Shown: piece by piece, positions 1-64,000 of the stretch
How the letters are laid out: each line of letters opens with the position of its first letter
Position numbering within the stretch: the first letter of the stretch is position 1
IMG/VR virus record: IMGVR_UViG_3300044591_000410
Coordinates: 4,159 to 68,158 of that record
DNA length: 64,000 bases
Reading direction: 5' to 3' (one strand)
Source: a virus
The notes under the pieces: model-generated
The model's input: the letters and a program-made list of their open reading frames with translations, nothing else
Databases searched by the model: none
Told to the model about the DNA's origin: nothing
Made by a program: the position numbers and the translations under genes

Positions 1-1
1 G

Positions 2-967
2 TTCGTAGACCGGGATAACAAGAACACTATTTATATGTATACCAACCGCTGGTCTGGTGACAGAGTAATTCAATCAGCCTTCTTCAGATATGTCTTAGAT
101 ACTACAACTGAGGTATTATCTATGAAGGTGGTTGATAACTACCTATATGCAGTCACTAAGCGACCACGGAAAACCTACACCAGTAATCCAGAGTATTATT
201 ATTTCTTAGAAAAGCATCTATTAAGAAGTGAAGACCCTTATATTCCACGGATTGATAGGTTGTTTGAAGTAAAGATAATTAAGAATACTAACCCAGTTAC
301 TGGTTCATGGAATGGTAATGCAACCTATAACCCACTACGGGCCGAAACAACTTTTAGACTTCCTTATATGTTAAATAACACAGACATAGAAAAGGTTGTC
401 GTAGTGTTAACAAGCTCTGACTGGGGTGATGACCAAAGTTTAGTCCTAAAGCCAGACTCAATTACCAACAATACAACTTATAAGTATTGTGACATTGTTG
501 TATCTGGTGAATTATCTGCCGTGTTTGGTGAAAACTATACAGGTGTTATTGAAGGCTTTGCTAAAGCTGGCAGATATATTTCAATAGGCGAAAAGTTCCT
601 GATGAAAGCTGAGTTGTCTCCGCTATTTATCAGAGATGAAAGTAATAATATTGTTGACGGTGTGTTGAATATCCGTACTGGTTTGTTCCGTCACTTTGAC
701 ACAGGCAATTATGATATTGTCGTGGCAAGAAACAAGCGACCAGCATATAGATCGTCGTTTACCAACCAAAGACTAGATGAGTCGGTCTTCGTAGACCCAC
801 TACCACTAGAAATTAAGACAAGCTCTGGTGAGTTTGTTGCCAAGATATTTGGTTATAACGACGATATCACTATCTCTATTGAATCTGATTACCCAACACC
901 ATGTAATATTACAAACATGGAATTCAAGGGTAAGTTCAAGCAGAAGTATTCAACATTTGAGAATTAA
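2..967 (+). CDS. Tail tubular protein B (T7 gp12-like), C-terminal part, 5'-truncated
   Basis: Frame open from position 2; C-terminus 'ITISIESDYPTPCNITNMEFKG' typical of gp12; precedes the tail fibre; tubular protein A starts at the window end. Confidence 0.85.
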   Translation, partial: FVDRDNKNTIYMYTNRWSGDRVIQSAFFRYVLDTTTEVLSMKVVDNYLYAVTKRPRKTYTSNPEYYYFLEKHLLRSEDPYIPRIDRLFEVKIIKNTNPVTGSWNGNATYNPLRAETTFRLPYMLNNTDIEKVVVVLTSSDWGDDQSLVLKPDSITNNTTYKYCDIVVSGELSAVFGENYTGVIEGFAKAGRYISIGEKFLMKAELSPLFIRDESNNIVDGVLNIRTGLFRHFDTGNYDIVVARNKRPAYRSSFTNQRLDESVFVDPLPLEIKTSSGEFVAKIFGYNDDITISIESDYPTPCNITNMEFKGKFKQKYSTFEN

Positions 968-984
968 AAAGAATCCGTTCTCCT

Positions 985-1024
985 GCCCCCACATTCTCTT
1001 AACAGGGGTGTGGGGGTTTACCTT
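985..1024 (+). terminator. Intrinsic terminator-like hairpin
   Basis: CCCCCACATTCT...GGGGTGTGGGGG stem, TTAAC-containing loop, then TTTACCTTT; intergenic. Confidence 0.6.
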
Positions 1025-1039
1025 TAGAAAGGGAGCATA

Positions 1040-4000
1040 ATGGCTACATACGATAACTTAGACCTAGTAAGAACTAGTATTGAATACCGTGATATTACTA
1101 ATACAACCAATCCAAATTATAACTTTGGTACTAGAACATTCTCTTTTGCAGATATTGAACTATTAGAAGGTATTCCTGCACAAGACCAGTTAGAGATTGA
1201 AAGAATCTTCCCAGTTAATACCCTAGGTAGCAGTAAGTATGAAGGCGTTCAACTAACGATTGCAGACCGTCGCCTTATGTTTAAACTACCAAAGCAGTGG
1301 TTTACTGTAGATGTAATTAATAAAACAATTACTATTAAAGATATTGCTAATACCGCTAGTAATGATTATATACCAGCTCCCGCTGCAAGCACAGGACCAT
1401 ACTATGATATTAATCTAGGTACATCTAGAACATTTAAGTTACTAGCTGCTACGACTCCACCCAGTGCAAACCAAACAATCATTATTCCCGGCCTAGCTGT
1501 TAATGATGATATCATTATCAGAAGAAGAACAGTCTCAACTGAAAAGGTTGTGAACTTTGCTCCCGGTTCTCGCCTAACAAGTGGTCAGTTAAACCTTCAG
1601 GTATCCCAACTCGTTAACCTTGTTCAGGAACTTATGTGGAAGGTAGACCAAGAGTTTATCCTCAAGTTCGATGAATCAGCAGTCGATGGACCGTTCCTTG
1701 GTAACAAGGATCTAGACATGGGTTCATTCTCCATTATCAACATGGGTATGCCCGGTGTTGATGGTGATGCTTTCCCTCCAAATGCTGAAGCGGAACCTGA
1801 AGATATTGACCGAGTTGGTCGTATGGCTGTTAATAAGTACTTCTTACAGAATGTGTATACTGATTATGTATCTGACACTGTTGTTGCTAACTGGGATGCT
1901 GGTGGTCGTTCTGGTGCTTTAGTGACCAGACTAGCTGGCTTTGATACTTCATTAGCCGCTAAACAGCCACTAAATACCAATCTAACAACCCTTCAAGGTA
2001 CTACTAATGCCTCTGGTTTAGTAAGCTTAGGTAACTCCAGCAATCTAGCCCTAGTAACTGCTATTGGTGCTTTAGCGTCTGGCAATACTGGCTTTATTAA
2101 GAAGTCAGGAGCATCTACTGTAACTTTAGATACCAATACTTACCTAACAGGTAATCAGTCTATTAGTTTAAGTGGTGCTGTGGCTGGTTCAGGTACAACC
2201 AGTATTAGCACGACTCTTGCTACAAACGCAGTAGGCACTTCTAATATTAATAACCTTGCAGTTACTAATGATAAGATTGCTGATAGCACCATTACAAATG
2301 CAAAGCTAGCCAATAGCACCATTTCTAGTGTTGCTCTTGGTAGTAACCTATTTACTTTAACCCGAGGTAGCTACCTTACTGGTAATAATTATAACGGATC
2401 AGCGGCTCAGACTTTTGCTGTAGACGCAGACACGGCTAACACAGCTAATAAGGTTGTAGCCAGAGATGCTAGCGGTAACTTTGCTGCTAATACTATCACA
2501 GCTGCCCTATCTGGTAATGCAACTACAGCAACTGCTTTACAGAATGCCAGAACAATTGGCCTTAGTGATGGTGCTATTGGTACAGCTACTTCGTTTAACG
2601 GTAGCGCTAATATTACAATTCCAGTTACAGCCCTTGATGCCAACAAGATAACCAGCGGTACATTGTCGGTTGATAGGCTTGGTGCTACTTCTATTACAGA
2701 TGCAAAATTAGCTCAAATAACTACAGCTGGAAAGATTGCATTAAGCGCGTTACCAACAAATATTCCAGATACAAACTTAACTCAAATAACTACATCTGGT
2801 AAGATTGCATTAACCGCGTTACCAACAGGTATTACAGATACAAACCTATCAACAACAGGTATTGTTGCTGATACTTATGCAAACAGTGGTTTAAACATTC
2901 CACAACTTGGAGTTTCAGCTGCTGGTCGTATTACAAGTATTTCTAATAGAGATTTAGCTAATAGCGTTGTTAGCACTATTCAAGCAAATGCACCATACAT
3001 TTCTAGTGGTGTATTTACTGCTGGAGAAAAACGAATAACAAATCTGGCAGCACCTACTGTAGCTTTGGATGCTGTAAATAAAAACTATGTTGATACAAAT
3101 TTCTTAAAACTAGCAGTTGGAAATGTTTGGGATTCACTAGATCGGCGTATAACAAACATTAGTTTACCAATAAACGCAAAAGACGCAGCTACTAAAGAAT
3201 TTGTAGAAGGGTTGCAATTATTTGGTACAGCTCAAACAGATCCTCAGCTTTTTGAATTTAACAGCCTATCCGGTACAGCGGACGGTTCTCATACACGATA
3301 TGAACTTAGTATTGATACCCTTACAACAACAAATCAATCAATGCTTATTGTGTATGATAACATTAATAATATTTATGGTCCCGGTACTAATACAGCGGCC
3401 AGCTATAAGTTCTTCTTAAATATTGTAGGTGCAAACAAGACTTTAAAAGTTTGGGTTCCAACAGCTAGCTCACAACCAACTTCTATTAAAGTTAGAAACT
3501 TTGGTGTTAGTCGCATTACCCAAACAAATCTAGCTACTGCTACTGCGGTAGGTTTATCTGGTTTCCCTGTAGATGGTGGTTTAACAGTATCTAATGGATT
3601 TGTGTCTGCTAATAAATCAGACTCTATTTCTTTAAGCAGCAGTAACTCACTAGCTACAAGTACAGCTGTTAAAACAGCTTATGACTCTGCAACCTCAGCT
3701 CAAAACGCAGCTAATGCTGCACAGACAACGGCAAACACAGCTGTTACAAACGCAGCTGCGGCTCAAGTAACAGCAGATACAGCTGTTGCAAATGCAGCTG
3801 CGGCTCAGGGAACAGCCAACGCAGCCCTACCACTAACTGGTGGTACTGTTACAGGCGCTCTTAATGTTAATGGTGCAGTTGTGTTGGGAGATGCTAATAC
3901 AGATACCCTAACAATTACAGGCACTGCTATTACAACACCAAACGGTCTAAACTTTGATAGCAATACTTTAGTTGTAGATGCTACAAACAATAGAGTGGGT

Positions 4001-6010
4001 ATTGGCACAGCAAGTCCTTTAAGCTCTTTACACATAAAAACAGCTAGTCCGGGTGGTGCCACTGGTTTAAGAATTGAAAATGGTGGTACTTATCTTGCAA
4101 TTGAACAGCAAAACAGCTCGTATACACATTTCTATACATCAGCTCCTAAATATTATTTTGATAAAACTGTTGAGTTAGGTGATGGAATTCTTAGTAGCTA
4201 TTCTACTACTGATTTACAACTAAAAACAAACGCTACCACTAGAATTCGTGCTTTTAACTCTACTGGTAATATTCTTATCGGGACGGGTACAGCAGACCCA
4301 TCTGTTAAGCTATATGTAGATGGTGAAATTAAAGCAAAGACCAGCCTAATCCTAAATGGTTCAACTAGCGGTACTTCTACCATAGTTGCCCAAGCAACTG
4401 CTGGTACAACTACATTTACCTTACCAACTACAACAGGTACTTTAATTGGTAGTAATGATACTAGTACTGTAAGTAACACTATGTTGGCAGGTAGCATTGC
4501 AGATAGCAAGCTAAGCACAATCGCTACTCCTAATAAGGTATCTATTGCTGCTCTTGATATTGACGGTGGTACAGATATTGGAGCAGGTTTAGAAGATGCT
4601 GATCTCATCATCGTAGACGATGGTGGAGCTGGTGCAAATAGAAAAGCAGCTGTTACTAGAATTGCTCCATATGTATTCTCCAAAGTAAGCGGAGATATAT
4701 CAATTGCCGCAAACGGCACTGCTACTATTGCTACTAACTCAGTAGCTCTTGGTACTGATACCACAGGTAACTATGTAGCTACAATTGCTGGTACAACTAA
4801 TCAAGTAACTGTAACTGGCTCTGGCTCAGAATCAGCAGGAGTTACCCTAAGCTTACCACAAGACATTCATACCACAGCTAATCCAACATTTGCTGGAGCT
4901 ACCTTAGGTACTACTCAGGTTGGTGTTACTGCGGATAATGAAATTGATACTAGTGCTGGTAACCTAATACTAGACTCAACTGGTGGCACTGTTCAGGTAG
5001 ACGATAACCTTTTAGTTACTGGTAATATTACTTTAAAATCTAATTCTACCAATAAACTTGAAGTATTAAACAACGCTGGAGATGAGGGTTTCGTTTTAGA
5101 AAGAGTAATAACAGACGGTACAGGTACAGCCAACAGTGGTGACCTAGTAATCCGACTAACTCAGCCATCAAGTGAAACTGAAAACAGAAGAGCCTATCTG
5201 TTATCTGGAAATGAAATACCCGGTGCTACTAATCAAATAGCCACAAAACAAGATATTGATAGTATTGACTTAAGTAACTATGTTACAAGCTCCAGTTTTA
5301 ACAATAGTTTATCTAACTATATGTTAACAACTGGCAGTTTAGCTACAGGAAATCAACAAGTTATTGGTACTTCTGATACAAATTCCTTTAAAATTAAGAC
5401 CAATAATTCGGATAGGGTTACTATAGAAAGTAATGGTAATGTAACATTAGCAAATAATCTAACTGTTACTGGTACTACTACTTTAACTGGTGGAGTTGTT
5501 GCGCCGTTAACTGGTGATTATACATCTGTTTTTGATGATGCGTCTCTTACAACATATCTTACAAAAGGTCAAATACTTTGTGGAGAACTTGGTGATGTTT
5601 ATTATAAATATAATCTTGGACGAATATCTATTGGTACTACTACTATAAATGATGTTGCTCCCCGCTTAATAAATACAGAGGGAATTCCACATTGGTTTAA
5701 TTTTTGGACTGGCACTGACGGTGGTACTAGAACTCTAAATTTAGTTATTCCAGCAAATGCTATTATTTATGTAGTTGGATATAGTGGAAGTGCAACTTTT
5801 GGCTCTAGTTTAACAAGCCGAGGATCGTTATCTGCAAAAACATTTGCACAACCCACAGCTGAGACTGGTACTGCTACTCCAGCATCTAGTCCTTCGCTAG
5901 TAGGAACAATTCCTACACCATTCCCTGTTTCGACATCCGATCAAACTTTTACTTTAGCTACAGCAGGCGCATCTAAAAGCGGTATTATTGGTTTGTTGCG
6001 TGTTAAATAA
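1040..6010 (+). CDS. Long tail fibre protein with T7 gp17-like N-terminal anchor
   Basis: 'IIIRRRT..VNFAPGSRLTSGQLNLQVSQ..LVQE' matches the gp17 N-terminal pattern; G/S/T/A-rich fibre repeats; 'RITNLAAP..DAVNKNYVD' and 'NRVGIGTASP' fibre motifs. Confidence 0.9.
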   Translation: MATYDNLDLVRTSIEYRDITNTTNPNYNFGTRTFSFADIELLEGIPAQDQLEIERIFPVNTLGSSKYEGVQLTIADRRLMFKLPKQWFTVDVINKTITIKDIANTASNDYIPAPAASTGPYYDINLGTSRTFKLLAATTPPSANQTIIIPGLAVNDDIIIRRRTVSTEKVVNFAPGSRLTSGQLNLQVSQLVNLVQELMWKVDQEFILKFDESAVDGPFLGNKDLDMGSFSIINMGMPGVDGDAFPPNAEAEPEDIDRVGRMAVNKYFLQNVYTDYVSDTVVANWDAGGRSGALVTRLAGFDTSLAAKQPLNTNLTTLQGTTNASGLVSLGNSSNLALVTAIGALASGNTGFIKKSGASTVTLDTNTYLTGNQSISLSGAVAGSGTTSISTTLATNAVGTSNINNLAVTNDKIADSTITNAKLANSTISSVALGSNLFTLTRGSYLTGNNYNGSAAQTFAVDADTANTANKVVARDASGNFAANTITAALSGNATTATALQNARTIGLSDGAIGTATSFNGSANITIPVTALDANKITSGTLSVDRLGATSITDAKLAQITTAGKIALSALPTNIPDTNLTQITTSGKIALTALPTGITDTNLSTTGIVADTYANSGLNIPQLGVSAAGRITSISNRDLANSVVSTIQANAPYISSGVFTAGEKRITNLAAPTVALDAVNKNYVDTNFLKLAVGNVWDSLDRRITNISLPINAKDAATKEFVEGLQLFGTAQTDPQLFEFNSLSGTADGSHTRYELSIDTLTTTNQSMLIVYDNINNIYGPGTNTAASYKFFLNIVGANKTLKVWVPTASSQPTSIKVRNFGVSRITQTNLATATAVGLSGFPVDGGLTVSNGFVSANKSDSISLSSSNSLATSTAVKTAYDSATSAQNAANAAQTTANTAVTNAAAAQVTADTAVANAAAAQGTANAALPLTGGTVTGALNVNGAVVLGDANTDTLTITGTAITTPNGLNFDSNTLVVDATNNRVGIGTASPLSSLHIKTASPGGATGLRIENGGTYLAIEQQNSSYTHFYTSAPKYYFDKTVELGDGILSSYSTTDLQLKTNATTRIRAFNSTGNILIGTGTADPSVKLYVDGEIKAKTSLILNGSTSGTSTIVAQATAGTTTFTLPTTTGTLIGSNDTSTVSNTMLAGSIADSKLSTIATPNKVSIAALDIDGGTDIGAGLEDADLIIVDDGGAGANRKAAVTRIAPYVFSKVSGDISIAANGTATIATNSVALGTDTTGNYVATIAGTTNQVTVTGSGSESAGVTLSLPQDIHTTANPTFAGATLGTTQVGVTADNEIDTSAGNLILDSTGGTVQVDDNLLVTGNITLKSNSTNKLEVLNNAGDEGFVLERVITDGTGTANSGDLVIRLTQPSSETENRRAYLLSGNEIPGATNQIATKQDIDSIDLSNYVTSSSFNNSLSNYMLTTGSLATGNQQVIGTSDTNSFKIKTNNSDRVTIESNGNVTLANNLTVTGTTTLTGGVVAPLTGDYTSVFDDASLTTYLTKGQILCGELGDVYYKYNLGRISIGTTTINDVAPRLINTEGIPHWFNFWTGTDGGTRTLNLVIPANAIIYVVGYSGSATFGSSLTSRGSLSAKTFAQPTAETGTATPASSPSLVGTIPTPFPVSTSDQTFTLATAGASKSGIIGLLRVK
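2712..2849 (+). repeat. 69-bp tandem duplication (23-aa repeat) inside the tail fibre gene
   Basis: Two near-identical units ctcaaataactaca(g/t)ctgg(a/t)aagattgcattaa..gcgttaccaaca..tatt.cagatacaaac. Confidence 0.85.
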
Positions 6011-6027
6011 TTTAAGGAGCTACCCCA

Positions 6028-6294
6028 ATGCCCGGTAATAGAGATAGAAATAAAACAACTGCTGGCGTAACAAGAGAACAGGTAGAAGACTTAATTGATT
6101 CTATCTGGGCTTTTGATATTAGAAACCCAAATGAAAATGATCTGTTAATCTATAGACAAAATACAGGATACTTTGTAAATGAAACCGTTGGTGATATTAC
6201 AATCTCATATGGAAACCTAGACGGAGGTGTTTCATCTTCTACCTATCAGGCTGTGTTTAACATCAGCGGCGGAACTTCTTTAAGTGTCTTTTAA
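6028..6294 (+). CDS. Small tail fibre-associated protein
   Basis: AAGGAG SD; 'NDLLIY....YFVN' and 'LDGG' motifs shared with neighbouring fibre genes. Confidence 0.55.
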   Translation: MPGNRDRNKTTAGVTREQVEDLIDSIWAFDIRNPNENDLLIYRQNTGYFVNETVGDITISYGNLDGGVSSSTYQAVFNISGGTSLSVF

Positions 6295-6307
6295 TTAGGA
6301 GGTAGCA

Positions 6308-6604
6308 ATGGCTATTCAAATTCAGTTAAGAAGAGACACAGAAACTAACTGGAATACAAACGATCCCATCTTAGCTTCCGGTGAAATAGGTATTGCTACC
6401 AACTTTACACCAGCTAAGTTTAAAATCGGTAATGACACCTCAAGCTGGACTGAGTTACCATATGTTGTTGAAAATGGAAACAGCCTAGCAACCCTTACCG
6501 ATGTACTGATAACAAATATTCAAGTAGGTGATTTACTTATGTACCAGAATGGTCGTTGGGAAAACATAAGAAAAACAGTAGTGGTAGATGGTGGAAACTT
6601 TTAA
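6308..6604 (+). CDS. Mtd N-terminal-like (hyaluronidase-type) tail fibre adaptor
   Basis: 'MAIQIQLRRDTETNWNTNDPILASGEIG...KFKIGN....WTELPY'; ends 'VDGGNF'. Confidence 0.75.
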   Translation: MAIQIQLRRDTETNWNTNDPILASGEIGIATNFTPAKFKIGNDTSSWTELPYVVENGNSLATLTDVLITNIQVGDLLMYQNGRWENIRKTVVVDGGNF

Positions 6605-6614
6605 GGAGTAATAA

Positions 6615-7715
6615 ATGTCAAATACAATTAGAATTAAAAGAAGAACAGCTGGTGGTGCTGGTGCTCCAGCTAGCTTACAAAATGCTGAATTAGCATTTAA
6701 TGAAGTAACCAATGTTTTATACTATGGTAAAGGAACCGGAGTAGGTAATGCAGCTACTTCTATTATTCCAGTTGGTGGCGACGGTTATGTTGTTGACCTA
6801 ACTAGCAATCAGTCAATTTCTGGGGTTAAGACCTTTACTGATAACCTTATTGTCAACGGATCAACCAGCGGTAAAACTCTTAAGCTAGGACCAAACACAA
6901 GTATCCAGCTTTGGAACGGTGCAGCTGAAACAGGTTCTTTAGGCCATACTGGTTTAAGTTTAGGTAGCTCTACCTCGTCCAATATTGCTGGTAGCTTTAC
7001 CCATACTGGATCAGTTAATATGTCTAGCGCTACACAAGTGACTGTACCAAACATCACTGTTTCCACTTCGACAGGACAGGCAGTAAACGCTACCTCTTTA
7101 ACAGGTTATATCAGCTCACAGATAACCGCAGGCTCTATTGGAACTGTAAGCAGTGTTACTACAGCTTTCCCAACTAGCGTCTTTGTAAACCCAACAAATC
7201 CTATTACTTCTTCTGGTACACTGAGTACCTCTTTCCAGACTCAAAGCGCTAATACTGTATTTGCTGGACCAGCCACAGGAAGTAACACACCCGGCTTTAG
7301 ACAGTTAGTAGCTGCCGACATCCCATCACTATCGTCTACTTATCTACCCCTTGCTGGCGGTTCTCTATCTGGTAACCTAACAGTTGGTGGAGATCTGACC
7401 GTAAATGGTACAGTAACTACTATTAATTCTACAACCATTTCTGTAGATGATAAGACTATTGAAATCGGGGCTGTGACTTCCCCAACTGATACCACGGCAG
7501 AAGGTGGTGGTATTATCCTTAAGGGATCAACAGATAAGTCAATGCTGTGGTATAGTGGTATAGGTTGGGCTTTTAATGACAGCCTTAGTCTTCCAGTAAA
7601 CAAAACATTGAAGATTTCTGATGGTGCTACCAATAGAGAAATCTTTGGCAGTTGGGATGTAACGGCTTCGGCTTTTGCTGTAGACTATCTATTGATTGAT
7701 GGAGGAACCTATTAA
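6615..7715 (+). CDS. Accessory tail fibre protein
   Basis: 'TIRIKRR..APASL..AELAFNE' N-terminus, 'GDLTVNGTVTTINSTT' fibre motif, ends 'IDGGTY'. Confidence 0.75.
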   Translation: MSNTIRIKRRTAGGAGAPASLQNAELAFNEVTNVLYYGKGTGVGNAATSIIPVGGDGYVVDLTSNQSISGVKTFTDNLIVNGSTSGKTLKLGPNTSIQLWNGAAETGSLGHTGLSLGSSTSSNIAGSFTHTGSVNMSSATQVTVPNITVSTSTGQAVNATSLTGYISSQITAGSIGTVSSVTTAFPTSVFVNPTNPITSSGTLSTSFQTQSANTVFAGPATGSNTPGFRQLVAADIPSLSSTYLPLAGGSLSGNLTVGGDLTVNGTVTTINSTTISVDDKTIEIGAVTSPTDTTAEGGGIILKGSTDKSMLWYSGIGWAFNDSLSLPVNKTLKISDGATNREIFGSWDVTASAFAVDYLLIDGGTY

Positions 7716-9955
7716 TGGCTAGCATCATCAAACCAAAGCGTGGTTCTGTTGCTCCAACTACCGCTAATTTGGTTGATGGTGAAATTGCTATTAATACCGC
7801 CGATAAGAAAATCTACACTAATATCGGGGGAACGGTACATGAGCTTTCACCTTCAACTGCTACGACTCCAGCTGGGACTAATACACAGGTCCAGTTTAAC
7901 AACAATGGAGACTTTGGAGCTAGTTCTAACTTTACCTTTAGTTCAAACTCAGTTTCAATTAAAAATGCTTTAAGCATAACTAAACTAACAACAGGGCTTG
8001 CTGGTGTGTTTATATCTGCTGGCGAAACAACAACTACAGTGCAGGTTGTTAATAATAATTTAGAGTTTGTAACTAATCAAAGTCCCGGCAAAACAATTAA
8101 AATAAAAACAGCTAACGGCACAAACCTACTATCTTTAACTTTAGACCCAACAAATAATAAGTTAGAGTTATTAAATGAAAACGATGCTCTCACCACCTCT
8201 TTTATAGTAGACGGCACTATTACAGCAACAGTTCAAATGGATGCTCCTTATTTCAAAGGTTATTTACTAGGAGCTACCCAACAAGAATGTAGAAATGACA
8301 CAGGTTCTACTATTTCTAAAGGTACACCTGTTTATGTGGTTGGCTATTCAGGTAACCGAGTATTGATTGCTCCTGCTGAAGCTAATAACTCAGCTAAGAT
8401 GCCAGCTGTTGGTCTGCTAGAAACTGATATAGCTGCTTCTCACAACGGTCACTATACAATCCTAGGTGTAGCTAAGAACCTTAATACTAACGGTTATGCC
8501 ATTAATGAAACTTTATATGTAGGAGCTACTGGTGGTTTAACCAATGTTAGACCAACCGGAGCCACTACATTAATTCAGAACATTGGTAAGGTTGTAAATG
8601 TTGGAAATAATGGTGAGATCCTAGTAATGGGTCCGGGTCGTAGTAACGATGTTCCTAACACCATTACTGCCAGAACTGGACTGTACACCAACGATGCCAA
8701 TGGTATTCGTCTTTACGATTTAGACTCATCTAACTACTTAAGACTAAGACCAGCAGACACCTTAGCCAGTGATATTAATTTTATTCTTCCTGCTGATGTC
8801 GGCACAGCTAAACAAGTTTTAGGTATCCAGTCAGTAGTTGGTAAGTCTGCAACCTTAGATTGGCAGTCTCCTGCTTATCTTAGTGATACTCAATCGTTTA
8901 CCGCTAAGCAAACATTTACAAGTGGTATTGATGTCACTGGTACTATTGCTGGTCCCGGTTCTGGTTCTTTAACAATTAGCAACGGTGCTGGTGATGTTGT
9001 TATTACATCGCCAATTACAACTATTGGTAACGGCGCTACTGATTTTACTATTGATGCTGCTTCAGGTACAGTCGATGGCTCTGCGTTTGAATGGCAAACG
9101 GGTGATTTATCTACAGGTACTTTAGTAACAGCCGGTAATATTACACTTCAGAATGCTGAAAAAATCCAAAACACAACAAATGGCCGGGTAGATATTGCTC
9201 CAGCCCCTTCAGCAAGCAGCTTTGGTCTATCCATTGATATGACAAGCAAAGGTACAGGAGCCAGACTAACAACCGTAACAGGTACATCAGGCACTACACT
9301 AAGTACTGGTGTTTTAGAATCCTTGGTTGAATTCCAAAGTCCTAAGCTTACCCTGACAACAACAACACCAAGCACTTCTGTTGGTGGTTGTCTTGAATAC
9401 GACGGTAAAGTTACTTATGCTAACACGGCTTCTGGTCGTGGTTTAATGGTAACTGAGCAAACAAGTATTCTAACATCTTCAAGAAATATTAACAGTGCTA
9501 CTGGTAACCAGAATATATTTGGCGCTCCACAGGATGTTATTACATTGGCTGCTAATACTACTTACATGATCCGTGGTTACCTATTCTTAAGTATGGGTAC
9601 AACAACAGCTAGACATATAGCATTAAGGTTTACTGAAAGTGTTTCTGTAAATCATCCTACAATTCATTTCTCCACAATAGGAATGCCTTCTACTGGCGGT
9701 GCTGCGTTAAGAGCACAAGATATGGCTTATTTTGTAACAACAGGTGGTGGTAATATGACACAAAGCACTATTACTAATGCTAACTACAACGCTTGGATTA
9801 CTGGGTTAATAACAACTGTAGACTCAGTTACTATTACCCCACAGATTGCATTCAGTGCTGCACCGGGTAATACCTGTTCTGTGAATATGGGTACTTATAT
9901 TTCGTTTATTCCCTGTGGTTCTAATACTATGGCCGCTGTTGGTCCTTGGAGTTAA
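7715..9955 (+). CDS. Accessory tail fibre / receptor-binding protein
   Basis: 'IIKPKRG..APTTANLVDGEIAINTADKKIY' N-terminus; G/T/S-rich beta-type body. Confidence 0.75.
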   Translation: MASIIKPKRGSVAPTTANLVDGEIAINTADKKIYTNIGGTVHELSPSTATTPAGTNTQVQFNNNGDFGASSNFTFSSNSVSIKNALSITKLTTGLAGVFISAGETTTTVQVVNNNLEFVTNQSPGKTIKIKTANGTNLLSLTLDPTNNKLELLNENDALTTSFIVDGTITATVQMDAPYFKGYLLGATQQECRNDTGSTISKGTPVYVVGYSGNRVLIAPAEANNSAKMPAVGLLETDIAASHNGHYTILGVAKNLNTNGYAINETLYVGATGGLTNVRPTGATTLIQNIGKVVNVGNNGEILVMGPGRSNDVPNTITARTGLYTNDANGIRLYDLDSSNYLRLRPADTLASDINFILPADVGTAKQVLGIQSVVGKSATLDWQSPAYLSDTQSFTAKQTFTSGIDVTGTIAGPGSGSLTISNGAGDVVITSPITTIGNGATDFTIDAASGTVDGSAFEWQTGDLSTGTLVTAGNITLQNAEKIQNTTNGRVDIAPAPSASSFGLSIDMTSKGTGARLTTVTGTSGTTLSTGVLESLVEFQSPKLTLTTTTPSTSVGGCLEYDGKVTYANTASGRGLMVTEQTSILTSSRNINSATGNQNIFGAPQDVITLAANTTYMIRGYLFLSMGTTTARHIALRFTESVSVNHPTIHFSTIGMPSTGGAALRAQDMAYFVTTGGGNMTQSTITNANYNAWITGLITTVDSVTITPQIAFSAAPGNTCSVNMGTYISFIPCGSNTMAAVGPWS

Positions 9956-9958
9956 TAC

Positions 9959-10309
9959 ATGAAAAACGACATCTTTGATACTACGGAGTCTATGCTAACC
10001 AGATATGGTATAGACATTGGTTTGTTATTATCTGGTTTCTTTGGTGCATTGCTCCTAGTATCACGGAAGTCGGGGCAAAAGCTTGGCACATCTTTAGCAG
10101 CTCTCATGGCTGGTACTGCGTGTGCTAACTACTTGACACCCATTGTTTTAAACTACATGCCTGAAACAGTTCGGTTAAATGGCAAGTATGCCATAGCCTT
10201 TGCTATGGGCTTCCTAGGTCTTAAAGGTCTTGAGTTTATTATTGATACTTATATAATCGCTAAAAAACAAGAGACACATAAAAAGACCAGAAAGAAGAGG
10301 AAACACTGA
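9959..10309 (+). CDS. Putative holin
   Basis: About three hydrophobic helices and a highly basic C-terminal tail; follows the fibre genes. Confidence 0.6.
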   Translation: MKNDIFDTTESMLTRYGIDIGLLLSGFFGALLLVSRKSGQKLGTSLAALMAGTACANYLTPIVLNYMPETVRLNGKYAIAFAMGFLGLKGLEFIIDTYIIAKKQETHKKTRKKRKH

Positions 10310-10743
10310 TGGTTCCTGAACTATTGTCAATGCTAGGTGGTGGAGTTGTTGGATTTATCTTTCGGTTTATGGCTGAGAAAAGACAAGACCAGAAAGAGAT
10401 GTTTAATAGATTATTACAATTAAACAATGTCCAGCAAGAGAATTATGACAAAGCTGCTAAGCGAGTTCCCATAGATGTTGGCAAGGGAATCCGTCAGTTA
10501 ATCGTCCTAACTGTATTGTTTGCAGCTCTTTGCGCTCCCTTTGTCTTACCCTTCTTTGGTCTACCTACCTTCGTAGAAGTAGATAAAGTAGAGTCAGATA
10601 AGTTGTTTGGCCTAATAGGTGGATCTACTAGTAAGGTCTTTGTAGAACTCAATGGGTATCTCTATTCATCTGAGCTAAGACAGATACTAGTGAGCATCGT
10701 AGGTTTCTACTTCGGATCATCCGCTGCAAGTAATAAGAACTGA
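10309..10743 (+). CDS. Membrane protein, possible second holin (3-TM type)
   Basis: Hydrophobic segments and C-terminal 'IVGFYFGSS' motif. Confidence 0.5.
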   Translation: MVPELLSMLGGGVVGFIFRFMAEKRQDQKEMFNRLLQLNNVQQENYDKAAKRVPIDVGKGIRQLIVLTVLFAALCAPFVLPFFGLPTFVEVDKVESDKLFGLIGGSTSKVFVELNGYLYSSELRQILVSIVGFYFGSSAASNKN

Positions 10744-10750
10744 GGTAACT

Positions 10751-10984
10751 ATGGTTAAACTATATTTATTATTAATATCTTTGTTATCTATAGGATGTGC
10801 TAGTGACCCTAAGATCATCCCAGATGTTACTGGTGACAGTGTACTTATGATGAAACTCAAGCATGATATAACCAACAACTCTGTAGACTGTAGCTATGGC
10901 TGGTTATTCTGGTATGTACCAATTGCCCTCGTTTTACTAATGTGGGCGTATAAAACCTTTATGAAAAAGGAAAAGAATGGCTAA
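10751..10984 (+). CDS. Lipoprotein with C-terminal TM helix (u-spanin-like architecture)
   Basis: Signal peptide with lipobox 'LSIG-C'; hydrophobic 'WLFWYVPIALVLLMWAY'; basic tail. Confidence 0.5.
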   Translation: MVKLYLLLISLLSIGCASDPKIIPDVTGDSVLMMKLKHDITNNSVDCSYGWLFWYVPIALVLLMWAYKTFMKKEKNG

Positions 10985-11585
10985 AAAATCAGAACAGATG
11001 CAAAGAGATGCTTGGCTTGCTAAACAATCTAAAGCACAACAGAAAAGAGATACTAGGTCTGCTAAAAAAGCAGAAATAAACGAAGCTAAGGCTGAGTCAA
11101 ATAGAGTAGCTGCTGAAGCTAGAGCACTAAGAGAACAACAACGAGCAGAAGCTAAAAGACTAAGAGAAGAAGAATGGGCTGCTAAAAACCCACAGAAAGC
11201 TGCTGCTCAAGCCGCTAAGCAAGAAGCAGCTAATAAAGCAGCTGCCCAAGCAACTCTTAGAAGAAAAGCCGAAGAAGAGTATCGTAGATTGGAAACAGAA
11301 AAGCTAATAGAAAAATCTAAAGGCTGGAGATACGCTTATGACAAGGCTCAGTTATGGTTGCCTGAATCAGCTAGTAGACCCGGTAAGATTGATTGGAGCA
11401 GAGGAACTAAAGGTACTGGGTTTGGTACATCTGGTGGTTGGCAAGCATTTGATAAACAAACAGGACAAACAAAACAAGGGTTTAACCCAGCTGGTTATAG
11501 CGCTGGTTTAACTAAAAGAAAAGCTCTAGACTATAAGAATAACGAATGGTGGGCTTTTAAATCTAAGTATCCCGGTTCAATGTAA
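10977..11585 (+). CDS. Hypothetical basic coiled-coil protein
   Basis: 202-aa ORF overlapping the previous stop; A/K/E/Q-rich N-terminal half. Confidence 0.7.
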   Translation: MAKKSEQMQRDAWLAKQSKAQQKRDTRSAKKAEINEAKAESNRVAAEARALREQQRAEAKRLREEEWAAKNPQKAAAQAAKQEAANKAAAQATLRRKAEEEYRRLETEKLIEKSKGWRYAYDKAQLWLPESASRPGKIDWSRGTKGTGFGTSGGWQAFDKQTGQTKQGFNPAGYSAGLTKRKALDYKNNEWWAFKSKYPGSM

Positions 11586-11596
11586 AAAAGGTAAAA

Positions 11597-11788
11597 ATGA
11601 AAAAAATGAAACCAAAGGGTAAGGCTGGTAAGGCCGCTGTAGAGCGGCTTGGTCGTACCTATAAGACTGGTGGCTTTGGCAAGATTGCTAGTAAAGCCGC
11701 CAAGAAGTATGGTTCAAAAGCCGCTGGCGAACGAGTAGCCGGGGCTGTGTATTGGGGAATGGTAAAGAAAAAGAAAGGTTCAAAATGA
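11597..11788 (+). CDS. Small basic phage protein
   Basis: AAGG SD; K/A/G-rich, 'KAAKKYGSKAAGERVAGA'. Confidence 0.65.
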   Translation: MKKMKPKGKAGKAAVERLGRTYKTGGFGKIASKAAKKYGSKAAGERVAGAVYWGMVKKKKGSK

Positions 11789-11871
11789 AGAACATGAAAT
11801 CAAAGAAGATGATGTCTAAGGAAATGCCTGTTAAGAAGAAGAAGGTTGCAAAGAAGAAGGGAATGAAGTAA
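11785..11871 (+). CDS. 28-aa Lys/Met-rich peptide (not in ORF track)
   Basis: MKNMKSKKMMSKEMPVKKKKVAKKKGMK; ATGA overlap with the upstream stop; GAAAGG SD. Confidence 0.55.
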   Translation: MKNMKSKKMMSKEMPVKKKKVAKKKGMK

Positions 11872-11872
11872 T

Positions 11873-11983
11873 ATGGAATCATTTATTGGTTCAATCTGGT
11901 TTGCCTGCTTTACATTTGTAGGTGGCTATGTCCTTGGTAATGTCTTTGGCATTGCTGAGCTTGGAAAGGTATTCAAGAAGTGA
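11873..11983 (+). CDS. 36-aa single-TM membrane peptide (not in ORF track)
   Basis: MESFIGSIWFACFTFVGGYVLGNVFGIAELGKVFKK; fills the gap exactly; GTGA overlap with terS. Confidence 0.55.
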   Translation: MESFIGSIWFACFTFVGGYVLGNVFGIAELGKVFKK

Positions 11984-12210
11984 ATACTCCCGAGCTTATC
12001 AACGCCCTCAACCGGGAACTGTTGATGAAGCTCATGGATGATCTAAATGATCCCATGAAGTGCAGCCCCGGTCTGTATACGGTTATCCGAGGGATCATTA
12101 ACGATAACCGGGAAGTCTTAGATTCCATCTCCCACAAGGAGCTGGATACCGTGGAAGAAGCCTTGAAGACCAAGGCTCCCTTCCGATTCAAGTCAGCCGC
12201 CATAGGTTGA
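11980..12210 (+). CDS. Terminase small subunit (T7 gp18-like)
   Basis: Small helical protein with 'CSPGLYTVIRGIINDN' and C-terminal 'PF'; directly before terL. Confidence 0.65.
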   Translation: MNTPELINALNRELLMKLMDDLNDPMKCSPGLYTVIRGIINDNREVLDSISHKELDTVEEALKTKAPFRFKSAAIG

Positions 12211-12349
12211 CTGGCTCCTGTCAAGGGAGTTTCGCTACCAGAGGGGCTAGGATGGCTTAAGTGTCATCCTAGCCTTTTAAGGCGGTCTGGGTAGCCCCCG
12301 GACCAAGGAAGCCCTAGGATTGGCTCTTAGGGGCTAGAAAGAGGTGACC

Positions 12350-14032
12350 ATGCAAGTACCAAAAGAAATGTTAGAGGACTTTAGGAACCATTTATGGGCG
12401 TGCTTTAAGTATTTAGGACTAGGGGAACCTACCCCTGTCCAGTATATTATTGCCCAGAGACTACAGGAGGGCCGTCAGGACTTCCAGTTACAGGCAGGCC
12501 GAGGCTTCGGTAAGTCTGTAATAGCCTCCTGCTTCGTCAGTTGGCTGTTGCTAAAGAATCCCAACAGAACTATTCTGGTTACCTCAGCTACCGCAGATAG
12601 AGCTGCTAAGTTTATTTCTCAGACCCGTAATATCCTACGGCTAGTTCCCTATTGCAAGCATATGGAACCCCAAGACTTTGATAAAGACAATGCTTTTGGT
12701 TTTAATTTACATAACCGGAGTATCTTTAGTCAGGACTTGAATCTAACGGCCAGAGGTATTACAGGTCAGATCACGGGTTTACACGCTGATGATATCATTG
12801 CGGATGACCTAGAGATCCCCGAAAACTCAGATAGCCCCGCATCACGGGAAAAACTGTATAACAAGGTTCAGGAGTTTGAGCAGGTTCGTAATAAAATCCC
12901 TGATGGCAGGGTAATATTCCTAGGTACTCCTCAAACAAAGGATAGTATTTATATTAAATTAAAAGAAAACTATACTATTCTTAAGTTCCCCAGCGAGATG
13001 CCCGATGTTAATATACCCGATGAGTGTGAGGATGTTGATGAATACATCCTAAGTCTAGGCGTAGACGCTGGTGAACCCACACAGCCCGAGCGGTTCTCCA
13101 AGGAAGTACTCAAAAAGGTAGAAGCTAAGATTGGCCCTACCCTTTATGCTTTGAACTACAAGCTTATTACTTCTTTGGCTGACAACAAAAAGTACCCACT
13201 CAGGCTTCAGGATCTAATAGTCATGGATACTTCTCCTGACTTGTTTCCTGAAAAGGTTGTTTGGGCTAATGCTGTGCCAAATAAACGAGTCAATAGCTAC
13301 GGAATGAAAGACGATCTTGTTTATGAACCTATGTGGGTATCTAACAACTTTGTTGAGTACACTCAAAGTGCTATGTTCATTGATCCTTCAGGTCGTGGTG
13401 CAGACGAAACAGCAATTTGTGTAGCATCTACGGTAAATGGTTACATTGTTATCCATGAAATCTTTGGATTACCCGGTGGCTATGACTCAGTAACCTTGGA
13501 AAAGATTGCTAAGGTTTGTCAACAATATGATATTAACCTTATAAGATACGAAAGTAACTTCGGTGATGGTATGTTTGGACAGTTACTAAGGCCCGTTATT
13601 GCAGAAATGTGTGGAGCCGTAGCTGTTGAAGAATATAGAGTAACCGGAGCAAAAGAACGGCGTATTCTTAATATCCTAGAACCAGTAATAGCCCAGCACA
13701 AACTGGTATTTAATACTAAAGCTATCAAAGACCAAGAGACACAAAAGCAAATAACAAGACTAACCGAGCGTCGTGGGGCTTTGAAACACGATGACCGGGT
13801 AGACTGCATTGCTGCTGCTGTGTCATACTGGAGCGATAGCATTGGTATGAATCCTGATACTATTATTGAAAAAAACAAACAAAGAGAACATCAGGATACC
13901 GTTAAAGAATGGCTAAGCAATAAACGAGTTATGGGTTTATTAGGAGAACGAGTGAGTGGTGCTGTTTTATTTAATGGTAAACCTATAAAAGAAAACAAGT
14001 ATAAAACTATTTTCAAAAGGAATAATATATGA
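12350..14032 (+). CDS. terL: Terminase large subunit (T7 gp19-like)
   Basis: Walker A 'QAGRGFGKS', Walker B 'IIADDLE', 'FLGTPQT', nuclease motifs 'IDPSGRGADET' and 'HDDRVD'; ATG chosen from GAGG SD. Confidence 0.97.
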   Translation: MQVPKEMLEDFRNHLWACFKYLGLGEPTPVQYIIAQRLQEGRQDFQLQAGRGFGKSVIASCFVSWLLLKNPNRTILVTSATADRAAKFISQTRNILRLVPYCKHMEPQDFDKDNAFGFNLHNRSIFSQDLNLTARGITGQITGLHADDIIADDLEIPENSDSPASREKLYNKVQEFEQVRNKIPDGRVIFLGTPQTKDSIYIKLKENYTILKFPSEMPDVNIPDECEDVDEYILSLGVDAGEPTQPERFSKEVLKKVEAKIGPTLYALNYKLITSLADNKKYPLRLQDLIVMDTSPDLFPEKVVWANAVPNKRVNSYGMKDDLVYEPMWVSNNFVEYTQSAMFIDPSGRGADETAICVASTVNGYIVIHEIFGLPGGYDSVTLEKIAKVCQQYDINLIRYESNFGDGMFGQLLRPVIAEMCGAVAVEEYRVTGAKERRILNILEPVIAQHKLVFNTKAIKDQETQKQITRLTERRGALKHDDRVDCIAAAVSYWSDSIGMNPDTIIEKNKQREHQDTVKEWLSNKRVMGLLGERVSGAVLFNGKPIKENKYKTIFKRNNI

Positions 14033-14538
14033 TAACTGTTGTAACTGGCATTGGTCCCAGAGTTGGTACTTCTTTTGTTATGAACGAAGCACGGAAAGCT
14101 GGACTACCCATTGCTGGTCACAAGTTTCTTCCTGAATGGACAGTCCCTAAGCATAACCCAGAAGGTTATTGGGATTTAGATCCATTTGAATTCATAGACA
14201 TGTATTATTCAGGTCAGCTGAACAATAAAGTAGTTAAAGCGTGGGGACCACTTCTTGCCCAAATAAGTCCGGGTGCTGTTTTTGGTATAGTGCTTCTTGA
14301 AAGAAAAGACAAGAAAGCCCAGCTAGCCAGCATTAACAAAGTAATGCAGGATGAAAAGCACACAGAAAAAGGCAAAGAGTTTTCTCACTATACAGCCGAA
14401 CAAATTCTAGAGGAACATATAAACGCCATTAACATGGTTAAAATTAACACAGTCCTCAAAGTTTATACAGAAGATTTAAACACAGAAATAGATAAAGTAA
14501 TTAAATTTCTAGAAAGAGGATTTACATGCCAGTACTAA
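14029..14538 (+). CDS. Sulfotransferase-family P-loop protein
   Basis: 'VVTGIGPRVGTS' PAPS-binding-like loop and 'HNPEGYWD' (NPxGYxE/D pattern). Confidence 0.6.
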   Translation: MITVVTGIGPRVGTSFVMNEARKAGLPIAGHKFLPEWTVPKHNPEGYWDLDPFEFIDMYYSGQLNNKVVKAWGPLLAQISPGAVFGIVLLERKDKKAQLASINKVMQDEKHTEKGKEFSHYTAEQILEEHINAINMVKINTVLKVYTEDLNTEIDKVIKFLERGFTCQY

Positions 14539-15206
14539 TAATGGGCGGTCTTGCTCTTGCTAGCGGTGTCATGGGTGCTATTGGTCAGTCAGGCCAAGCT
14601 AAAGCTCAGGCAATGCAGCAGCAAATGCAGCAGGATCAAGCTAACTTTCAAAATCAACTTAAAGTAGACTCAGACAATAGAGCGGTTTTACGCCAGCGTC
14701 TGGGTCAAGAAATGACAAATCTTTCCATCGCTAAGTCCGCAGGTAAGCAGATGGGTTTACAGCAGTTTTATGCAAGGGAGGCTTTGAACAATGCCCGTAG
14801 TCAACTGTCTAAAAACACTCAAGAAGTTAATGCTCAGTTCATGTCAGCTTTATCTTCTAGAGGCATTTCCACAAAGTCAGGAACAGCTAGAGCGTTACTG
14901 CGCCAGAATATCGAAGCAACTGAAGCGAACTCGCTTGCACTACGACTCAACGGCCAAAGACAAATGAAGGATATTGAAACCAATTTCCAAAATGCTTTGG
15001 CACAGCGGCGCAATGATTACATTGAATCACAGGCATTTATTCCAACAACTGGTGGTATTGTAGACGCTAGTAGTTCTGCATTAACTAATGGTTTAATCCA
15101 AGCTGGTCTTGGCACTGCTAGTGCTGGTTTTAGCGCTGGGTTCCAATATGGCGGTAAGGGTGGTGTTGGTTTCGGAAGCGGCGGCTGGAAATTCTTTGGA
15201 GGATAA
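14526..15206 (+). CDS. Internal virion (ejection) protein, gp14-like
   Basis: Gly/Ala hydrophobic N-terminus, Q/A-rich helices, 'SRGISTKSGTA' motif, Gly-rich C-terminus. Confidence 0.75.
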   Translation: MPVLIMGGLALASGVMGAIGQSGQAKAQAMQQQMQQDQANFQNQLKVDSDNRAVLRQRLGQEMTNLSIAKSAGKQMGLQQFYAREALNNARSQLSKNTQEVNAQFMSALSSRGISTKSGTARALLRQNIEATEANSLALRLNGQRQMKDIETNFQNALAQRRNDYIESQAFIPTTGGIVDASSSALTNGLIQAGLGTASAGFSAGFQYGGKGGVGFGSGGWKFFGG

Positions 15207-15207
15207 A

Positions 15208-16236
15208 ATGGATAATATGTTATCCCAATTACAAAAGATTGCTGTTGAAAAAGTGGGAACAAATAATACTTTTGACACAAGCAGTAAAATAACCAGTGAA
15301 CAAGAAACAAATAGCCTTAATGAAATCTTTGATACAGCTAAAGAAATGTATCCACAAGATTTTAAAAAAGCTTCTGAATATGTTTTAAAAACAGTGCAAC
15401 CAAACAAAATGAGTACTAATGGTATTAAAAACTATTGGACAATGTTTGATACAAAGTTTCCAGATTATGCTGATAGTATTAAAACTCAAATCTTAACAAG
15501 TATTAATCAAAACCTAGACAATAAAACCAATGATTCTGAAAAAGAATTTTACTTGCGAGATATTATTACCACGCTACCTAGTTGGGCAGCTGATAATTTT
15601 TACCCAAAACTAGCACAAGTTTCTATGAATGTTGCTAATTCTAATATGTCTAAAGCTACTCAACTCTATAAATCAGAGCTTGATAAAAGAATGGATTCAA
15701 TTAGATATTCTAATTTAGATCCAGAAGTAGCTAACTCAGTGCATGTAGACGATATTCTAAAACTAGAAACCCTTAACATGCTAAACTCAGCTAGAGTTGT
15801 AAATGGAAGAGTTGCTGTAATAACTGAAGATGGTACAATTGTTTTAGCAAATGAACTTAAAGACCGTACTGAAGTATTTGGTAAAACAAATACAGGCTCT
15901 CCTTCTGTTCACGAACAAGTAGAAATAGAAAAACTAAGTAGAGATATAATAACTAAAGCAGTTAATACTAGCTTGTCAAAAACAAGAGAAGAAGTTACAA
16001 AACAAAACAATTCTATTTCTTTTGAAACAAGAATGAATCTTGAAAAAGGAATGTTTACAATTGACGAATGGGATACTGCCTTTTCAACTATAAACACAAC
16101 TAATATAGAAAGTGCAATAACAGCAGGTCTTCGCGGTGAAATCAATGCAGGTAGAGTTAAAACAAATAGAGACTTGCAAGAAACACTTTTTACTGTGTTA
16201 AAGAAATATAAAGATATCCTAGGAGGCAACCAATGA
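15208..16236 (+). CDS. Probable additional internal virion protein
   Basis: GGAGG SD before ATG 15208; lies between the gp14-like and gp15-like genes. Confidence 0.6.
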   Translation: MDNMLSQLQKIAVEKVGTNNTFDTSSKITSEQETNSLNEIFDTAKEMYPQDFKKASEYVLKTVQPNKMSTNGIKNYWTMFDTKFPDYADSIKTQILTSINQNLDNKTNDSEKEFYLRDIITTLPSWAADNFYPKLAQVSMNVANSNMSKATQLYKSELDKRMDSIRYSNLDPEVANSVHVDDILKLETLNMLNSARVVNGRVAVITEDGTIVLANELKDRTEVFGKTNTGSPSVHEQVEIEKLSRDIITKAVNTSLSKTREEVTKQNNSISFETRMNLEKGMFTIDEWDTAFSTINTTNIESAITAGLRGEINAGRVKTNRDLQETLFTVLKKYKDILGGNQ

Positions 16237-19200
16237 ATCCCCTACCACAAATAACCAAACAAACAGACCTAAGAGGCCCACAGGTTTTTGAGCAGCCTAA
16301 ACAACCTCAATTTACCTACACTGAAAGAGTTCCTATTACTCCCACATATCAGTTTAACTATGATATTGGTATAGATTGGGCTTCTTTAGGAAGCGCTGTT
16401 TATAACGCTGGTGCAAATATTTTTAACAGTGTTGCCAAATATCAACTAGAACAGGAAGTAAAAAAATACACAGAAGATGAATTGCCTTTTGATATGGCAC
16501 AAAAAAAGGATATTGAGTATTCCTCTAATCCAGAAGAAAACCAATATAGATTGCGACAAAGACAACAACAGCTTAAAAGCATGGCTATTGAAAGAATGCA
16601 AGCCATTGGATATAATGTTTCCGAGATTGATGATATATTAAATGGCAGGGTTAATGTAACAGATATAAAAGGAAGAAACCAAGTAGGAGATGACTTTGTT
16701 TTAAGATATCTGACAAAACTACAACTAGATGGAATAAGTACTAGTGCTGCTTTAAGAAAACAAGAAAGAACACAGTTTGCAAACTCTTTTGCAAATGCTC
16801 AACAGCTTATTTCAAACCCTCCTACAACATTATCAGTAGAAGAGGCTAAAGCTAGATATGATAGTGTATACTTTGGATTAAGAGATAGTCTTACTGTTAA
16901 TGGTATTGATTCTAGAATCTTAGATAGAAAAGCAGATCCAAAAGAAATTTACAACTATTCTCAAGAACAACAAGACATTATTTCTTCGGCTTTAGCTGTA
17001 AATCAGCAACTTATAGAAGCTAGACAAAAATCAATTAATAGTTTATATGACTATGAAGTATCAAAAGTAGAAACAGATAGTGCTAAAACTGTTGAAAAAG
17101 CTTTTGAAAACCTAACATCAGGCATAACACAAGGAACACTTCCTTATAGTTTACAAGGTTTAAAGGATTTTGAAAAAGCTTTATCTGGTTTTTCAACAAC
17201 ACTTGATGAAGTTACTCGTTTAGAAGAACAAAGAAAAAAGCAACTCAATAGTTCGGTATCCGCTATACTTCCCGATATTAATGATAGAGCAAAACAAAGA
17301 GATAAACAATATACTGATACTACTTATTTCTGGGCAAACAATACAAATAAACTACGACAACTAGAATTAAATATAGTTGAACTAGACTCACAAATAGGTA
17401 AACTTGCTCCTACTGACTTTGAAAAAGCAGACCAACTATTTCAAAAAAGAACCCAGTTAAACGAGCAAAAAACAAAAACACTAGAAGAACTAACCGAAGT
17501 TCCTACAGGCTATCTTACTGAAGAACAAAGAAAAGTACAAGAGCAACTCAAGGCTGTTATAGAAAAAAAAAGACAGGAAGGTTCTGAGACAAGGCTTGAA
17601 GAAATCCTTGGTCAAGAAGTTTCCTCTCAGTTACAAGGTGCTTCAGATAAAGTAACAACATTCTTAAGATTTAGAGAATATGTATTAGCTAACCGTCAGA
17701 GCTTTACAAAGAGTTCTTTCAAAGCTGAAGCAGAAAAACTAGGTTTAACAGAAACATTTGGAGACTTGGTAAAACAATACTCTCAAGACTTTCCAGAAAA
17801 ACTTGGAGATAAGCTAGCAGATTCGTTGGCTTTATTACGAAGCGATGTTGAGCAGAATCTTGTTAAAACATTGATTAATACTTATCAAGGTATTTCTGAA
17901 ACTGGCACAGAACTTAGTAAACAAGTTGCACTTCAAGTAGCTGGTAGATTAGCTTCTTCAAAAGCTACCACAACAAGCGGTCAAACAGGTATTGCAAACG
18001 GTGTTACTAGTGGGTTAGATAAAGTAAATACACAAGAACTATTATTTGGTGCTATAGCCGGAAGACCTATTGAAGATCCTTCAAAAGTATCCACACATTC
18101 TAGAACAGAGTTTACTAATGGAGGTAGGGATCCTTCTTCATTAGGCTGGGTACAATTACCTGTAGTTGATGAAGCAACTTTAAAAGAAAGTGCTCAGCTA
18201 TTAAGCCAAGACTCTGCAAAAAAAGCATTAGTTGAAACAGTACTAGCAAATCCTTCTGCTTTAAATGCAGGTGGATTAGATAAGCATATTGAAGCTGTAA
18301 GAACCCTACAAAGAAAATACGAACAGGGTAGTAGTTCTTATTTAACAGCAGAACAATACATTCTTGATCTTACTATATTAAAAAGTTTGTTACCTCCACC
18401 CGGTCAACTTAGAGTTGGTAGAGAAAGAACAACACAAACAGTTTTACAGGAATGGAAAAAAGCCAGAGAAGATTACAATACTACTGTCAATATCCTACAA
18501 GGTATCGGGTTACAGGCAGAACCGGACAATGAGCAGGTTAAAAAACTAACAACTGTTCGGGATCTTATGATTGCTTTTGCTACAAAGAGTGAGTTTGAGG
18601 ACTTACCTGTTGGTTCAACCTCAGCTGGAGCTGCTTTTGAAACTTATGCTGAGGCTTTAAATGCAGATTATTTTTTTGACTCAACACAAGCAAACGCTCT
18701 TTCTGCAATGCAAATGGATGTATTGACACCTATTGGAATTGCTATAGCGACAGCAGGACCAAACGCTACAGCTGAAGAAATAGTTAATAACGCCTTCCTT
18801 GTTGCCTCCAACTATGGCTGGACAATGGCTGGAAGAAGACCACTTAAAAAACTTCAATTTTCAGACGAAGAAATAGTTTCAACTCCTACAAGAGATTTAA
18901 CAGGATCAACCCAACCGGGAGAAGTTTTTTCTTATTTAGATAGACAAGAAAATACAGTAGGCCCAGTAACAAGTGTTTATTCTTATTTAGGTGGTTTAAA
19001 AGCAAGGCAACCAAAACCAGGTTTATTTACTAAAGATGGTATGCCTATGGTTTCTAAAGAATTGTTTGAACTATCAGATGCTTTAAAAGTTGTATCAGAC
19101 TTTTCATATTCGGATGGTTTAACAGACGAAGTTTTAAGAAACGATAAAACTAACTTCCCCGTTTTAGAAGCTTTATTTAATGGTCAGTTTGACAACCCCG

Positions 19201-19850
19201 TTATTTCAAGTTGGGTTTCAGCTATTAAGAGTGAAGATATTATAAAATCTAGACAAGCTTTTATAAACCGTGTAAAAAAAGAGGGGGGCTTAACAGGTGT
19301 TCATTTGGCAGAGTGGGGTTTAAATCTATATCAACAAGATATAATAAACCTACCACCAACAGAACAAGCAGCATTGCTTGTATGGCGACCTTTTATATCT
19401 TACACAGGCTCTTGGGAATTAGATGATCCTAACACAGTGGATGTTTCCAAAACACCTTTTAGAGATCTTGTAGACACTAATGGAACCGTCGTTGGCTATA
19501 GTGCATCCCCAACAGACGGAGCGTTTGTAAACTTACGACATCCTGTATTAAATAAACTAAACAGAACAATAGTATTACCACAAAGAGATAACACTATTTA
19601 CGGCCCATATAGTAATAACCGTTTACATGCCGTTGATGGTTCTCGTTTATTTCAAGATGTTATAGAACACGGTTTAGAAAGAAATATTCTTATTTCAGAA
19701 AGACCTAATAGCATATACTTTCAAAGATTACAAGACAAAACTAACTTTGGAAGAACTGCGCCACCCAATCCTAATTTATTCTATGAGTATATAAAAAAAG
19801 GTATAGTTACTCCTGAAGAAGTATATACAGGTTTATACATTAACCGATAA
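16233..19850 (+). CDS. Internal virion protein, gp15-like
   Basis: 1205 aa, helical; syntenic position; GGAGG SD. Confidence 0.65.
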   Translation: MNPLPQITKQTDLRGPQVFEQPKQPQFTYTERVPITPTYQFNYDIGIDWASLGSAVYNAGANIFNSVAKYQLEQEVKKYTEDELPFDMAQKKDIEYSSNPEENQYRLRQRQQQLKSMAIERMQAIGYNVSEIDDILNGRVNVTDIKGRNQVGDDFVLRYLTKLQLDGISTSAALRKQERTQFANSFANAQQLISNPPTTLSVEEAKARYDSVYFGLRDSLTVNGIDSRILDRKADPKEIYNYSQEQQDIISSALAVNQQLIEARQKSINSLYDYEVSKVETDSAKTVEKAFENLTSGITQGTLPYSLQGLKDFEKALSGFSTTLDEVTRLEEQRKKQLNSSVSAILPDINDRAKQRDKQYTDTTYFWANNTNKLRQLELNIVELDSQIGKLAPTDFEKADQLFQKRTQLNEQKTKTLEELTEVPTGYLTEEQRKVQEQLKAVIEKKRQEGSETRLEEILGQEVSSQLQGASDKVTTFLRFREYVLANRQSFTKSSFKAEAEKLGLTETFGDLVKQYSQDFPEKLGDKLADSLALLRSDVEQNLVKTLINTYQGISETGTELSKQVALQVAGRLASSKATTTSGQTGIANGVTSGLDKVNTQELLFGAIAGRPIEDPSKVSTHSRTEFTNGGRDPSSLGWVQLPVVDEATLKESAQLLSQDSAKKALVETVLANPSALNAGGLDKHIEAVRTLQRKYEQGSSSYLTAEQYILDLTILKSLLPPPGQLRVGRERTTQTVLQEWKKAREDYNTTVNILQGIGLQAEPDNEQVKKLTTVRDLMIAFATKSEFEDLPVGSTSAGAAFETYAEALNADYFFDSTQANALSAMQMDVLTPIGIAIATAGPNATAEEIVNNAFLVASNYGWTMAGRRPLKKLQFSDEEIVSTPTRDLTGSTQPGEVFSYLDRQENTVGPVTSVYSYLGGLKARQPKPGLFTKDGMPMVSKELFELSDALKVVSDFSYSDGLTDEVLRNDKTNFPVLEALFNGQFDNPVISSWVSAIKSEDIIKSRQAFINRVKKEGGLTGVHLAEWGLNLYQQDIINLPPTEQAALLVWRPFISYTGSWELDDPNTVDVSKTPFRDLVDTNGTVVGYSASPTDGAFVNLRHPVLNKLNRTIVLPQRDNTIYGPYSNNRLHAVDGSRLFQDVIEHGLERNILISERPNSIYFQRLQDKTNFGRTAPPNPNLFYEYIKKGIVTPEEVYTGLYINR

Positions 19851-19860
19851 AGGAGATTAA

Positions 19861-22800
19861 ATGACTCAGTATTCAACCCTTGGACAATCAAATTCGTTTT
19901 ATTCAAATTTTGGATATTTTCAACCCCTTGAAGAAACTGATTATCAAAATGTAATTAATAAATCCATTAATGATAATATCAATGTTTCTCTAGCTGGTGA
20001 GCTACAACCAAATATATTCTCAACTGGAGATTATTCATTAAAGCTTACCAAGGGTGGTCCTGTAAATCCAACAGCTGTAGATTTAGCAAACTCTGTTTTA
20101 TTGGACAAAACCCAAGAATGGATGGGAGGTATATTCGGAAGACAGCCTGCTGTTATTGACGCAGCCTATTATGGGTTGTTTGGAGAAAAAGCATCTGGCT
20201 GGAAGTATGTGCCTTTTGTAGATAGCTGGAGTAAAGTAGAACAAGAAAGAAGAAGAGTAGACGAGCAGTTTGTTGCTAACAAGCAAAAAGAAATTGATAC
20301 TCTTCTTTCAGAACGATATAAAGAACAAGCACCGCTTGTAGTAGAAGCCTTACAGCGAAACCTAGGTGTCAACTGGAAAGAAACTTTTGCTAAAGGTGCT
20401 AACAATAAAAACGCATATGCTGAACAGGTTTATCGCTTTCTATTAGACGAGACTAGAAAGACAACAAATAAGAATGCTTTGTATTCTTCTTTACTAAACT
20501 TAAAGAGTAATGATAAACCTATTTGGAACTGGACCTATGCAAATATCCTAAGCGATTATGATGTACTTGCTTCCACAGCTTTAACACTTGGTGTTGAATC
20601 TCTTTTAACAGGGTCTGCTGTTACTTTAAGCGCAGCTGCTAGCTCTGCTACAGCTTCAGCCGCTAGAGCTACAGGTATTAGACTAGGTGCAACACAAGGT
20701 TCTGAAGGCGTTATTAGACTGGCCCAGACAATAGGAAAAACCACAGGCTCACCTAATTGGTGGTCATTATTCAAGTCTGACTATACACTAAGCACCAGAC
20801 TTCCAGCGGCAACAAGAAACGCACAAAGAGTTCTTACTCAAGCTTTACAATCAGGTAAAATAACCCAAGATCAAATTAAGGTATTGCAAAGACTAAGACC
20901 TGATCTCTTTACAACAGCTGCAACAGGAGAAACAATAATTGCAAACCCTTTCTCAATTGCCACAAACGCTAGAAAGTATCTACAGTTTAGAGGACTAGAA
21001 ATAGCAGGTACAGGACAGAAAGTTGCAATTAACTCAGTTAACCGATCAAAATTAGTAGATGCGCTGAGTAAAGTAGCGTTAACAACAGACGATATTCTAT
21101 TGGTGGGTAAATCATCAAGCCACCTCAATTACTTGTTTAAGGTTGGTAAGTCTGGGGCTGTTCAAGGGGCTTTAGATGGCGCTACTAATGCTGTGTTTAT
21201 GGGTAAAGAAAGAGCAGACCAAATGTTGATGGCAGAAAACATTGACATTCCTTCCTATAACCTTAGTGAAGTTATTAGTAGTGCTGCCTTATTTGGAGCA
21301 TTTGGTTTCACTCTAGGTATTGGATTTGGCGCTATTACAAGTCCAGTTCGTACCGGACTTTCAGCCTTAACTGCCATAGATGGTAGAGCTTCTCTAGGTA
21401 CACCAAACGCAAAACGAGGTCTTCTCCAGTATGTCGGCCCAGACCGAATGACAGAAAGCGAGTTTAACTTACGAAATGCTCTTGCTTCTGTTGTAGGTAA
21501 ACAGGCTGCATTAGCTGCTGAAGTAAACGCTAACTCAAGAGTCGCTATTGTTAGAGATATTGTAAAGCTATTAACAGGATCTGAAGAAATAGGTGTAAGA
21601 TTAGTTGATCCTAAATTCTTGGAAGCAAACAACTTAACCATTGAAGAAGTTTCTGGTTTAATTACTTTTATTACCCAAGAACTTATTGGTAAGTCAAGCA
21701 AGTCTAGTCAGATTGGAAGTATTCCTGCCGGATTAATGGATGATATTATTGCAGCATATGCTCAATGGAAAAGAGCAAATCCAACTGCCGCAGTAAATGC
21801 GTTTGAAATTAAAGCTGTTGCTGGAGAAGACTTCCTAAAGAGACTTACAGAACACGGCGTTAATACCAACAATTCTGGTAAACCATCAGTACTTAAGACA
21901 CAAACAATTGATGAAATTAACCAAGAAGTTTCGTTCCTAGAAACAGTAGAAGCTGTTGAAAAACTAGGAGCATCTGTGGTTGATGGTAAGATTAAAGTTC
22001 TTAAAAGAAGAAAACAAATACTAGAAGCTAAAGAACTCAGAAGAAAAGAACTTCCAGATCTAAAGAAACAACTAGAAGAACTAAACACAAAAGACAAGAC
22101 TCCTGAAGTTGAAGCGGATATTAAGAAACTAGAAGAGAAGATTAAAAGATATGAAAGACAGGCAGGAGAACCACTAAAGGATAATAATCCAAACGCTGTT
22201 ATTATTCGTTCTTCGTCTACAAGTGTTAGAACTTTACAAATTAATGGATTTGATATTTCTACTAGCCGTAGTGGTCTATTGTTATCTATGTGGTTAGACA
22301 CTGTTAATAAGATTCACGCTTTAGCTGGACAAAACACAGCAGAAGCTAGAAAAGCAGTTAACCAACTAAGACAAGAAGCAAAAGAACTAGAAGAACAGAT
22401 TGATTCTTTATACAGAAAACCAGAAGAAAAATCAAGAGAAGAGATCAGAAAGAACTGGTTTGATGAGCAGTTTGCTACTATAAAGAACGATCCTACAAAG
22501 CTTGCTCAGTTTAGACAAGCCCTAGGAGCAGCCCTATCTCAGTCTTCCGCTACCACGGGGTCTAGAGCCGTTAGTATGAACTGGCTGTCTCAACTTCGTT
22601 TTGAGTCAGGTTTAGGAGAACTTTATACCCGTCTAGCTAGCTATGGTACAGGTACAGCTGATCTTATGTATAGTGTTTCTGATGTACTATTCCACACTAT
22701 GGAGATGCTTGATTCAAGCCAGTTGTTTAGCTATGCAAGCCTTGCTGATATGGGTAGCTCCCTTAGCGTCAAGGAAGCCGTAGATCGCGGCTATCGCCTT

Positions 22801-25800
22801 GCTATGGGCGTTAACAGTATTACCGAACAGCTCCGTCGAATGGATCCTAGAAAGGCAGCTCTCATTGAACAACGAGTTGTGAGGGATATCCGGGAAGGTG
22901 CTACACAGTTATCAGACACTGTAGGACTAAACGAAGCTGAGATAAACCTAGCAAACGACTTGATTACCAATACCAGAAAGTTCTTTACTTTCTTTGGAGA
23001 TCAAGCTAAAAAACTAGGAAAAGACTTTGAAGATAGCTTTACTTATGTTCCTCAAATGCTAACAAGAAAACTTGACTCAACCCAGCAAGCTAAACTAGCA
23101 CAGTTGGGATATGAAGCAGCTGTTAGAAAGATAATGAAAGAAGGTAGCATTCCTTGGTCTGAACTAGAAAGACTAGGCCAGATTGAAAGAGGAACAGACG
23201 GTTCTATTATTAATATCCCAGAAACAAGTTTATTCTATAAAACAGACGATGCTGGTAAAGCATTGCCGCTTTCTGAGATGGTAGCTCAAATGCCTAAAAC
23301 AATGGATGAACTTCGTCTTTTAGAAGCTCAGAGAAGAAAGCTTAATAATGAACTGGCTGAGTTACCAGAAGATCTCCGTCAGATACTAGAAGCACCTAAC
23401 ACAGCACGGGTTAATAAAGAAAAGCTTAAGAGAGCACTAGACGAACAAAAGAACAGAGTTAAAAAACTGTTTGACAGAGCTGTGGGTGTAAACGGTGGTT
23501 TTAATATCTTTGATATTAATGCTCTTGCTAAGAGCTTATATACAATGAAGAAGTATGCCACTGAACTTGGCGAGTTAGATTATGTAGCTTATGCCGATGA
23601 TCTATTAAAGAAACTAGATGATAATGGTTTGGCTATAAATGAAAAGCCCACTTCACCTAGAGATCATATAATTAATGGTCAAGATGATTTAATTAAAGCA
23701 GGATCTAAAGTAGAAGACTTAGAGTTAAAGGTAGTTGATACTTTTGCCCCTGAAATTACACTAACTCGTACCGCTCCAGATGGTACTAAAACTGTTGAAA
23801 AACTTAGTGAAGGTTTTGTAGTAAAGCAATGGGTTGATAAAACCAAAGCTCCCGGACTGGACTTTGAAAACCCAGCAATGAGTTTACAAACTGTATTATT
23901 AAACCGAGCTGGTTCTGTGGCAGAAAAACAAGCAGCAGCTAATGCTGGATTCCAGTATACTATTTCCAATATTGTTTCTCGTTTAGAAGATATGACTGGA
24001 ACATCTGCTGGTGATAGTGTTAGAATTGGTTTTAATATTGAAGATTTAAGAACAGGTTTTATTACAGAAGAACATATCTTTAATTGGATGCGTTCTGAAA
24101 AATTTAAATCTGAACTAAACCAAATAAGACAACTTACAAAAAACACGGGACTAAACGATGTTGAACTTGGTTTACTATTAATTAATAAGTATGTAGGAGA
24201 AGCTAAAGAATATCAGTTAAAGAGTATTAAACAATTAGCTGAACAACGAGCAACAACCTTATTAGAAAACAGTCCTTATGCGAAATCACTACAACTAGAA
24301 AAAACACGCATAAACCAAGAATTGTTACAAATAGAAGAAGCTATAAAGCTAACTTCTAGTGCTGATGAACAAAAACTTACCAACCTTACTAAACAAAAAA
24401 TAAAGTTATTAGTAGAAAAAGAAAACTTATCTAAAGAACTAAAAGAAATGGAACAGGCTATTTCTTTAAAAGTATCTTCACAAATTGAAAGAACTTTAGC
24501 TAATGTTTCTGAAGATATTAATACTTTATTCTTAAAATCTAGAAGAGCTGGTAAACCTTTAGATAATTTAGATACTCTAACAGTATTTGATAAGAGACTT
24601 AATAAAGTTCTAGCGGATGCTTTAAATATAGAAAATCCTAATTTTGTTTCGTGGAAACCAGTAGATAGTGAAGCTTTAAGCAGCCAAGTTAAAACCAGAG
24701 TTGTTACAGATTTAGAACAAACAACTAAACTATACCAACAGAAAACAAACTTAGTTCTTGAAAGAATAAAACTACAAAAAGAAATAAGCAACACCACACC
24801 GCCTAGTTTGATAGACGCAATTGAAAAGGCATACAAAGCAGCTGGTGTTGATGATATTGAAAAAGCTGTTAAAACTTTTGCTAAAAATAATGATAGAATT
24901 TCTAAGCTTGTAAAGACAATTAAGCAAAAGAAAAAACAATTATCAGCTCTTGCAGACGATACCTCTGAAGAAGCTGGTGTATTGACTAATGACATCGCTA
25001 AACTAGAAGAAACTCTAGAAAAATCTTTAAACAAAGTTAGAAAAACTGTTATGTCAGAAAGAGCTAAAGTAGCCACAGAAGTAAAAAAGAAGGCTATTAA
25101 ACAGCTTGAAAAAGACAAAGCAAAAGCACAGGAAAGACTTACTAAAGTTGAAGAAGCTATAGGTGACTTAAGTAATCAGATTAAAGCACTAGACAAGAAA
25201 TCTGAAGTAAGTGTGTACGGTACATTGTTTAATAAACTTAGTGGTGAAGAACAAGAAGCTTTATTAGAGTATATTAAACTAACTAAGGGTACAGCAGTTG
25301 GTCTAGAGTCTTTAGTATTTACAGAACAACTAGGTAAAGAACTAGAAAACTTATTTGAATTTGGTGGCCCAGAAGCTTTAGCTAAATGGGGAATATCTCC
25401 AGAAAACTTTGTAGATAATAAACTTAATGCCGCTGGTCGTTTAGAATACTTACAATACTTAGCAAAAGAAATGCCCGGTGAAAAGGGCGCTGAACTTAAA
25501 GCTAGTCGTGCTAAGTTTATTGAAGAATCTACAAGCATGGAAAAACCTAAGATAAACTTAGAAACAGATCCTAAGGCTGTAATTGAAAGAGCTAAGTTAA
25601 GAAATAAAGCAATTCAAGAAGCAAGAGAATTAGAAAACAAAATTGTACAAAGTATTGAAGATCTTGATGCAGACTATGAATTAGCTGCTGCATTAGATAA
25701 AGTAAAAGAAGCTTTAGAACTAGCTTCTACAAACACATCCTTAACAGAAGCCGTTAAAGTAAGTATCAGCACTGAACTTGATAATGCCAAAGCTGTTATA

Positions 25801-28800
25801 CAAATACTTAGTGATTTAGATCCACGGTTTGAAACAGCTTTAGGATATGTAAAAAAACAGCTAGACTCAATTGATTTTACAAATGCAAGTAAAACAGGTG
25901 ATCTGCTTGTAAAAGTAAATAAAGCAATACAAGCTTTAAGTGTAGAAGATTACCCAATTAAAGAAGCTTTAAGAACTTTCCAAAGCTCAGAACTTAAAAG
26001 ACTACAAGAAGAGTATGGTGTTAATATAGCTAACTATATTGAAACAGCGGATAAGATTAGTGATTTGCAAGACTCCTTGTATAATGAGTTAGCTAACATT
26101 GAACTTGGACCTGAAGCTTTAATTAACCCAGCAGATCCTAATAGCATGACTTATAGACAACTGTTTGATATGCTATATAACCTTAAGCATAACCAATCAA
26201 ATGCTAGAAAAGCTATTAGAGATCATCTAGGTTCACTGCCGTTTGATACAGCAGACAAAGCAGATAAACTAAAAGCACTGTTTACTAAACTAGACGAACT
26301 GGAAGCAGTTGAACAAGGTTTAATTAAAGCTAACCTAGAAGGCCATTCTTTAAAGTTTGGTGAAGCAGTTTCTAACTGGGTAGATGAAACAAGAACAGCA
26401 TTTGATGTATTTAAAACAGGCGTTAATAAAACCGAAAGTACTCGTTTCTTTAACCTAATGAAAGAAGGTTTAAATACAGGGTACTTAATTAGCAGAGTAA
26501 GAGGAGAAGACGGTAAGTATTTATACCGTGTTCTAGATCTTTACCACCTTACCGATCAACGGTATGGAAGCATTGTTCCGACCGAAGTACATGCTGACTT
26601 TGACAAGATTGTCAGTATTATTCAAGTGCGGAAACAAACAAGATCTAACTTAACTTTTGATAAAGTCCTACAACGAAAGAAGAAACTACTTAGCGAAAAC
26701 GAAGCTATTTACGGACCAACTTTTGAATATCTTGAATCATTTAAAACCATTGTTGATGGTGCTTCTGTATTTGATATTAACTATGGTGCTTTCTTTAATG
26801 GGCCAGAGTTAATACGAAAAGAAGTAGAAAGCCTAAGAAAAACAATACAAGATTCTTTAGAGGTTGTAAACACTGGTCGCAAAGAAGTTATTGCAGCTAT
26901 TAATGATATTCAAAAAGCAGGACGAAGCGAAGCGAAGGTTGCTAACCTTTCTCCTGAACTACGAAGTTTAATGGCAGAAGCTCTAAAACGACAAAGAGAA
27001 TATCAAGAAACTATTAGTAAACTTCTTAAAGAAGGCTTTGTTGGAACAAACCCACAACAAGCAAAAGCTTTACAATCTGTCTTTGATAGAATTCAAAAGC
27101 TTAGCAAGTTAAGTATAGAGCTTTACGAAGGTAAGATTCCTACTTCTTATGAAGTTCAAAAAGCTGTAGCAAAAGCACCAGAACTAAAAGCCTTTAAGAA
27201 CCGAGCCACAGCTAATAGACGGCGACTCTTAAAGAAAGAACTAGAAGAGAATGCAGATATTCTTGACTCTGAAATTAATACAGCAAATGAAGTTAAAGAA
27301 CTAAACCGTCTTGGTAAACTTAGTAAGAGTATCAAACGAGAAATGCGTAGGGTTGAAAACGGAGAATCTTCTGAGTTGTTTATTAAAACACCAGAAGGAT
27401 ATGTGATTCCAGACCCCAATCTTACAATGGATAGATTGGTAACCCTTCTTAACCTTAGCGACACCAGACCTGAATACGCTGTGATTAGAGAAACAGCTAA
27501 TGATTTCTTGCGACATGTTATTTATAAGAGACTGGTTAAGCAAAACAAATTGGCTGGCAGAGAGGTTAATTTCCGGTATGCAGACGCAATTGGAAGAGAT
27601 GTAGACCAAATCGAAGATATAGTTGGTACTGTCTTTGCATCTTTCTTAGATTTTGAAAGAAAGATTGCAGTAAATGAACCTATCTTAATAAGCGCTGGTT
27701 TATCGGTTAAAACCAAAGATTTATTAGAAAACGCTCAAAGATTGTTTGATACTTACAAAGCATCAAAAGATAGAGCAGAACAGCAAGAGTTATTACGACA
27801 GATCTATAAGATAGAGGGAGATCTGGATACAGTCTTACTACAAAGAAAACTTAAACGGGATGATACTGGAAAAGTTATTCGCAAGAAGGACGGAACCCCA
27901 GTTATTGAAACCAGCTTTGTTAAGTATGAGCCAGTTGATAAGAAAATCAAAACCAACTATCTCGTATCTGCTGCCATTAAAAAATATGTAGCGCAGTCCT
28001 TTAAGAAAAATACAAATGTTGAAAGATATGAAAAAGCTCTTTCTGAAGGTCTTGTTGAAAACAATGTTGGGTTGCGTTCATCCAACGGAGACTATATTGA
28101 CCCAACCAGAGCAGAAGAACAGTTTGAAATAAACCAACTTCTATCTATGTTTGCATTTGATAGAGACTCGTTTAATCAGTACTTACTGAGAACAGGTAAA
28201 CTAAACACGCTAGGGGTAATGCCAAATAACCTTACAAATATTGGAGTTATCCAAAGAGGTTATTCATTCTTTATAGAAGAACTTCTTCGTGTTACTAGTT
28301 TAGATGTACCTGAAGTTACTATAGGTAACAAGAAATATCAAATACTAACAAAACCAGAGGAACGAACTTTGCTTGGACGAAGAGAAGTATCTCGTCTAAA
28401 TACGAATGAGTTCCTGCGATATATGGTAGACAGAATGGCGCTAGAGTACCGAACCTTAGCTAAGGATTCTACAGTACCCTCTATAATTGGTAACCTGTCT
28501 TTAGAATACTCTGATAAACAACTTAAAGAAATATTCTCAAGAGAACTTATTAAAGAGTATCTGCGAGTTGTTAGAAAGGATATAAGAAAAGTTGTTGGTG
28601 ATACCTTTATTGACCTAGACGAAGTTCCTGCTGGTCGTTTGTTAAATCGGTTAGAAGAAGAAAGAAGAAGTATTCTAAAGAACTTTAGTGATGAAGTTCG
28701 TAAGAACAGCTCAAGCAAAGATTGGGTAGATGTTACAAAGCCTCGTTTAGAAGCAGCTAAGAACAAGAAACTAGCTGCTCTAGATGCTCAGATTGCTAGT

Positions 28801-31800
28801 GCTGAAAAAAAGATTGGAAGACTTCCAGCTTTAATTCGGACACTAGAAGAAGAACTATTTGAAGAATCCTTAAAACCAACAATTAAGAATTATAAAACAA
28901 TTCCAATTGACAGAGACATTACTGGAGTTGTAACAAAAACAAATAGAGGTGGTGCTAAGTCAACAAGGTCATTAACAGATCTTATAGGTAAGTACTTAAA
29001 CGGAACTTACTCTGAAAGTATTTTTGTACGCGATATACAGTTTGCTGCAAGACAATCTGATTTATTAAAAGCATTCAATAATTATGTAAAGAGAAATTAT
29101 GATGTTGATACATTTGAAGAATATGTAATTAAAAAAGCTAAAGATAATACAGATGAATATGCAGATGGTTTAACTAAAGGTATTGAACTACGGCAAGAAG
29201 CACCATACGCTATTGAAAAGATTGATGAAGCCGAACAAGTAATGCTCGGTATTATTTCAGAAAACTTCAAAGGCCAAACCGAAAAAGTATACTTAGGATT
29301 AGCTGAAACAGATAAAGATACTGCTCTACTGTTCCTAACTACTGAACTAGCAGAACTTCAGAAGAACCTGACAAAGATGGGTGCATCTCAAGAAAAGCTG
29401 GAAAAGGTTACTAAGGTCCAGATTAAAGCACTTAGCGAACTGCTGACGCAATACTCTGATAGTCCTCTAGCTGCTAAGGCAGAATACAATGCTTTCCCCT
29501 TATTAAATGAACTGCGAAAAGTTTCTAATGAGGCAGTAACCAATGTATCTGAAGGAAGCCCAGCTTACCTAATAGCATCTAAGCTATCTATTGAAGATGT
29601 AAACGCATACAAACGAGTAGCTGGTTCTCTTCTATTAAATGAAAATGTTAAAGATGCTTCTAAGATATTACCTGAACAAAGCATAATTAATATTCTAAAT
29701 GATCTAGAATCATTTGGTTTTATTCAGAAACTTTCTACTTCTCCATTTAAAACTATTGAAGATTTAGTAGCACAAAACGGAAGCGTAGCTTCAATGTTTG
29801 AACTAACTACTCAGTCTTTAAATAACAGTCTTAATAAAGTTCTAGACTTTAGCCCAGAAAGTTTAATTCTTGGAAATGCTGTTAGATCTTCTACTGCCCA
29901 GCACAGAATTATGGGAACACTACGCAGTGCTACACTAAAGAAAAAACTAGCTAGCGTAGCTCCTGATTCAGATGAAGCAAGAAGAATAACAGATGAGATA
30001 AACAATTTCCTAAGCTCTGTTGAAAAAACAGAAGCAGAAGAAATATTCCAAGCAATGGATAGATTGTTCCTTTTACAGCGAATGCAAAAAAACATTGGCA
30101 AGCTAAAGCCAGAAGATGTTGTGTCAGTTGAAGCAAGCGCTGGCGTTTCTAAAGAAGATATCATTTCATTCTTGAAACGAAAAGAAGCAGAAAATGTTTT
30201 AGAAATTGATGCTTTAAGTGCTAAGATTAGTACTTATAAAGCAAATAATTCAACTAAGATTATTCCAAAAGTTATGGAAAAAGAAGTTGGTAAGCTTCCA
30301 GATGTGAGTGTAGAACCTTGGAAGAATGGTAAGCTTGTTTCTGTAGCAGATCAAATTATGGATGCTCTAAAAGGTAATACTAAACATTATACTGGAAAGC
30401 ATGCAGGAGCTACCAAGACAGGGCTACAAGAAGATATGGAAGCATGGGCTGCTGGTATGAACGGTGAGCCTTATACCCCCACAACCAGTGGAACTGTGCC
30501 TATACTAGAGTCGGCTAGAGCCAAGTCTTATGACGGTAGTGGTAAACCATACTTTAATAACGACGATCTGGTTGATCCTCAAAACGCTGAACTGGCAAGT
30601 TATCTGTCTAATGACTTAGGCGCTATAACTCAGAAGTACGCCAAAACAGCGGGAGCTAGTCTATCAGCTGATGTAGCATTGAGGGATAAGATTAAGCAGA
30701 AGTATGGTATTGATCTACCAAAGAACTTTGGTTGGTCTGATTGGATGGATGTTCTTCGGGATTATGTGGAAGGATTAAAACGAAATCCTTTAGTAGACTT
30801 TGAAGGAAGAGCAATTAAGATGAGCGATAAAGAAATTAATCATCTTAAAGAAATTATTGATGGCATGTCCAGAATTCGCAGAGAGTTTACTGGTGAGGTT
30901 GATTCAACAGAGCTTCCGCCTCACGGTATTAGACAAGCAGCTAAGATGGGCAAGAATGCTTTACTGTCTACCGTTGGTCCTTTCATGGGTACTGCGGTAC
31001 TGCTGACCGAACTACCTTTCAGTTTGTTCCGAAAGAACGGTTCTCTAAAGTCCTTCTTAAAGGGATTAGAAGTGTTATCTACTGGAAGCAGCCGAAGGAG
31101 ATTGGAGCATACTGCATTTGCTTTTGAAAAATTAAACCGAGGTTTCCACTCTAAGTTTGGTGGAGAAGAATTAATTAATAATGAGATTACTTGGTTTAAT
31201 AGACTGAAAGAAAACTTTAGAAACATGTTCTCCCCAGACGAAAGAATGTTACGAGAGTCTGGGGCTGGTAGACTATGGGATCATTTGGATAACTTCTTAC
31301 AACACAAAGCAGCACTAAGCATGGAGCTGGGTGGCCTACCTCACTTTGTGGAAAGAGTTTTAGCTGTAGCTTTAGAAAAAGAAAAGACTAATATATTTGG
31401 TCTACGGTCTAAGATTAGAAATGCCTTATCCCTTATGAACACTCCTGAATTCAGGGCAGTAGCAGAACAGGCTGCTAGAGGTGATAAGAAAGCTCAGGCT
31501 GAAATTGTAAAACGATTTACTGGTATAGCCAGAGAGTCTGGAGTACCTATTGAAACTCTGTCTTACATTCGTATGGCTAAGATTGATACTCCTGAAGAAA
31601 TGGATAGAATTATCAGAATCATGGAAGTAGGTTCAGATGGTAATGGATCATTTGATGGTAATGTTGCAATTTCTAAACTGTACAAACAGTCTAACTCTAG
31701 AGTTGCAAAGAACATTGAAATGCCAATGTTTGAAGAATCAGCAGCTAAGCTGGCTTACTTCTTAGAACTATCCGCCAGAGAAGCATCTCCCGAACCATTT

Positions 31801-32664
31801 GGTTTGGGTAAGATTACTTATAAGTTTGAAAAGAATTCTTTGGGTGCTCAGCTACTATTCCTAGGTAGCTACCCCTTAGCTGCATTTAATACTTATAGTA
31901 TTCGTAATGGCACAAGCAAGACCGCAGCAGCAATGATTGCACTATCGCTGGGTGTCTTTGGATTTGAAATCTTTGCTAAGAGAATGAGAGATACTATGCG
32001 GGGTAAGAGAAACATGGAATCCAACTACGATGAGTATAGGGTTTCTCCGCTGGCTTACTTCCTGAGGGATGCCTCATATGCTCAGCTTGGTGGTCACCTA
32101 GATGCTGCCCTTGGCCCTATGTTTGTCATGGCAGGCAAGTCTATGGCTCCACCCGGTACAAGTAAGGATTTCAAGTATCAGGCTCCAGAGTTCGGGGTAA
32201 TGCCTCAGGCAGCTTATGTCAATGACCTAGCCCGTCAGACATACCAAGCTGTTAATGGGGTAGTAACTAAGGGCGATGGAAAGGAAGCGATAGACCTAGC
32301 TGGCCGGGTTGCTATAGATATGTCGGTAGGTAAAGGTGTAGTGGATACTGCTGGTATGATGCTTAACCTTATGGAAGCTACTAAGGCAGCAGCCATAAAT
32401 CAACAACTACATCAGTATGGTCCAGTGCATACACCTACGGAAGAGGCATTCCATGATTATTTAATGCAGGGATTAATCTCTCATTATGTTTATGGAAGTA
32501 CTAATATTCCAGAATTTAAGATGCCACCCGAACCTATGGTTAAACAGCCCAAACCTACAATTAAACCAGTCAAGGTAGGTTCTCAATTTAAGAAATTAAA
32601 TATAGTAGACCAACTAAAGGGATCTACTGGAGTTTCTTCCGCTTTGGCAGAATCTTTAGAATAA
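19861..32664 (+). CDS. Giant internal virion protein, gp16-like (4267 aa)
   Basis: Last gene of the ejection-protein block; Gly/Ala hydrophobic segments near the N-terminus; long coiled coils; C-terminal region resembling gp16 relatives ('YLSNDL..I..KY', 'LGAQLLFLGSYP'). Confidence 0.7.
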   Translation: MTQYSTLGQSNSFYSNFGYFQPLEETDYQNVINKSINDNINVSLAGELQPNIFSTGDYSLKLTKGGPVNPTAVDLANSVLLDKTQEWMGGIFGRQPAVIDAAYYGLFGEKASGWKYVPFVDSWSKVEQERRRVDEQFVANKQKEIDTLLSERYKEQAPLVVEALQRNLGVNWKETFAKGANNKNAYAEQVYRFLLDETRKTTNKNALYSSLLNLKSNDKPIWNWTYANILSDYDVLASTALTLGVESLLTGSAVTLSAAASSATASAARATGIRLGATQGSEGVIRLAQTIGKTTGSPNWWSLFKSDYTLSTRLPAATRNAQRVLTQALQSGKITQDQIKVLQRLRPDLFTTAATGETIIANPFSIATNARKYLQFRGLEIAGTGQKVAINSVNRSKLVDALSKVALTTDDILLVGKSSSHLNYLFKVGKSGAVQGALDGATNAVFMGKERADQMLMAENIDIPSYNLSEVISSAALFGAFGFTLGIGFGAITSPVRTGLSALTAIDGRASLGTPNAKRGLLQYVGPDRMTESEFNLRNALASVVGKQAALAAEVNANSRVAIVRDIVKLLTGSEEIGVRLVDPKFLEANNLTIEEVSGLITFITQELIGKSSKSSQIGSIPAGLMDDIIAAYAQWKRANPTAAVNAFEIKAVAGEDFLKRLTEHGVNTNNSGKPSVLKTQTIDEINQEVSFLETVEAVEKLGASVVDGKIKVLKRRKQILEAKELRRKELPDLKKQLEELNTKDKTPEVEADIKKLEEKIKRYERQAGEPLKDNNPNAVIIRSSSTSVRTLQINGFDISTSRSGLLLSMWLDTVNKIHALAGQNTAEARKAVNQLRQEAKELEEQIDSLYRKPEEKSREEIRKNWFDEQFATIKNDPTKLAQFRQALGAALSQSSATTGSRAVSMNWLSQLRFESGLGELYTRLASYGTGTADLMYSVSDVLFHTMEMLDSSQLFSYASLADMGSSLSVKEAVDRGYRLAMGVNSITEQLRRMDPRKAALIEQRVVRDIREGATQLSDTVGLNEAEINLANDLITNTRKFFTFFGDQAKKLGKDFEDSFTYVPQMLTRKLDSTQQAKLAQLGYEAAVRKIMKEGSIPWSELERLGQIERGTDGSIINIPETSLFYKTDDAGKALPLSEMVAQMPKTMDELRLLEAQRRKLNNELAELPEDLRQILEAPNTARVNKEKLKRALDEQKNRVKKLFDRAVGVNGGFNIFDINALAKSLYTMKKYATELGELDYVAYADDLLKKLDDNGLAINEKPTSPRDHIINGQDDLIKAGSKVEDLELKVVDTFAPEITLTRTAPDGTKTVEKLSEGFVVKQWVDKTKAPGLDFENPAMSLQTVLLNRAGSVAEKQAAANAGFQYTISNIVSRLEDMTGTSAGDSVRIGFNIEDLRTGFITEEHIFNWMRSEKFKSELNQIRQLTKNTGLNDVELGLLLINKYVGEAKEYQLKSIKQLAEQRATTLLENSPYAKSLQLEKTRINQELLQIEEAIKLTSSADEQKLTNLTKQKIKLLVEKENLSKELKEMEQAISLKVSSQIERTLANVSEDINTLFLKSRRAGKPLDNLDTLTVFDKRLNKVLADALNIENPNFVSWKPVDSEALSSQVKTRVVTDLEQTTKLYQQKTNLVLERIKLQKEISNTTPPSLIDAIEKAYKAAGVDDIEKAVKTFAKNNDRISKLVKTIKQKKKQLSALADDTSEEAGVLTNDIAKLEETLEKSLNKVRKTVMSERAKVATEVKKKAIKQLEKDKAKAQERLTKVEEAIGDLSNQIKALDKKSEVSVYGTLFNKLSGEEQEALLEYIKLTKGTAVGLESLVFTEQLGKELENLFEFGGPEALAKWGISPENFVDNKLNAAGRLEYLQYLAKEMPGEKGAELKASRAKFIEESTSMEKPKINLETDPKAVIERAKLRNKAIQEARELENKIVQSIEDLDADYELAAALDKVKEALELASTNTSLTEAVKVSISTELDNAKAVIQILSDLDPRFETALGYVKKQLDSIDFTNASKTGDLLVKVNKAIQALSVEDYPIKEALRTFQSSELKRLQEEYGVNIANYIETADKISDLQDSLYNELANIELGPEALINPADPNSMTYRQLFDMLYNLKHNQSNARKAIRDHLGSLPFDTADKADKLKALFTKLDELEAVEQGLIKANLEGHSLKFGEAVSNWVDETRTAFDVFKTGVNKTESTRFFNLMKEGLNTGYLISRVRGEDGKYLYRVLDLYHLTDQRYGSIVPTEVHADFDKIVSIIQVRKQTRSNLTFDKVLQRKKKLLSENEAIYGPTFEYLESFKTIVDGASVFDINYGAFFNGPELIRKEVESLRKTIQDSLEVVNTGRKEVIAAINDIQKAGRSEAKVANLSPELRSLMAEALKRQREYQETISKLLKEGFVGTNPQQAKALQSVFDRIQKLSKLSIELYEGKIPTSYEVQKAVAKAPELKAFKNRATANRRRLLKKELEENADILDSEINTANEVKELNRLGKLSKSIKREMRRVENGESSELFIKTPEGYVIPDPNLTMDRLVTLLNLSDTRPEYAVIRETANDFLRHVIYKRLVKQNKLAGREVNFRYADAIGRDVDQIEDIVGTVFASFLDFERKIAVNEPILISAGLSVKTKDLLENAQRLFDTYKASKDRAEQQELLRQIYKIEGDLDTVLLQRKLKRDDTGKVIRKKDGTPVIETSFVKYEPVDKKIKTNYLVSAAIKKYVAQSFKKNTNVERYEKALSEGLVENNVGLRSSNGDYIDPTRAEEQFEINQLLSMFAFDRDSFNQYLLRTGKLNTLGVMPNNLTNIGVIQRGYSFFIEELLRVTSLDVPEVTIGNKKYQILTKPEERTLLGRREVSRLNTNEFLRYMVDRMALEYRTLAKDSTVPSIIGNLSLEYSDKQLKEIFSRELIKEYLRVVRKDIRKVVGDTFIDLDEVPAGRLLNRLEEERRSILKNFSDEVRKNSSSKDWVDVTKPRLEAAKNKKLAALDAQIASAEKKIGRLPALIRTLEEELFEESLKPTIKNYKTIPIDRDITGVVTKTNRGGAKSTRSLTDLIGKYLNGTYSESIFVRDIQFAARQSDLLKAFNNYVKRNYDVDTFEEYVIKKAKDNTDEYADGLTKGIELRQEAPYAIEKIDEAEQVMLGIISENFKGQTEKVYLGLAETDKDTALLFLTTELAELQKNLTKMGASQEKLEKVTKVQIKALSELLTQYSDSPLAAKAEYNAFPLLNELRKVSNEAVTNVSEGSPAYLIASKLSIEDVNAYKRVAGSLLLNENVKDASKILPEQSIINILNDLESFGFIQKLSTSPFKTIEDLVAQNGSVASMFELTTQSLNNSLNKVLDFSPESLILGNAVRSSTAQHRIMGTLRSATLKKKLASVAPDSDEARRITDEINNFLSSVEKTEAEEIFQAMDRLFLLQRMQKNIGKLKPEDVVSVEASAGVSKEDIISFLKRKEAENVLEIDALSAKISTYKANNSTKIIPKVMEKEVGKLPDVSVEPWKNGKLVSVADQIMDALKGNTKHYTGKHAGATKTGLQEDMEAWAAGMNGEPYTPTTSGTVPILESARAKSYDGSGKPYFNNDDLVDPQNAELASYLSNDLGAITQKYAKTAGASLSADVALRDKIKQKYGIDLPKNFGWSDWMDVLRDYVEGLKRNPLVDFEGRAIKMSDKEINHLKEIIDGMSRIRREFTGEVDSTELPPHGIRQAAKMGKNALLSTVGPFMGTAVLLTELPFSLFRKNGSLKSFLKGLEVLSTGSSRRRLEHTAFAFEKLNRGFHSKFGGEELINNEITWFNRLKENFRNMFSPDERMLRESGAGRLWDHLDNFLQHKAALSMELGGLPHFVERVLAVALEKEKTNIFGLRSKIRNALSLMNTPEFRAVAEQAARGDKKAQAEIVKRFTGIARESGVPIETLSYIRMAKIDTPEEMDRIIRIMEVGSDGNGSFDGNVAISKLYKQSNSRVAKNIEMPMFEESAAKLAYFLELSAREASPEPFGLGKITYKFEKNSLGAQLLFLGSYPLAAFNTYSIRNGTSKTAAAMIALSLGVFGFEIFAKRMRDTMRGKRNMESNYDEYRVSPLAYFLRDASYAQLGGHLDAALGPMFVMAGKSMAPPGTSKDFKYQAPEFGVMPQAAYVNDLARQTYQAVNGVVTKGDGKEAIDLAGRVAIDMSVGKGVVDTAGMMLNLMEATKAAAINQQLHQYGPVHTPTEEAFHDYLMQGLISHYVYGSTNIPEFKMPPEPMVKQPKPTIKPVKVGSQFKKLNIVDQLKGSTGVSSALAESLE

Positions 32665-32667
32665 CCA

Positions 32668-32686
32668 ATAGTTGGAGCTATGGAAG
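32668..32686 (+). promoter_or_regulatory. Putative phage RNAP promoter copy (phiOR-like position)
   Basis: ATAGTTGGAGCTATGGAAG, matches the 5-copy consensus ATAGYTGGGGCTACKGATA. Confidence 0.6.
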
Positions 32687-32843
32687 AACAACCCAAGGGG
32701 TATACTAGGTATATCCCTTGGGTTGTACCATAGTTGTCCTATAGATTTAATATATTATAATATTATATACTATAGGGGAATAGCTTAGGAGTAGTATAGG
32801 AGTCCCCTAAGGGGGAATCCCTACTCAACCAAGCTATCCCCTA
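32676..32843. repeat. Two long inverted repeats flanking an AT-rich tract (end-of-genome / origin / packaging region)
   Basis: ACAACCCAAGGGGTATAC-TAG-GTATATCCCTTGGGTTGT; TAGGGG-ATAGCTT-GAGTAG...CTACTC-AAGCTAT-CCCCTA; tttaatatattataatattatata between them. Confidence 0.7.
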
Positions 32844-33160
32844 GGAATCTACCCCGGTAATTGCGGGGTTGGTCCCTAGTGGATATCCTTGGTATCTGTC
32901 ATTATGGCGGTAGAAATCGACTTAGGGGTCGTGGATTTACAACGGGGTATTTGACATAGTGTGGCCGCGCACACCCCCCGCCACCCCCCGTCGATGTCCC
33001 CTAGGGGCATATGCCGGGTCAATCCGAAGCAATCCGAACAATTTGCCTAGGATTCCCATGCTCCGAGTTCATGGGGTATATCTATTGGAATCAGAGGAGT
33101 TTCCCATCAGCGTGATGGTATCCCCTGCTTCTTTCCTAGTGTTCTCGAAAGGAACAAGCG

Positions 33161-33427
33161 ATGTCCAACAAGGATATGGCTGCGGCACTCGCCGCTATCG
33201 TCGCCCTGCTCTCGCAGCAGGGCATCACCGTCCCCACCACCAAGCCCGTGAAGGCGCGCAAGGCCAAGGCGAAGGCCGAGCCGAAGGCCAAGCGCAAGAA
33301 GGGCGCAACCCCCGCTCAACGCGCTCATTACAACTCCATGAAGACCAGCCACCCTTGCCCGTTCCGTCCCGGAATGGTCGAGCGTGAAGCCTACCGCGCA
33401 GCGAAGGCTGCGGGGCTGATTGGCTGA
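33161..33427 (+). CDS. First early gene, small basic K/A-rich protein
   Basis: GAAAGGA SD; GC-rich codons; histone-like 'KARKAKAKAEPKAKRKK'. Confidence 0.8.
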   Translation: MSNKDMAAALAAIVALLSQQGITVPTTKPVKARKAKAKAEPKAKRKKGATPAQRAHYNSMKTSHPCPFRPGMVEREAYRAAKAAGLIG

Positions 33428-33430
33428 TCG

Positions 33431-33485
33431 GGCGACAACTTTGGAGTACCCACCCTACGGGGTGGGACTCTCCTAGGCTGTTGCC
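33431..33485 (+). ncRNA. Conserved cis RNA hairpin motif, copy 1 (cUACGg tetraloop)
   Basis: Core GGAGTA-CCCACC-CTACGG-GGTGGG-ACTCTCC; homologous to 35413-35463 with compensatory changes. Confidence 0.7.
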
Positions 33486-33493
33486 AAGGCTGT

Positions 33494-33523
33494 GCCACAG
33501 CAGAACTGTGGCTGTTTCTTTCT
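33494..33523 (+). terminator. Intrinsic terminator-like hairpin
   Basis: GCCACAG-CAGAA-CTGTGGC followed by TGTTTCTTTCT. Confidence 0.5.
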
Positions 33524-33537
33524 GAAAGGTTTCAAAC

Positions 33538-33654
33538 ATGGGAATCATTCTTGGTACTTTGGCTTTGTTGGGTCTTGCAAGTTTCTTGGCATTTGCAGTC
33601 ATGTGGGACACCATGACCCCGAGCGACCGCCGCAAGGCGGGATTCAAGGACTAA
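33538..33654 (+). CDS. 38-aa early membrane peptide (not in ORF track)
   Basis: GAAAGG SD; MGIILGTLALLGLASFLAFAVMWDTMTPSDRRKAGFKD. Confidence 0.65.
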   Translation: MGIILGTLALLGLASFLAFAVMWDTMTPSDRRKAGFKD

Positions 33655-33660
33655 CATTTC

Positions 33661-33696
33661 ACTCAAGGTAAACCTAACGGTTTGCCTTGGGTTTCT
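33661..33696 (+). other. Intergenic hairpin (terminator or RNase III-type processing site)
   Basis: ACTCAAGGTAAACC-TAAC-GGTTTGCCTTGGGT followed by TTCT. Confidence 0.55.
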
Positions 33697-33763
33697 AGGT
33701 AGCACTTTGCTACCAGCAGCGTCACGGCTGAACCGTGATATTCCTTACAGAAAGGAGACATCC

Positions 33764-34141
33764 ATGAAGGATGTCATCATCGTGACCCGCCATGCGGGTC
33801 TAGTCATTGTCCTCGCAGAGGACTACGGAATTGCGGGGCCAGTCTTGGCCCACGTTACTGCCGCAGATGTACGCGGCAAGGCCGTCGTTGGAGTGCTTCC
33901 GCTGCATTTGGCTGCGGAAGCGAAGTCGGTGACCGAGGTTACCCTGAATCTCCCCCCCGAACTGCGGGGGCAAGAACTCACCATTGAGCAGGTGCGGCAG
34001 CATATGAAGGGACTCCGCACCTATGTGGTGCGAAGCCTTGAAGCCTTCAACCTCAACAACGAAGAGGAGTGGAGGTCGGGGTATGGTGGAAGCATGGGGT
34101 GGGGCTCGATCCCCGACCCCATCGGGAGGAAGTCGAAGTGA
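33764..34141 (+). CDS. Csx16 (Cas_VVA1548)-like protein, candidate cyclic-oligoadenylate ring nuclease / anti-CRISPR
   Basis: 'IIVTRHAG', 'AHV', 'VVGVLPLHLAA', 'LNLPPELRGQELT.E' and 'LRTYVV' follow the Csx16 pattern SRHxG..H..VIGTLPxHLAA..LDLP..LRGxELS; GAAAGGAG SD. Confidence 0.8.
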   Translation: MKDVIIVTRHAGLVIVLAEDYGIAGPVLAHVTAADVRGKAVVGVLPLHLAAEAKSVTEVTLNLPPELRGQELTIEQVRQHMKGLRTYVVRSLEAFNLNNEEEWRSGYGGSMGWGSIPDPIGRKSK

Positions 34142-34452
34142 AGAAGCATCAGCCTTGGGGCAAGGACATCGTTATCATCAAGGTTTACGACCTTGATGCC
34201 GTGCTCCTCTTCGACCGTGCTGTAATCGAAGAGGTAGCAAGGGAAGAGGCGGAGAAGATCGCCTCGACCCTGTTCCCCGGATACAAGGTGCAATGGTGTA
34301 CCCCGTCCGGAAAGACCCTTGGTCAGGTGACTGCCGCACCTGCACCGCAACACAAGTTGCCTGTTTGCCCTTTCTGTGGGCAACTCCTTGTCACCATGCG
34401 TGACGAGGTTGGAGCAAAGTGCGCCATGTGTTTCAGTTGGATCCACGGATGA
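34138..34452 (+). CDS. Early protein with C-terminal Zn ribbon
   Basis: GTG start with GGAGG SD; CPFC...CAMC. Confidence 0.65.
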   Translation: MKKHQPWGKDIVIIKVYDLDAVLLFDRAVIEEVAREEAEKIASTLFPGYKVQWCTPSGKTLGQVTAAPAPQHKLPVCPFCGQLLVTMRDEVGAKCAMCFSWIHG

Positions 34453-34508
34453 TAGCGATTCGTGGACGCAGCACCTCTCGCGCGTAAACATACGCGCGTT
34501 GGTATATG

Positions 34509-34597
34509 GGCTTGATTTGTCCTAGTGGACAACGGCCCACGGCCTCTGCATACGCGCATATGTGTATGCTTATGGCGGCTTGATTTGTCCTAGTGGA
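34509..34597 (+). repeat. Perfect 21-bp direct repeat, candidate promoter or operator
   Basis: GGCTTGATTTGTCCTAGTGGA at 34509-34529 and 34577-34597 in a non-coding gap. Confidence 0.85.
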
Positions 34598-34700
34598 GAT
34601 GCTCACCCCTGCATAGGCGAAGGCTTATGTGGGGGTTTCACCATGCATCAGCGTAGGTGTATGGTTGTTTGGTTTCTTTCTTTATGAAAGGAAGGGGCAA

Positions 34701-35408
34701 ATGAACATCAGCCCCGATATCGTCCAGCAGATCCTCCTCTCCCTCTTGCAGAGTCAGGCTGCTTCTGCCACCACCACCGTGGCTCCCGCTCCTGTGGCTA
34801 CGGCCTCCCCTTCGTGGGTTGACGCAGTCACCGCTGCCTTTCCTGCCATCGTTGGCAGCAACGGCAAGCGCGGGTCGATGAACATCGCGAAGAATCCTTG
34901 CTTCACGGCATCGACAAAGGAAGTTCACGAAGGTGTGAACAACGAGATCGCCAACGGCAAGCCGGGGATTTGGTGCGCCGAGGCTTGCTACCGTGCTGCC
35001 AAGAAGGGCATTGCGGTCAGCGAGTACCTCAAGGCCAAGACTCCGGCTCCTGCCAAGGCTGCAACCCCTTCTCCTACCGTTACGGTGGCGACCATTCCGC
35101 CTGAACTGGCGGCAATGGCCGAGCAGATGGGCTTCACCTTGGTTCCCAAGGCTGATGCTTCCGTGGCTCCCCCTGTCAAGCGCATGAAGGGGCAGGCCCG
35201 TTTGACCTGCCTTCAGACTGCGTTGGCTGCGGCCAAGGCGGGCGAGCGCGGCGCTGCCAAGGTGGAGTTGGTGCAGGTCGGACTCCTCAAGGAGTCTGAC
35301 AAGATGCGTCTTGGCAAGATGATCCCGCTGATCGAAGCGGAGATTGCCAAGATGACCACGGTCAGCAAGGCTCCTCACGCGGGAGTCCCCAACCTGACGG
35401 TGGCCTGA
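34701..35408 (+). CDS. Early A/P/K-rich protein, probable paralogue of 33161-33427
   Basis: GAAAGGAAGG SD; shares SM..PC(P)F..(R/K)PG..EA(C)YRAAK..G motif with the first early gene. Confidence 0.8.
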   Translation: MNISPDIVQQILLSLLQSQAASATTTVAPAPVATASPSWVDAVTAAFPAIVGSNGKRGSMNIAKNPCFTASTKEVHEGVNNEIANGKPGIWCAEACYRAAKKGIAVSEYLKAKTPAPAKAATPSPTVTVATIPPELAAMAEQMGFTLVPKADASVAPPVKRMKGQARLTCLQTALAAAKAGERGAAKVELVQVGLLKESDKMRLGKMIPLIEAEIAKMTTVSKAPHAGVPNLTVA

Positions 35409-35412
35409 ACAT

Positions 35413-35463
35413 CCCGAGTTTCGGAGTATCCCTTCTACGGAAGGGAACTCTCCCAAACTTGGG
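35413..35463 (+). ncRNA. Conserved cis RNA hairpin motif, copy 2 (cUACGg tetraloop)
   Basis: Core GGAGTA-TCCCTT-CTACGG-AAGGGA-ACTCTCC; followed by hairpin TACTAGTAAC-ATACGG-GTTACTAGTA (35465-35490). Confidence 0.7.
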
Positions 35464-35523
35464 GTACTAGTAACATACGGGTTACTAGTATAAGTTAGCA
35501 TCTTCACTAGAAAGGAGAATCAC

Positions 35524-37557
35524 ATGAATCAGAAACTGCTTGAGCAGCAGTTTGTGGGTTGTGTGAACAACGCAGAAGTTGTGATTGCTGGTTTCGCAGA
35601 AGCCCTTGGTAACTTGCGGTTTAGCCGCAAGCCTGCATGGTTCAAGTTCGTGCAGCAGAATACCAACTGGGTGGCGAACGCTACGGTGTATGCCGTCGTT
35701 CGCAATGTTTCGGAACGAGCAACCACCGAAGTTCACGCTGTCATTGCAGACCTTGCGTTTGCAATCCAGCGGGACTGGCAGGTGGATCGTAACGATGCGT
35801 TGACTTGGGCATGGAACATCGTTCACTTGGCTGAACAAGCCGGGTGGGTGACCTTGTACAAGACTTCGGAAATGACCCTCGTCAAGATGACCTCACGCTT
35901 TGCGTTTCAGCTGTATGAGAACAATGCGTGGGGCATGGCGGGTTGTTTCCGTCCACCGATGGTGGAACGACCACGGCCACACCGTGACAGTCGCCCCGGA
36001 GGATACCACAACCCACAGATGCGGCGTGGTATTAGCCACGGATCATGGAAGGAACTTGCGAGTGCGCCTCGCATGATTCTCACCATGAATCGCATGATGT
36101 TCACGAAGTGGCATATCTCGCAAGAGATGTTGTCCATTGCGAAGGAAGTCTTTGCACTTCCTGAAGTGATCGTGGATCATCGTCGTGATCGGTATGGACA
36201 CGACACCACGCTGGCAATGGCCGAGCAGTTCAGCGGTGTGGAGTTCTACAATCCCACCTACGCTGATGTTAGCGGTCGCATTTATTATGAGTGTGACTTG
36301 CTGTCACCGCAGGGCAATGACCTTGCGCGTGGTTTGCTGCATGGAACAGACCATGCCCTTACTGATAAGGGTTGGTTCTGGCTTGCGGTGCATGTGGCAA
36401 ACTCTTTCAGCGGCATCGGTGGCGTTGGTAAACTTGACAAGACTCCTTACAAGGATCGTGTCAAGTGGACACACAAGAACTCCGATACGCTCTGCCTCGT
36501 TGCCGAAGACCCCATGCGTTACATGCATGTGTGGTTCAACGGCATCGGGAAGGGAGCGGGATCATTCCAAGCACTTGCTGCGCTGCTTGCTTGGCGACGA
36601 GCCAAGGACACCGGACGATGCTGTTTGCATGTGAGGTTGGATCAGACAACCTCCAACTACGGCATCAAGGGTGGGCTGCTGCGAGATCAGCAACTGTGCG
36701 AGTTGACCAACATGGTTCCCTCGTCCGAGGTGCAGGATATGCACAGCGTGACGGCTACAAACCTTATGGGTTTGTTGGCTGATTCCGATTATTCGGATTT
36801 CACAACCATGATTGCTGGGACACCGGACAAGCCTAACCGCAAGTTCGTCAAGTCACCCAGCATGGTCAGCGGCTACGGTGGTACGACCCGTGGCATTGCA
36901 CAGTCGTTGTTTGGAAAGCGTGAGTGGGCTTTCCACGACAACAAGTGGAAGAAGGTTGCCGAAGAAGGCAGCATCCCCGACCTTGTGTCTGGTGACGATC
37001 CTCGCCATCAGTTCAAGGTGGCAATGGATATTGCTTCCATGTGTAAGGAAGCAGTAGAAATCACCGCTCCCGGTGCGTTCAAGGTCATGCGTTATCTCAA
37101 GGAGGTTGTCAAGGTTGCCCGTGAGAAGAAGATGGAGAACATTATGTGGTATTCTCCATCAGGCAAACTCATTGTGCTTCATCCTCGTAAGCGGGGTGAG
37201 CAGATGATCGTGGCATCATCCGAGTTTGGTGGTGCTTCACTCAAGTGGCATCCTTGGACTGATGAAACCAACTGGCGTAAGATGGCTACGGCCATCTCTC
37301 CACGATGGATTCAACCCATCGACGCTTCCCTTCTTCACATTGCAGGCAGTATGTTCCGGCATGAGTTTGCCGGGGTGCATGACTGCATCCAATGTCACCC
37401 CAATCAGATGGGGAAGTTTCTTGTGTACATGAGGAAGGCAATGTACATGATTATGGAATCCAATCCTCTTGTCAAGTTCTGTGAGCAGTTCGGCATTACT
37501 GTTGAGCAGGGCGATTGGGATACCAAGGATTGCCTCAAGGCTAATCCTTGGCACTAA
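35524..37557 (+). CDS. Divergent T7-type single-subunit RNA polymerase (RNAP-1, 677 aa)
   Basis: PMV..P...GGY; DVSGRIY..LSPQGNDLARGLL; WLAVHVAN; motif A LDQTTS; motif B RKFVKSPSMVSGYG; ISPRWIQPIDAS; motif C VHDC. Confidence 0.9.
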   Translation: MNQKLLEQQFVGCVNNAEVVIAGFAEALGNLRFSRKPAWFKFVQQNTNWVANATVYAVVRNVSERATTEVHAVIADLAFAIQRDWQVDRNDALTWAWNIVHLAEQAGWVTLYKTSEMTLVKMTSRFAFQLYENNAWGMAGCFRPPMVERPRPHRDSRPGGYHNPQMRRGISHGSWKELASAPRMILTMNRMMFTKWHISQEMLSIAKEVFALPEVIVDHRRDRYGHDTTLAMAEQFSGVEFYNPTYADVSGRIYYECDLLSPQGNDLARGLLHGTDHALTDKGWFWLAVHVANSFSGIGGVGKLDKTPYKDRVKWTHKNSDTLCLVAEDPMRYMHVWFNGIGKGAGSFQALAALLAWRRAKDTGRCCLHVRLDQTTSNYGIKGGLLRDQQLCELTNMVPSSEVQDMHSVTATNLMGLLADSDYSDFTTMIAGTPDKPNRKFVKSPSMVSGYGGTTRGIAQSLFGKREWAFHDNKWKKVAEEGSIPDLVSGDDPRHQFKVAMDIASMCKEAVEITAPGAFKVMRYLKEVVKVAREKKMENIMWYSPSGKLIVLHPRKRGEQMIVASSEFGGASLKWHPWTDETNWRKMATAISPRWIQPIDASLLHIAGSMFRHEFAGVHDCIQCHPNQMGKFLVYMRKAMYMIMESNPLVKFCEQFGITVEQGDWDTKDCLKANPWH

Positions 37558-37572
37558 TATGCTAGGAAAGGT

Positions 37573-37818
37573 TTGATAATGACGCAGACGATGAAGCAGA
37601 TCAAGCAGTTGATTTACTTTCATGCTCCCGATAAGGAGACTTTGGATAGGATGTTGGCGTTTCTTGATGCCAACGATAACTTGATTGCGGCACAGGATCG
37701 GCTTATTGATGCTTATAAGGATAACATCAAGAAGCAAAAGGAAATCATCGAAGCACAGAAAAATCTGTGTGAGATGCAGACGACGCAGATTCGGGTTCTC
37801 TCTGAAAGGAACGCATGA
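37573..37818 (+). CDS. Hypothetical coiled-coil protein
   Basis: GAAAGG SD; start could be a nearby ATG. Confidence 0.65.
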   Translation: MIMTQTMKQIKQLIYFHAPDKETLDRMLAFLDANDNLIAAQDRLIDAYKDNIKKQKEIIEAQKNLCEMQTTQIRVLSERNA

Positions 37819-38045
37819 ACAGCATATTTGTCATTGTAGACAAGCAGGGTAATAAGACCGTGGTTGATAAGGATCATACGGTCTTTATCGTTAGAGAGTC
37901 CGCCTTTATTGATGCGGAATCTAATGATGAACCCATTAGTGACATTCCTTGGTGTGTAGAATATAACCTTGACACTCTTTTGTTTTTGGGTTATAAAGCG
38001 TCTGAGTATCACATCTTTGAAGGAGATTTGAATGTTTGTAAGTAA
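37815..38045 (+). CDS. Hypothetical protein
   Basis: GAAAGGA SD; ATGA overlap. Confidence 0.65.
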   Translation: MNSIFVIVDKQGNKTVVDKDHTVFIVRESAFIDAESNDEPISDIPWCVEYNLDTLLFLGYKASEYHIFEGDLNVCK

Positions 38046-38292
38046 TAATAAAACAGGCGTTACCATTACTTTTGCCAATGGGTGGGAAATCTCTGCCCAA
38101 TGGGGGCAAGGTACTTATAGTGATGGGTATTATGAAGGTGGTAGCCGTTGCCCCAACGCGGAAATTGCCATCTTTGATAACGACGATAACTTTGTTCGTT
38201 ATGCACATCATAAGGATGATGTGATTGGTTATGTAGACCCTAATGACTTTGTTCTGATGTGCGTTTGGGCAATGTCCCAAGAGAGACACTAA
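38032..38292 (+). CDS. Hypothetical phage protein
   Basis: AAGGAG SD; 'TFANGWEISAQWG.GTY...AEIAI..DDVIGY'. Confidence 0.7.
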   Translation: MFVSNNKTGVTITFANGWEISAQWGQGTYSDGYYEGGSRCPNAEIAIFDNDDNFVRYAHHKDDVIGYVDPNDFVLMCVWAMSQERH

Positions 38293-38459
38293 TGAATAAA
38301 GATGGTTTTGTTACCGTTGTGGTTCTTAATGACGGTGAGACTTATACCGACATTACTGGGTGTTCTATTATGGTTGTCCCTGCTGAACAGTATTATAAAG
38401 CTGTTTCTGAAGGCGGGGATGCTAGGGATTTTGAACCTGTTGTAAAGGTAAATCTGTGA
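38292..38459 (+). CDS. Hypothetical protein
   Basis: TAATG overlap; 'VVLNDGETYTDI.GC'. Confidence 0.6.
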   Translation: MNKDGFVTVVVLNDGETYTDITGCSIMVVPAEQYYKAVSEGGDARDFEPVVKVNL

Positions 38460-38532
38460 TTGCCGCAGTAATTCTCTTGGCTTATGCCATCGTCGTTTGT
38501 GTTACCATTCACTCTCTTTGGAAGGACTATTA

Positions 38533-38679
38533 ATGGAAAAGATTATGGAACATTTCAATGCCCTTATGATGGCTGTTGAAGAACGGCATGAAGAGGAAGG
38601 GGATATGACGCATATCCTTACTATGATGTACGCTCTTGGTGATCGTATTATGGAAGCCGATGATGCTAACGCTGACTAA
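38533..38679 (+). CDS. Small acidic hypothetical protein
   Basis: AAGGA SD; D/E/M-rich. Confidence 0.55.
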   Translation: MEKIMEHFNALMMAVEERHEEEGDMTHILTMMYALGDRIMEADDANAD

Positions 38680-39421
38680 ACCTTTTATTTTTGACGGTTC
38701 CCTTTATCTTTATGATGAAGTGTTCTTTGATGAGGAACTAAATCAAGAGGTAGCATTCTATGAGAATCTGCCTTATAATATTCGTACTCAATGTAGTGCG
38801 GGTAGTTGCGCTCTTTTTATCTGGAACAACGCAGAACCTAATAACGACCATCAGTACGGTATTAAAATCTTTGACTATGGTATTGAAGAAAAGTGCAAGC
38901 AAGAGGCTTATAACTCTTTCCTTCGTCAAAAGGCTGCGGCTAGGGAAAGTCTTGCTCCTCCTGCTCACTTTATGATAAAGGTTTACCGTAATGGTAGGAT
39001 GTGCTGGGGTTATACTACCAGCGTAGCCGAAGATACTACTTATGTGTTCTTCCCCGAAGAAGAAGCCGATAATATGTATCAAGATTACGAAGCATCCTTT
39101 AATCTCGATAAGGAATATGCCATTACCAGTCTTTCTAATGTCCTCAAGTGTTACAATCTTACGGATATTCAAGACGATGCTAATGATCTAATGGATAAAC
39201 TCAAAGAATCTGACCCCATGTCTTTTGAAGCATGGCTTTGTTACAATGAGTATAACATTGTAGATGTATACCCACTTAAATGTAAGTTGGAAATGGTTGA
39301 ATTGGTTATTAACGGTGATGTAGTGTATCTTGGCGGCGACTTGCATGGCGGTAACATTGGTTACTATAAGGGTAACCTTGTTTGTGTAGACTTTTCACAC
39401 CACTCACAAGAAGGAGATTAA
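38660..39421 (+). CDS. Protein kinase-like (T7 gp0.7 analogue)
   Basis: 'SAGSCA' Gly loop, 'GIKIF' Lys, helix-C Glu 'QEAY', catalytic loop 'DLHGGNI', 'VDF'. Confidence 0.75.
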   Translation: MMLTLTKPFIFDGSLYLYDEVFFDEELNQEVAFYENLPYNIRTQCSAGSCALFIWNNAEPNNDHQYGIKIFDYGIEEKCKQEAYNSFLRQKAAARESLAPPAHFMIKVYRNGRMCWGYTTSVAEDTTYVFFPEEEADNMYQDYEASFNLDKEYAITSLSNVLKCYNLTDIQDDANDLMDKLKESDPMSFEAWLCYNEYNIVDVYPLKCKLEMVELVINGDVVYLGGDLHGGNIGYYKGNLVCVDFSHHSQEGD

Positions 39422-39423
39422 TA

Positions 39424-39579
39424 ATGAAGTATAATAAGAACGAACTCACGCCTTTCCACCAGCGTATTGCAAGAGCCTATATCAAGGATCTTATTGCAGA
39501 TCCTAATACCTGTGATATCCTTCGCAAGAAGTTGAAGGCTAAGGTTACTAAGAAGAAGGCTAAGAAGGTGCGTGTTTAA
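39424..39579 (+). CDS. Small basic hypothetical protein
   Basis: AAGGAG SD; K-rich C-terminus. Confidence 0.6.
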   Translation: MKYNKNELTPFHQRIARAYIKDLIADPNTCDILRKKLKAKVTKKKAKKVRV

Positions 39580-39588
39580 GGAGAACCT

Positions 39589-39780
39589 GTGAATAACTGG
39601 ATCATTAAGGTATTCTTTTCAGCGGATTTTGAAATCGTGTGGCATAGCGTCTATTGTAAGGACGAGTATATCGACTCGTTCTGCAATTATAACGACGCTG
39701 TTTCTTTCGTGTTGTATAACTCCCGCACTAACCCTGATGGCCGAATGGTCGGGGCTACTGATAGAGTCCCACATGGTTGA
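39589..39780 (+). CDS. Hypothetical protein
   Basis: AAGGAG SD, GTG start. Confidence 0.55.
   Translation: MNNWIIKVFFSADFEIVWHSVYCKDEYIDSFCNYNDAVSFVLYNSRTNPDGRMVGATDRVPHG
39745..39763 (+). promoter_or_regulatory. Putative phage RNAP promoter
   Basis: ATGGTCGGGGCTACTGATA; upstream of the tRNA cluster and RNAP-2. Confidence 0.6.
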
Positions 39781-39943
39781 GATTGTTCCCCTCCCTAAGG
39801 GACAGAGTAAGTTAATTATTAATAAACTAGTATCCCTTATAGTAGAAACCAAGGATCTAGATGCATGGATGCTTGGTTATTCTGCATCGTTCTGCTTCCC
39901 ATATCTAACTAAAGATGAACAACAACTCCTCGACAACGCTTAG
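39773..39943 (+). CDS. Hypothetical protein
   Basis: Fills the gap between overlapping + strand ORFs. Confidence 0.45.
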   Translation: MVEIVPLPKGQSKLIINKLVSLIVETKDLDAWMLGYSASFCFPYLTKDEQQLLDNA

Positions 39944-40157
39944 TGATTACATTTCATTCCTTCGTGAACTGCGTGTTCTTATTCATTGTGAAATGGATCA
40001 AGATCCCGCTATTTCTCCCCGGCAATATGCCGACATTTGGACAGCCGTAGATCTTGCATATGATCTTCTTCTTCAAGATAAGTTTTATGTGACTGCTGAA
40101 GAAGAACAGATTATTGAAGATTGCTTCTGTCGCTTTTATGGAGTAGGTAATGGATAA
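39915..40157 (+). CDS. Hypothetical protein
   Basis: ORF in the compact + strand array. Confidence 0.55.
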   Translation: MNNNSSTTLSDYISFLRELRVLIHCEMDQDPAISPRQYADIWTAVDLAYDLLLQDKFYVTAEEEQIIEDCFCRFYGVGNG

Positions 40158-40266
40158 GTATACCAAAGAAGATCTTAATATGATCTATAGACTCATGTGT
40201 TTGAATAAGTTCTGCGAGGCAATGGATATGCTTTGTGCTTTGATGCATAAACATAACATCAAGTAA
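40150..40266 (+). CDS. 38-aa hypothetical protein (not in ORF track)
   Basis: GGAG SD; MDKYTKEDLNMIYRLMCLNKFCEAMDMLCALMHKHNIK. Confidence 0.45.
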   Translation: MDKYTKEDLNMIYRLMCLNKFCEAMDMLCALMHKHNIK

Positions 40267-40273
40267 TACCTTT

Positions 40274-40346
40274 GCCCCTATAGCTCAGTTGGTAGAGCAG
40301 TAGACTTTTAATCTATCGGTCGTAGGTTCGATCCCTACTGGGGGCA
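40274..40346 (+). tRNA. tRNA-Lys(UUU)
   Basis: GCCCCTA/TGGGGGC acceptor, GCTC/GAGC D-stem, CT-TTT-AA loop, GTAGG-TTCGATC-CCTAC; no encoded CCA. Confidence 0.95.
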
Positions 40347-40351
40347 TTCAC

Positions 40352-40425
40352 AGAAGGGTGGCTGAAATAGATAGAGCGCATGCCTTATAAGCGTGAATAT
40401 GTGGGTGCAACTCCCGCCCCTTCTA
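40352..40425 (+). tRNA. tRNA-Ile(UAU)
   Basis: AGAAGGG/CCCTTCT acceptor, CATGC-CT-TAT-AA-GCGTG anticodon arm, atypical T-loop TGCAACT. Confidence 0.8.
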
Positions 40426-40436
40426 TTAAGTGCCAT

Positions 40437-40510
40437 ATTCCCGTAGCTCAACTGGATAGAGCGTGGCACTTCTAATGCTAAGGTTAGTGGTTCAAGTCCA
40501 CTCGGGAATG
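40437..40510 (+). tRNA. tRNA-Arg(UCU)
   Basis: ATTCCCG/CGGGAAT acceptor, TGGCA-CT-TCT-AA-TGCTA anticodon arm, AGTGG-TTCAAGT-CCACT. Confidence 0.95.
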
Positions 40511-40525
40511 TTCTAAAGGAGATCC

Positions 40526-40849
40526 ATGAATAATATTAACACTACAGCAAGAGATGACTTTGAGTTCTATATAAATGATAGATGTCTCATAGCCCATATT
40601 CATTATGGTATTGATGGCCGTGATTATGGTGACGATGCACCCTGTGATTACGACTACGAGATATTGTGGGTAAGTGAATGGTTTGAAGATGGTTCGGCTG
40701 TTATTTATGACGGCAATAACCCAAGTGAACAGATGTGTGGTCTGTTGTTAACGCTTGGTGGAATGTTTGTTATGCAGTATGGTCATGTATTTAATCAATT
40801 GAAAGGTAATGAACCGGATGGAACCCCAGACAACTACGATGAGTTTTAA
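40526..40849 (+). CDS. Acidic hypothetical protein
   Basis: AAGGAG SD. Confidence 0.65.
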   Translation: MNNINTTARDDFEFYINDRCLIAHIHYGIDGRDYGDDAPCDYDYEILWVSEWFEDGSAVIYDGNNPSEQMCGLLLTLGGMFVMQYGHVFNQLKGNEPDGTPDNYDEF

Positions 40850-41102
40850 AGATATGGTTGATATTGTTACTACTAAGGTGTATGTTATAAGCCTTGCGTC
40901 AGGTGCTAGTGTAGGATACCCTATTCCAAACTTCTCTGGCATCGCTCGTTTTGAAAACAGTTACAATGGTATCAAGACTGTGATTGATGAACTTACTAAG
41001 TTGTACTATAAGGAGTATGAGAATGATGGCATTACTCCCAATCCTCCTAAGTTCACCGTTGAAATCAAGTCTATTGTTCTTGGCGACACTCTTTACAAGT
41101 AA
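40809..41102 (+). CDS. Hypothetical protein
   Basis: + strand ORF; start uncertain. Confidence 0.55.
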   Translation: MNRMEPQTTTMSFKDMVDIVTTKVYVISLASGASVGYPIPNFSGIARFENSYNGIKTVIDELTKLYYKEYENDGITPNPPKFTVEIKSIVLGDTLYK

Positions 41103-41111
41103 AGGAAAATT

Positions 41112-41375
41112 ATGGAAAACATGTATCTTATGATGGTTAGTCTGTTTGTTATGGTTGTTTGTGCGTTTGCTTTTAATATCCTCTCTCACCGTAAGCTTAC
41201 TAAAGCTATGCGTAATATTGAACAAGATGTAAGAGAAAATAATAATCAATGGGCTGACAACAACTACTACATTAAGAATTTGGAAGAACAGATTCACCGC
41301 GATATGCGTTGGCTTCAGGAATCCATTGATACTCTTGTTGAGCAAGGTATGAAGAAGAAGGTTAGCAAGAAGTGA
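41112..41375 (+). CDS. Membrane-anchored coiled-coil protein
   Basis: AAGGA SD; N-terminal TM helix. Confidence 0.65.
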   Translation: MENMYLMMVSLFVMVVCAFAFNILSHRKLTKAMRNIEQDVRENNNQWADNNYYIKNLEEQIHRDMRWLQESIDTLVEQGMKKKVSKK

Positions 41376-41575
41376 ACCCAGAACGGTTTAAGAAAGATAA
41401 AGAAAAGCGGGATAAACGGAATGAATACCCCAAGCGAAACAAACTCAAACCCTACAAACGAGCAGAAACAAGAAACAAAGACAGAGCAGGTAGAGTCGAA
41501 GAGTAAATGCGGTTGCGGATACCGTATGGTTGACTGTTTGGGTTGTGATAATATTAAGCCACTAAGGAGAAACTA

Positions 41576-42574
41576 ATGGCACACATGATTGAGTCTGAAG
41601 ATTCGGCAATGTTCTATAAGGAAGCAGCATGGCACGGCATTGGTACTGTTGTTGAGACTGCGCCTAGTCCTAGCGAAGCACTTAAGATTGCTGGTCTTGA
41701 TTGGTCGGTTCTTCGTAGCGGATCTATTAGCGCCACTTATGGTGATGATAGTGAGACTACGACTAAGGACTTCACTGCTTTGGTTCGCTCCGATACTGGG
41801 CGTATCCTGAGTGTTCAGTCCCCTGATTATAAGATTGTTCAGAATGAAGAAATGTTTGACCTTGCCTATTCTCTTGGAGAAGATGTTAAGGTTGAGTCTG
41901 CGTTCTCTATGGGCAACGGCACCCGGGTTGTGTGTCTCCTTCGGGGAGAAACCTTTGCCCCTGCCAATAGCAAGGAAGATCTTATCAGCAAGTATATGTG
42001 CCTTGTGAACTCTCACAATGGTACGCTTGCTTTGTCAGCCTTGCCCACTAGTATCCGTGTTGTTTGTAATAACACCCTGAGTATGGCTTTGTCTGCTGGA
42101 CAGAAGAAGATGTACCGTGTTGTTCATTCTGGCAATATGAACGCTAAGAAGGAAGCAATGCAGAAAGCTCTTACTAACTATAAGAATACTGGTAAGATGT
42201 TTGAAGAGCATGTTAATGTTCTCTCATCCCGCACTTTGAATGTGCAGGATATCCAGCGGTTCTGGCTTGAGCTTTATGGCCGGGTTGAAACCCCGGTTGT
42301 TGGTAATCCCAAGACTGAAGATGAGTATGATAATTATATCAAGGCTCAGACCACTATTGCTAAGTGGTCGGATATCTTCGATGCAGAGCGTCGGCGCATC
42401 AATGCCCCGGCATCTATGTGGGTTGCTGTTAATGCGGCAACTAACTGGATGCAGCACCGCATCCCTAGCCGTGGTAAGATTCCCACGACTGAGAGTCGTA
42501 ACTTCAATAACATCGTCGGTTCTACTTCAGACACGGTGTCTGATGCTGTCCGATTCGCAATGTCTTATGTTTAA
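41576..42574 (+). CDS. DUF932-family (TIGR03299-like phage/plasmid) protein
   Basis: 'MAH..E....FY...AWHGIG', 'AGLDW.V', 'Y.IVQN', 'NSHNG', 'IRVVCNNTL'. Confidence 0.9.
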   Translation: MAHMIESEDSAMFYKEAAWHGIGTVVETAPSPSEALKIAGLDWSVLRSGSISATYGDDSETTTKDFTALVRSDTGRILSVQSPDYKIVQNEEMFDLAYSLGEDVKVESAFSMGNGTRVVCLLRGETFAPANSKEDLISKYMCLVNSHNGTLALSALPTSIRVVCNNTLSMALSAGQKKMYRVVHSGNMNAKKEAMQKALTNYKNTGKMFEEHVNVLSSRTLNVQDIQRFWLELYGRVETPVVGNPKTEDEYDNYIKAQTTIAKWSDIFDAERRRINAPASMWVAVNAATNWMQHRIPSRGKIPTTESRNFNNIVGSTSDTVSDAVRFAMSYV

Positions 42575-42584
42575 ATAAGTAAGG

Positions 42585-42653
42585 GGAGCGGTAGCCCAAA
42601 TAGAGGCGGGTAGACAATACCGTTCAGTGTGGGTTTAAATCCCACCCGCTCCT
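42585..42653 (+). ncRNA. tRNA-like RNA with an aberrant anticodon arm
   Basis: GGAGCGG/CCGCTCC acceptor, GCC/GGC D-stem, GGTA-GACAA-TACC arm, GTGGG-TTTAAAT-CCCAC T-arm. Confidence 0.6.
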
Positions 42654-42673
42654 CCCCTTATTAAAGGAAAACT

Positions 42674-43105
42674 ATGGATAAACTGATTGCTGAAAAGTGG
42701 GTTGCTGCTCTTCGTAGCGGCGAGTATAAGCAGGGTAAAGGTGTGCTGCATAACCAAGACAGTAACACTTACTGCTGTCTTGGTGTTCTTTGTGATCTTT
42801 TTGTAAAGGAAAAGAATATTAAGGACACTTATTGTCAGCAGCGTATGCTTAGCGATACCTCAATTGTTACAGTCTTTGGTGATTCTACTGGCACTTTGCC
42901 AAGCGATGTTCGTCATTGGTCATTGATTGGTGACGATAATGGGCGGTTTAATTATGACCAGCCTATTCCAAGCAGTAAAGGTACTGCATACTTTAGGGAT
43001 GAAGATATTTGCCTGCTTACTAGTATGAATGACGGTGAGTACGGTCACGACTTTACCTTTGAAGAAATTGCAACTATTATTGAAGAACAATGGAGACAAC
43101 TGTGA
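42674..43105 (+). CDS. Conserved phage protein of unknown function
   Basis: 'KWVAALRSGEYKQG...YCCLGVLC...MND....FEEIA' motif. Confidence 0.8.
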   Translation: MDKLIAEKWVAALRSGEYKQGKGVLHNQDSNTYCCLGVLCDLFVKEKNIKDTYCQQRMLSDTSIVTVFGDSTGTLPSDVRHWSLIGDDNGRFNYDQPIPSSKGTAYFRDEDICLLTSMNDGEYGHDFTFEEIATIIEEQWRQL

Positions 43106-43338
43106 ACTTTGGTATTGACCCTAACAACAGAGATCGTTGCGTTATTCAAGCTCCTTGTGATCTTGCATATATGCAGAAGCAGCGGGATCTTCTTTGGAAG
43201 ATCTACTCTGATTCCCTGCTCTCTAGTGATGAAGATCTTGCTTATCTTCGTACCACTATTGGTTTTCTAGATCACTTTATTCACGGTATATACTTTGTAG
43301 CCGCTGAATACCATACTGCTAACAGGAGTATTTATTAA
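43090..43338 (+). CDS. Hypothetical protein
   Basis: Overlapping + strand ORF. Confidence 0.55.
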   Translation: METTVNFGIDPNNRDRCVIQAPCDLAYMQKQRDLLWKIYSDSLLSSDEDLAYLRTTIGFLDHFIHGIYFVAAEYHTANRSIY

Positions 43339-43683
43339 ATGCTTATTAAGTCAAATGAAAAGTTTGTTAAGAAGTTTAAAATTCCCTTTGTTTATTACGA
43401 TCTTTGTATATCTTTTAAGTTGAACAACGAACAAGATCTTAATGACCCTGTTGATTGGATCATGGGAGAAGATTGTACCTACGGTAAAAATAAGAAGCGC
43501 GCTAGTGCTTTCAAGAAGCTTAAACTTCTTGAACCCAGCACTGGATATAATCTTATGACTTACGAAAGAGATCTTACTTTCTTTGGATGTACAAAAGAAC
43601 AGATGCAGTATCTTATCAACGCTTATAAGAATAGTCCATTCCGTATTACTTATCTTGAATGTCAGATTGAAGATTGTTGTTAA
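43339..43683 (+). CDS. Hypothetical protein
   Basis: AGGAG SD. Confidence 0.6.
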   Translation: MLIKSNEKFVKKFKIPFVYYDLCISFKLNNEQDLNDPVDWIMGEDCTYGKNKKRASAFKKLKLLEPSTGYNLMTYERDLTFFGCTKEQMQYLINAYKNSPFRITYLECQIEDCC

Positions 43684-43801
43684 TAGAGGCTGTAATGGAA
43701 ACACTGTTTATTGTTGCTATTTACTTGCTAGGTATTATTACTGGTCAATGTATTACTGGCATTGCCATGCTGTGGGGAAATAAAAAATAAAAGGAGACAC
43801 T

Positions 43802-46282
43802 ATGCCAAAGATGTGGGACAGACTAACTAAAGAAGAGCAGGAAAGAAAAAAGAACCTGCAAGTTATTGCTGAAGAACATATGTTGGCTGTGTCTGAAAAT
43901 AAGTATTGGGAAGAATATGCTAGAGCACCCGACGAGGGTTATCCTGAACAGTCACTGCTTGATGTGTGTGTCATTCATCTTACGCCAATCTACCAGCAAT
44001 GGATAGATAATGTAGCAGAGAATCGTAAGACCCCGGAATGGGCTTACCCTTTGTTTGCTGTTGGTGCTGCTAAGATGGCAGACATTACTATAAGAGCTTT
44101 GATTCTTGAGTGGTTTAACTCGTCATTCTGGGATCGTAAGCATGAAGGGGATCTGTTCCCCATGCCTACGGCTCAGCATATTAGCCATGTTATTTCAGAC
44201 ATGGTTATTGATATTGTTTCGTATCAGCAGGCCAAGCAACAGTTCAAAGAAGACTGGCTAAAGCAGTCGCACTATCAAAAGAATTGGACTGTTAAACGCT
44301 GCAAGGCTTTTGCTGGTAAGATGAACACACTTACTAAGAAGCAGTTCAGTCGTAAACAACGGGAAGATTTTGGCCATCACATGCTGCGTATTGCAGAGAT
44401 GTCCGACATTGTTAAGATTTATAACCACCGTAAGTTTACTGGTAAGCGTTGGATTGAGCGGGTTCTTGTTGGGTTTACGGATAACATTCTTGCTGAACTC
44501 AATAAGAGACACAACGATATGGTAACTAAAGCAGCAATGCTTTATCGTCCCATGATTGTTCCTCCTGTTGAACACACGGAAACATCTAGTGGTGGTAACC
44601 TGTTGCCTTATATCCGTAAGCCTGTTGTTCAGCGGTTCAAGGATGTTATGTGGGATGAGAATGTAACTCAGAAGAATTCAACGCCTTCTCCTATGGTTAT
44701 TCGTGGGCTGAATGCATTGATGCATACTGAGTGGACAATCAACGACCGTGTTCTTGAGGTGATGGAAAACTTGTTTGTCTCTAATACAAGACAAGCCAAT
44801 CTCCCCGCTTATGACTTCTCTGCCTTTGACTTTGGAGAACCCTATCCAAACGAAGGCACTAAGGAAGAGCAGGCCAAGTGGTGTCAGCGCAAAGAAGAAT
44901 CCTACAGTAACTGGTTCAAAGAAGAACGAGCCAGAGGTCGCATGCTTGTTAGACTACAGCTTGCAAAGGATTTGAAGAAGAATGGTTTCTTCTATCATAT
45001 CTTTACCTGTGACTTTAGAGGACGGGCAAATGCTGCTTGTGATCTTCTATCGCCTCAGGCAAGTGACTTTGATAGAGGTCTTATCCAGTTTGCTGCGGCC
45101 CAACCGCAGTCAATCAAGGGCAAGTATTGGCTTAAGGTTCACCTTGCCAATCTCTTTGACCAAGATAAGGATACCTTTGATAACCGGGTCAAGTGGGTAG
45201 ATGATAACATGGAGATGTTTGAGGCTATCAATAATGACCCGTACGATACCCGTAGTCTTTGGTTGTCGGATAAGAAGAAAAAGAATCCTAGCTTCCAAAG
45301 ACTTGCTGCTATCTTCGACCTTTGCCGTAAGGATAGTATGACTCAGGTTCCTGTTCAAATGGATGGTACTTGTAACGGTATCCAACATTGGGCAGCACTT
45401 ATGAAAGATCCTGTTCTTGCCGAGATGGTTAATCTTATCAAGGTTGACAAGCCAAACGATTGCTACGGTTATGTGGCTGATCTTATGACCGACAGTATGA
45501 AGAAGACTGTTGAAGATGAGAACGCAGATGCCGATAGTAAACAGTGGGCTTCTACTTTCTTGGAACACTGGGGAGGTAAGATCTCCCGTGCTGTTCCCAA
45601 GAGAGCGGTTATGACCGATCCCTATGGTGTTACCTTTTATGGTATTCGCCGTTACTGCAAGACCGAAGGACATCTTGACTGGGTTCCTAAGGAAAAGATA
45701 GCGGGTGCTGTTATGGAACTTGCTACCTTTATTGACAAGGCTTTGAAAGATACCTTGGTCGAGGCAAACAAGGGTAAGGTGTGGCTAAAGAATGTAGCAG
45801 ACATATGCTCAGAACTTGGTCACAGCATGGAGTGGACTACCCCGTGTGGTTTCAAGGTTGTCCACCAGTATTACGAGATACTAACTAGACGATCAATAGC
45901 TAAGTTGTTCAATATGAAAGAGCTTCACTTTGGATCCCCTGATAAGGATACGATTGATAACAGCTCTGTTAACTTGGCTATCTCTCCTAATTATATTCAC
46001 TCATTGGATGCCAGTCATATGTGGTGTACTATCAATGCAATGCTAGACGCAGGCATTGACCAGTTCTCCATGATCCATGACTCGTATGGTTGCTCTGCTC
46101 CATATACTTCACTGATGCGTGAGTATACCAAAGAAGAGTTTATGATGATGCATCAGGACAACCTGCTGCTTAAGCTTAAGAAAGAAATAGAAGCTAAGCT
46201 TAAGATTGAATTGCCAGACTGTCCTATTACTAACAACCTAGATATTGGGTCAGTGCTTGAGGCTGATTACCTGTTTCAGTAA
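43802..46282 (+). CDS. T7-type DNA-dependent RNA polymerase (RNAP-2, canonical)
   Basis: PMIVPP, DFRGR, LSPQASD..RGL, DGTCNGIQH, R...KRAVMT.PYG, ISPNYIHSLDASH, IHDSY, C-terminal DYLFQ. Confidence 0.98.
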   Translation: MPKMWDRLTKEEQERKKNLQVIAEEHMLAVSENKYWEEYARAPDEGYPEQSLLDVCVIHLTPIYQQWIDNVAENRKTPEWAYPLFAVGAAKMADITIRALILEWFNSSFWDRKHEGDLFPMPTAQHISHVISDMVIDIVSYQQAKQQFKEDWLKQSHYQKNWTVKRCKAFAGKMNTLTKKQFSRKQREDFGHHMLRIAEMSDIVKIYNHRKFTGKRWIERVLVGFTDNILAELNKRHNDMVTKAAMLYRPMIVPPVEHTETSSGGNLLPYIRKPVVQRFKDVMWDENVTQKNSTPSPMVIRGLNALMHTEWTINDRVLEVMENLFVSNTRQANLPAYDFSAFDFGEPYPNEGTKEEQAKWCQRKEESYSNWFKEERARGRMLVRLQLAKDLKKNGFFYHIFTCDFRGRANAACDLLSPQASDFDRGLIQFAAAQPQSIKGKYWLKVHLANLFDQDKDTFDNRVKWVDDNMEMFEAINNDPYDTRSLWLSDKKKKNPSFQRLAAIFDLCRKDSMTQVPVQMDGTCNGIQHWAALMKDPVLAEMVNLIKVDKPNDCYGYVADLMTDSMKKTVEDENADADSKQWASTFLEHWGGKISRAVPKRAVMTDPYGVTFYGIRRYCKTEGHLDWVPKEKIAGAVMELATFIDKALKDTLVEANKGKVWLKNVADICSELGHSMEWTTPCGFKVVHQYYEILTRRSIAKLFNMKELHFGSPDKDTIDNSSVNLAISPNYIHSLDASHMWCTINAMLDAGIDQFSMIHDSYGCSAPYTSLMREYTKEEFMMMHQDNLLLKLKKEIEAKLKIELPDCPITNNLDIGSVLEADYLFQ

Positions 46283-46290
46283 GGAGGCCA

Positions 46291-46545
46291 ATGGCTAAAC
46301 GAAAGAAGATAGATCCAATAGCTATTAGATGTGAAGGTGATATTGAAGCAGCAGTTGAACTGTTCTGCCGCATGGCTACACAGCGCGGTAAGAAAGAACT
46401 TGCTTTGATGTTTCCTACAGAATATTTAAGTCAGATCTTTTTGAAGATTGCGTACAACGAATGGATGAAGCGTGGGTACGAAAAACAAAAAGACTTCATG
46501 CTAACACTAATGGTTGAAAAAGGAGATGACAATGAAGAAGCCTAG
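46291..46545 (+). CDS. Hypothetical protein
   Basis: AAGGAGG SD. Confidence 0.7.
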   Translation: MAKRKKIDPIAIRCEGDIEAAVELFCRMATQRGKKELALMFPTEYLSQIFLKIAYNEWMKRGYEKQKDFMLTLMVEKGDDNEEA

Positions 46546-46756
46546 CATTTTTAAGAAGGCCAAGCCAAGCAAGATTCTTAACGGTAAGGAATACAAGCTT
46601 AACCAAGGACGGAAGTTTAATGCTATTCAGGAAGCACACATTAAGGGTGAACTTGATGTACATGCTCCAATTGAAGAACTAGGAATGTCTATCGCCCAGC
46701 ATTGGCGAGAGGACTTTAGAAGGAGACTGCATGTCAAGAGTACTCGTAATCGGTGA
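46532..46756 (+). CDS. Hypothetical basic protein
   Basis: AAGGAG SD before ATG 46532. Confidence 0.6.
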   Translation: MKKPSIFKKAKPSKILNGKEYKLNQGRKFNAIQEAHIKGELDVHAPIEELGMSIAQHWREDFRRRLHVKSTRNR

Positions 46757-47390
46757 TACACATTTTCCAGCTGTACACCCCGGATATCTCGACTTTGTTA
46801 AAGGCGTTAAAAAGAAGTATCGTTGCGATACGATTATTCATATTGGTGATGTCATTGACCACCATACGATTTCCTTCCACAAGAAGCATCCCGATAACAC
46901 GGGTGCTGTGGAAGAGTACAATCAAACCGTGCAACATATAAAGGAATGGTACAAGTCTTTTCCCAAGATGAAGATCTGCATCGGCAACCATGACGATAGA
47001 GTGGCACGGCTTAACGCTGATGCTGGTATTCCATCGTTCTATATCAAGCCGTGGAATGACTTGTACAACACTCCTAAGTGGGAGTGGGACTCGGGCTATG
47101 TCATTGATGGTGTGTTCTATACCCACGGTACTGGGGCTAGTTCATCTTATCCTGCGTTCAACGCAGCTAAGTCTAGATCTACCTCGGTTGTAATGGGCCA
47201 CCACCACAGCGTGGCAGGAGTTCATTGGATTGTCGGCCCCAATACTGCATACTTTGGAATGGATGTAGGCTGCGGCGTAGACCGCCACCATATGTCCATG
47301 CAGTATGGAGCCAACTATATTAAGAAGCCCGTCATTTCTTGTGGTGTTGTAATTGACGGACATCCTTATCTGGAGCTTATGAATATATGA
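46731..47390 (+). CDS. Calcineurin-like metallophosphoesterase
   Basis: GDTH, GDVID, GNHD, THG and GHHH motifs. Confidence 0.9.
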   Translation: MSRVLVIGDTHFPAVHPGYLDFVKGVKKKYRCDTIIHIGDVIDHHTISFHKKHPDNTGAVEEYNQTVQHIKEWYKSFPKMKICIGNHDDRVARLNADAGIPSFYIKPWNDLYNTPKWEWDSGYVIDGVFYTHGTGASSSYPAFNAAKSRSTSVVMGHHHSVAGVHWIVGPNTAYFGMDVGCGVDRHHMSMQYGANYIKKPVISCGVVIDGHPYLELMNI

Positions 47391-47680
47391 TATTTGAAAA
47401 CTTTAGTATGTGTGGCTTTGGTTCTAAAAGAAGCCATATTAAATTCCAAGAATCAATGTTTAGAATTGTACACGAAGGTCTTGTGATTCGTGTATGGCGA
47501 GCTGAAAAAGAACTGAAAGACTTTTACAACTCCGAAGATATTGCTAGGGTTGTTAGTCGCTGTATTAATTACTCTAGTGTAGATATCATCAAAGCAATTT
47601 GCAAACTGCCCAATATCACCGCTGTTGAAGTACTTGACTCTGAGACAGCCAACGGTATTGTTTACTACAATGATTGGTAA
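47387..47680 (+). CDS. Hypothetical protein
   Basis: ATGA overlap. Confidence 0.6.
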   Translation: MIFENFSMCGFGSKRSHIKFQESMFRIVHEGLVIRVWRAEKELKDFYNSEDIARVVSRCINYSSVDIIKAICKLPNITAVEVLDSETANGIVYYNDW

Positions 47681-47690
47681 ATCTAGCCCT

Positions 47691-47709
47691 ATAGCTGGGG
47701 CTACTGATA
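47691..47709 (+). promoter_or_regulatory. Putative phage RNAP promoter
   Basis: ATAGCTGGGGCTACTGATA, intergenic, upstream of the SSB/replication block. Confidence 0.7.
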
Positions 47710-47736
47710 AGGTCAGTAAGAAAGGAGGAATCAATA

Positions 47737-47928
47737 ATGGAAACTGAAACAACCGCAACAGAGACAATGCAAATGCCAAAGCAGTCAATTGCTGCTGATA
47801 GCGTAATCGCCTATCTCAATGTCATTGCAACCGCTCTCAATCAAATTACTCTTGATCTGAATAACCAGATCGCTAACATCAACGCTGCTATTAACAAGGA
47901 GAATGATACTAATGAATCAGCCAGCTAA
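47737..47928 (+). CDS. Small coiled-coil hypothetical protein
   Basis: AAGGAGG SD. Confidence 0.65.
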   Translation: METETTATETMQMPKQSIAADSVIAYLNVIATALNQITLDLNNQIANINAAINKENDTNESAS

Positions 47929-48460
47929 ACTCAAGAAGCTCCCCCAGTTTGTTACTGAAACCCTTGAGTGCAAGTGGTCTAACCTACTCAAGCCGGATAC
48001 GGCGTTTGGTGAAGCTTCTGCCAATCACAACATCACTGTTGTTATGGATCAGAAACTAAAGGCTAAACTTCAGGATGTTTTGAAGAAGTCTGGAGCCAAG
48101 AAGATCAATGGAATCTACGAGAAGGAAGGCGTGACCTATCTTAAGACTAAGAGCCGTCTTCATGTCGAAGCGGGTAAGTTCCCGTGTGTAGATGCCAATG
48201 CTCAGGAAACTGACATCGTTGCCTTTGGTGGTGACAAGGTAAAGCTTAAGCTTGCTCCTGCTATCGTTGCTAGAGACAAGTCACTTAGCTTCTACCTTAA
48301 TGGTGTTCAGATTATTGAGCGCAATGAAAACAACAACTCAGTCGGTTCGTCTGGTTTTAGCGCAGTTGACGGTGGCTTTACTAGCCCCAAGGCTGCGGCT
48401 GCTACTAAGCCAGCCGCTGTAGTTGTTGAAGAAACTGAAGACGAAGAACTACCGTTCTAA
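47912..48460 (+). CDS. Single-stranded DNA-binding protein (T7 gp2.5-like)
   Basis: 'L.KPDT.F', 'LSFYLNGVQII', acidic C-terminal tail ending 'EETEDEELPF'. Confidence 0.85.
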   Translation: MNQPAKLKKLPQFVTETLECKWSNLLKPDTAFGEASANHNITVVMDQKLKAKLQDVLKKSGAKKINGIYEKEGVTYLKTKSRLHVEAGKFPCVDANAQETDIVAFGGDKVKLKLAPAIVARDKSLSFYLNGVQIIERNENNNSVGSSGFSAVDGGFTSPKAAAATKPAAVVVEETEDEELPF

Positions 48461-48473
48461 CTAGGAGGCAGCA

Positions 48474-48866
48474 ATGGAATGGAGATTCGATATATCTCCC
48501 GTTGCTGCTTCTAGACCCCGCGTTGGTAAGTGGGGTGCTTACTATACAGGGGCTTACAAAGACTTTAGAGAAAAAGCATCGGAGATAGTTTACTCAGTAA
48601 TCGGTACAGAAAGAGAACTGATAACTACTCCGATTGCTATTTCTTTAGAGTTATATGTCAAACGCCCCAAGTCAACCGAAAAGAAATATCCACGGGCAGA
48701 CATCGACAACTACACTAAAGCAGTGTTTGATGTTATGAACGGGAAGTTATGGGAAGACGATGAACAAATCATAGCTATGCATGTGACAAAAGAATGGGCT
48801 GAAAAAGGCTCTGAAGGTTACTTCATACTAGGAGTTAGTGAGCAACGGGACAAGAAAAAGAAGTAG
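48474..48866 (+). CDS. rusA: RusA-family Holliday junction resolvase
   Basis: 'P....RPRV', 'ADIDNYTKAVFD.MNG..WEDDEQI'. Confidence 0.9.
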   Translation: MEWRFDISPVAASRPRVGKWGAYYTGAYKDFREKASEIVYSVIGTERELITTPIAISLELYVKRPKSTEKKYPRADIDNYTKAVFDVMNGKLWEDDEQIIAMHVTKEWAEKGSEGYFILGVSEQRDKKKK

Positions 48867-48898
48867 ACTGGGGGGCTAGCAATAGCCCCTTAGTTATT
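48867..48898 (+). terminator. Hairpin with GCAA tetraloop (terminator-like)
   Basis: ACTGGGGGGCTA-GCAA-TAGCCCCTTAGT then TATT. Confidence 0.55.
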
Positions 48899-48910
48899 AA
48901 GGAGGCTTAG

Positions 48911-49552
48911 ATGTTTATAGAATATATTGAACACATGGGTGATGATGCTGCTGTTGCAGACGCAGCCCGTGTATCTTTTGGCAAGCGAGTTACTAAGTTT
49001 GAAGAGAAGGATGCTAAGCTAATCCAGTATCTTGCAAAGCATAATCACTGGTCACCCTTTGCCCACTGCTTTATCAAGTTCCGTGTAATGGCCCCCATCT
49101 TTGTTGCTCGTCAACTGATGAAGCATCAAGTGGGGTTTTCATGGAATGAAGTTTCTCGTCGTTACATCACAGATATGCCCAGCCTTTGGAACCCTATAGG
49201 CTTTCGTAAAGCGCCTGAAGGATCTATCAAGCAAGGATCTAGTAACGAATTTGTAAGTAACTCTTACGAGTTGCTTGTTGATTTTAATGCCGTTGCTAAA
49301 TCCTGTTTTTCTCTTTACAATAAAATGATTGCTGACGGTGTTTGCCCTGAGCAGGCTAGAGCCATTCTGCCACAGGGTACTATGACCGAGTGGATCTGGA
49401 CTGGTTCTCTGTATGCTTGGGCTAGGATGGCTACGCTGCGCCTCGATAGCCACTCTCAGGCTGAGACTCAGGAGATTGCTGAAGGTGTGGATCTAGTGGC
49501 TAGGCAATTGTTCCCGCATAGTTGGAAGGCACTGATGAAGTATGACGGATAA
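48911..49552 (+). CDS. thyX: Flavin-dependent thymidylate synthase
   Basis: AARVSF, HWSPF, PIFVARQLMKH, NEVSRRY, EQARAILP, LR.DSHSQ.E. Confidence 0.97.
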   Translation: MFIEYIEHMGDDAAVADAARVSFGKRVTKFEEKDAKLIQYLAKHNHWSPFAHCFIKFRVMAPIFVARQLMKHQVGFSWNEVSRRYITDMPSLWNPIGFRKAPEGSIKQGSSNEFVSNSYELLVDFNAVAKSCFSLYNKMIADGVCPEQARAILPQGTMTEWIWTGSLYAWARMATLRLDSHSQAETQEIAEGVDLVARQLFPHSWKALMKYDG

Positions 49553-49898
49553 ATGGGAACACTTGGCATTCAAGATTGCAGAAACAATTGACAGAGATAA
49601 AGCGCATGTGTCTTTGATTGTTAGAAAGAACCAGCTTGTTGCTATTGGTACTAACAATTGGAAGACCCACCCAAAGACAGTAGAGTATGGATATATGTAT
49701 CCTTACTTGCACTCTGAGTTGGATGCGTTCAGAAAGATAAAGACCCCGTTGGATAAACTGGTTCTGTTTAACTTCAGGATAAGTAAGACAGGTAAGCTTG
49801 GAATGTCCCGGCCCTGCAAGTTCTGTATGCCGTGGTGTTCTCAAGTGTTTGATCGTATTGTTTACTCAAATGAAAACGGAGAATATCAGTATGGCTAA
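49542..49898 (+). CDS. Zn-dependent cytidine/dCMP deaminase-like protein
   Basis: H(S)E and SRPCKFC motifs. Confidence 0.75.
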   Translation: MTDKWEHLAFKIAETIDRDKAHVSLIVRKNQLVAIGTNNWKTHPKTVEYGYMYPYLHSELDAFRKIKTPLDKLVLFNFRISKTGKLGMSRPCKFCMPWCSQVFDRIVYSNENGEYQYG

Positions 49899-50028
49899 GA
49901 AGAAAAGTATTACTCATGGTGCTGGCAAAGGCGATGCCTATAGACCAGTAGACATGAAGAAGTATCGTGAGAACTACGATAAGATCTTTGGCAAGAAAAA
50001 GAAGGGAACTAAGGGTGACAGTAAGTGA
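49891..50028 (+). CDS. Small conserved basic phage protein
   Basis: GGAG SD; 'GKGDAYRPVD..KY.ENYDKIF'. Confidence 0.65.
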   Translation: MAKKKSITHGAGKGDAYRPVDMKKYRENYDKIFGKKKKGTKGDSK

Positions 50029-50200
50029 ATTTGAAGCGCTTATATATGAGTACGCTGATATCAGTTTTAAGATCGGGCGCATGGAAACGGATGGTAACGC
50101 TACTCAAAAGGCTTACGATAAACTGACTGATAAACGCGACGAGATAAGAAGCACAATCATCCAACTATTCAAAGGAAAGCATGTCAACATTCATCGGTAA
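50015..50200 (+). CDS. Hypothetical protein
   Basis: GTG start overlapping the previous gene. Confidence 0.55.
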   Translation: MTVSEFEALIYEYADISFKIGRMETDGNATQKAYDKLTDKRDEIRSTIIQLFKGKHVNIHR

Positions 50201-51899
50201 ACATCCTTGCCCAAAGTGCAAGGCAAATGGTAACGATAAACATAATGATAACTTGGCAGAGTATGAAAAGAATTACTACTGCTTCAAGTGTCAACACTTT
50301 ATTCCCAAGGAAGGACACACTATGCAAGAAGAACCTATTGTTAAAAAAGATTGGAAGCCTATACTTGGGTCAGTTGTAGAGCTTGCTCATCGCCGTGTAG
50401 AAGAAAAAGCTTGTCGCATGTATGGCTATCAGACAGCTGTTATCAATGGTAAGACTGTAGAGATTGCTAACTATTACAGAGATGGGGTACTAGCAGGGCA
50501 GCATCTCCGTGGCCCTAACAAGCAGTTTGCTTGGAAGGGTGAAGCTAAGAATGTAGAACTGTTTGGTCAGCATCTGTGGAAGGGTAACAACAAGCGTCTT
50601 ATTATTACCGAGGGCGAGATTGACTGCATGACAGTTGCTCAACTTATGGGATATACTTGGGCCGTTGTCTCCCTGCCTAATGGCGCTGCTTCGGCAGTCA
50701 AGTCTATCAAAGACAACCTAGAGTTTGTTAACTCTTATAATGAAATCGTGCTATGCTTTGACATGGATGATCCCGGTCAGAAAGCAGCACTAGAGGTAGC
50801 TGAGATTCTACCGCCCGGTAAGTGCAAGATTGCTAAGCTTCCTTTCAAGGACGCTAACGAGTGTCTTGCCAACAACCAAGGCAAGGCTGTGGTGACTGCC
50901 CTATGGGAAGCACAGCCATATTCTCCCGATGAGATTCTTCATGTCTCTCAAATCATCAACACAATGGAAGAACTGGATGCCGTCAGGGTTTATCCTTTCC
51001 CATTCGATGCTTTGTCTGAGTATCTTATCGGCCAACGGTCGGGAGAGATTACACTGTGGGCCAGCGGTACTGGCTCAGGTAAGTCTACTATTCTTCGTGA
51101 ACTTATGATGCACCACTTGGACGAAGGCCGTTCTGTTGGTGCTATCATGTTGGAAGAATCCCCGCAAGAAACAATGGATGATATGATCTCGTTGATTATT
51201 AACAAGCCAGTACGAGCTATCCGTGCATCTCGCATGATGAACGAACTCCGTGTTAAGCTTGGTAAAAATCCCATACATATGAGTATCATTGACAACCTAT
51301 CAGACACAGAGTATGGTCAGGCAAAGGAACATCTCGGTAAGACAAGTTTCTATATTTACGACCATCTCGGTAACAACGCCATGTCCAATCTACTTGCTAG
51401 AATGGAATACATGGCAGTGTCTCTTAAGGTAGATGTCATTGTCCTAGACCATATCACTGCTGCGGCAGCGGGTCTTATGGGCATGTCAGACAAGGATGTT
51501 GATGGTGGTAATTCGGAGCGAATCATTATCGACAACCTTATGAAAGAACTCAGAGCATTGGCTGTCCGAACAGGTGTACACATTGACATTGTGTCACAGC
51601 TCAAGAAGACAGACAAAGCTTATGAGGAGGGTGATCGTATTACGCTACAAGATCTGCGTGGTTCAGGCGCACTTGCTAGCGTACCTAATACAGTTGTAGC
51701 TTTGGAACGCGATAGGCAAAACAGTGATGACCGTATTGCCAATACCACTATGGTTCGTGTTCTCAAGAATAGACTGACTGGTAGAGCAGGTGTTGCGACC
51801 GCGCTCTATTACGATCACAATACAGGTAGACTCACCGAGATTGGGTTTGCCACTAACGATGACGGTGAAGTAGTGTTTGAACCAACCACGGAGGTATGA
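50181..51899 (+). CDS. DNA primase/helicase (T7 gp4-like)
   Basis: Zn finger CPKC..CFKC, TOPRIM 'EGEID' and 'FDMD..G', Walker A 'SGTGSGKST', 'LDHI', 'DLRGSG', 'KNR.TG'. Confidence 0.97.
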   Translation: MSTFIGKHPCPKCKANGNDKHNDNLAEYEKNYYCFKCQHFIPKEGHTMQEEPIVKKDWKPILGSVVELAHRRVEEKACRMYGYQTAVINGKTVEIANYYRDGVLAGQHLRGPNKQFAWKGEAKNVELFGQHLWKGNNKRLIITEGEIDCMTVAQLMGYTWAVVSLPNGAASAVKSIKDNLEFVNSYNEIVLCFDMDDPGQKAALEVAEILPPGKCKIAKLPFKDANECLANNQGKAVVTALWEAQPYSPDEILHVSQIINTMEELDAVRVYPFPFDALSEYLIGQRSGEITLWASGTGSGKSTILRELMMHHLDEGRSVGAIMLEESPQETMDDMISLIINKPVRAIRASRMMNELRVKLGKNPIHMSIIDNLSDTEYGQAKEHLGKTSFYIYDHLGNNAMSNLLARMEYMAVSLKVDVIVLDHITAAAAGLMGMSDKDVDGGNSERIIIDNLMKELRALAVRTGVHIDIVSQLKKTDKAYEEGDRITLQDLRGSGALASVPNTVVALERDRQNSDDRIANTTMVRVLKNRLTGRAGVATALYYDHNTGRLTEIGFATNDDGEVVFEPTTEV

Positions 51900-51900
51900 T

Positions 51901-53607
51901 ATGATTAGACTAGTGATTGATATTGAAGCAGACGGCTTGGGAGAAGTTACTCTTACAAACAAGGGGCCAACCAAGGAAGTCTCAACTATCTGGTGCGCTG
52001 TCGTTATGAACGCAGACACTCAGGAAGTCAAGACATTCACTCAGTCTAACATGCACACACTGGTTGATTATCTAAACACTGCTGATCTAATCATCGGCCA
52101 TAACATTCTATCCTTTGATATCCCCGTAATCAGAAGACTTCTTGGCAACCTTAAGCGACCAAAGCATGGGTTCTTCGATACACTAGTGGTATCTAGGATA
52201 ATGTATCCAGACCGTAATAACCACCCCTTAGGCGGCAACTCTCTAGAGTGCTGGGGAAAGTATCTAGGCAATCACAAGATTGACTATACTGGAGGCTGGT
52301 CTGAGTTTTCAGATGAGATGCTTGAGTATTGTATTCAAGATGTAAAACTTGGCTGCAATATCTTCCGGCATCAATCTAAGTTTGCCAAAGAGAATCTAAA
52401 GGTATTCCAGTTTGAACACATGGTATCCGAGATTCTTGCACAGCAAACCGAGCGAGGTTTTGGTTACGATATTGTCAATGGGGAAAAACTATATGTCTCT
52501 CTACTACAGGAGAAAGCTGAGCTGGAGGATAGGATGAGGGCTATATTCCCCGACAAGATTCATTACCGCAAGTCTGAGAAGACAGGTAAGGATCTCAAAC
52601 CAAAGATCGAAACCTTCAACCCCGGTTCTCGTAAGCAGATTGCAGAGCGTCTATCAGAAAAGTATGGATGGGTTCCACCCGAAACTGACAAGGGTAATCC
52701 CAAGGTAGACGAGTCTGTGCTAGCTGCTCTAGATTATCCAGAAGCAAAAGAACTGGTCAAGTACTTTGATCTAGTCAAGCTTATGGGTATGGTAGAAGAT
52801 TGGAACAGCAGGGCATCAAGTTCCCGTGACAGTAACATTCACGGTTATGTAAATGCTCAGGGTGCAGCTACAGGTAGATGCACCCACAGCGAACCCAACA
52901 TTGCACAGGTGAGTGGCGACCACCGTGCCAGAGAACTGTGGATTCCATACGAAGGCTATGTACAGCTAGGTTCTGACCTATCTGGTCTTGAACTCCGAAT
53001 GCTTGCACACTTCATGCACAAGTATGACAATGGCAAATATGCCGATGTTCTCCTTAACGGTGACATTCATACTTATAATCAGAAGGCAGCAGGCATTGAG
53101 TCAAGAGCACTTGCTAAGTCTTTTATCTATGCATATCTCTATGGAGCGGGTGATAAAAAGATTTCTCTAGTACTTAATTGCAGCGTGAATCAGGCCGCTA
53201 GGCTACGGGACAAGTTCCAAAAGGAGATTCCTGCGCTTGCCAAAGTACAAGAGGAAGTGAGATATCATGCACTAAAGCACAACGCAGTCATCTTGCCCGA
53301 TGGTCGCAAGGTTCCAGTTAGGTCAGAACATGCTGCGCTCAATACGCTACTACAGGGTAGTGGCGCTATCGTAAGCAAGTACTGGATGGTTCTTGCTAAT
53401 CACAAACTGAACAAGCTTTACCCCGGTAAGGCCCATCAGATGGCTTATGTACACGACGAACTACAGTATGCAGTTTGTCCTACAGAAGCCGACAACATTG
53501 GTAAGCTAGTCACATCCTGCGCCACAGACGCAGGGGAACGGCTGGCTATTAATATACCTATCGCAGCTGAGTATAAGATCGGTAAGAACTGGTCTGAGAC
53601 TCACTGA
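51901..53607 (+). CDS. Family A DNA polymerase (T7 gp5-like, Tyr762 type)
   Basis: Exo I 'DIEAD', 'GHNI..FD', 'YC.QDV'; 'DLSGLELR', 'AKSFIYAYLYGAG', 'VHDE'. Confidence 0.97.
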   Translation: MIRLVIDIEADGLGEVTLTNKGPTKEVSTIWCAVVMNADTQEVKTFTQSNMHTLVDYLNTADLIIGHNILSFDIPVIRRLLGNLKRPKHGFFDTLVVSRIMYPDRNNHPLGGNSLECWGKYLGNHKIDYTGGWSEFSDEMLEYCIQDVKLGCNIFRHQSKFAKENLKVFQFEHMVSEILAQQTERGFGYDIVNGEKLYVSLLQEKAELEDRMRAIFPDKIHYRKSEKTGKDLKPKIETFNPGSRKQIAERLSEKYGWVPPETDKGNPKVDESVLAALDYPEAKELVKYFDLVKLMGMVEDWNSRASSSRDSNIHGYVNAQGAATGRCTHSEPNIAQVSGDHRARELWIPYEGYVQLGSDLSGLELRMLAHFMHKYDNGKYADVLLNGDIHTYNQKAAGIESRALAKSFIYAYLYGAGDKKISLVLNCSVNQAARLRDKFQKEIPALAKVQEEVRYHALKHNAVILPDGRKVPVRSEHAALNTLLQGSGAIVSKYWMVLANHKLNKLYPGKAHQMAYVHDELQYAVCPTEADNIGKLVTSCATDAGERLAINIPIAAEYKIGKNWSETH

Positions 53608-53612
53608 GGTAT

Positions 53613-53694
53613 GGCTCCGTGGCGGAACAGGCAGACGCAGTGGACTTAAAATCCGCCGCCTAACGGCATGGGGGTTCGATTCCCCCCGGAGCTA
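53613..53694 (+). tRNA. tRNA-Leu(UAA)
   Basis: GGCTCCG/CGGAGCT acceptor, GTGGA-CT-TAA-AA-TCCGC anticodon arm, long variable arm, GGGGG-TTCGATT-CCCCC. Confidence 0.95.
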
Positions 53695-53709
53695 TTGAAA
53701 GGAGCTTTT

Positions 53710-54048
53710 ATGGACAAACTAAACATTTATATTGCAGGGCCAATGCGTGGCTATACTAATCACAACTTCGATGCTTTTATGGAGGCAGATAGAATGCTCC
53801 GCTCTAAGTGGAGTTCTATGGTTGGTGTTATCTTCAACCCAGCCCAAATGGATCTTGATGAAGGCTTTGATCCTTCTCAAGCAGTTGATACCAAAGAACA
53901 TCTTAAAGGTTGTATGACTAGAGATTTGAATGCTATTCTAAAATCGGATGCTGTTTATATGTTGACTGGGTGGGAAAAGAGCGAGGGTGCTAAGGTTGAA
54001 CACGCTCTTGCCGTATACTTGGGGCTAAGGATATTCTATGAAACATAA
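53710..54048 (+). CDS. DUF4406-family (nucleoside deoxyribosyltransferase-like fold) protein
   Basis: 'IYIAGPMRG...NF.AF...NPA...D......DAVYML.GWEKS.GA..E'. Confidence 0.85.
   Translation: MDKLNIYIAGPMRGYTNHNFDAFMEADRMLRSKWSSMVGVIFNPAQMDLDEGFDPSQAVDTKEHLKGCMTRDLNAILKSDAVYMLTGWEKSEGAKVEHALAVYLGLRIFYET
54015..54033 (+). promoter_or_regulatory. Putative phage RNAP promoter (intragenic)
   Basis: ATACTTGGGGCTAAGGATA, 2 mismatches to the 55935 copy. Confidence 0.5.
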
Positions 54049-54550
54049 GGCAAGAGTTGTTTATTATAACCTAGAACGCGGAGATAAGTGGGCCAAGTTA
54101 ATCTCATGGCTTGTCTATATCTTTGCAGGATCTCGTTTGAATCATGTACATATTGAACTACCTGAAGCAAACATCAGTTACTTTGCTACTCTTTATAGAG
54201 GAGTTCGTGTTCTACCCATCGGAGCGGTTCGGGCTAAATACGGCGATCCCGTGTTTACCCAAACGGTTGTAATAAACTACAATGCTTTGCCTGATGATGT
54301 AGAAAAGAAATGGAATAAAGAAACAGTAACACATTGTTTGTTCTGGCATCTACTTGGAAGATACTTTAACATGCCAGTCCCACATACTTGTGGAAAGGTT
54401 ACAGCCGATATCCTAAGAGATAGCGGGTATCCTATCCCACAGAATATAATTGAACCACACAAAATACTGAAGGAGGTAACAAATGCTAATGCTCTTTTTA
54501 TCCGGCAAGGCAAGAGTTGGAAAAACAACAGCAGCCAAACTACTAGCTGA
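54038..54550 (+). CDS. Possible permuted papain-like (NlpC/P60) enzyme
   Basis: His ('SRLNHVHI') precedes Cys ('TCGKVTADIL'), followed by 'IEPHKI'. Confidence 0.45.
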   Translation: MKHKARVVYYNLERGDKWAKLISWLVYIFAGSRLNHVHIELPEANISYFATLYRGVRVLPIGAVRAKYGDPVFTQTVVINYNALPDDVEKKWNKETVTHCLFWHLLGRYFNMPVPHTCGKVTADILRDSGYPIPQNIIEPHKILKEVTNANALFIRQGKSWKNNSSQTTS

Positions 54551-55220
54551 GCTGTTATATAAACAAGGATATAAGCCTATTATACTTCCTTTTGCTGCTG
54601 CGCTTAAGTCCGAAGTTGAAGCTACTGGTCTTACTAAGGAAGCTAATCCAGAACAGTACAGACTTGTATGCCAAAAGATGGGATCAGATCGTCGCAAAGA
54701 AAACCCAGATTACTGGGTAGATAAGTTTCTTGAGTCTGCTTACAAGATTCTTAAGGAAGAAAACAGCGAAGAAGATGTACCCGAAAGAGTTATCATTGTT
54801 GATGACTGTCGGTATCTTAACGAACTAAATCTAGCACCACGATTCAATGCCATTAAGATATTTATATCACACGGTGATCGCCGTTTAATGGAACACGATG
54901 AGCCGTGGCGTTTGCATGAGTCAGAAGAAATGGCAAATAGAACAGAAGATAATGACAAAGATTATAAAGAGATGTATCACTTTGTTCTACGCAACGATAA
55001 AGATGAGAAGTCTTTTAAGAAGAAAATAAGTAACTACTACAATATCATTATGGACTGTGCATATAACATCGTGCTTGAGCCATTGTGCGAGTGTGAATTG
55101 TGCATGGCTACCCGGTATGATCGTAATGTAGATATGACTGTGTTGAATGAACAGATTATTGATACCCTGAAAGAAGCTTTCCCAGATACAGACGAGGAGT
55201 ACGAAGATGATGGAGCCTAA
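54483..55220 (+). CDS. Deoxynucleoside monophosphate kinase-like P-loop protein
   Basis: 'SGKARVGKTT', 'FAAALK', 'DYWV', 'IVDDCRYLNE', 'HESE'. Confidence 0.85.
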   Translation: MLMLFLSGKARVGKTTAAKLLAELLYKQGYKPIILPFAAALKSEVEATGLTKEANPEQYRLVCQKMGSDRRKENPDYWVDKFLESAYKILKEENSEEDVPERVIIVDDCRYLNELNLAPRFNAIKIFISHGDRRLMEHDEPWRLHESEEMANRTEDNDKDYKEMYHFVLRNDKDEKSFKKKISNYYNIIMDCAYNIVLEPLCECELCMATRYDRNVDMTVLNEQIIDTLKEAFPDTDEEYEDDGA

Positions 55221-55935
55221 AGTAGCTATCTTAGACGGAGACATTCTAGCATACCGAGCAGCTTTCTTTGTGGAGACTGAGGGTATTGAGTACCTAGAAG
55301 AGCGGCTTAACTTTGACATTGCTTCTTGGACACCCCCCGGTGTCGAGAAGGTTTACATTGCCCTGTCATGCTCAAGGTCTGATAACTATAGGAGGGACTA
55401 CTGGCCTCAGTACAAGGCCCACCGGGACATCAACAAGCACACGCCAGAAGCCCTCCCAGAAGCCGAGCAATATGTTCGGACCCTTGGGATACCCCTGAGT
55501 GTTCCAAGGCTTGAGGCGGACGATCTGATGGGTATGATGGCCTCCTCAGGCAAGGCCATAGCCGTGACCATAGACAAGGATCTACGGTCTGTACCGGGCT
55601 GGCATTGGAACCCCGATAAGGAAGAGGCTCCGGTACTGGTAGACGAGGCTTTGGCTGACCGGAACTTCTATACCCAGTGGTTAACCGGGGATTCTACGGA
55701 CAATGTACCCGGTATATGGAAACTGGGTCCAAAGAAAGCTGCTGCCCTGCTTGACAGCACCCCACCCCAGAACTGGCCTGCCCTAGTACTGGCTACCTAC
55801 GAGCAAAAGAAAGACAAAGACGGTAATAATTACAACCTAGATTACGCTATTTCGCAGGCTATTTGCGTAAGAATCCTGCGAGATGGGGAGTATAACAAAG
55901 AAGATAAGACTATCCGCATGTACCAACCTTACTGA
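55207..55935 (+). CDS. 5'-3' exonuclease (T7 gp6-like)
   Basis: 'DGDILAY', 'YKAHR', 'LEADD', 'DKDL', 'GDSTDNVPGI..LGPKKA'. Confidence 0.95.
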   Translation: MMEPKVAILDGDILAYRAAFFVETEGIEYLEERLNFDIASWTPPGVEKVYIALSCSRSDNYRRDYWPQYKAHRDINKHTPEALPEAEQYVRTLGIPLSVPRLEADDLMGMMASSGKAIAVTIDKDLRSVPGWHWNPDKEEAPVLVDEALADRNFYTQWLTGDSTDNVPGIWKLGPKKAAALLDSTPPQNWPALVLATYEQKKDKDGNNYNLDYAISQAICVRILRDGEYNKEDKTIRMYQPY

Positions 55936-55953
55936 TAGTTGGGGCTACGGATA
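55935..55953 (+). promoter_or_regulatory. Putative phage RNAP promoter
   Basis: ATAGTTGGGGCTACGGATA, intergenic before dUTPase. Confidence 0.7.
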
Positions 55954-55974
55954 CATAAACCAAGGAGAACACTA

Positions 55975-56469
55975 ATGGATAATACATACGATTGTAACAC
56001 TAATACATTTAATAATCTTACATCCCTTACAGCTAGTAGCTTTAACTATACTGAAGCTGCGGTGACTTACACCGGGGCATACCAGCCATTCTACGCTACT
56101 GGTGGATCTGCCGGGGTAGATCTGGCAACTACCAGCGACTTCGTAATAGAACCTCATGCCAAGATGAAGATACCCCTAGGTATCAAGATGTCAATCCCAG
56201 TTGGCTATGTTGGCCTACTGATTGGTCGTTCTAGCATGGGTGCTAAGGGTCTTGTACTAGCTAATGCTGTTGGTGTTATTGATTCGGATTACCGAGGTGA
56301 GATCATAGCTCTGATGCATAATACAAATAATTTCCCTGTTTCAATAATGAAGGGCGATAGAATTGCCCAGTTATTGATTATGCCCGTTGCTCAACCCAAG
56401 TTTGTAATTGCTAATGAACTTGACGATACAGCTAGAGGCACTGGTGGTTTTGGTTCAACAGGAGAATAA
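55975..56469 (+). CDS. dut: Trimeric dUTPase
   Basis: 'SAGVDL', 'RSS', 'GVIDSDYRGEI', 'GDRIAQ', 'RGTGGFGSTG'. Confidence 0.97.
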   Translation: MDNTYDCNTNTFNNLTSLTASSFNYTEAAVTYTGAYQPFYATGGSAGVDLATTSDFVIEPHAKMKIPLGIKMSIPVGYVGLLIGRSSMGAKGLVLANAVGVIDSDYRGEIIALMHNTNNFPVSIMKGDRIAQLLIMPVAQPKFVIANELDDTARGTGGFGSTGE

Positions 56470-56470
56470 A

Positions 56471-58342
56471 ATGAATACATTTCAGAAGTTTATTGCTATA
56501 TCAAGATACTCACGGTGGTTGCCCGAAAGCAACCGTAGAGAAACATGGGATGAAACTGTGGATCGCTGGTGGGCCTACTTTACTGGCAAGGCTCCACAGC
56601 TAAACGAGCGTCCTGATATTCGGGATGCTATCCTAAATCTAGAAGTACTTCCTAGCATGCGTGGTTTAATGACCGCTGGTCCCGCGCTTGATAGAGATCA
56701 TACTGCTCTGTATAATTGCAGCTATTTAGAAATCACAAGCTATAAGTCTTTTGCTGAGCTTATGTATATTCTAATGTGTGGTACAGGCGTAGGCTATTCT
56801 GTGGAACGCCGCTGTGTAGAGCAGCTACCAGCTGTTCCAAAGAATATTGTAAAAGATTTCAACACCGTGTTTGTTGTTGAGGATTCCCGTGAAGGTTGGT
56901 GCGATGCCCTTAAGCATCTGATGTCCAGCCTATATGACGGCTTGCATCCCAAGTGGGATACTAGCCTAGTCCGTCCTTCAGGAAGCCGTCTAAAGACATT
57001 CGGTGGCCGTGCAAGCGGTCCTGCACCGCTGGAGGAAGTGATGCGGTTTATCGTAGGCGTATTCTACAAGGCCCAAGGCCGTAGACTAACTCCGTTGGAA
57101 TGCCACGACATCTGCTGCAAGATTGCTCAGTCTGTTATTGTTGGCGGTGTACGCCGCTCAGCAATGATCTCACTCAGTGATCTATCGGACAGAGAGATGG
57201 CTACTTGCAAGAGTGGCGCTTGGTGGGAAACAGCAGGCCATCGTGCTTTGGCTAATAACTCTGCCATCTACAACTGCAAGCCACCCCTAGGCCAGTTCTT
57301 GGAAGAATGGACTTCATTGTATAACTCACATTCAGGTGAGCGTGGTATTTGCAACCGCGAAGCAATGAATCTAATTGCCAGAAAGAGCGGTAGAGAGTGG
57401 TCCAACTACGGCACTAACCCCTGCTCAGAAATCATTCTAAAGCCAAACGAGTTCTGTAACCTATCAACAATTGTTGTCAAGGCTACAGATACCGTAGAAA
57501 CACTGGCTAGAAAGATTGAACAAGCCACCATCATTGGAACAATCCAGAGCATGTTCACCAAGTTCCCTTATCTGAATGATGAATTCAGAAAGAACTCTGA
57601 AGAAGAGCGTCTACTTGGCGTGTCCATGACTGGTATCTTTGATAACAAACTAACTAGCGGCCAAGAAGGTTATGCTAAGCTAGCGTATGTTTTGGAAAAA
57701 CTCCGAGACATTGCTACGATTACTAACCTTAAGTGGGCTGACAAGCTTGGTATTACCCCAAGCAAGTCTATCACATGTATTAAGCCAGAAGGTACAACCT
57801 CCTGCCTAGCCGATGCATCCAGTGGTTTACATCCACGCTATGCTGATTACTACTATCGTAGAGTCCGCATTGATAAGAAAGACCCACTATATAACATGAT
57901 GGCCGATAGCGGTATTCCAGTAGAAGATTGCGTAATGAATCCAGCTAGTACTGCCGTGTTTACCTTTGCTCAGAAAGCCCCACAAGGTTCTATCACCCAG
58001 AAAGAACTGACGGCTATTGAACATCTTAAACTATGGAAAGCCTATCAGGATCATTATTGCAATCACAAACCAAGTATCACTGTCAACTATACTGACAATG
58101 AGTTTATTGGAGTAGGTCAATGGGTGTGGGATAACTTTGATTCAATCTCAGGTATCTCTTTCCTACCAAAGTCAGACCATGTTTATGCTCAAGCTCCCTT
58201 TGAAGAGATTGACGCAAGAACATACAACATGCATCCCAAGCCAGATGTTGACTTTAATAAACTGTCAGATTATGAAAAAGAAGATACAACTAAGTCTTCA
58301 CACACAATGGCATGTACTGCCAATGGTTGTGAGCTAGTCTAA
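56471..58342 (+). CDS. nrdJ: Class II (B12-dependent, monomeric-type) ribonucleotide reductase
   Basis: 'RRETWDETV.R', 'YNCS', 'GGVRRSA', 'TNPCSEI', 'CIKPEGT', C-terminal 'ACTANGCE'; no beta subunit gene. Confidence 0.93.
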   Translation: MNTFQKFIAISRYSRWLPESNRRETWDETVDRWWAYFTGKAPQLNERPDIRDAILNLEVLPSMRGLMTAGPALDRDHTALYNCSYLEITSYKSFAELMYILMCGTGVGYSVERRCVEQLPAVPKNIVKDFNTVFVVEDSREGWCDALKHLMSSLYDGLHPKWDTSLVRPSGSRLKTFGGRASGPAPLEEVMRFIVGVFYKAQGRRLTPLECHDICCKIAQSVIVGGVRRSAMISLSDLSDREMATCKSGAWWETAGHRALANNSAIYNCKPPLGQFLEEWTSLYNSHSGERGICNREAMNLIARKSGREWSNYGTNPCSEIILKPNEFCNLSTIVVKATDTVETLARKIEQATIIGTIQSMFTKFPYLNDEFRKNSEEERLLGVSMTGIFDNKLTSGQEGYAKLAYVLEKLRDIATITNLKWADKLGITPSKSITCIKPEGTTSCLADASSGLHPRYADYYYRRVRIDKKDPLYNMMADSGIPVEDCVMNPASTAVFTFAQKAPQGSITQKELTAIEHLKLWKAYQDHYCNHKPSITVNYTDNEFIGVGQWVWDNFDSISGISFLPKSDHVYAQAPFEEIDARTYNMHPKPDVDFNKLSDYEKEDTTKSSHTMACTANGCELV

Positions 58343-58352
58343 GGAGAACAAC

Positions 58353-58550
58353 ATGGATTCAATGCTTAATACAATTATTACGAAGATCAAGATTGGGTCG
58401 GCTCTGTCTAGCGCAGAGCTAGCCCTAGTCTTTACCGAAGTGTTTAAAAAGACAGAAGTGCTTCAGGAAGAAGTCAAGAAACTAAAGGACAAAGTAAATG
58501 ACATCGAAAGAATTTCCAAGAATCGACCCAGAGTTGATAGAGAAGCTTGA
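58353..58550 (+). CDS. Hypothetical coiled-coil protein
   Basis: AAGGAG SD. Confidence 0.65.
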   Translation: MDSMLNTIITKIKIGSALSSAELALVFTEVFKKTEVLQEEVKKLKDKVNDIERISKNRPRVDREA

Positions 58551-58689
58551 TAAAATTTACAAACCTCTTGACTACGATCCTGATTTATCTGTCGAAGAAT
58601 TTGTCAGAGCCTCTGCTTACAGAGCTGGGCAAATATCTGTAGTAGAAAAGCTTAAACTTATTCTTAAACAACAACAGAAAGAGAGGTAA
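58498..58689 (+). CDS. Conserved small T7-like protein preceding the head genes
   Basis: 'P.I..ELIEKLD..Y....AYRAGQ.SVV..L'. Confidence 0.7.
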   Translation: MTSKEFPRIDPELIEKLDKIYKPLDYDPDLSVEEFVRASAYRAGQISVVEKLKLILKQQQKER

Positions 58690-58692
58690 GTC

Positions 58693-59028
58693 ATGGGTGG
58701 ATCACCAAGTATTAGCGGCGGTATGACGCAGGCTGAGTATCAGGCACAGCTTGATGAACAGCGCGCCTATAGCGAAGCTCAAGAAAAAAAGATGCGTGAG
58801 TTCTATGAAGAACAAATGATAAAGCAAGAAGAAACTGCTAGACAAGCAGCTGAACAAGCTAAGCAAGAAGAAATTAATAGAATCGCTGAAGCCGAAGCAG
58901 CCGAAGATGCTTTACAGGAAGAAATTGCAGCCCAAACTGAGGAAGAAACAGCAGAAGAAACCACAGAGGGAGATGCTTTTGATTTCTATAGTTCGCTTTA
59001 TCAAGGTTTAGAAGAACGACCAGAATAA
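58693..59028 (+). CDS. Small virion assembly protein (gp6.7/7.3 position)
   Basis: 'MGGSP' start, E/Q/A-rich; immediately before the portal. Confidence 0.55.
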   Translation: MGGSPSISGGMTQAEYQAQLDEQRAYSEAQEKKMREFYEEQMIKQEETARQAAEQAKQEEINRIAEAEAAEDALQEEIAAQTEEETAEETTEGDAFDFYSSLYQGLEERPE

Positions 59029-59038
59029 GGAGTAACTT

Positions 59039-60667
59039 ATGGAACAGACAATTGCTGATAGGTTTAGAATTCTACACAGTGGTAGACAAGCTAAACTAAA
59101 CCGCTCAAGAGTCTGCGCCGGACTTACTGTACCTTCAGTACTACCTCCTGAGGGTTGGAACGAAGAGCAGACTTTGCCACAGCCATATTCGTCTGTTGCA
59201 GCAAAGGGTGTCACAGCTATGAGCAGCCGCATATTAAGCGCTTTGCTTCCGCTGAATGATACTCCATTCTTTAGATTTGCCCTTAAGTCTGGCGTAGAAG
59301 CTACTCCTGAAATAGAAAGCTACTTAGAAACTCTTTCTTATCAGGTGTTTAATAAACTAAATGGAACTAATCTAAGAGAAACAATCTATCAAGCACTACA
59401 GCATGCTGTAATTGTTGGAGATGTTCTCTTTATTATGGAAGACAATTTTACATTTCGCATTCAACGACTAGATCAGTTTGTTGTTCAGCGAGATGTAGAA
59501 GGCAATGTAGTAGAAATAATTAATCTTGAATACCATCTTATTGACCCAGATGCAACTGAGCATCTATATGGTAGTGAGTATGGTATTGAAAAGAAAGCTG
59601 GATATCAAACTATATATTGTCGGTATTTAAAAACCGATGATGTGTGGTATGTCCGTAAAGAAACTCAAGAAGGTGATCTATTGGAAGAGGGTGAATACAC
59701 CGTGCTTCCAATGGGTGTCTTAAGGTGGTATGGTATTGCCGGGGAAAACTACGGTAGATCACACTGTGAAGATATCCTAGGTGACCTACAAACTCTTGAG
59801 TCATATACTAAAGCTTTGATCGAAGGTCTAGCAGCCTCGTCCACATTCTGGCTAGCAATCGACCCAACAGGAATTACTGAGATAGACGATATCGCTGATG
59901 CGCCCAATGGTTCATTCATTGCTGCGAGAGGCGGTGACTTCTCTGTTCTATCTCCATCCCAAACAATGAATGCACAGATTAGTGCATGCCAAGCTGCGGT
60001 TGAAACAATGCGTAGAGAAATTTCCCAGTCATTCCTTATGACATCTTCAGCCATTCCTAGTGGGGATCGTGTAACAGCTACAGCAGTTAGAATGATCGGT
60101 TCCGAATTGGAAACCGTTCTAGGTGGTGCTTTCTCTAGCATTGCCCGTGATCTAATTGAGCCAATTGTAAAACGAGCTGTGTTCCTTATGTTAGAGAGTA
60201 AGGATATTGACAAGCGTTTATACAGCCAGTTCTTTGATAAGAATGGTATGCTTACAACTCAGGTTATTACTGGATTGCAAGCCTTGTCAAGAGACACCGA
60301 TCTACAGCGTTTAATGCAAATGGGAGAAATGGTTCGGAATCTTCCTGAGCAAGCATACTTAGCCTTTAAGTGGGACGAGTATGCCCGAGCTTTAATTTCA
60401 TCCTTAGGCTTTGATCCCCGTAACTGGGTAAAGAGCGAGGAAGATATTATGATGCAACAGCAACAGATGCAGCAGATGAAGATGCAACAGCAAATGCAGA
60501 CACAGGCAGGCAATGCCGTTGTTAATACTGCTGGTGCTGTGGCTCAGCAAGCTGCTACTCAGGATCTACAACAAACTGGTGGACAAAATATCCAAGCCTT
60601 AATGCAACAGGCTGGTATTGATCCCGCACAACTACTAGGAGGTGGCCCAAGTGAAGCGATTGGATAA
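59039..60667 (+). CDS. Portal / head-tail connector (T7 gp8-like)
   Basis: 'LTVPS', 'QPYSSVAAKGV', 'GENYGRS', 'RVTATAVR....ELE..LGG.FS', 'TGLQALSR'. Confidence 0.97.
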   Translation: MEQTIADRFRILHSGRQAKLNRSRVCAGLTVPSVLPPEGWNEEQTLPQPYSSVAAKGVTAMSSRILSALLPLNDTPFFRFALKSGVEATPEIESYLETLSYQVFNKLNGTNLRETIYQALQHAVIVGDVLFIMEDNFTFRIQRLDQFVVQRDVEGNVVEIINLEYHLIDPDATEHLYGSEYGIEKKAGYQTIYCRYLKTDDVWYVRKETQEGDLLEEGEYTVLPMGVLRWYGIAGENYGRSHCEDILGDLQTLESYTKALIEGLAASSTFWLAIDPTGITEIDDIADAPNGSFIAARGGDFSVLSPSQTMNAQISACQAAVETMRREISQSFLMTSSAIPSGDRVTATAVRMIGSELETVLGGAFSSIARDLIEPIVKRAVFLMLESKDIDKRLYSQFFDKNGMLTTQVITGLQALSRDTDLQRLMQMGEMVRNLPEQAYLAFKWDEYARALISSLGFDPRNWVKSEEDIMMQQQQMQQMKMQQQMQTQAGNAVVNTAGAVAQQAATQDLQQTGGQNIQALMQQAGIDPAQLLGGGPSEAIG

Positions 60668-60947
60668 GTCTAAGATGGCGTGTAATCGACCACAGAAATC
60701 ACCCAAGGCTGGTAAGAAGCGGGTAGTCAAAGCTTGTGCCAATGGCAAAGAAAAGATTATCCACTATGGCGCGACTGGATATGGTCATAACTACTCACCC
60801 GCAGCAAGGAAGTCTTTCCGAGCACGGCATGGTTGTGACTCCGCAACTAACAAGCTATCAGCTAAACACTGGGCTTGTAAGGATCTTTGGGCTGGCTCCA
60901 AGGGTTCAAAGGCTTCATGCCCTAAGAATAGAAAGTGTAAGAAATAA
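60651..60947 (+). CDS. Small basic Cys-containing protein (RKSFRARH..C..WAC family)
   Basis: GGAGG SD, GTG start; 'KIIHYG..GY...ARKSFRARHGC......AKHWACK.LW'. Confidence 0.75.
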   Translation: MKRLDKSKMACNRPQKSPKAGKKRVVKACANGKEKIIHYGATGYGHNYSPAARKSFRARHGCDSATNKLSAKHWACKDLWAGSKGSKASCPKNRKCKK

Positions 60948-61087
60948 TGGCTAAGAAAGACGCTTGCTATAACAAGGTAAAGGCTTCTTATAAAAAGTGG
61001 CCTTCAGCCTATGCTTCTGGTTCTCTAGTTAAGTGCCGCAAAGTAGGTGCTGCTAACTGGGGTAAAAAGAAGAAAGGAAAAAAGTAA
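60947..61087 (+). CDS. 46-aa basic protein with WPSAYAS motif (not in ORF track)
   Basis: MAKKDACYNKVKASYKKWPSAYASGSLVKCRKVGAANWGKKKKGKK; TAATG overlaps at both ends. Confidence 0.75.
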   Translation: MAKKDACYNKVKASYKKWPSAYASGSLVKCRKVGAANWGKKKKGKK

Positions 61088-61317
61088 TGGCTAAGAAGAA
61101 AAAGAAAGCTAACTTTTCCCTTGAAAAAGAAAAAGGTCTTCATGGCTGGTTTTCCCGCAACAATGGCAAGGGCTGGATAAACTGTAAGACAGGCGGTCCT
61201 TGTGGTCGTAAGAAGGCTGGTAAGGGTTCTTACCCTGCTTGCCGTCCTACCAAGGCCATGTGTACATCTAAGGGTGTACGCGCTAAGAAGTCAGGAAAGA
61301 GAGTATCTTGGGAATGA
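61087..61317 (+). CDS. Small basic Cys-containing protein (GL..WF..PCGR..YPACRP motif)
   Basis: TAATG overlap; motif seen in other phage proteins. Confidence 0.75.
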   Translation: MAKKKKKANFSLEKEKGLHGWFSRNNGKGWINCKTGGPCGRKKAGKGSYPACRPTKAMCTSKGVRAKKSGKRVSWE

Positions 61318-61427
61318 AATCAAAATTTAAATGCAACTGCGGAACTACTACCAGATTAACTGGTAAGGACGCACAGCCAAAGGAATGCCCTAAGGCTACA
61401 ACAAAAACCACTAAGAAAGGCAAGTAA
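61314..61427 (+). CDS. 37-aa basic peptide (not in ORF track)
   Basis: MKSKFKCNCGTTTRLTGKDAQPKECPKATTKTTKKGK; ATGA overlap. Confidence 0.55.
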   Translation: MKSKFKCNCGTTTRLTGKDAQPKECPKATTKTTKKGK

Positions 61428-61432
61428 TAATT

Positions 61433-62389
61433 ATGAACGACAACGGACAAGAGACTCCAGAGTTTGAATATCAGAATACTCCAGAGGTTAACCCTGTGGA
61501 CTCTGAGATTCAACAGACAGAACAATCTCTTGTTGCATCACCTGATGAAGTTAATGCAGCAAAAGAACGGAAAGCGTTTGAAACCTATGTTCAGACTAAC
61601 GGTATTAATGTACCGGAAAACTTTAAGGATATTGGTAGCTGGTTTGACAGTTTAAGAAACGCACAGAAAGCGTACACTCAATCTCGTCAGGAGATTGCTG
61701 AACTTAAAAAGAAGTTTGGTGATACTACTGATAACCCTAATTATAAACAACCCGCTGAAAAGGCTGTGCCAGAGAAACCTAAGGCAGCAGTAAAAGAGGA
61801 ACTGCGTATTCCAGATAAGCCAGAAGCTCCTGTGGAGACTAAGGCTGCTGAAGTTCCTACTGTTACCAAGGAAGATTGGGACAAGTGGTCAGTCGAGTTG
61901 TCCGTAAAGGGCGATCTTAATGAAGAGACTATGAATGAGATTCGTCAAAAGACAAAGCTTCCCGATTTTGCAATTCAAGAATACATGCAAGGTCAGAAAG
62001 CCAAGCTTCAACTAGCTTTCGGAAAAGCTGCTGACATCATCGGTGGTCGTGAAAGACTTGCCGAACTATTTGGCTGGGCTAGCCAGACAATGAACCCAAA
62101 TGAAATCAAAAGCCTTAATGCGGCTCTTGCTACCCCAGCGTGGGATGTAGCTCTTATGGGTTTAGCCTCCAAGTATGAGAAGGCTACTGGCGGCGCAGTT
62201 AAAACAAAGGAACCAACTAAGGGTAAGCAGGTTCCTGTCGGCAGTACCCAGCAGGGTACGGCTGGTTATAAGACTAAGAGAGAATTCTATGCTGACAGAA
62301 ACAACAGCCGTTTTACCACGGACCCTAAGTTCCGTTCTGCTGTTGAATCTCGTATGGCTAAGACCGACTTCCGAAGTCTTCCCTTCTGA
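61433..62389 (+). CDS. Capsid scaffolding protein (T7 gp9-like)
   Basis: 'IIGG.E....LFGWA', 'GYKTKREF..D....RF.TDPKFR..VE.R' C-terminus; between portal and capsid. Confidence 0.9.
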   Translation: MNDNGQETPEFEYQNTPEVNPVDSEIQQTEQSLVASPDEVNAAKERKAFETYVQTNGINVPENFKDIGSWFDSLRNAQKAYTQSRQEIAELKKKFGDTTDNPNYKQPAEKAVPEKPKAAVKEELRIPDKPEAPVETKAAEVPTVTKEDWDKWSVELSVKGDLNEETMNEIRQKTKLPDFAIQEYMQGQKAKLQLAFGKAADIIGGRERLAELFGWASQTMNPNEIKSLNAALATPAWDVALMGLASKYEKATGGAVKTKEPTKGKQVPVGSTQQGTAGYKTKREFYADRNNSRFTTDPKFRSAVESRMAKTDFRSLPF

Positions 62390-62548
62390 CATTGTTTAGC
62401 TTGTGTAATAAAGTTCCCCCTTTGGCTGAATATAATTACACATTTTAAACACCAACTAACAGACTCCTTGTGAAAAATCTATAGGTTGGTTAGTCACTAT
62501 TGTAACTTTTAATTTTTAAATTAACACTAACTCTAAGGAGTATATAAA

Positions 62549-63772
62549 ATGGCTTTAGACCCAGCAGGAAATAATAATCTAGGCCCATCTGATATGGCTT
62601 ATCGTACTTCCGTTTCAGCCGGAACAACAGGCGGTGCGGCTGGTACTAACAAACTCTGGCTTCCAATTTGGAGCGGAGAAGTTATTCACGCATACGATCA
62701 CTACAACATGTTTGAAGGCTTAGTCACTCAGAAGACTATTGCCAGCGGCACTACTGCCGAATTCCCAGTCACTGGTACAATTAACCTTAAGGCTGCTTGG
62801 AACGCTGGTGAAGAACTTTCTGGTGGCACAGCTACTTCAAAGACATTCGCCATTAAGCTCGACAAGCGCCCAATGGCCGCTCACTTTGAAATTGACAATG
62901 TTGACCAACTTCTAACTCAGTGGGAATTCCGTGCTGAGCTAGCTCGTCAGGCTGGTCTAACTCTAGCCAACACCCGTGATAAGCAGATTGCTGCCTATAT
63001 CGCCCGTGCTGGTATGGAAGATTTGCTAGCAAACGATCCAAGAACTGGCCTTACTGTTCCAAATCAGGATCTATTCACTGATGCAGCATTTGATAACTTT
63101 GGTCTTTCTACCGCTACCGCTACTGATAGAACTACAGCTGCTCTTAAGGTTCTTGAAGCAATTGAAAACTTCATGGTTCACCTACAGGAAATCAACGCAC
63201 CAACCGAAGGTGTTTACTGCGTTGTAACTCCACGCGCATTCCAAGACATTCGTGCTCTTGGCGTAGCTCGTTCATACAATGAACTCTACGGCGTAATGGC
63301 TAACGGTACTGGTAACGGTCCTGCTCGTCCAATGTTCGGTGGCGTTGCTGAGGCTGGTGGCCTTGGTGCTCCTCTTGCTATGGGCATGCACAATGTCTCT
63401 GATGCTCTAGAGTATCAGGGCTGCATGATTATCAAGAGCAACCACCTACCAGTTGTTGATTATGATGTGTCTTCATCTGCTAATATTGGTGAAGCTCGCT
63501 ACAACATTGACGGTGTTGCTACAAAGATTAAAGCTCTTATCTTCCAGAAGGATTGCGTTGCTTCGCTCAGCCTACAGGGTCTAAAGGTAGACACTGTTGA
63601 TGATGTTCGTCGTAACACCACCTTCACCGTTGCTAGCATGTTCAAGGGTACTGGCGTACTCCGTCCAGAGCTTGCAGTGGTAATCAGCGGTCTTGCAAAC
63701 GCTTCAGGCGATGAGCGTTCTGAACTCCGCACCCTAGCTGGTATGACCGCAGAGTATGTTGTTACTGCCTAA
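62549..63772 (+). CDS. Major capsid protein (T7 gp10-like)
   Basis: 'LWL.IWSGEV..AY', 'KTIASG.TAEFP.TG', 'G..LA...D', 'G.GVLRPE'. Confidence 0.97.
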   Translation: MALDPAGNNNLGPSDMAYRTSVSAGTTGGAAGTNKLWLPIWSGEVIHAYDHYNMFEGLVTQKTIASGTTAEFPVTGTINLKAAWNAGEELSGGTATSKTFAIKLDKRPMAAHFEIDNVDQLLTQWEFRAELARQAGLTLANTRDKQIAAYIARAGMEDLLANDPRTGLTVPNQDLFTDAAFDNFGLSTATATDRTTAALKVLEAIENFMVHLQEINAPTEGVYCVVTPRAFQDIRALGVARSYNELYGVMANGTGNGPARPMFGGVAEAGGLGAPLAMGMHNVSDALEYQGCMIIKSNHLPVVDYDVSSSANIGEARYNIDGVATKIKALIFQKDCVASLSLQGLKVDTVDDVRRNTTFTVASMFKGTGVLRPELAVVISGLANASGDERSELRTLAGMTAEYVVTA

Positions 63773-63862
63773 TTGAATTAATATCCCAACCCATCAAGAA
63801 AGGAGGTAAACAAGTTGTCTTTGTTTGTTTTACAATCTTGAGGGGAGGTGATCTAACTATCT

Positions 63863-63905
63863 ACGCGGTAGCTCCTTAACTGGGGCTATCGTGTTTTCTT
63901 TTTTT
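63863..63905 (+). terminator. T-phi-like terminator after the capsid gene
   Basis: ACGCGGTAGCTCC-TTAACT-GGGGCTATCGTGT followed by a long T run. Confidence 0.85.
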
Positions 63906-63921
63906 CCAAAGGAGGCTATTA

Positions 63922-64000
63922 ATGGGAATGATTACTAAATTACAAGCTGTTAATAACATGCTTTTGGCTGCTGGTGAATCCCTAGTAGCCGACCTAGATA
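63922..64000 (+). CDS. Tail tubular protein A (T7 gp11-like), 3'-truncated
   Basis: AAGGAGG SD; 'TKLQAVNNMLLAAGE'. Confidence 0.9.
   Translation, partial: MGMITKLQAVNNMLLAAGESLVADLD

Follow-up and report, generated by a model that had tools for sequence, protein, structure and literature searches.

Two single-subunit RNA polymerase genes, one of them accessory, in an uncultured freshwater T7-like phage

Why would a phage of the T7 type carry two genes for single-subunit RNA polymerases, and do the two enzymes follow one another during infection? This question is raised by the stretch of 64,000 nucleotides analyzed here (the window), part of the IMG/VR record IMGVR_UViG_3300044591_000410, for which the initial annotation had proposed a cascade running from the host RNA polymerase to a first phage enzyme (RNAP-1) and from there to a second one (RNAP-2). 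The window is best explained as the greater part of a genome of ca. 66.6 kb from an uncultured, T7-like (Autographiviridae-like) freshwater phage. Every gene lies on one strand, lake-water and river sequencing runs carry the sequence of the phage, and PHROG matches recover a T7-like core, with a typical RNAP ahead of the replication genes plus portal, scaffold, capsid, tail tube and terminase. The relevant features are collected in Table 1.

Table 1. Features of the two-polymerase region and its surroundings (positions in the window)
Feature	Positions	Strand	Remarks
4267-aa giant ORF	19861-32664		
19-bp motif, copy 1	32668..32686	+	Right after the stop of the 4267-aa gene, at the probable left genome end; candidate RNAP-2-type promoter
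Best sigma-70-like site	32734..32761	+	10/12 matches, best + strand site of 32-47 kb; possible host promoter for the early region
88-aa basic protein gene	33161..33427	+	First gene of the cassette; hairpin copy 1 comes next
UNCG-loop RNA hairpin, copy 1	33443..33473	+	Covariation
21-bp repeat, copy 1	34509..34529	+	Candidate RNAP-1 promoter
21-bp repeat, copy 2	34577..34597	+	Identical to copy 1, 68 bp downstream of it
Partner protein gene	34701..35408	+	235 aa from ATG; longest ORF starts at GTG 34629
UNCG-loop RNA hairpin, copy 2	35423..35453	+	A second hairpin then ends near 35491, just ahead of RNAP-1
RNAP-1 (P0001)	35524..37557	+	Divergent single-subunit RNA polymerase of 677 aa; accessory gene of the clade
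19-bp motif, copy 2	39745..39763	+	Within a small ORF, ca. 4 kb ahead of RNAP-2
Three phage tRNA genes (Lys-UUU, Ile-UAU, Arg-UCU)	40273..40511	+	Between the two polymerase genes
RNAP-2 (P0002)	43802..46282	+	826-aa polymerase; core gene of the clade, equivalent to T7 "gene 1"; the replication module follows directly
19-bp motif, copy 3	47691..47709	+	
19-bp motif, copy 4	54015..54033	+	
19-bp motif, copy 5	55935..55953	+	

Both polymerase genes are present exactly as annotated, as full-length ORFs on the + strand, and each enzyme is encoded by a single intact ORF, i.e., they are two complete polymerases rather than the two halves into which N4 RNAPII is split. Against the Pfam profile PF00940 (cut-off, 22 bits), RNAP-1 scored 106.6 bits (E 1.7e-30) and RNAP-2 284.5 bits (E 2e-84). 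Both also match phrog_414 ("RNA polymerase"), and a search of the entire 68,158-base record in all six frames gave no third PF00940 gene. The two proteins share 22% identity (E 4e-29); the specificity-loop strings quoted in the annotation were found letter for letter, with no convincing alignment between the loops. Motifs A, B and C, with both catalytic aspartates, were likewise borne out. Over nine RNAP-1 family members that are 32 to 98% identical, the invariant residues include D373 (motif A), R439/K443/M447/Y451/G452 (motif B), H619/D620 (motif C) and G251/R252 of the DxxGR motif, and the RNAP-2 equivalents of the catalytic, motif B (Arg/Lys/Tyr-Gly) and DxxGR residues align with them. RNAP-1 is non-canonical in the rest of motif A, in the C-terminal "foot" and at the residue that we take to correspond to H784 of T7, and these odd motifs are conserved traits of its family. 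The family profile matches residues 390 to 862 of T7 RNA polymerase with an E value of 5.8e-46, and N4 RNAP2 (PDB 6DT7) with just 1.5e-11; the best Foldseek matches of the RNAP-1 structure, a poor model (AlphaFold pLDDT, 59.8), are also T7 RNAP (E 6.5e-17). Where the gene is present it is under purifying selection (dN/dS of 0.078 to 0.122 in six of six pairs). The best explanation, judging from the sequence, is that RNAP-1 is a second, active polymerase, belonging to a small family with ca. 6 full-length clusters among 1.84 billion representatives.

RNAP-2 is the ordinary polymerase of the group, its core "gene 1", and precedes the genes for SSB, resolvase, primase/helicase, DNA polymerase and exonuclease. 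The five + strand sites of the 19-bp motif score 26.8 to 29.8 bits, with the next best at 15.2. At 16 bits or more the motif is found in 33 of the 41 RNAP-2 loci, and the scan of 63 loci returned zero matches on the minus strand. The position of copy 1 is kept in six relatives (L051-L053, L058, L059 and L003). The specificity loop of RNAP-2 is near-constant wherever the motif is kept and differs in L047, a locus devoid of it; loop and + strand motif also persist together in relatives without RNAP-1. Most likely, then, RNAP-2 reads the 19-bp motif. No such site was found ahead of the structural genes. Copy 1 stands upstream of the whole region containing RNAP-1, so RNAP-2 may transcribe RNAP-1 too, and this blurs any simple order of expression.

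RNAP-1 itself belongs to a conserved, high-GC cassette, which is built of small genes, each with a covarying UNCG hairpin after it, then two tandem 21-bp promoter-like repeats, the gene of a putative partner protein, another hairpin and the polymerase. Small ORFs like that of the 88-aa basic protein, with a similar C-terminal tail, were seen by inspection of the ORF lists of L053, L055, L058, L059 and L003. The 21-mer has no third occurrence in the window at up to six mismatches. Every RNAP-1 lineage carries two to three tandem + strand copies of a repeat ahead of the partner gene, and their sequence is lineage-specific, changing in step with the RNAP-1 loop; between the clade of the window and the 74% clade the repeat cores are invariant and the flanks vary. 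The two unrelated classes of promoter-like motifs (19 and 21 bp), which the annotation had put forward as candidate promoters, stand, each tracking one polymerase. Shared descent alone would give the same pattern of lineage-specific repeats and loops, and the tandem repeats could instead be operators or iterons for the partner protein. Since the candidate promoters of RNAP-1 occur only ahead of the operon to which it belongs, it resembles one unit that promotes itself more than a middle-gene polymerase with a regulon.

In the partner protein, two small helical domains are combined with a C-terminal tail that is invariant. Its gene was detected by tblastn beside RNAP-1 in 15 of the 18 loci of the RNAP-1 family (L050-L067), and inspection of ORFs together with alignment added L064 and L066. 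A model of the complex, computed with our own alignments (partner pLDDT of at least 58, run agreement of at least 0%), scored 0.63 (runs of 0.63, 0.64 and 0.00), with the best control at 0.01; the mark applied to such scores is reached by 58 of 80 solved complexes and by 2 of 110 mismatched pairs. The modelled interface lays residues 225 to 235 of the tail on residues 541 to 547, 602, 606 and 642 to 655 of RNAP-1, and the partner is predicted to bind the polymerase.

Both polymerases are also found in L052 and L053 and, at 41% and 69% identity, in L063 and the viral record G001/L003, confirming synteny in related metagenomic phages. RNAP-1 is nevertheless missing from all eight near-complete related genomes. 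Because of this absence its role is dispensable in the clade, i.e., RNAP-1 is an accessory gene, and a three-tier cascade is not a property of the group. The other suspicion, decay of the gene, did not materialize where it is present.

The codon usage of the two genes is different. RNAP-1 has few or none of four AT-rich codons (AAA, 3/40; ATA, 0/28; AGA, 0/40; TTA, 0/48; GC3 of 0.60), and RNAP-2 uses three of them freely (AAA, 15/69; ATA, 7/44; AGA, 13/39). The tRNAs serving these codons are encoded between both genes. This codon usage and tRNA position fit RNAP-1 being made before RNAP-2, and agree with the early placement in the annotation: RNAP-1 lies ahead of the phage tRNAs and RNAP-2, in the part of the genome that enters first and is adapted to host codons. 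Metatranscriptome contigs from two runs (X19 and X20) start at position 34544, without a loose end and 15 nt past repeat 1, at a point that the DNA contig crosses. They give a weak hint of transcription starting at the 21-bp repeats, coming as assembled contigs of a ca. 95% alike strain, from the same year and habitat and maybe one campaign; all three RNA runs share a contig break at 35340-35466. The sigma-70-like site is kept in L053 and was not detected in L058, L059 or L003, and the left end shows no convincing conserved host promoter.

The explanation that we favor, with moderate confidence, is that RNAP-2 acts as the ordinary polymerase and RNAP-1 is part of an immediate-early cassette, optional and placed at the left end. 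The high-GC, host-codon-adapted region would be transcribed first, by the host RNA polymerase. RNAP-1, probably together with its partner, would then fire from its own tandem repeats, amplifying itself and reading on to the right, across the AT-rich small genes and the tRNA genes of the phage, in the direction of RNAP-2, which would finally take over from the 19-bp sites. Of the initial proposal, two enzymes, two motif classes and the gene position have survived, and neither a group-wide cascade nor an RNAP-1 regulon is supported; the order host, RNAP-1, RNAP-2 is plausible, if unproven.

A stricter version, in which the host enzyme makes RNAP-1, RNAP-1 is needed for RNAP-2 through orthogonal promoters and RNAP-2 makes the rest, seems unlikely to us. 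Gene order, the codon gradient, the tRNA position and the two motif classes would suit such an obligatory cascade, as would the location of the RNAP-1-type repeats upstream of everything from 34.5 kb to RNAP-2 and the extra repeat copy directly after the RNAP-1 stop in L064. However, in the eight near-complete relatives RNAP-2 alone serves the same core genome, RNAP-2-type sites stand both 4 kb upstream of RNAP-2 and upstream of RNAP-1, and the RNAP-1 cassette and RNAP-2 do not co-evolve (between the window and L053, dS is 0.094 for RNAP-1 and 0.73 for RNAP-2). RNAP-1 might instead act mainly on DNA, with transcription from the repeats priming replication, or pulling the early region into the cell faster than the host RNAP does. 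In T7, tandem promoters at the primary origin prime replication; here the repeats lie in tandem, only ca. 1.9 kb from the probable genome end, with an alternating AT-rich stretch ahead of each, and the early region is longer in genomes with RNAP-1 (11.1 to 11.6 kb) than in those without (8.2 to 9.5 kb). A role of this kind is nonetheless doubtful, as the GC skew shows no switch and the repeats, in the manner of a gene promoter, precede an operon that has a ribosome-binding site and whose 5' leader is structured.

It is even harder to see the cassette as a self-serving or counter-defense accessory, in which polymerase, factor and promoter would form a mobile unit, exchanged between phages by recombination and mostly transcribing itself and a few cargo genes. 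RNAP-1 has a patchy distribution that departs from the RNAP-2 tree, the pattern of similarity is mosaic, and both the small size of the family and the confinement of promoter-like repeats to its own operon could be read this way. Yet wherever the cassette was seen it occupied one and the same genomic position, in one orientation, no recombinase or mobility gene was observed beside it, and a role in infection is suggested by the strong purifying selection and by codons adapted to the host. An artefact, finally, is scarcely credible, whether a high-GC fragment chimerically joined into a 40% GC phage or a decaying pseudo-enzyme. GC does reach 50 to 65% across 32.8-37.5 kb, against ca. 40% on either side, and motif A and the C-terminus of RNAP-1 deviate, but even the 41% lineage retains this contrast (L059; 0.47 to 0.54 versus 0.28 to 0.36), dN/dS is 0.08 to 0.12 and the deviations are conserved across the family. 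The junctions, moreover, recur in contigs of several assemblies and in a sequencing run not flagged as the source: the contigs of L051, L052, L053, L058 and L059 cover the end of the giant gene through to RNAP-1, those of L052 and L053 both polymerases, and DNA run X5 contains an identical contig over 32679-37812. The assembly chimera for which the initial annotation had allowed is contradicted by these independent crossings.

How does the optional cassette beside an ordinary RNAP-2 compare with known systems? In the T7 program the host RNAP is followed by T7 RNAP, RNase III sites separate the early genes and there is a phage promoter at the left end. The phage described here is similar in having RNAP-2 ahead of SSB, nuclease, primase/helicase, DNA polymerase and exonuclease, genes on one strand, irregular hairpins between early genes (one just ahead of a polymerase gene) and a phage-type motif at the left end. 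It differs in the number of polymerases: T7 has one, and here the early region harbors a second, equipped with repeats and a partner of its own. The initiation or activity of mitochondrial RNA polymerases (with Mtf1/TFB2M) and of T7 RNAP (with T7 lysozyme) depends on a separate small protein, and structures of mitochondrial RNA polymerases and of T7 RNAP-lysozyme (PDB 1ARO) are among the RNAP-1 matches. If the predicted contact is true, RNAP-1 would be another such small-protein-dependent polymerase, although the contact is a model and the partner has no detectable similarity to Mtf1/TFB2M or T7 lysozyme-type factors.

In phage N4 (see PMC3821669), three polymerases act in succession, from the virion RNAP to a heterodimeric RNAPII that requires a DNA-binding cofactor and then the host RNAP. 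More than one T7-type polymerase per phage, a temporal relay and a polymerase needing a helper (here proposed) are features in common. The two polymerases here are single complete ORFs, unlike N4, and the giant 4267-aa protein apparently lacks any RNAP signal, with no PF00940 match in the six-frame search and no match to PHROG, Pfam or PDB sequences, so the sequence gives no sign of an N4-like (Schitoviridae) three-polymerase system, which would have an RNAP domain in a giant virion protein and a split RNAPII.

The closest parallel is much more recent, and with it the idea that a T7-like phage with two RNAPs is unheard of has to be given up. A dual-RNAP layout was first described in 2025 (PMC12361551, Commun Biol), which reports an additional RNAP of ca. 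650 aa in 23 AG-10.1 and 17 AG-14 Autographiviridae. Those phages are marine, and the phage of the window is found in lake-water and river runs. AG-10.1 is stated there to be without SSB, whereas here the ORF at 47903-48460 weakly matches the gp2.5-like phrog_112 (E 5.6e-12), and the AG-10.1 description mentions neither promoters nor a partner protein, and neither hairpins nor a GC island. Compared by that description of the layout, however, the two are alike, with an enlarged T7-like genome, a giant gene (3274 to 5566 aa there, 4267 aa here), a typical RNAP of ca. 800 aa upstream of the replication genes and, in some members only, the additional polymerase between them among small unknown genes, the very arrangement found in the window (Table 1).

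The IMG/VR record, of which the window covers bases 4159-68158, is 68,158 bases long and is rated as complete by CheckV. Its first 1,575 bases are repeated at the record end (window positions 62426-64000), so the assembly closes on itself with a unique length of ca. 66.6 kb; for a record classed as "linear," this recurrence must stem from circularity of the assembly or from a long terminal repeat. All convincing genes are carried by the + strand, and matches to PHROG families gave a T7-like gene map. Since this gene order ends with a 4,267-amino-acid (aa) ORF, the biological left end is likely near 32.7 kb, with the early region extending from there to 43.8 kb. The giant protein (P0003, 19861-32664), one fifth of the genome, had no PHROG, Pfam, or PDB-sequence match, and the idea of an N4-like virion RNA polymerase (RNAP) was dropped for lack of any such signal. 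Its C-terminal 1,000 aa are 39 to 99% conserved among relatives. Close to the left end, a noncoding element of ca. 45 nt (32915-32960), with a TTGACA-like hexamer and an inverted repeat that is imperfect, is shared with L058, L059, and L003 and kept even in the lineage with 41% RNAP-1 identity to the window. The idea of a conserved sigma-70 promoter at this end was dropped, as one was found in the window clade only. The only matches in the Rfam search were tRNAs.

Positions of the main features in the window
Feature	Position	Strand	Remarks
19-bp motif	32668, 39745, 47691, 54015, 55935	+	26.8-29.8 bits; next best 15.2
21-bp repeats	34509, 34577	+	two identical copies
UNCG hairpin (31 nt)	3' of small early genes and of partner gene		
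tRNA-like gene (fourth)	42585-42653		Rfam 34 bits, gathering score 29; not reported by ARAGORN
RNAP-2	43802-46282	+	PHROG
Metallophosphoesterase, weak gp2.5-like SSB, RusA-type resolvase, thymidylate synthase, primase/helicase	3' of RNAP-2, in order		PHROG
DNA polymerase, dNMP kinase, exonuclease, ribonucleotide reductase	after primase/helicase, in order		PHROG
Portal, scaffold, major capsid, tail tube, terminase	after ribonucleotide reductase		PHROG
ORFs of 1205 aa and 4267 aa	ending at 32664		last in map

The two T7-type RNAPs described in the initial annotation, RNAP-1 (677 aa, 35524-37557) and RNAP-2 (826 aa), are both present, and both pass the PF00940 search that had been proposed as a check. 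Their mutual identity is only 22%, and none of the cultured phages in GenBank is more than ca. 28% identical to either. RNAP-1 has a shorter N-terminus (the match of its family profile to T7 RNAP is strong over 390-862 and weak over 220-342), and both its C-terminus and the context of its motif A are unusual. Across nine family members (32 to 98% identical), the catalytic Asp, the Arg, Lys, Met, Tyr, and Gly of motif B, and the GR of DxxGR are invariant, and dN/dS was 0.078 to 0.122 in all six pairs, which speaks against the decay of RNAP-1 that had been considered beforehand. Judging from these substitution patterns, RNAP-1 is a working gene and no relic. Its AlphaFold model (pLDDT 59.8, pTM 0.39) is too poor for reading the N-terminal domain, and TM-scores against T7 RNAP were only ca. 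0.3. A search of IMG/VR with the single RNAP-1 protein recovered no close relatives; these were found with the family alignment. The family is small, with ca. 6 full-length clusters (1196 to 320 bits) when 1.84 billion representatives were searched with its profile, beyond which there were ordinary RNAPs matching only the catalytic half. A quick tree joins the RNAP-1 clade as sister with the one containing RNAP-2 (SH-aLRT 99), with the T7-like, LUZ100, cyanophage, Rhizobium-phage, and Vibrio-phage enzymes on the opposite side; this tree is midpoint rooted and has long branches, and the origin of RNAP-1 was not derived from it.

RNAP-1 lies inside a 4.7-kb stretch of 50 to 65% GC with flanks of ca. 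40%, which at first sight raises the suspicion of an assembly chimera, the artefact contemplated at the outset. The junctions are, however, spanned by independent metagenome contigs: RNAP-1, the small genes, and RNAP-2 are found together in L052 and L053, and L051, L052, L053, L058, and L059 run from the giant-gene end across the high-GC stretch into RNAP-1. A DNA run not flagged as the source also yielded an identical contig across 32679-37812. Synteny of both genes in relatives, proposed at the outset as a check, was found in L063 and the viral record G001 (L003), in which RNAP-1 (41% identical) and RNAP-2 (69% identical) have the same spacing as in the window. The GC contrast is equally strong in this 41% lineage (0.47 to 0.54 versus 0.28 to 0.36 in L059), indicating that it is maintained and does not come from a fresh import. 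The early left end (32800-37500) is 10 to 20 GC points above the rest of the genome in every RNAP-1 lineage; in relatives without RNAP-1 (L015, L039, and L047), there is a shorter high-GC patch 7 to 9.5 kb upstream of RNAP-2.

The relatives of RNAP-2 comprise 41 viral loci (27 to 99% identity), none of which has a separate RNAP-1-type match, including 13 loci with the full 10 kb upstream. Whole-record searches of 10 of these 41 records found one polymerase ORF each, including all 8 at 90 to 100% completeness. RNAP-1 is thus absent from these near-complete relatives, an outcome that had been named beforehand as speaking against the cascade. It should be noted that the contigs of the 87% RNAP-2 relatives (L010 to L012) end too early upstream to show presence or absence. 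In the RNAP-2 tree, the carriers of RNAP-1 (window and L003) are separated by the noncarriers L015 and L037, and between the window and L053, dS is 0.094 for RNAP-1 and 0.73 for RNAP-2, a combination that points to repeated exchange or loss of the cassette. The same pair of genomes is mosaic, with DNA identities of 97.3% (RNAP-1) and 86.0% (RNAP-2) and small genes in between that are 31 to 79% identical in protein, and the early region is ca. 2 to 3 kb longer in cassette-bearing genomes. On these comparative grounds, the cassette has been repeatedly exchanged or lost, RNAP-2 being the core enzyme and RNAP-1 an accessory one.

The neighbors of RNAP-1 are identical in kind across all its lineages. 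Of the 18 RNAP-1-family loci, 15 gave a tblastn match to a partner gene coding for 225 to 235 aa directly upstream, and 2 further loci were recognized as having it by ORF inspection and alignment. The partner matched no Pfam family at an E value of ≤0.001 (best PDB-profile match, E 0.2), nor did a Foldseek structure search return anything at ≤0.001; its likeness to a generic three-helix bundle (best VIA-align Z, 6.6) was discarded as being below the level meaningful for helical bundles. The predicted structure consists of two small helical domains separated by disordered Ala/Pro-rich linkers, and the C-terminal tail is invariant in the alignment. The model of its complex with RNAP-1 scored 0.63 (runs 0.63, 0.64, and 0.00; best control, 0.01), a mark that 58 out of 80 solved complexes attain but also 2 out of 110 mismatched pairs, with our own alignments as input, partner pLDDT of at least 58, and run agreement of at least 0%. 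The confident contacts place the partner tail (225-235) on RNAP-1 residues 541-547, 602, 606, and 642-655, the first of these forming a conserved segment just ahead of the specificity loop. The modeling supports a predicted binding of the partner to RNAP-1 and suggests that it may act as a helper or regulator.

About 100 bp upstream of the partner gene, there are tandem repeats of ca. 21 bp in two to three + strand copies, and no other instance occurs in the window at up to 6 mismatches. The 74% lineage has three substitutions, the same in both copies, and other variants are found in the 41% and 38% lineages; the cores are invariant between the window and 74% lineages while the flanks vary. 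The RNAP-1 specificity loop is likewise lineage specific. The 3' halves appear to resemble the start-site region of T7/SP6-type promoters. In L064 (38% lineage), a fourth copy is located at position 5543, 6 nt after the RNAP-1 stop, as if driving the next genes. The UNCG hairpin, searched for by a regular expression, matched in the window, L003, and L050 to L059, with two to three copies wherever there was enough upstream sequence, and in 0 of the 41 RNAP-2-only loci. Its pairing is kept in 99% of cells (10 copies, 9 distinct), and in the upper helix, 5 of 7 pairs change on both sides, with a covariation score reached by 0 of 500 shuffles. Together with a lower stem, it forms a long irregular hairpin, which in shape and placement seems to resemble the RNase III sites between T7 early genes. 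The leader of the partner/RNAP-1 operon (34600-34700) contains three hairpins (-49.1 kcal/mol, z -6.5), the middle one with a loop sequence conserved between lineages.

The 19-bp motif was scanned with a matrix built from the five window sites and a threshold of 16 bits chosen by us. At least one + strand match was found in 33 of 41 RNAP-2 loci, including genomes without RNAP-1, and minus-strand matches in 0 of the 63 loci scanned. The specificity loop of RNAP-2 is nearly constant in all the relatives that keep the motif, and L047 (50% RNAP-2 identity) has a different loop and no motif. Because the motif occurs without RNAP-1 and the RNAP-2 loop tracks it, we assign it to RNAP-2, so that the tandem repeats remain as candidate promoters for RNAP-1; the two assignments are inferred from sequence comparison. 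The two orthogonal promoter classes proposed initially hold to this extent, with two motif sets each paired to one enzyme by comparison. Promoter searches through generic repeats and through brute-force clustering of 16-mers gave only coding-sequence noise, an intergenic 12-mer search gave hairpin flanks and no promoter, and CTATAG/TATAGG contexts formed no motif family. TGGGGCTA was rejected as an extended promoter core (6 matches versus 1.58 expected, a count of 6 reached by 2 of 100 shuffles). No late promoter class was found, and neither a 19-bp site nor any other repeated promoter-like motif was detected upstream of the structural genes (56408-64000 and 1-19850).

Codon usage bears on the timing. 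The RNAP-1 operon has a GC3 of 0.60 to 0.80 and nearly no AAA, ATA, AGA, or TTA codons, which are used moderately in RNAP-2 and heavily in late genes; phage tRNAs for exactly these codons are located at 40.3 kb, between both polymerases. This fits a translation of RNAP-1 with host tRNAs at a time when neither the phage tRNAs nor RNAP-2 would yet be present, and such codon adaptation to the host is one explanation for the persistent GC contrast. The RNA data come from contigs assembled from three riverine metatranscriptome runs, belonging to a strain ca. 95% alike. Contigs of two runs start at 34544, 15 nt past the first repeat and without a loose end, and those of all three are interrupted at 35340-35466, in the vicinity of the hairpins; the DNA contig is continuous through both places. 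This is a weak hint of transcription start at the repeats and processing at the hairpins. The stretches 33503-34504 and 38513-39013 had no coverage in the three runs, which in a strain only ca. 95% alike is no sign of silence. Contig depth in run X19 was 23 to 38 for the RNAP-1 operon and 4 to 9 elsewhere, values that cannot rank genes. One X19 contig ends at 35301, running into apparent sequencing-adapter sequence, which suggests that many fragments ended there.

The best-supported reading is that RNAP-2 would drive an ordinary T7-like program, in front of which some genomes carry an optional, self-promoted, immediate-early RNAP-1 cassette. Of the three-tier cascade put forward in the initial annotation, the order host RNAP, RNAP-1, RNAP-2 is plausible where the cassette is present, given the codons and the tRNA position. 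The relay cannot be obligatory for the phage group, nor RNAP-1 a fixed tier, at least in this freshwater lineage, since all eight near-complete relatives have a single polymerase. Besides, a 19-bp site lies upstream of the cassette, so RNAP-2 may feed back on it. Two less likely rivals concern what the cassette is for. It might be selfish, a reading favored by its patchy distribution and opposed by the purifying selection on RNAP-1, or its role might be in replication priming or DNA entry. An artefact, as a third rival, is very unlikely.

Dual RNAPs of this kind are already known. A 2025 study (PMC12361551) describes marine AG-10.1 phages with large genomes and a giant gene, 23 of which encode, in the interval from the giant gene to the typical RNAP, an additional RNAP of ca. 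650 aa, and 17 AG-14 members in which the additional RNAP is placed elsewhere; its authors suggest horizontal transfer and the use of different RNAPs for different genes. The phage studied here is therefore a freshwater case of that kind, as far as it is described there. Compared with that description, what appears to be new is that RNAP-1 is accessory, that each motif can be assigned to a single polymerase, that a partner protein and a hairpin module accompany RNAP-1, and that codons and tRNAs bear on the timing. The second RNAP of these large Autographiviridae would here be part of an optional immediate-early cassette exchanged between phages. The RNAP family of ca. 650 aa around protein P0022 was considered as a possible equivalent of the published additional enzyme and dropped, as it could not be linked to AG-10.1; with 567 viral stretches (none found with the single protein), this family is large and distinct, forming its own clade in the RNAP tree.

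T7-type polymerase/promoter pairs are the standard tools for making RNA in vitro and for building synthetic gene circuits. New orthogonal pairs would be useful, and this one genome offers two candidates, for which comparative evidence suggests the motif-enzyme pairing and, for the smaller RNAP-1, a possible helper protein. The relay can be tested at the candidate RNAP-1 starts (ca. 34.53 and 34.60 kb) and, in the case of RNAP-2, at the five 19-bp sites. The N-terminal domain of RNAP-1 is shortened, and the C-terminal foot usual in such enzymes is missing. As a rather unlikely possibility, we entertain that RNAP-1 is a two-component enzyme in which the partner tail docks onto the C-terminal region and the base of the specificity loop, the partner supplying promoter recognition or activation at the repeats. 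If true, the cassette would be a portable unit that combines promoter, factor, and polymerase with RNA hairpins and a possible new orthogonal expression system, and RNAP-1 would be a factor-dependent phage T7-type RNAP, analogous to the mitochondrial RNAP with its initiation factor.

Follow-up and report, generated by a model that had tools for sequence, protein, structure and literature searches.

A shortened T7-type RNA polymerase with a remodelled nucleotide pocket, encoded upstream of a canonical paralogue in a phage from lake and river water

The stretch of DNA analysed (64,000 nt; hereafter, the window) spans positions 4,159 to 68,158 of the IMG/VR virus record IMGVR_UViG_3300044591_000410. 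The record is 68,158 bp in length, linear and without end repeats, and carries genes of the T7 plan; the source phage was found in lake and river water. An ORF of 4267 aa (positions 19861–32664) lies upstream of the gene for a short single-subunit RNA polymerase (RNAP-1), and a longer polymerase (RNAP-2), in which every canonical motif was found by alignment, is encoded further downstream (Table 1). Translation of the RNAP-1 ORF, which ends with a TAA codon, and its alignment to T7 RNAP and RNAP-2 confirmed the reading frame and all of the motifs quoted in an earlier note on this sequence. The gene probably lies about 2.9 kb from the left genome end, within a conserved GC-rich early block, the end being placed by gene order only. 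In addition, the phage encodes a primase-helicase, a family A DNA polymerase, a protein matching gp2.5-like SSB, and thymidylate-synthase-like and dNMP-kinase-like proteins. No RNA polymerase domain was detected in its 4267-, 1205- and 1656-aa proteins by an HMM built from 123 RNAPs, by Pfam or by PHROGs.

Table 1. Features of the RNAP-1 locus and of the paralogue RNAP-2 (window coordinates; aa, RNAP-1 residues).
Feature	Position	Strand	Evidence and remarks
Two exact copies of GGCTTGATTTGTCCTAGTGGA, candidate promoters of the RNAP-1 operon	34509-34529, 34577-34597	+	Function inferred
Gene for Ala/Pro/Lys-rich 235-aa protein, directly upstream of RNAP-1	34701..35408	+	Syntenic; candidate cofactor
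Ribosome-binding site AAGGAG, 6 nt before the RNAP-1 ATG	35512..35517	+	Sequence reading
RNAP-1 gene, 677-aa single-subunit T7-family RNA polymerase	35524..37557 (stop included)	+	ORF, Pfam, PHROG, AF2 model
Short N-terminal domain, aa 1-180	35524..36063	+	312 aa in T7, 295 aa in RNAP-2; no counterparts of T7 3-35, 44-60, 64-74, 151-203
Basic loop NLRFSRKPAWF, aligned to the T7 AT-rich recognition loop (T7 91-103)	35611..35643	+	Alignment; pLDDT 97
Short beta-hairpin, aa 109-122, where T7 has its intercalating hairpin	35848..35889	+	DSSP strands 109-113, 118-122; no counterpart of T7 233-240 (tip)
Truncated thumb, aa 198-238	36115..36237	+	41 aa (81 in T7 and RNAP-2); no counterparts of T7 344-359, 365-389
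T/DxxGR motif DVSGR, aa 248-252	36265..36279	+	T7 R423 replaced by S250; D421, G424, R425 kept
Motif A DQTTSNYGI, aa 373-381	36640..36666	+	Catalytic D373 kept; G538Q, G542N, Q544G, H545I; T7 DGSCSGIQH
H407 at T7 Y571	36742..36744	+	Y in 114/114 other RNAPs
Motif B RKFVKSPSMVSGYG	36838..36879	+	R439, K443, M447, Y451, G452 kept; S444 at T7 R632
Specificity-loop region, aa 554-583	37183..37272	+	30 aa (T7 32); beta ribbon in model, strands 555-563, 572-582, pLDDT 95-96
PRWIQPID, aa 593-600	37300..37323	+	N781R, F782W, H784Q, S785P; D787 kept; T7 PNFVHSQD
Motif C HDC	37378..37386	+	H619 (T7 H811) and catalytic D620 kept
C-terminal foot KANPWH	37537..37554	+	W676 at T7 F882, H677 at T7 A883; ends in register with T7
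RNAP-2, canonical 826-aa RNAP, paralogue for comparison	43802..46282	+	PF00940, E 2e-84; phrog_414, E 9.9e-147

By profile, fold, catalytic Asp residues, motif B and the T/DxxGR motif, RNAP-1 is a T7-like single-subunit RNA polymerase (PF00940). The Pfam profile covers aa 279–660 (E-value, 1.7e-30; 106.6 bits, cut-off 22), the match to phrog_414 has an E-value of 1.2e-84, and BLASTP gave E-values of 4e-29 to RNAP-2 and 2e-16 to T7 RNAP, to which RNAP-1 is 18–22% identical. The structure prediction and superposition on T7 RNAP suggested in the earlier note were carried out, and the resulting AF2 model (pLDDT, 94.1; pTM, 0.92) has the right-hand fold, with palm, fingers, specificity loop, and an N-terminal domain and thumb that are both truncated. 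On the T7 RNAP promoter complex (1cez_A), 639 of the 677 residues were aligned (Z, 34.4; rmsd, 3.8 Å); the TM value was 0.76 against this structure and 0.62–0.65 against elongation complexes, and the superposition with 8dh5_M gave a Z of 41.1. Among GenBank phages, the RNAP-1 gene had no megablast match, and tblastn matches did not exceed 26% identity. No fused form of RNAP-1 was found among the longer homologues searched (1186–3385 aa), which counts as weak evidence.

RNAP-1 is 206 aa shorter than T7 RNAP and 149 aa shorter than RNAP-2. The latter figure agrees with the difference of about 150 aa given in the earlier note, which placed the loss largely at the N-terminus; the N-terminal domain does account for 115 aa (and for a loss of about 130 aa relative to T7), but 40 aa belong to the thumb. 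In T7 RNAP, subdomain H, with its refolding, has its limits at about residues 152–205. The limits of the T7 AT-rich recognition loop in Table 1 are those of PMC11617373. At the C-terminus, the replacement of a FAFA-type foot had been claimed, which overstates the change: the structural alignments run to model residues 676/677 (T7 882/883), and the Trp stands at a position that is hydrophobic in 113 of the 114 other RNAPs compared, five of which share the final His.

For the comparison of individual residues, RNAP-1 was aligned with 114 other phage-type RNAPs, T7 RNAP being added to the 123-row alignment and T7 numbering being used. Both catalytic Asp residues (T7 D537 and D812, equal to D373 and D620) are invariant in all 123 rows, and motif B likewise retains its R, K and YG (T7 R627, K631, Y639 and G640, equal to R439, K443, Y451 and G452), as the earlier note had stated. 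The T/DxxGR motif reads DWRGR in T7 and DFRGR in RNAP-2, and the position of S250 (R423) is occupied by R in 113 of the 114 other RNAPs. At the position of N378 (G542) these enzymes have G (109), A (4) or S (1), and nothing larger; G380 replaces a Q (Q544) found in 112 of them, R594 an N (N781) found in 111, and Q597 a His (H784) found in all 114. Relative to T7 RNAP (PDB 1cez, 3e2e and 1msw), the changes in RNAP-1 comprise R423S, G538Q, G542N, Q544G, H545I, Y571H, R632S, N781R, H784Q, S785P and F882W, while the likeness consists in motifs A, B and C with both Asp residues, R627, K631, Y639, H811 and D787, and in the AT-loop-like basic loop, the specificity loop and the in-register foot.

In family A DNA polymerases, the counterpart of T7 H784 is a minor-groove Gln. 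In T7 RNAP, R425, G542, Y639 and H784 adjoin the incoming NTP (PMC4551944); G542 prevents a clash with the 2'-OH, to which H784 bonds, the initiating GTP is contacted by R632 and H784, and a bulky Glu stands at the G542 position in DNA polymerases (PMC11617373). Engineered T7 RNAPs with changes at G542, H784 and R632 (VRS, G542V/H772R/H784S; Y639F/H784A; R632S) remain active RNA polymerases: G542V/H784S retains RNA synthesis, shows relaxed discrimination of the 2'-group and accepts 2'-fluoro pyrimidines (PMC4551944), and R632S is a usable, attenuated enzyme (10.1101/140871). RNAP-1 has neither G542 nor H784 (N378 and Q597), residues that are conserved but not family-defining, as laboratory enzymes altered at both are still RNA polymerases. 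Whereas the engineered variants are laboratory mutants with other side chains, the Asn, Gln and Ser of RNAP-1 are natural and are accompanied by Y571H, R423S, Q544G and N781R. Among the matches listed, no T7 RNAP paper was found for H784Q, G542N, Y571H or R423S, and several were found for R632S. It is reasonable to suppose that initiation, as the earlier note proposed, and NTP specificity are altered in RNAP-1, since the changed residues correspond to the T7 2'-OH and initiating-GTP sites, and since T7 151–203 and the hairpin tip are missing.

RNAP-1 belongs to a clade of nine short RNAPs, in which the remodelling is stepwise: P0054 and P0055 are canonical, P0051, P0004 and P0052 intermediate, and RNAP-1 and P0002 the most derived. 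G542 is replaced by N in six of the nine members and by S in one, Y571 is substituted in seven, and R423S, Q544G and N781R are each present in four. Thus, most of the substitutions are conserved in homologues, and the earlier note's concern that they might not be applies to H784Q and S785P, which RNAP-1 has in common with only one 74%-identical relative (2/9). Y639 is kept in all nine; R627 of motif B is A or S in two, which indicates that even 'invariant' residues drift in the short clade. The search for loci from the basal, canonical-motif members P0054 and P0055 yielded no usable loci, and a search in viral contigs with the RNAP-1 protein as sole query gave no match.

In three trees, the short clade and the RNAP-2 clade formed an exclusive group with matching inner branching (FastTree, 128 rows, support 99; IQ-TREE LG+G4, 39 rows, SH-aLRT 100; LG+C20 PMSF, 46 rows, SH-aLRT 100), the trees being unrooted and built from the best 150 matches to RNAP-1 rather than from all RNAPs. 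The position of the short clade as sister to the normal RNAP of the same phages points to an origin of RNAP-1 by old duplication of the phage's own polymerase and not by import. All of the four viral contigs with a full-length RNAP-1 relative (L004–L007) also encode an RNAP of ~833 aa 7–9 kb downstream, on the same strand and in the same order, and across this lineage, which retains both polymerases, RNAP-1 has diverged to 31–41% identity. One RNAP only was found in contig L008, the product of which is 26% identical to RNAP-1 and lacks an N-terminal match.

The dN/dS ratio of RNAP-1 (Nei-Gojobori) was 0.078–0.133 in all nine comparisons with the window, a comparison of L089 with L092 gave 0.12, the ratio for RNAP-2 was 0.024–0.080, and the RNAP-1 reading frame is intact in all nine metagenome copies examined; RNAP-1 evolves at 2–3.5 times the rate of RNAP-2. 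Judging from the low dN/dS, the retention of both polymerases in four of four contigs and the coverage by RNA-library contigs, RNAP-1 is under purifying selection and not a decaying copy, in agreement with the specialised, not relaxed, polymerase that the earlier note had envisaged.

Homologues of the 235-aa protein are encoded directly upstream of the short RNAP in L087 (77%), L089 (56%) and L004 (30%); the protein belongs to no Pfam or PHROG family. A complex prediction for RNAP-1 and this protein, run without controls, scored 0.00, which says nothing either way on binding. The 74% relatives L089 and L092 have the GGCTTGATTTGTCCTAGTGGA core in the corresponding position; L004 and L005 lack it. 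Conservation of the class B core is confined to relatives with a 74%-identical RNAP-1, in which the specificity loop is nearly unchanged. The class A promoter motif is kept in L004, where RNAP-2 is 69% and RNAP-1 only 41% identical. These two to three motif copies and the co-variation in few contigs hint at a pairing of promoter classes with polymerases. A repeat search of the whole window returned low-complexity coding repeats only and no promoter families, and a scan of 32.4–38.4 kb for sigma-70 promoters found 6 against 5.4 expected, i.e., chance level.

The RNAP-1 ORF is covered by RNA-library contigs in all four river metatranscriptome runs, DNA carry-over being possible; in run X19, a single contig spans 35473–37557 with 35 differences. 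In three of the four runs contigs start at 34541–34544, contigs of this kind giving no strand, level or true 5' ends. In phage T7, early RNA is processed by RNase III. Parts of 32.8–34.4 kb are without RNA-library contigs, and the river strain may differ there.

The two-polymerase layout is already published: in the uncultured marine Autographiviridae AG-10.1, a second RNAP of ~650 aa occurs beside a typical one of ~800 aa (Commun Biol 2025; PMC12361551). The RNAP-1 phage has this type of layout (a gene for a >3000-aa protein, followed by those for a ~650-aa RNAP and a ~800-aa RNAP, in an enlarged T7-plan genome). As in AG-10.1, the short polymerase is encoded upstream of the typical one among small unknown genes and downstream of the gene for a very long protein (3274–5566 aa in AG-10.1), the genome is enlarged (68 kb here), and identity to other RNAPs is low. 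In contrast to the present phage, AG-10.1 is marine and is said to lack SSB (PMC12361551), and that report reads its own tree as horizontal transfer, whereas RNAP-1 groups with the typical RNAP of the same phages. In the passages considered, PMC12361551 does not analyse active-site motifs, losses within domains, selection or expression, and the remodelling of the RNAP-1 pocket was found neither in these passages nor elsewhere in the literature searched.

N4 RNAPII (gp15 + gp16; PDB 6dt7), a minimal 673-aa RNAP that depends on the cofactor gp2 and is truncated in its N-terminal domain and thumb (PMC4496689), shares with RNAP-1 its total size and the same two truncations; it is also the second of two phage polymerases, located among early genes, and its motif A likewise departs at G538 (DATSSG). 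It differs in consisting of two subunits, in having His at the H784 position, in binding only single-stranded DNA, and in its need for gp2, whereas RNAP-1 is one chain with a specificity loop. A heterodimer of the N4 RNAPII type was rejected, RNAP-1 being encoded by one uninterrupted ORF (677 aa) both in the window and in nine metagenome copies, and so was closer kinship to N4 gp15/gp16 than to T7-type enzymes (BLASTP E-values, 0.03 for gp15 and 3e-6 for gp16). The comparison of N4 gp16 with the RNAP-1 model gave a Z of 21.7 over 315 residues, against 34–41 for T7.

Taken together, we favour the interpretation (probability, about 0.6) that RNAP-1 is a working, minimal, promoter-specific early paralogue of the phage's own T7-type RNAP, equivalent to the 'additional RNAP' of AG-10.1, with altered initiation and sugar checking. 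RNAP-1 would be made first, from transcripts of the host RNAP, as its place near the likely left genome end in the GC-rich early block suggests; it would then read its own promoter class, for which the duplicated GGCTTGATTTGTCCTAGTGGA is the candidate, and would raise and extend early transcription, and DNA entry along with it, up to the switch to RNAP-2 at the ATAGTTGGGGCTACGGATA promoters. From the loss of T7 151–203 and of half of the thumb, a different switch from initiation to elongation and lower processivity are predicted, and a helper protein may be involved, as in N4 RNAPII. The stepwise G542N, Y571H, R632S and H784Q lead one to expect changes in sugar checking and in the choice of the initiating nucleotide, with RNA synthesis retained. 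With respect to the other roles put forward in the earlier note, what suggests a DNA-entry motor is the position of the gene, and a priming role is not supported; a primase-helicase and a DNA polymerase are both encoded by the phage itself.

A bolder proposal is that the pocket was rebuilt under selection (N at the steric-gate position G542, Q at H784, H at Y571, S at R632) to such an extent that RNAP-1 is no longer a strict ribonucleotide, GTP-initiating transcriptase, and that it accepts 2'-modified or deoxy nucleotides, resists analogue-based defences or starts with another nucleotide; this appears possible but doubtful. The more specific idea that RNAP-1 prefers or tolerates dNTPs, 2'-modified or odd nucleotides, and makes DNA, mixed primers or modified RNA, is decidedly unlikely. 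It draws on the near-uniform residues at G542 and H784 in the other RNAPs, on the Glu at G542 in DNA polymerases and the bond of H784 to the 2'-OH (PMC11617373), on the uptake of 2'-fluoro pyrimidines by the laboratory G542V/H784S enzyme (PMC4551944), and on the thymidylate-synthase-like and dNMP-kinase-like genes, which may signal unusual nucleotides. However, Y639 is kept throughout the clade, the phage is already equipped with a primase-helicase and a family A DNA polymerase, and Asn or Gln could take over the hydrogen bond to the 2'-OH; moreover, G542N appeared in clade members in which H784 is retained, so that G542N and H784Q are not one package.

The resemblance to N4 RNAPII in size and in both truncations (673 aa; PMC4496689), the missing tip of the intercalating hairpin and the recurrence of the 235-aa protein gene directly upstream in L087, L089 and L004 would suit an enzyme without promoter recognition of its own, acting on single-stranded or pre-opened DNA and recruited by a small early protein, e.g., the 235-aa protein. 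We judge such cofactor dependence unlikely, given that the basic loop and the 30-aa specificity loop are present in a high-confidence model, that sequence similarity to gp15/gp16 is marginal, and that gp16 matches the model less well than T7 RNAP does. Bacterial viperin-like enzymes produce chain terminators active against T7 transcription. A rebuilt pocket could render early transcription insensitive to such analogues, or to a protein inhibitor aimed at T7-type polymerases, and both the faster evolution of RNAP-1 and the clustering of its changes at nucleotide-contacting residues would fit; yet within the lineage the gene belongs to the stable, syntenic core and not to the variable accessory genes, and a dN/dS of about 0.1 reflects constraint, not an arms race over the whole protein, which makes a counter-defence function very unlikely. 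As for a duplicate that is decaying or non-catalytic and persists by chance or in a purely structural role, the replacement of several otherwise invariant residues and the higher rate of evolution would be expected, but with dN/dS of 0.08–0.13, a frame intact in all metagenome copies, both catalytic Asp residues, R627, K631 and Y639 in place, joint conservation with RNAP-2 down to 31% identity, and RNA-library coverage, it is hardly credible.

For RNA synthesis in vitro, T7 RNA polymerase is the enzyme in standard use, and G542, H784, Y639 and R425 are the residues that engineers mutate for the acceptance of modified nucleotides. In RNAP-1, nature has altered two of these four, together with Y571, R632, R423, Q544 and N781, under purifying selection. 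If the reading of the pocket is true, the phage would possess an early enzyme with a chemistry absent from RNAP-2, and RNAP-1 would be a ready-made minimal orthogonal polymerase for modified RNA; should RNAP-1 perform like RNAP-2 in vitro, the result would amount to a further example of a gene class already described. Beyond what was published on two polymerases in 2025, the present analysis contributes the probable origin as an old duplicate, the co-inheritance, the faster evolution, the conserved GC-rich early block and the river RNA libraries. As intermediates between the canonical members (P0054 and P0055) and the derived RNAP-1 survive in the clade, the clade provides a natural mutational path for testing which of the changes matter.

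RNAP-1, the short 677-aa T7-family RNA polymerase of this phage, is a minimal enzyme, a sister copy of the polymerase that the phage already has, in which the nucleotide pocket has been rebuilt. The gene is real, intact and under selection, and it is probably expressed. The source record, of which the window covers bases 4159–68158, is 68,158 bp long and rated complete; it has a T7-type gene plan, including replication genes for a gp2.5-like single-stranded DNA-binding protein (SSB), a primase-helicase, a DNA polymerase and an exonuclease, as well as structural and packaging genes for portal, capsid and terminase.

Features of the window and of related contigs (window numbering unless a contig is named)
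Feature	Position	Strand	Details
1656-aa protein	1040-6010
1205-aa protein	16233-19850
Giant ORF	19861-32664		4267 aa
GC-rich early block	32665-37600		end of 4267-aa ORF through RNAP-1; 50-58% G+C, flanks 34-42%
GC-rich block, L004	1000-6000
GC-rich block, L005	4000-12000
GC-rich block, L087	8000-12000
GC-rich block, L092	5000-9125
Class A motif	32668, 39745, 47691, 54015, 55935		ATAGTTGGGGCTACGGATA; 19 nt, 5 copies, 0-4 mismatches
Class A motif, L004	537, 8719		one copy directly after giant ORF end
Class B motif	34509, 34577		GGCTTGATTTGTCCTAGTGGA; 21 nt, two copies
Class B core copy	32874
235-aa protein gene	34701-35408		Ala/Pro/Lys-rich; directly upstream of RNAP-1
Hairpin	35463-35491
Ribosome-binding site			AAGGAG, 6 nt 5' of the RNAP-1 ATG; sequence read
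RNAP-1 ORF	35524..37557	+	677 aa; Pfam PF00940 E 1.7e-30; PHROG 414 'RNA polymerase' E 1.2e-84
DUF932 protein	41576-42574		332 aa; upstream of RNAP-2; PF06067 E 1e-33; phrog_1221
RNAP-2	43802-46282		canonical RNAP, 826 aa
gp2.5-like SSB match	47903-48460		phrog_112 E 5.6e-12

RNAP-1 was aligned with eight relatives, which together with it make up the short clade, and with 114 other phage-type RNAPs; the rows were selected among the top 150 out of 3668 matches in a library of 1.8 billion proteins, and most rows shorter than 750 aa were excluded from the 114. All of the RNAP-1 motifs quoted in the earlier note were found, namely DVSGR (aa 248–252), DQTTSNYGI (aa 373–381), PRWIQPID (aa 593–600) and the C-terminal KANPWH. 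As PRWIQPID spans aa 593–600, Q597 of RNAP-1 is the counterpart of T7 H784. The catalytic Asp residues and motif B, described there as intact, are indeed retained (D373, D620, R439, K443, Y451 and G452 of RNAP-1). In T7 numbering, used below unless RNAP-1 is named, RNAP-1 has His at Y571 and Gln at H784 (each conserved in 114/114 of the other RNAPs), Ser at R423 (R in 113/114), Gly at Q544 (Q in 112/114), Arg at N781 (N in 111/114), Asn at G542 (G in 109, A in 4, S in 1), Pro at S785 (S in 108/114), Gln at G538 (G in 98/114) and Ser at R632 (R in 88/114). The FAFA-type foot was also claimed to be lost; the KANPWH ending is present, but it is less odd than this claim implied, as the RNAP-1 chain ends in register with T7. 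W676 of RNAP-1 occupies the F882 position, which is hydrophobic in 113/114 of the other RNAPs, and a terminal His is found in five of them.

In the alignment, the pocket changes build up stepwise within the short clade. Its members P0054 and P0055 are canonical (motif A DGTCNGQQH, Y571, H784 and S785, with N781 canonical in P0055), whereas P0051, P0004 and P0052 carry G538A, G542N or G542S, and Y571R or Y571H. R423S, G538Q, Q544G and N781R are additionally found in P0050 and P0003, and H545I, H784Q, S785P and F882W in RNAP-1 and P0002. Since Asn is present at position 542 in six of the nine members and Ser in one, G542N is old in the clade; H784Q, present in two of nine, is young. Against tidy conservation, R627 is replaced by Ala or Ser in P0051 and P0004, and the Asp of DxxGR varies within the clade.

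RNAP-1 is 149 aa shorter than RNAP-2, in agreement with the earlier estimate of about 150 aa. With the domain limits of T7 taken from the available text of PMC11617373, the N-terminal domain comprises 180 aa in RNAP-1 (312 aa in T7, 295 aa in RNAP-2), the thumb 41 aa (81 aa in both T7 and RNAP-2), and the specificity loop 30 aa (32 aa in T7, 30 aa in RNAP-2). The T7 segments that have no RNAP-1 counterpart in the alignment include 3–35, 44–60, 64–74, 151–203, 233–240 (hairpin tip), 344–359 and 365–389. An AlphaFold2 model built from a 123-row alignment (mean pLDDT 94.1, pTM 0.92) has T7 RNAP as its top Foldseek match, with TM 0.76 to the promoter complex 1cez_A vs 0.62–0.65 to elongation complexes. 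VIA-align gave Z 34.4 for 1cez_A (rmsd 3.8 Å, 639/677 residues aligned), a Z as high as 41.1 (516 residues) for elongation complexes, Z 21.7 over 315 residues for gp16 of N4 RNAPII (6dt7_B), and Z about 21 for N4 mini-vRNAP. Structurally, RNAP-1 is thus in essence contained within T7 RNAP. In the model, the AT-loop position is still occupied by a basic loop (aa 30–40) and that of the specificity loop by a beta ribbon (aa 555–582); a short beta-hairpin is retained at aa 109–122.

Full-length relatives of RNAP-1 are few among the best 150 of 3668 matches: the nearest, P0002, shares 74% identity, followed by P0050 and P0003 (37–40%), P0051 and P0004 (32–33%), P0052 and P0054 (30%), and P0055 (27%), while the other matches among these 150 are alignable only from about residue 220 on. 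Full-length relatives are encoded by the viral contigs L004 (41%) and L005–L007 (31%), and in all four a canonical RNAP of ~833 aa follows 7–9 kb downstream on the same strand. The single RNAP of another viral contig, L008, matches RNAP-1 at 26%, only from residue 99. When one and the same pair of genomes is compared, RNAP-2 shows much stronger conservation than RNAP-1 (69% vs 41% identity between L004 and the window, and 50% vs 31% between L005 and the window). In all three trees, an exclusive group unites the short clade with the RNAP-2 clade: a FastTree tree of all 128 rows (support 99, with P0090 also included in the short clade), an IQ-TREE LG+G4 tree of 39 rows (SH-aLRT 100; 22 eligible other rows drawn randomly, with P0003, P0004 and 16 rows of long branch or odd composition excluded), and a quick PMSF tree (IQ-TREE LG+C20+F+G4) of 46 rows (SH-aLRT 100; 30/109 others drawn, long branches included). 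The inner branching is identical in both clades, with the window and L004 paired and L005 outside, and the path lengths of RNAP-1 in the LG+G4 tree are 2.3–3.5 times those of RNAP-2. Based on the joint exclusive group and the matching inner branching, in unrooted trees whose rows are the best matches to RNAP-1 only, we conclude that the phage's polymerase was probably duplicated long ago and that the two copies have since been inherited together.

Two motif classes were found. Class A is kept in L004, whose RNAP-2 is 69% identical with a nearly unchanged specificity-loop region (RNAP-1, 41%). The class B core lies at the same relative places in L089 and L092, relatives at the 74% level with a nearly unchanged RNAP-1 specificity loop, and the motif is absent from L004 and L005. 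Although the numbers are small, this fits RNAP-2 reading class A as its promoters, and RNAP-1 reading class B. Part of 32600–38600 is present in 24 public runs, six of which are river metatranscriptomes; the contigs of four of the latter were aligned, and they span the whole RNAP-1 ORF. In all four runs, contigs end at 35467–35473 without a loose end (only three letters are unaligned), a point within the hairpin's 5' arm and 50–56 nt before the RNAP-1 ATG. In three of four, contigs over the 235-aa gene begin at 34541–34544, 12–15 nt past the first class B copy. These positions are weak hints of RNA ends, the contigs carrying neither strand nor level and DNA carry-over being possible; the former may be an RNA processing site and the latter a transcription start. 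RNase III processes T7 early RNA.

Nine usable RNAP-1 copies were obtained from a metagenome scan, with the short fragments L093 and L094 excluded; five are 98–99% identical to the window, two partial copies 98%, and two 74–75%. The Nei-Gojobori dN/dS of RNAP-1 is 0.078–0.133 in all nine comparisons with the window, 0.12 between L089 and L092, and 0.08–0.20 by region against L089, with dS in the 74% pairs near saturation (1.56–1.58). The values are 0.080 and 0.024 for RNAP-2, and 0.41 and 0.21 for the upstream 235-aa gene. Relaxed selection, which the earlier note had named as evidence against a specialised enzyme, is contradicted by the range of 0.078–0.133, and the reading frame is open in 9/9 copies; that RNAP-1 is a decaying copy, as its long branches might suggest, is therefore highly improbable. 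The two polymerases of contig L087 differ in their closeness to the window: its RNAP-2 (18984-21461) shares only 91% identity with window 43802-46279 (dS 0.73), its RNAP-1 98% (dS 0.09), which indicates mosaic module exchange among co-occurring strains.

According to the available text of PMC4551944, four residues adjoin the incoming nucleotide in T7 RNAP: R425, G542, Y639 and H784. RNAP-1 retains R425 and Y639, and changes G542 and H784, as well as R632. In T7, as described in the accessible part of PMC11617373, G542 prevents a 2'-OH clash (DNA polymerases have a bulky Glu there), H784 bonds the 2'-OH, R425 or R632, together with H784, contacts the initiating GTP, and the thumb stabilises the elongation complex. 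Since G542, H784 and R632 are all changed, altered sugar checking and altered initiation are plausible in RNAP-1. Its 41-aa thumb predicts reduced processivity and a less stable elongation complex. By analogy, polymerase activity need not be lost, because laboratory variants at such residues stay active: T7 R632S is in use as an attenuated but functional enzyme (10.1101/140871, available text), and G542V/H772R/H784S still transcribes natural NTPs, although 2'-fluoro pyrimidines are also accepted (PMC4551944). Most likely, RNAP-1 is an early, promoter-specific polymerase in which initiation and sugar checking have changed (probability about 0.6). That it is an enzyme with a changed substrate is unlikely, and that it is a counter-defence variant is quite improbable.

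A cofactor-dependent enzyme resembling N4 RNAPII is possible but doubtful. According to the available text of PMC4496689, N4 RNAPII (gp15 of 269 aa and gp16 of 404 aa, 673 aa in total) is a minimal RNAP with truncated thumb and N-terminal domain, which binds only single-stranded DNA and requires the cofactor gp2; in N4 vRNAP, SSB is thought to take the place of what the N-terminal domain lacks. RNAP-1 matches N4 RNAPII in size and in both truncations; it differs in being one chain, in retaining a specificity loop, and in having only marginal sequence similarity to gp15 and gp16. The 235-aa protein, encoded directly upstream of the short RNAP in L087, L089 and L004 as well, is a candidate helper of RNAP-1. 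It matches no Pfam or PHROG family, and evolves much faster than RNAP-1 (77% vs 98% identity in L087; dN/dS of 0.41 and 0.21 vs ~0.1).

RNAP-1 belongs to a two-polymerase design that is not new, as the window has the same gene layout as the marine AG-10.1 phages. In the accessible text of PMC12361551 (Commun Biol 2025), an additional RNAP of ~650 aa is described in 23 AG-10.1 and 17 AG-14 marine Autographiviridae genomes; in AG-10.1, whose genomes are enlarged, it lies among small genes, upstream of the typical RNAP and downstream of a gene for a 3274–5566-aa protein. Its authors propose that the extra RNAP was acquired by horizontal transfer and that the two polymerases serve different genes. 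In the literature searched, including the available part of PMC12361551, no residue-level pocket remodelling, domain losses mapped on T7, selection measurements, sister relation to the typical RNAP or RNA-library evidence was found for the additional RNAP. Four AG-10.1 giant proteins contain a PF00940 domain according to the same text, whereas no RNAP domain was found in the 4267-, 1205- and 1656-aa proteins of the window by Pfam, by PHROGs or by an HMM built from 123 RNAPs and run at maximum sensitivity. AG-10.1 phages are also described there as having no SSB gene; given the gp2.5-like match in the window, either this lineage from lake water is different, or annotation overlooked SSBs in the marine phages.

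The part of the window in which RNAP-1 lies has 50–56% G+C, vs about 40% elsewhere. The GC-rich block around the short RNAP gene is repeated in L004, L005–L007, L087 and L092, and the contrast is kept even where the RNAP-1 of relatives is only 31–41% identical. Because of this recurrence, the block is a lineage trait and not a mark of recent import; its high G+C content could reflect host codon-use adaptation for host-dependent early expression, or a DNA-entry role. At the position of the DUF932 protein gene, L004 and L005 have ORFs of 335 and 337 aa, the likeness being one of size and place.
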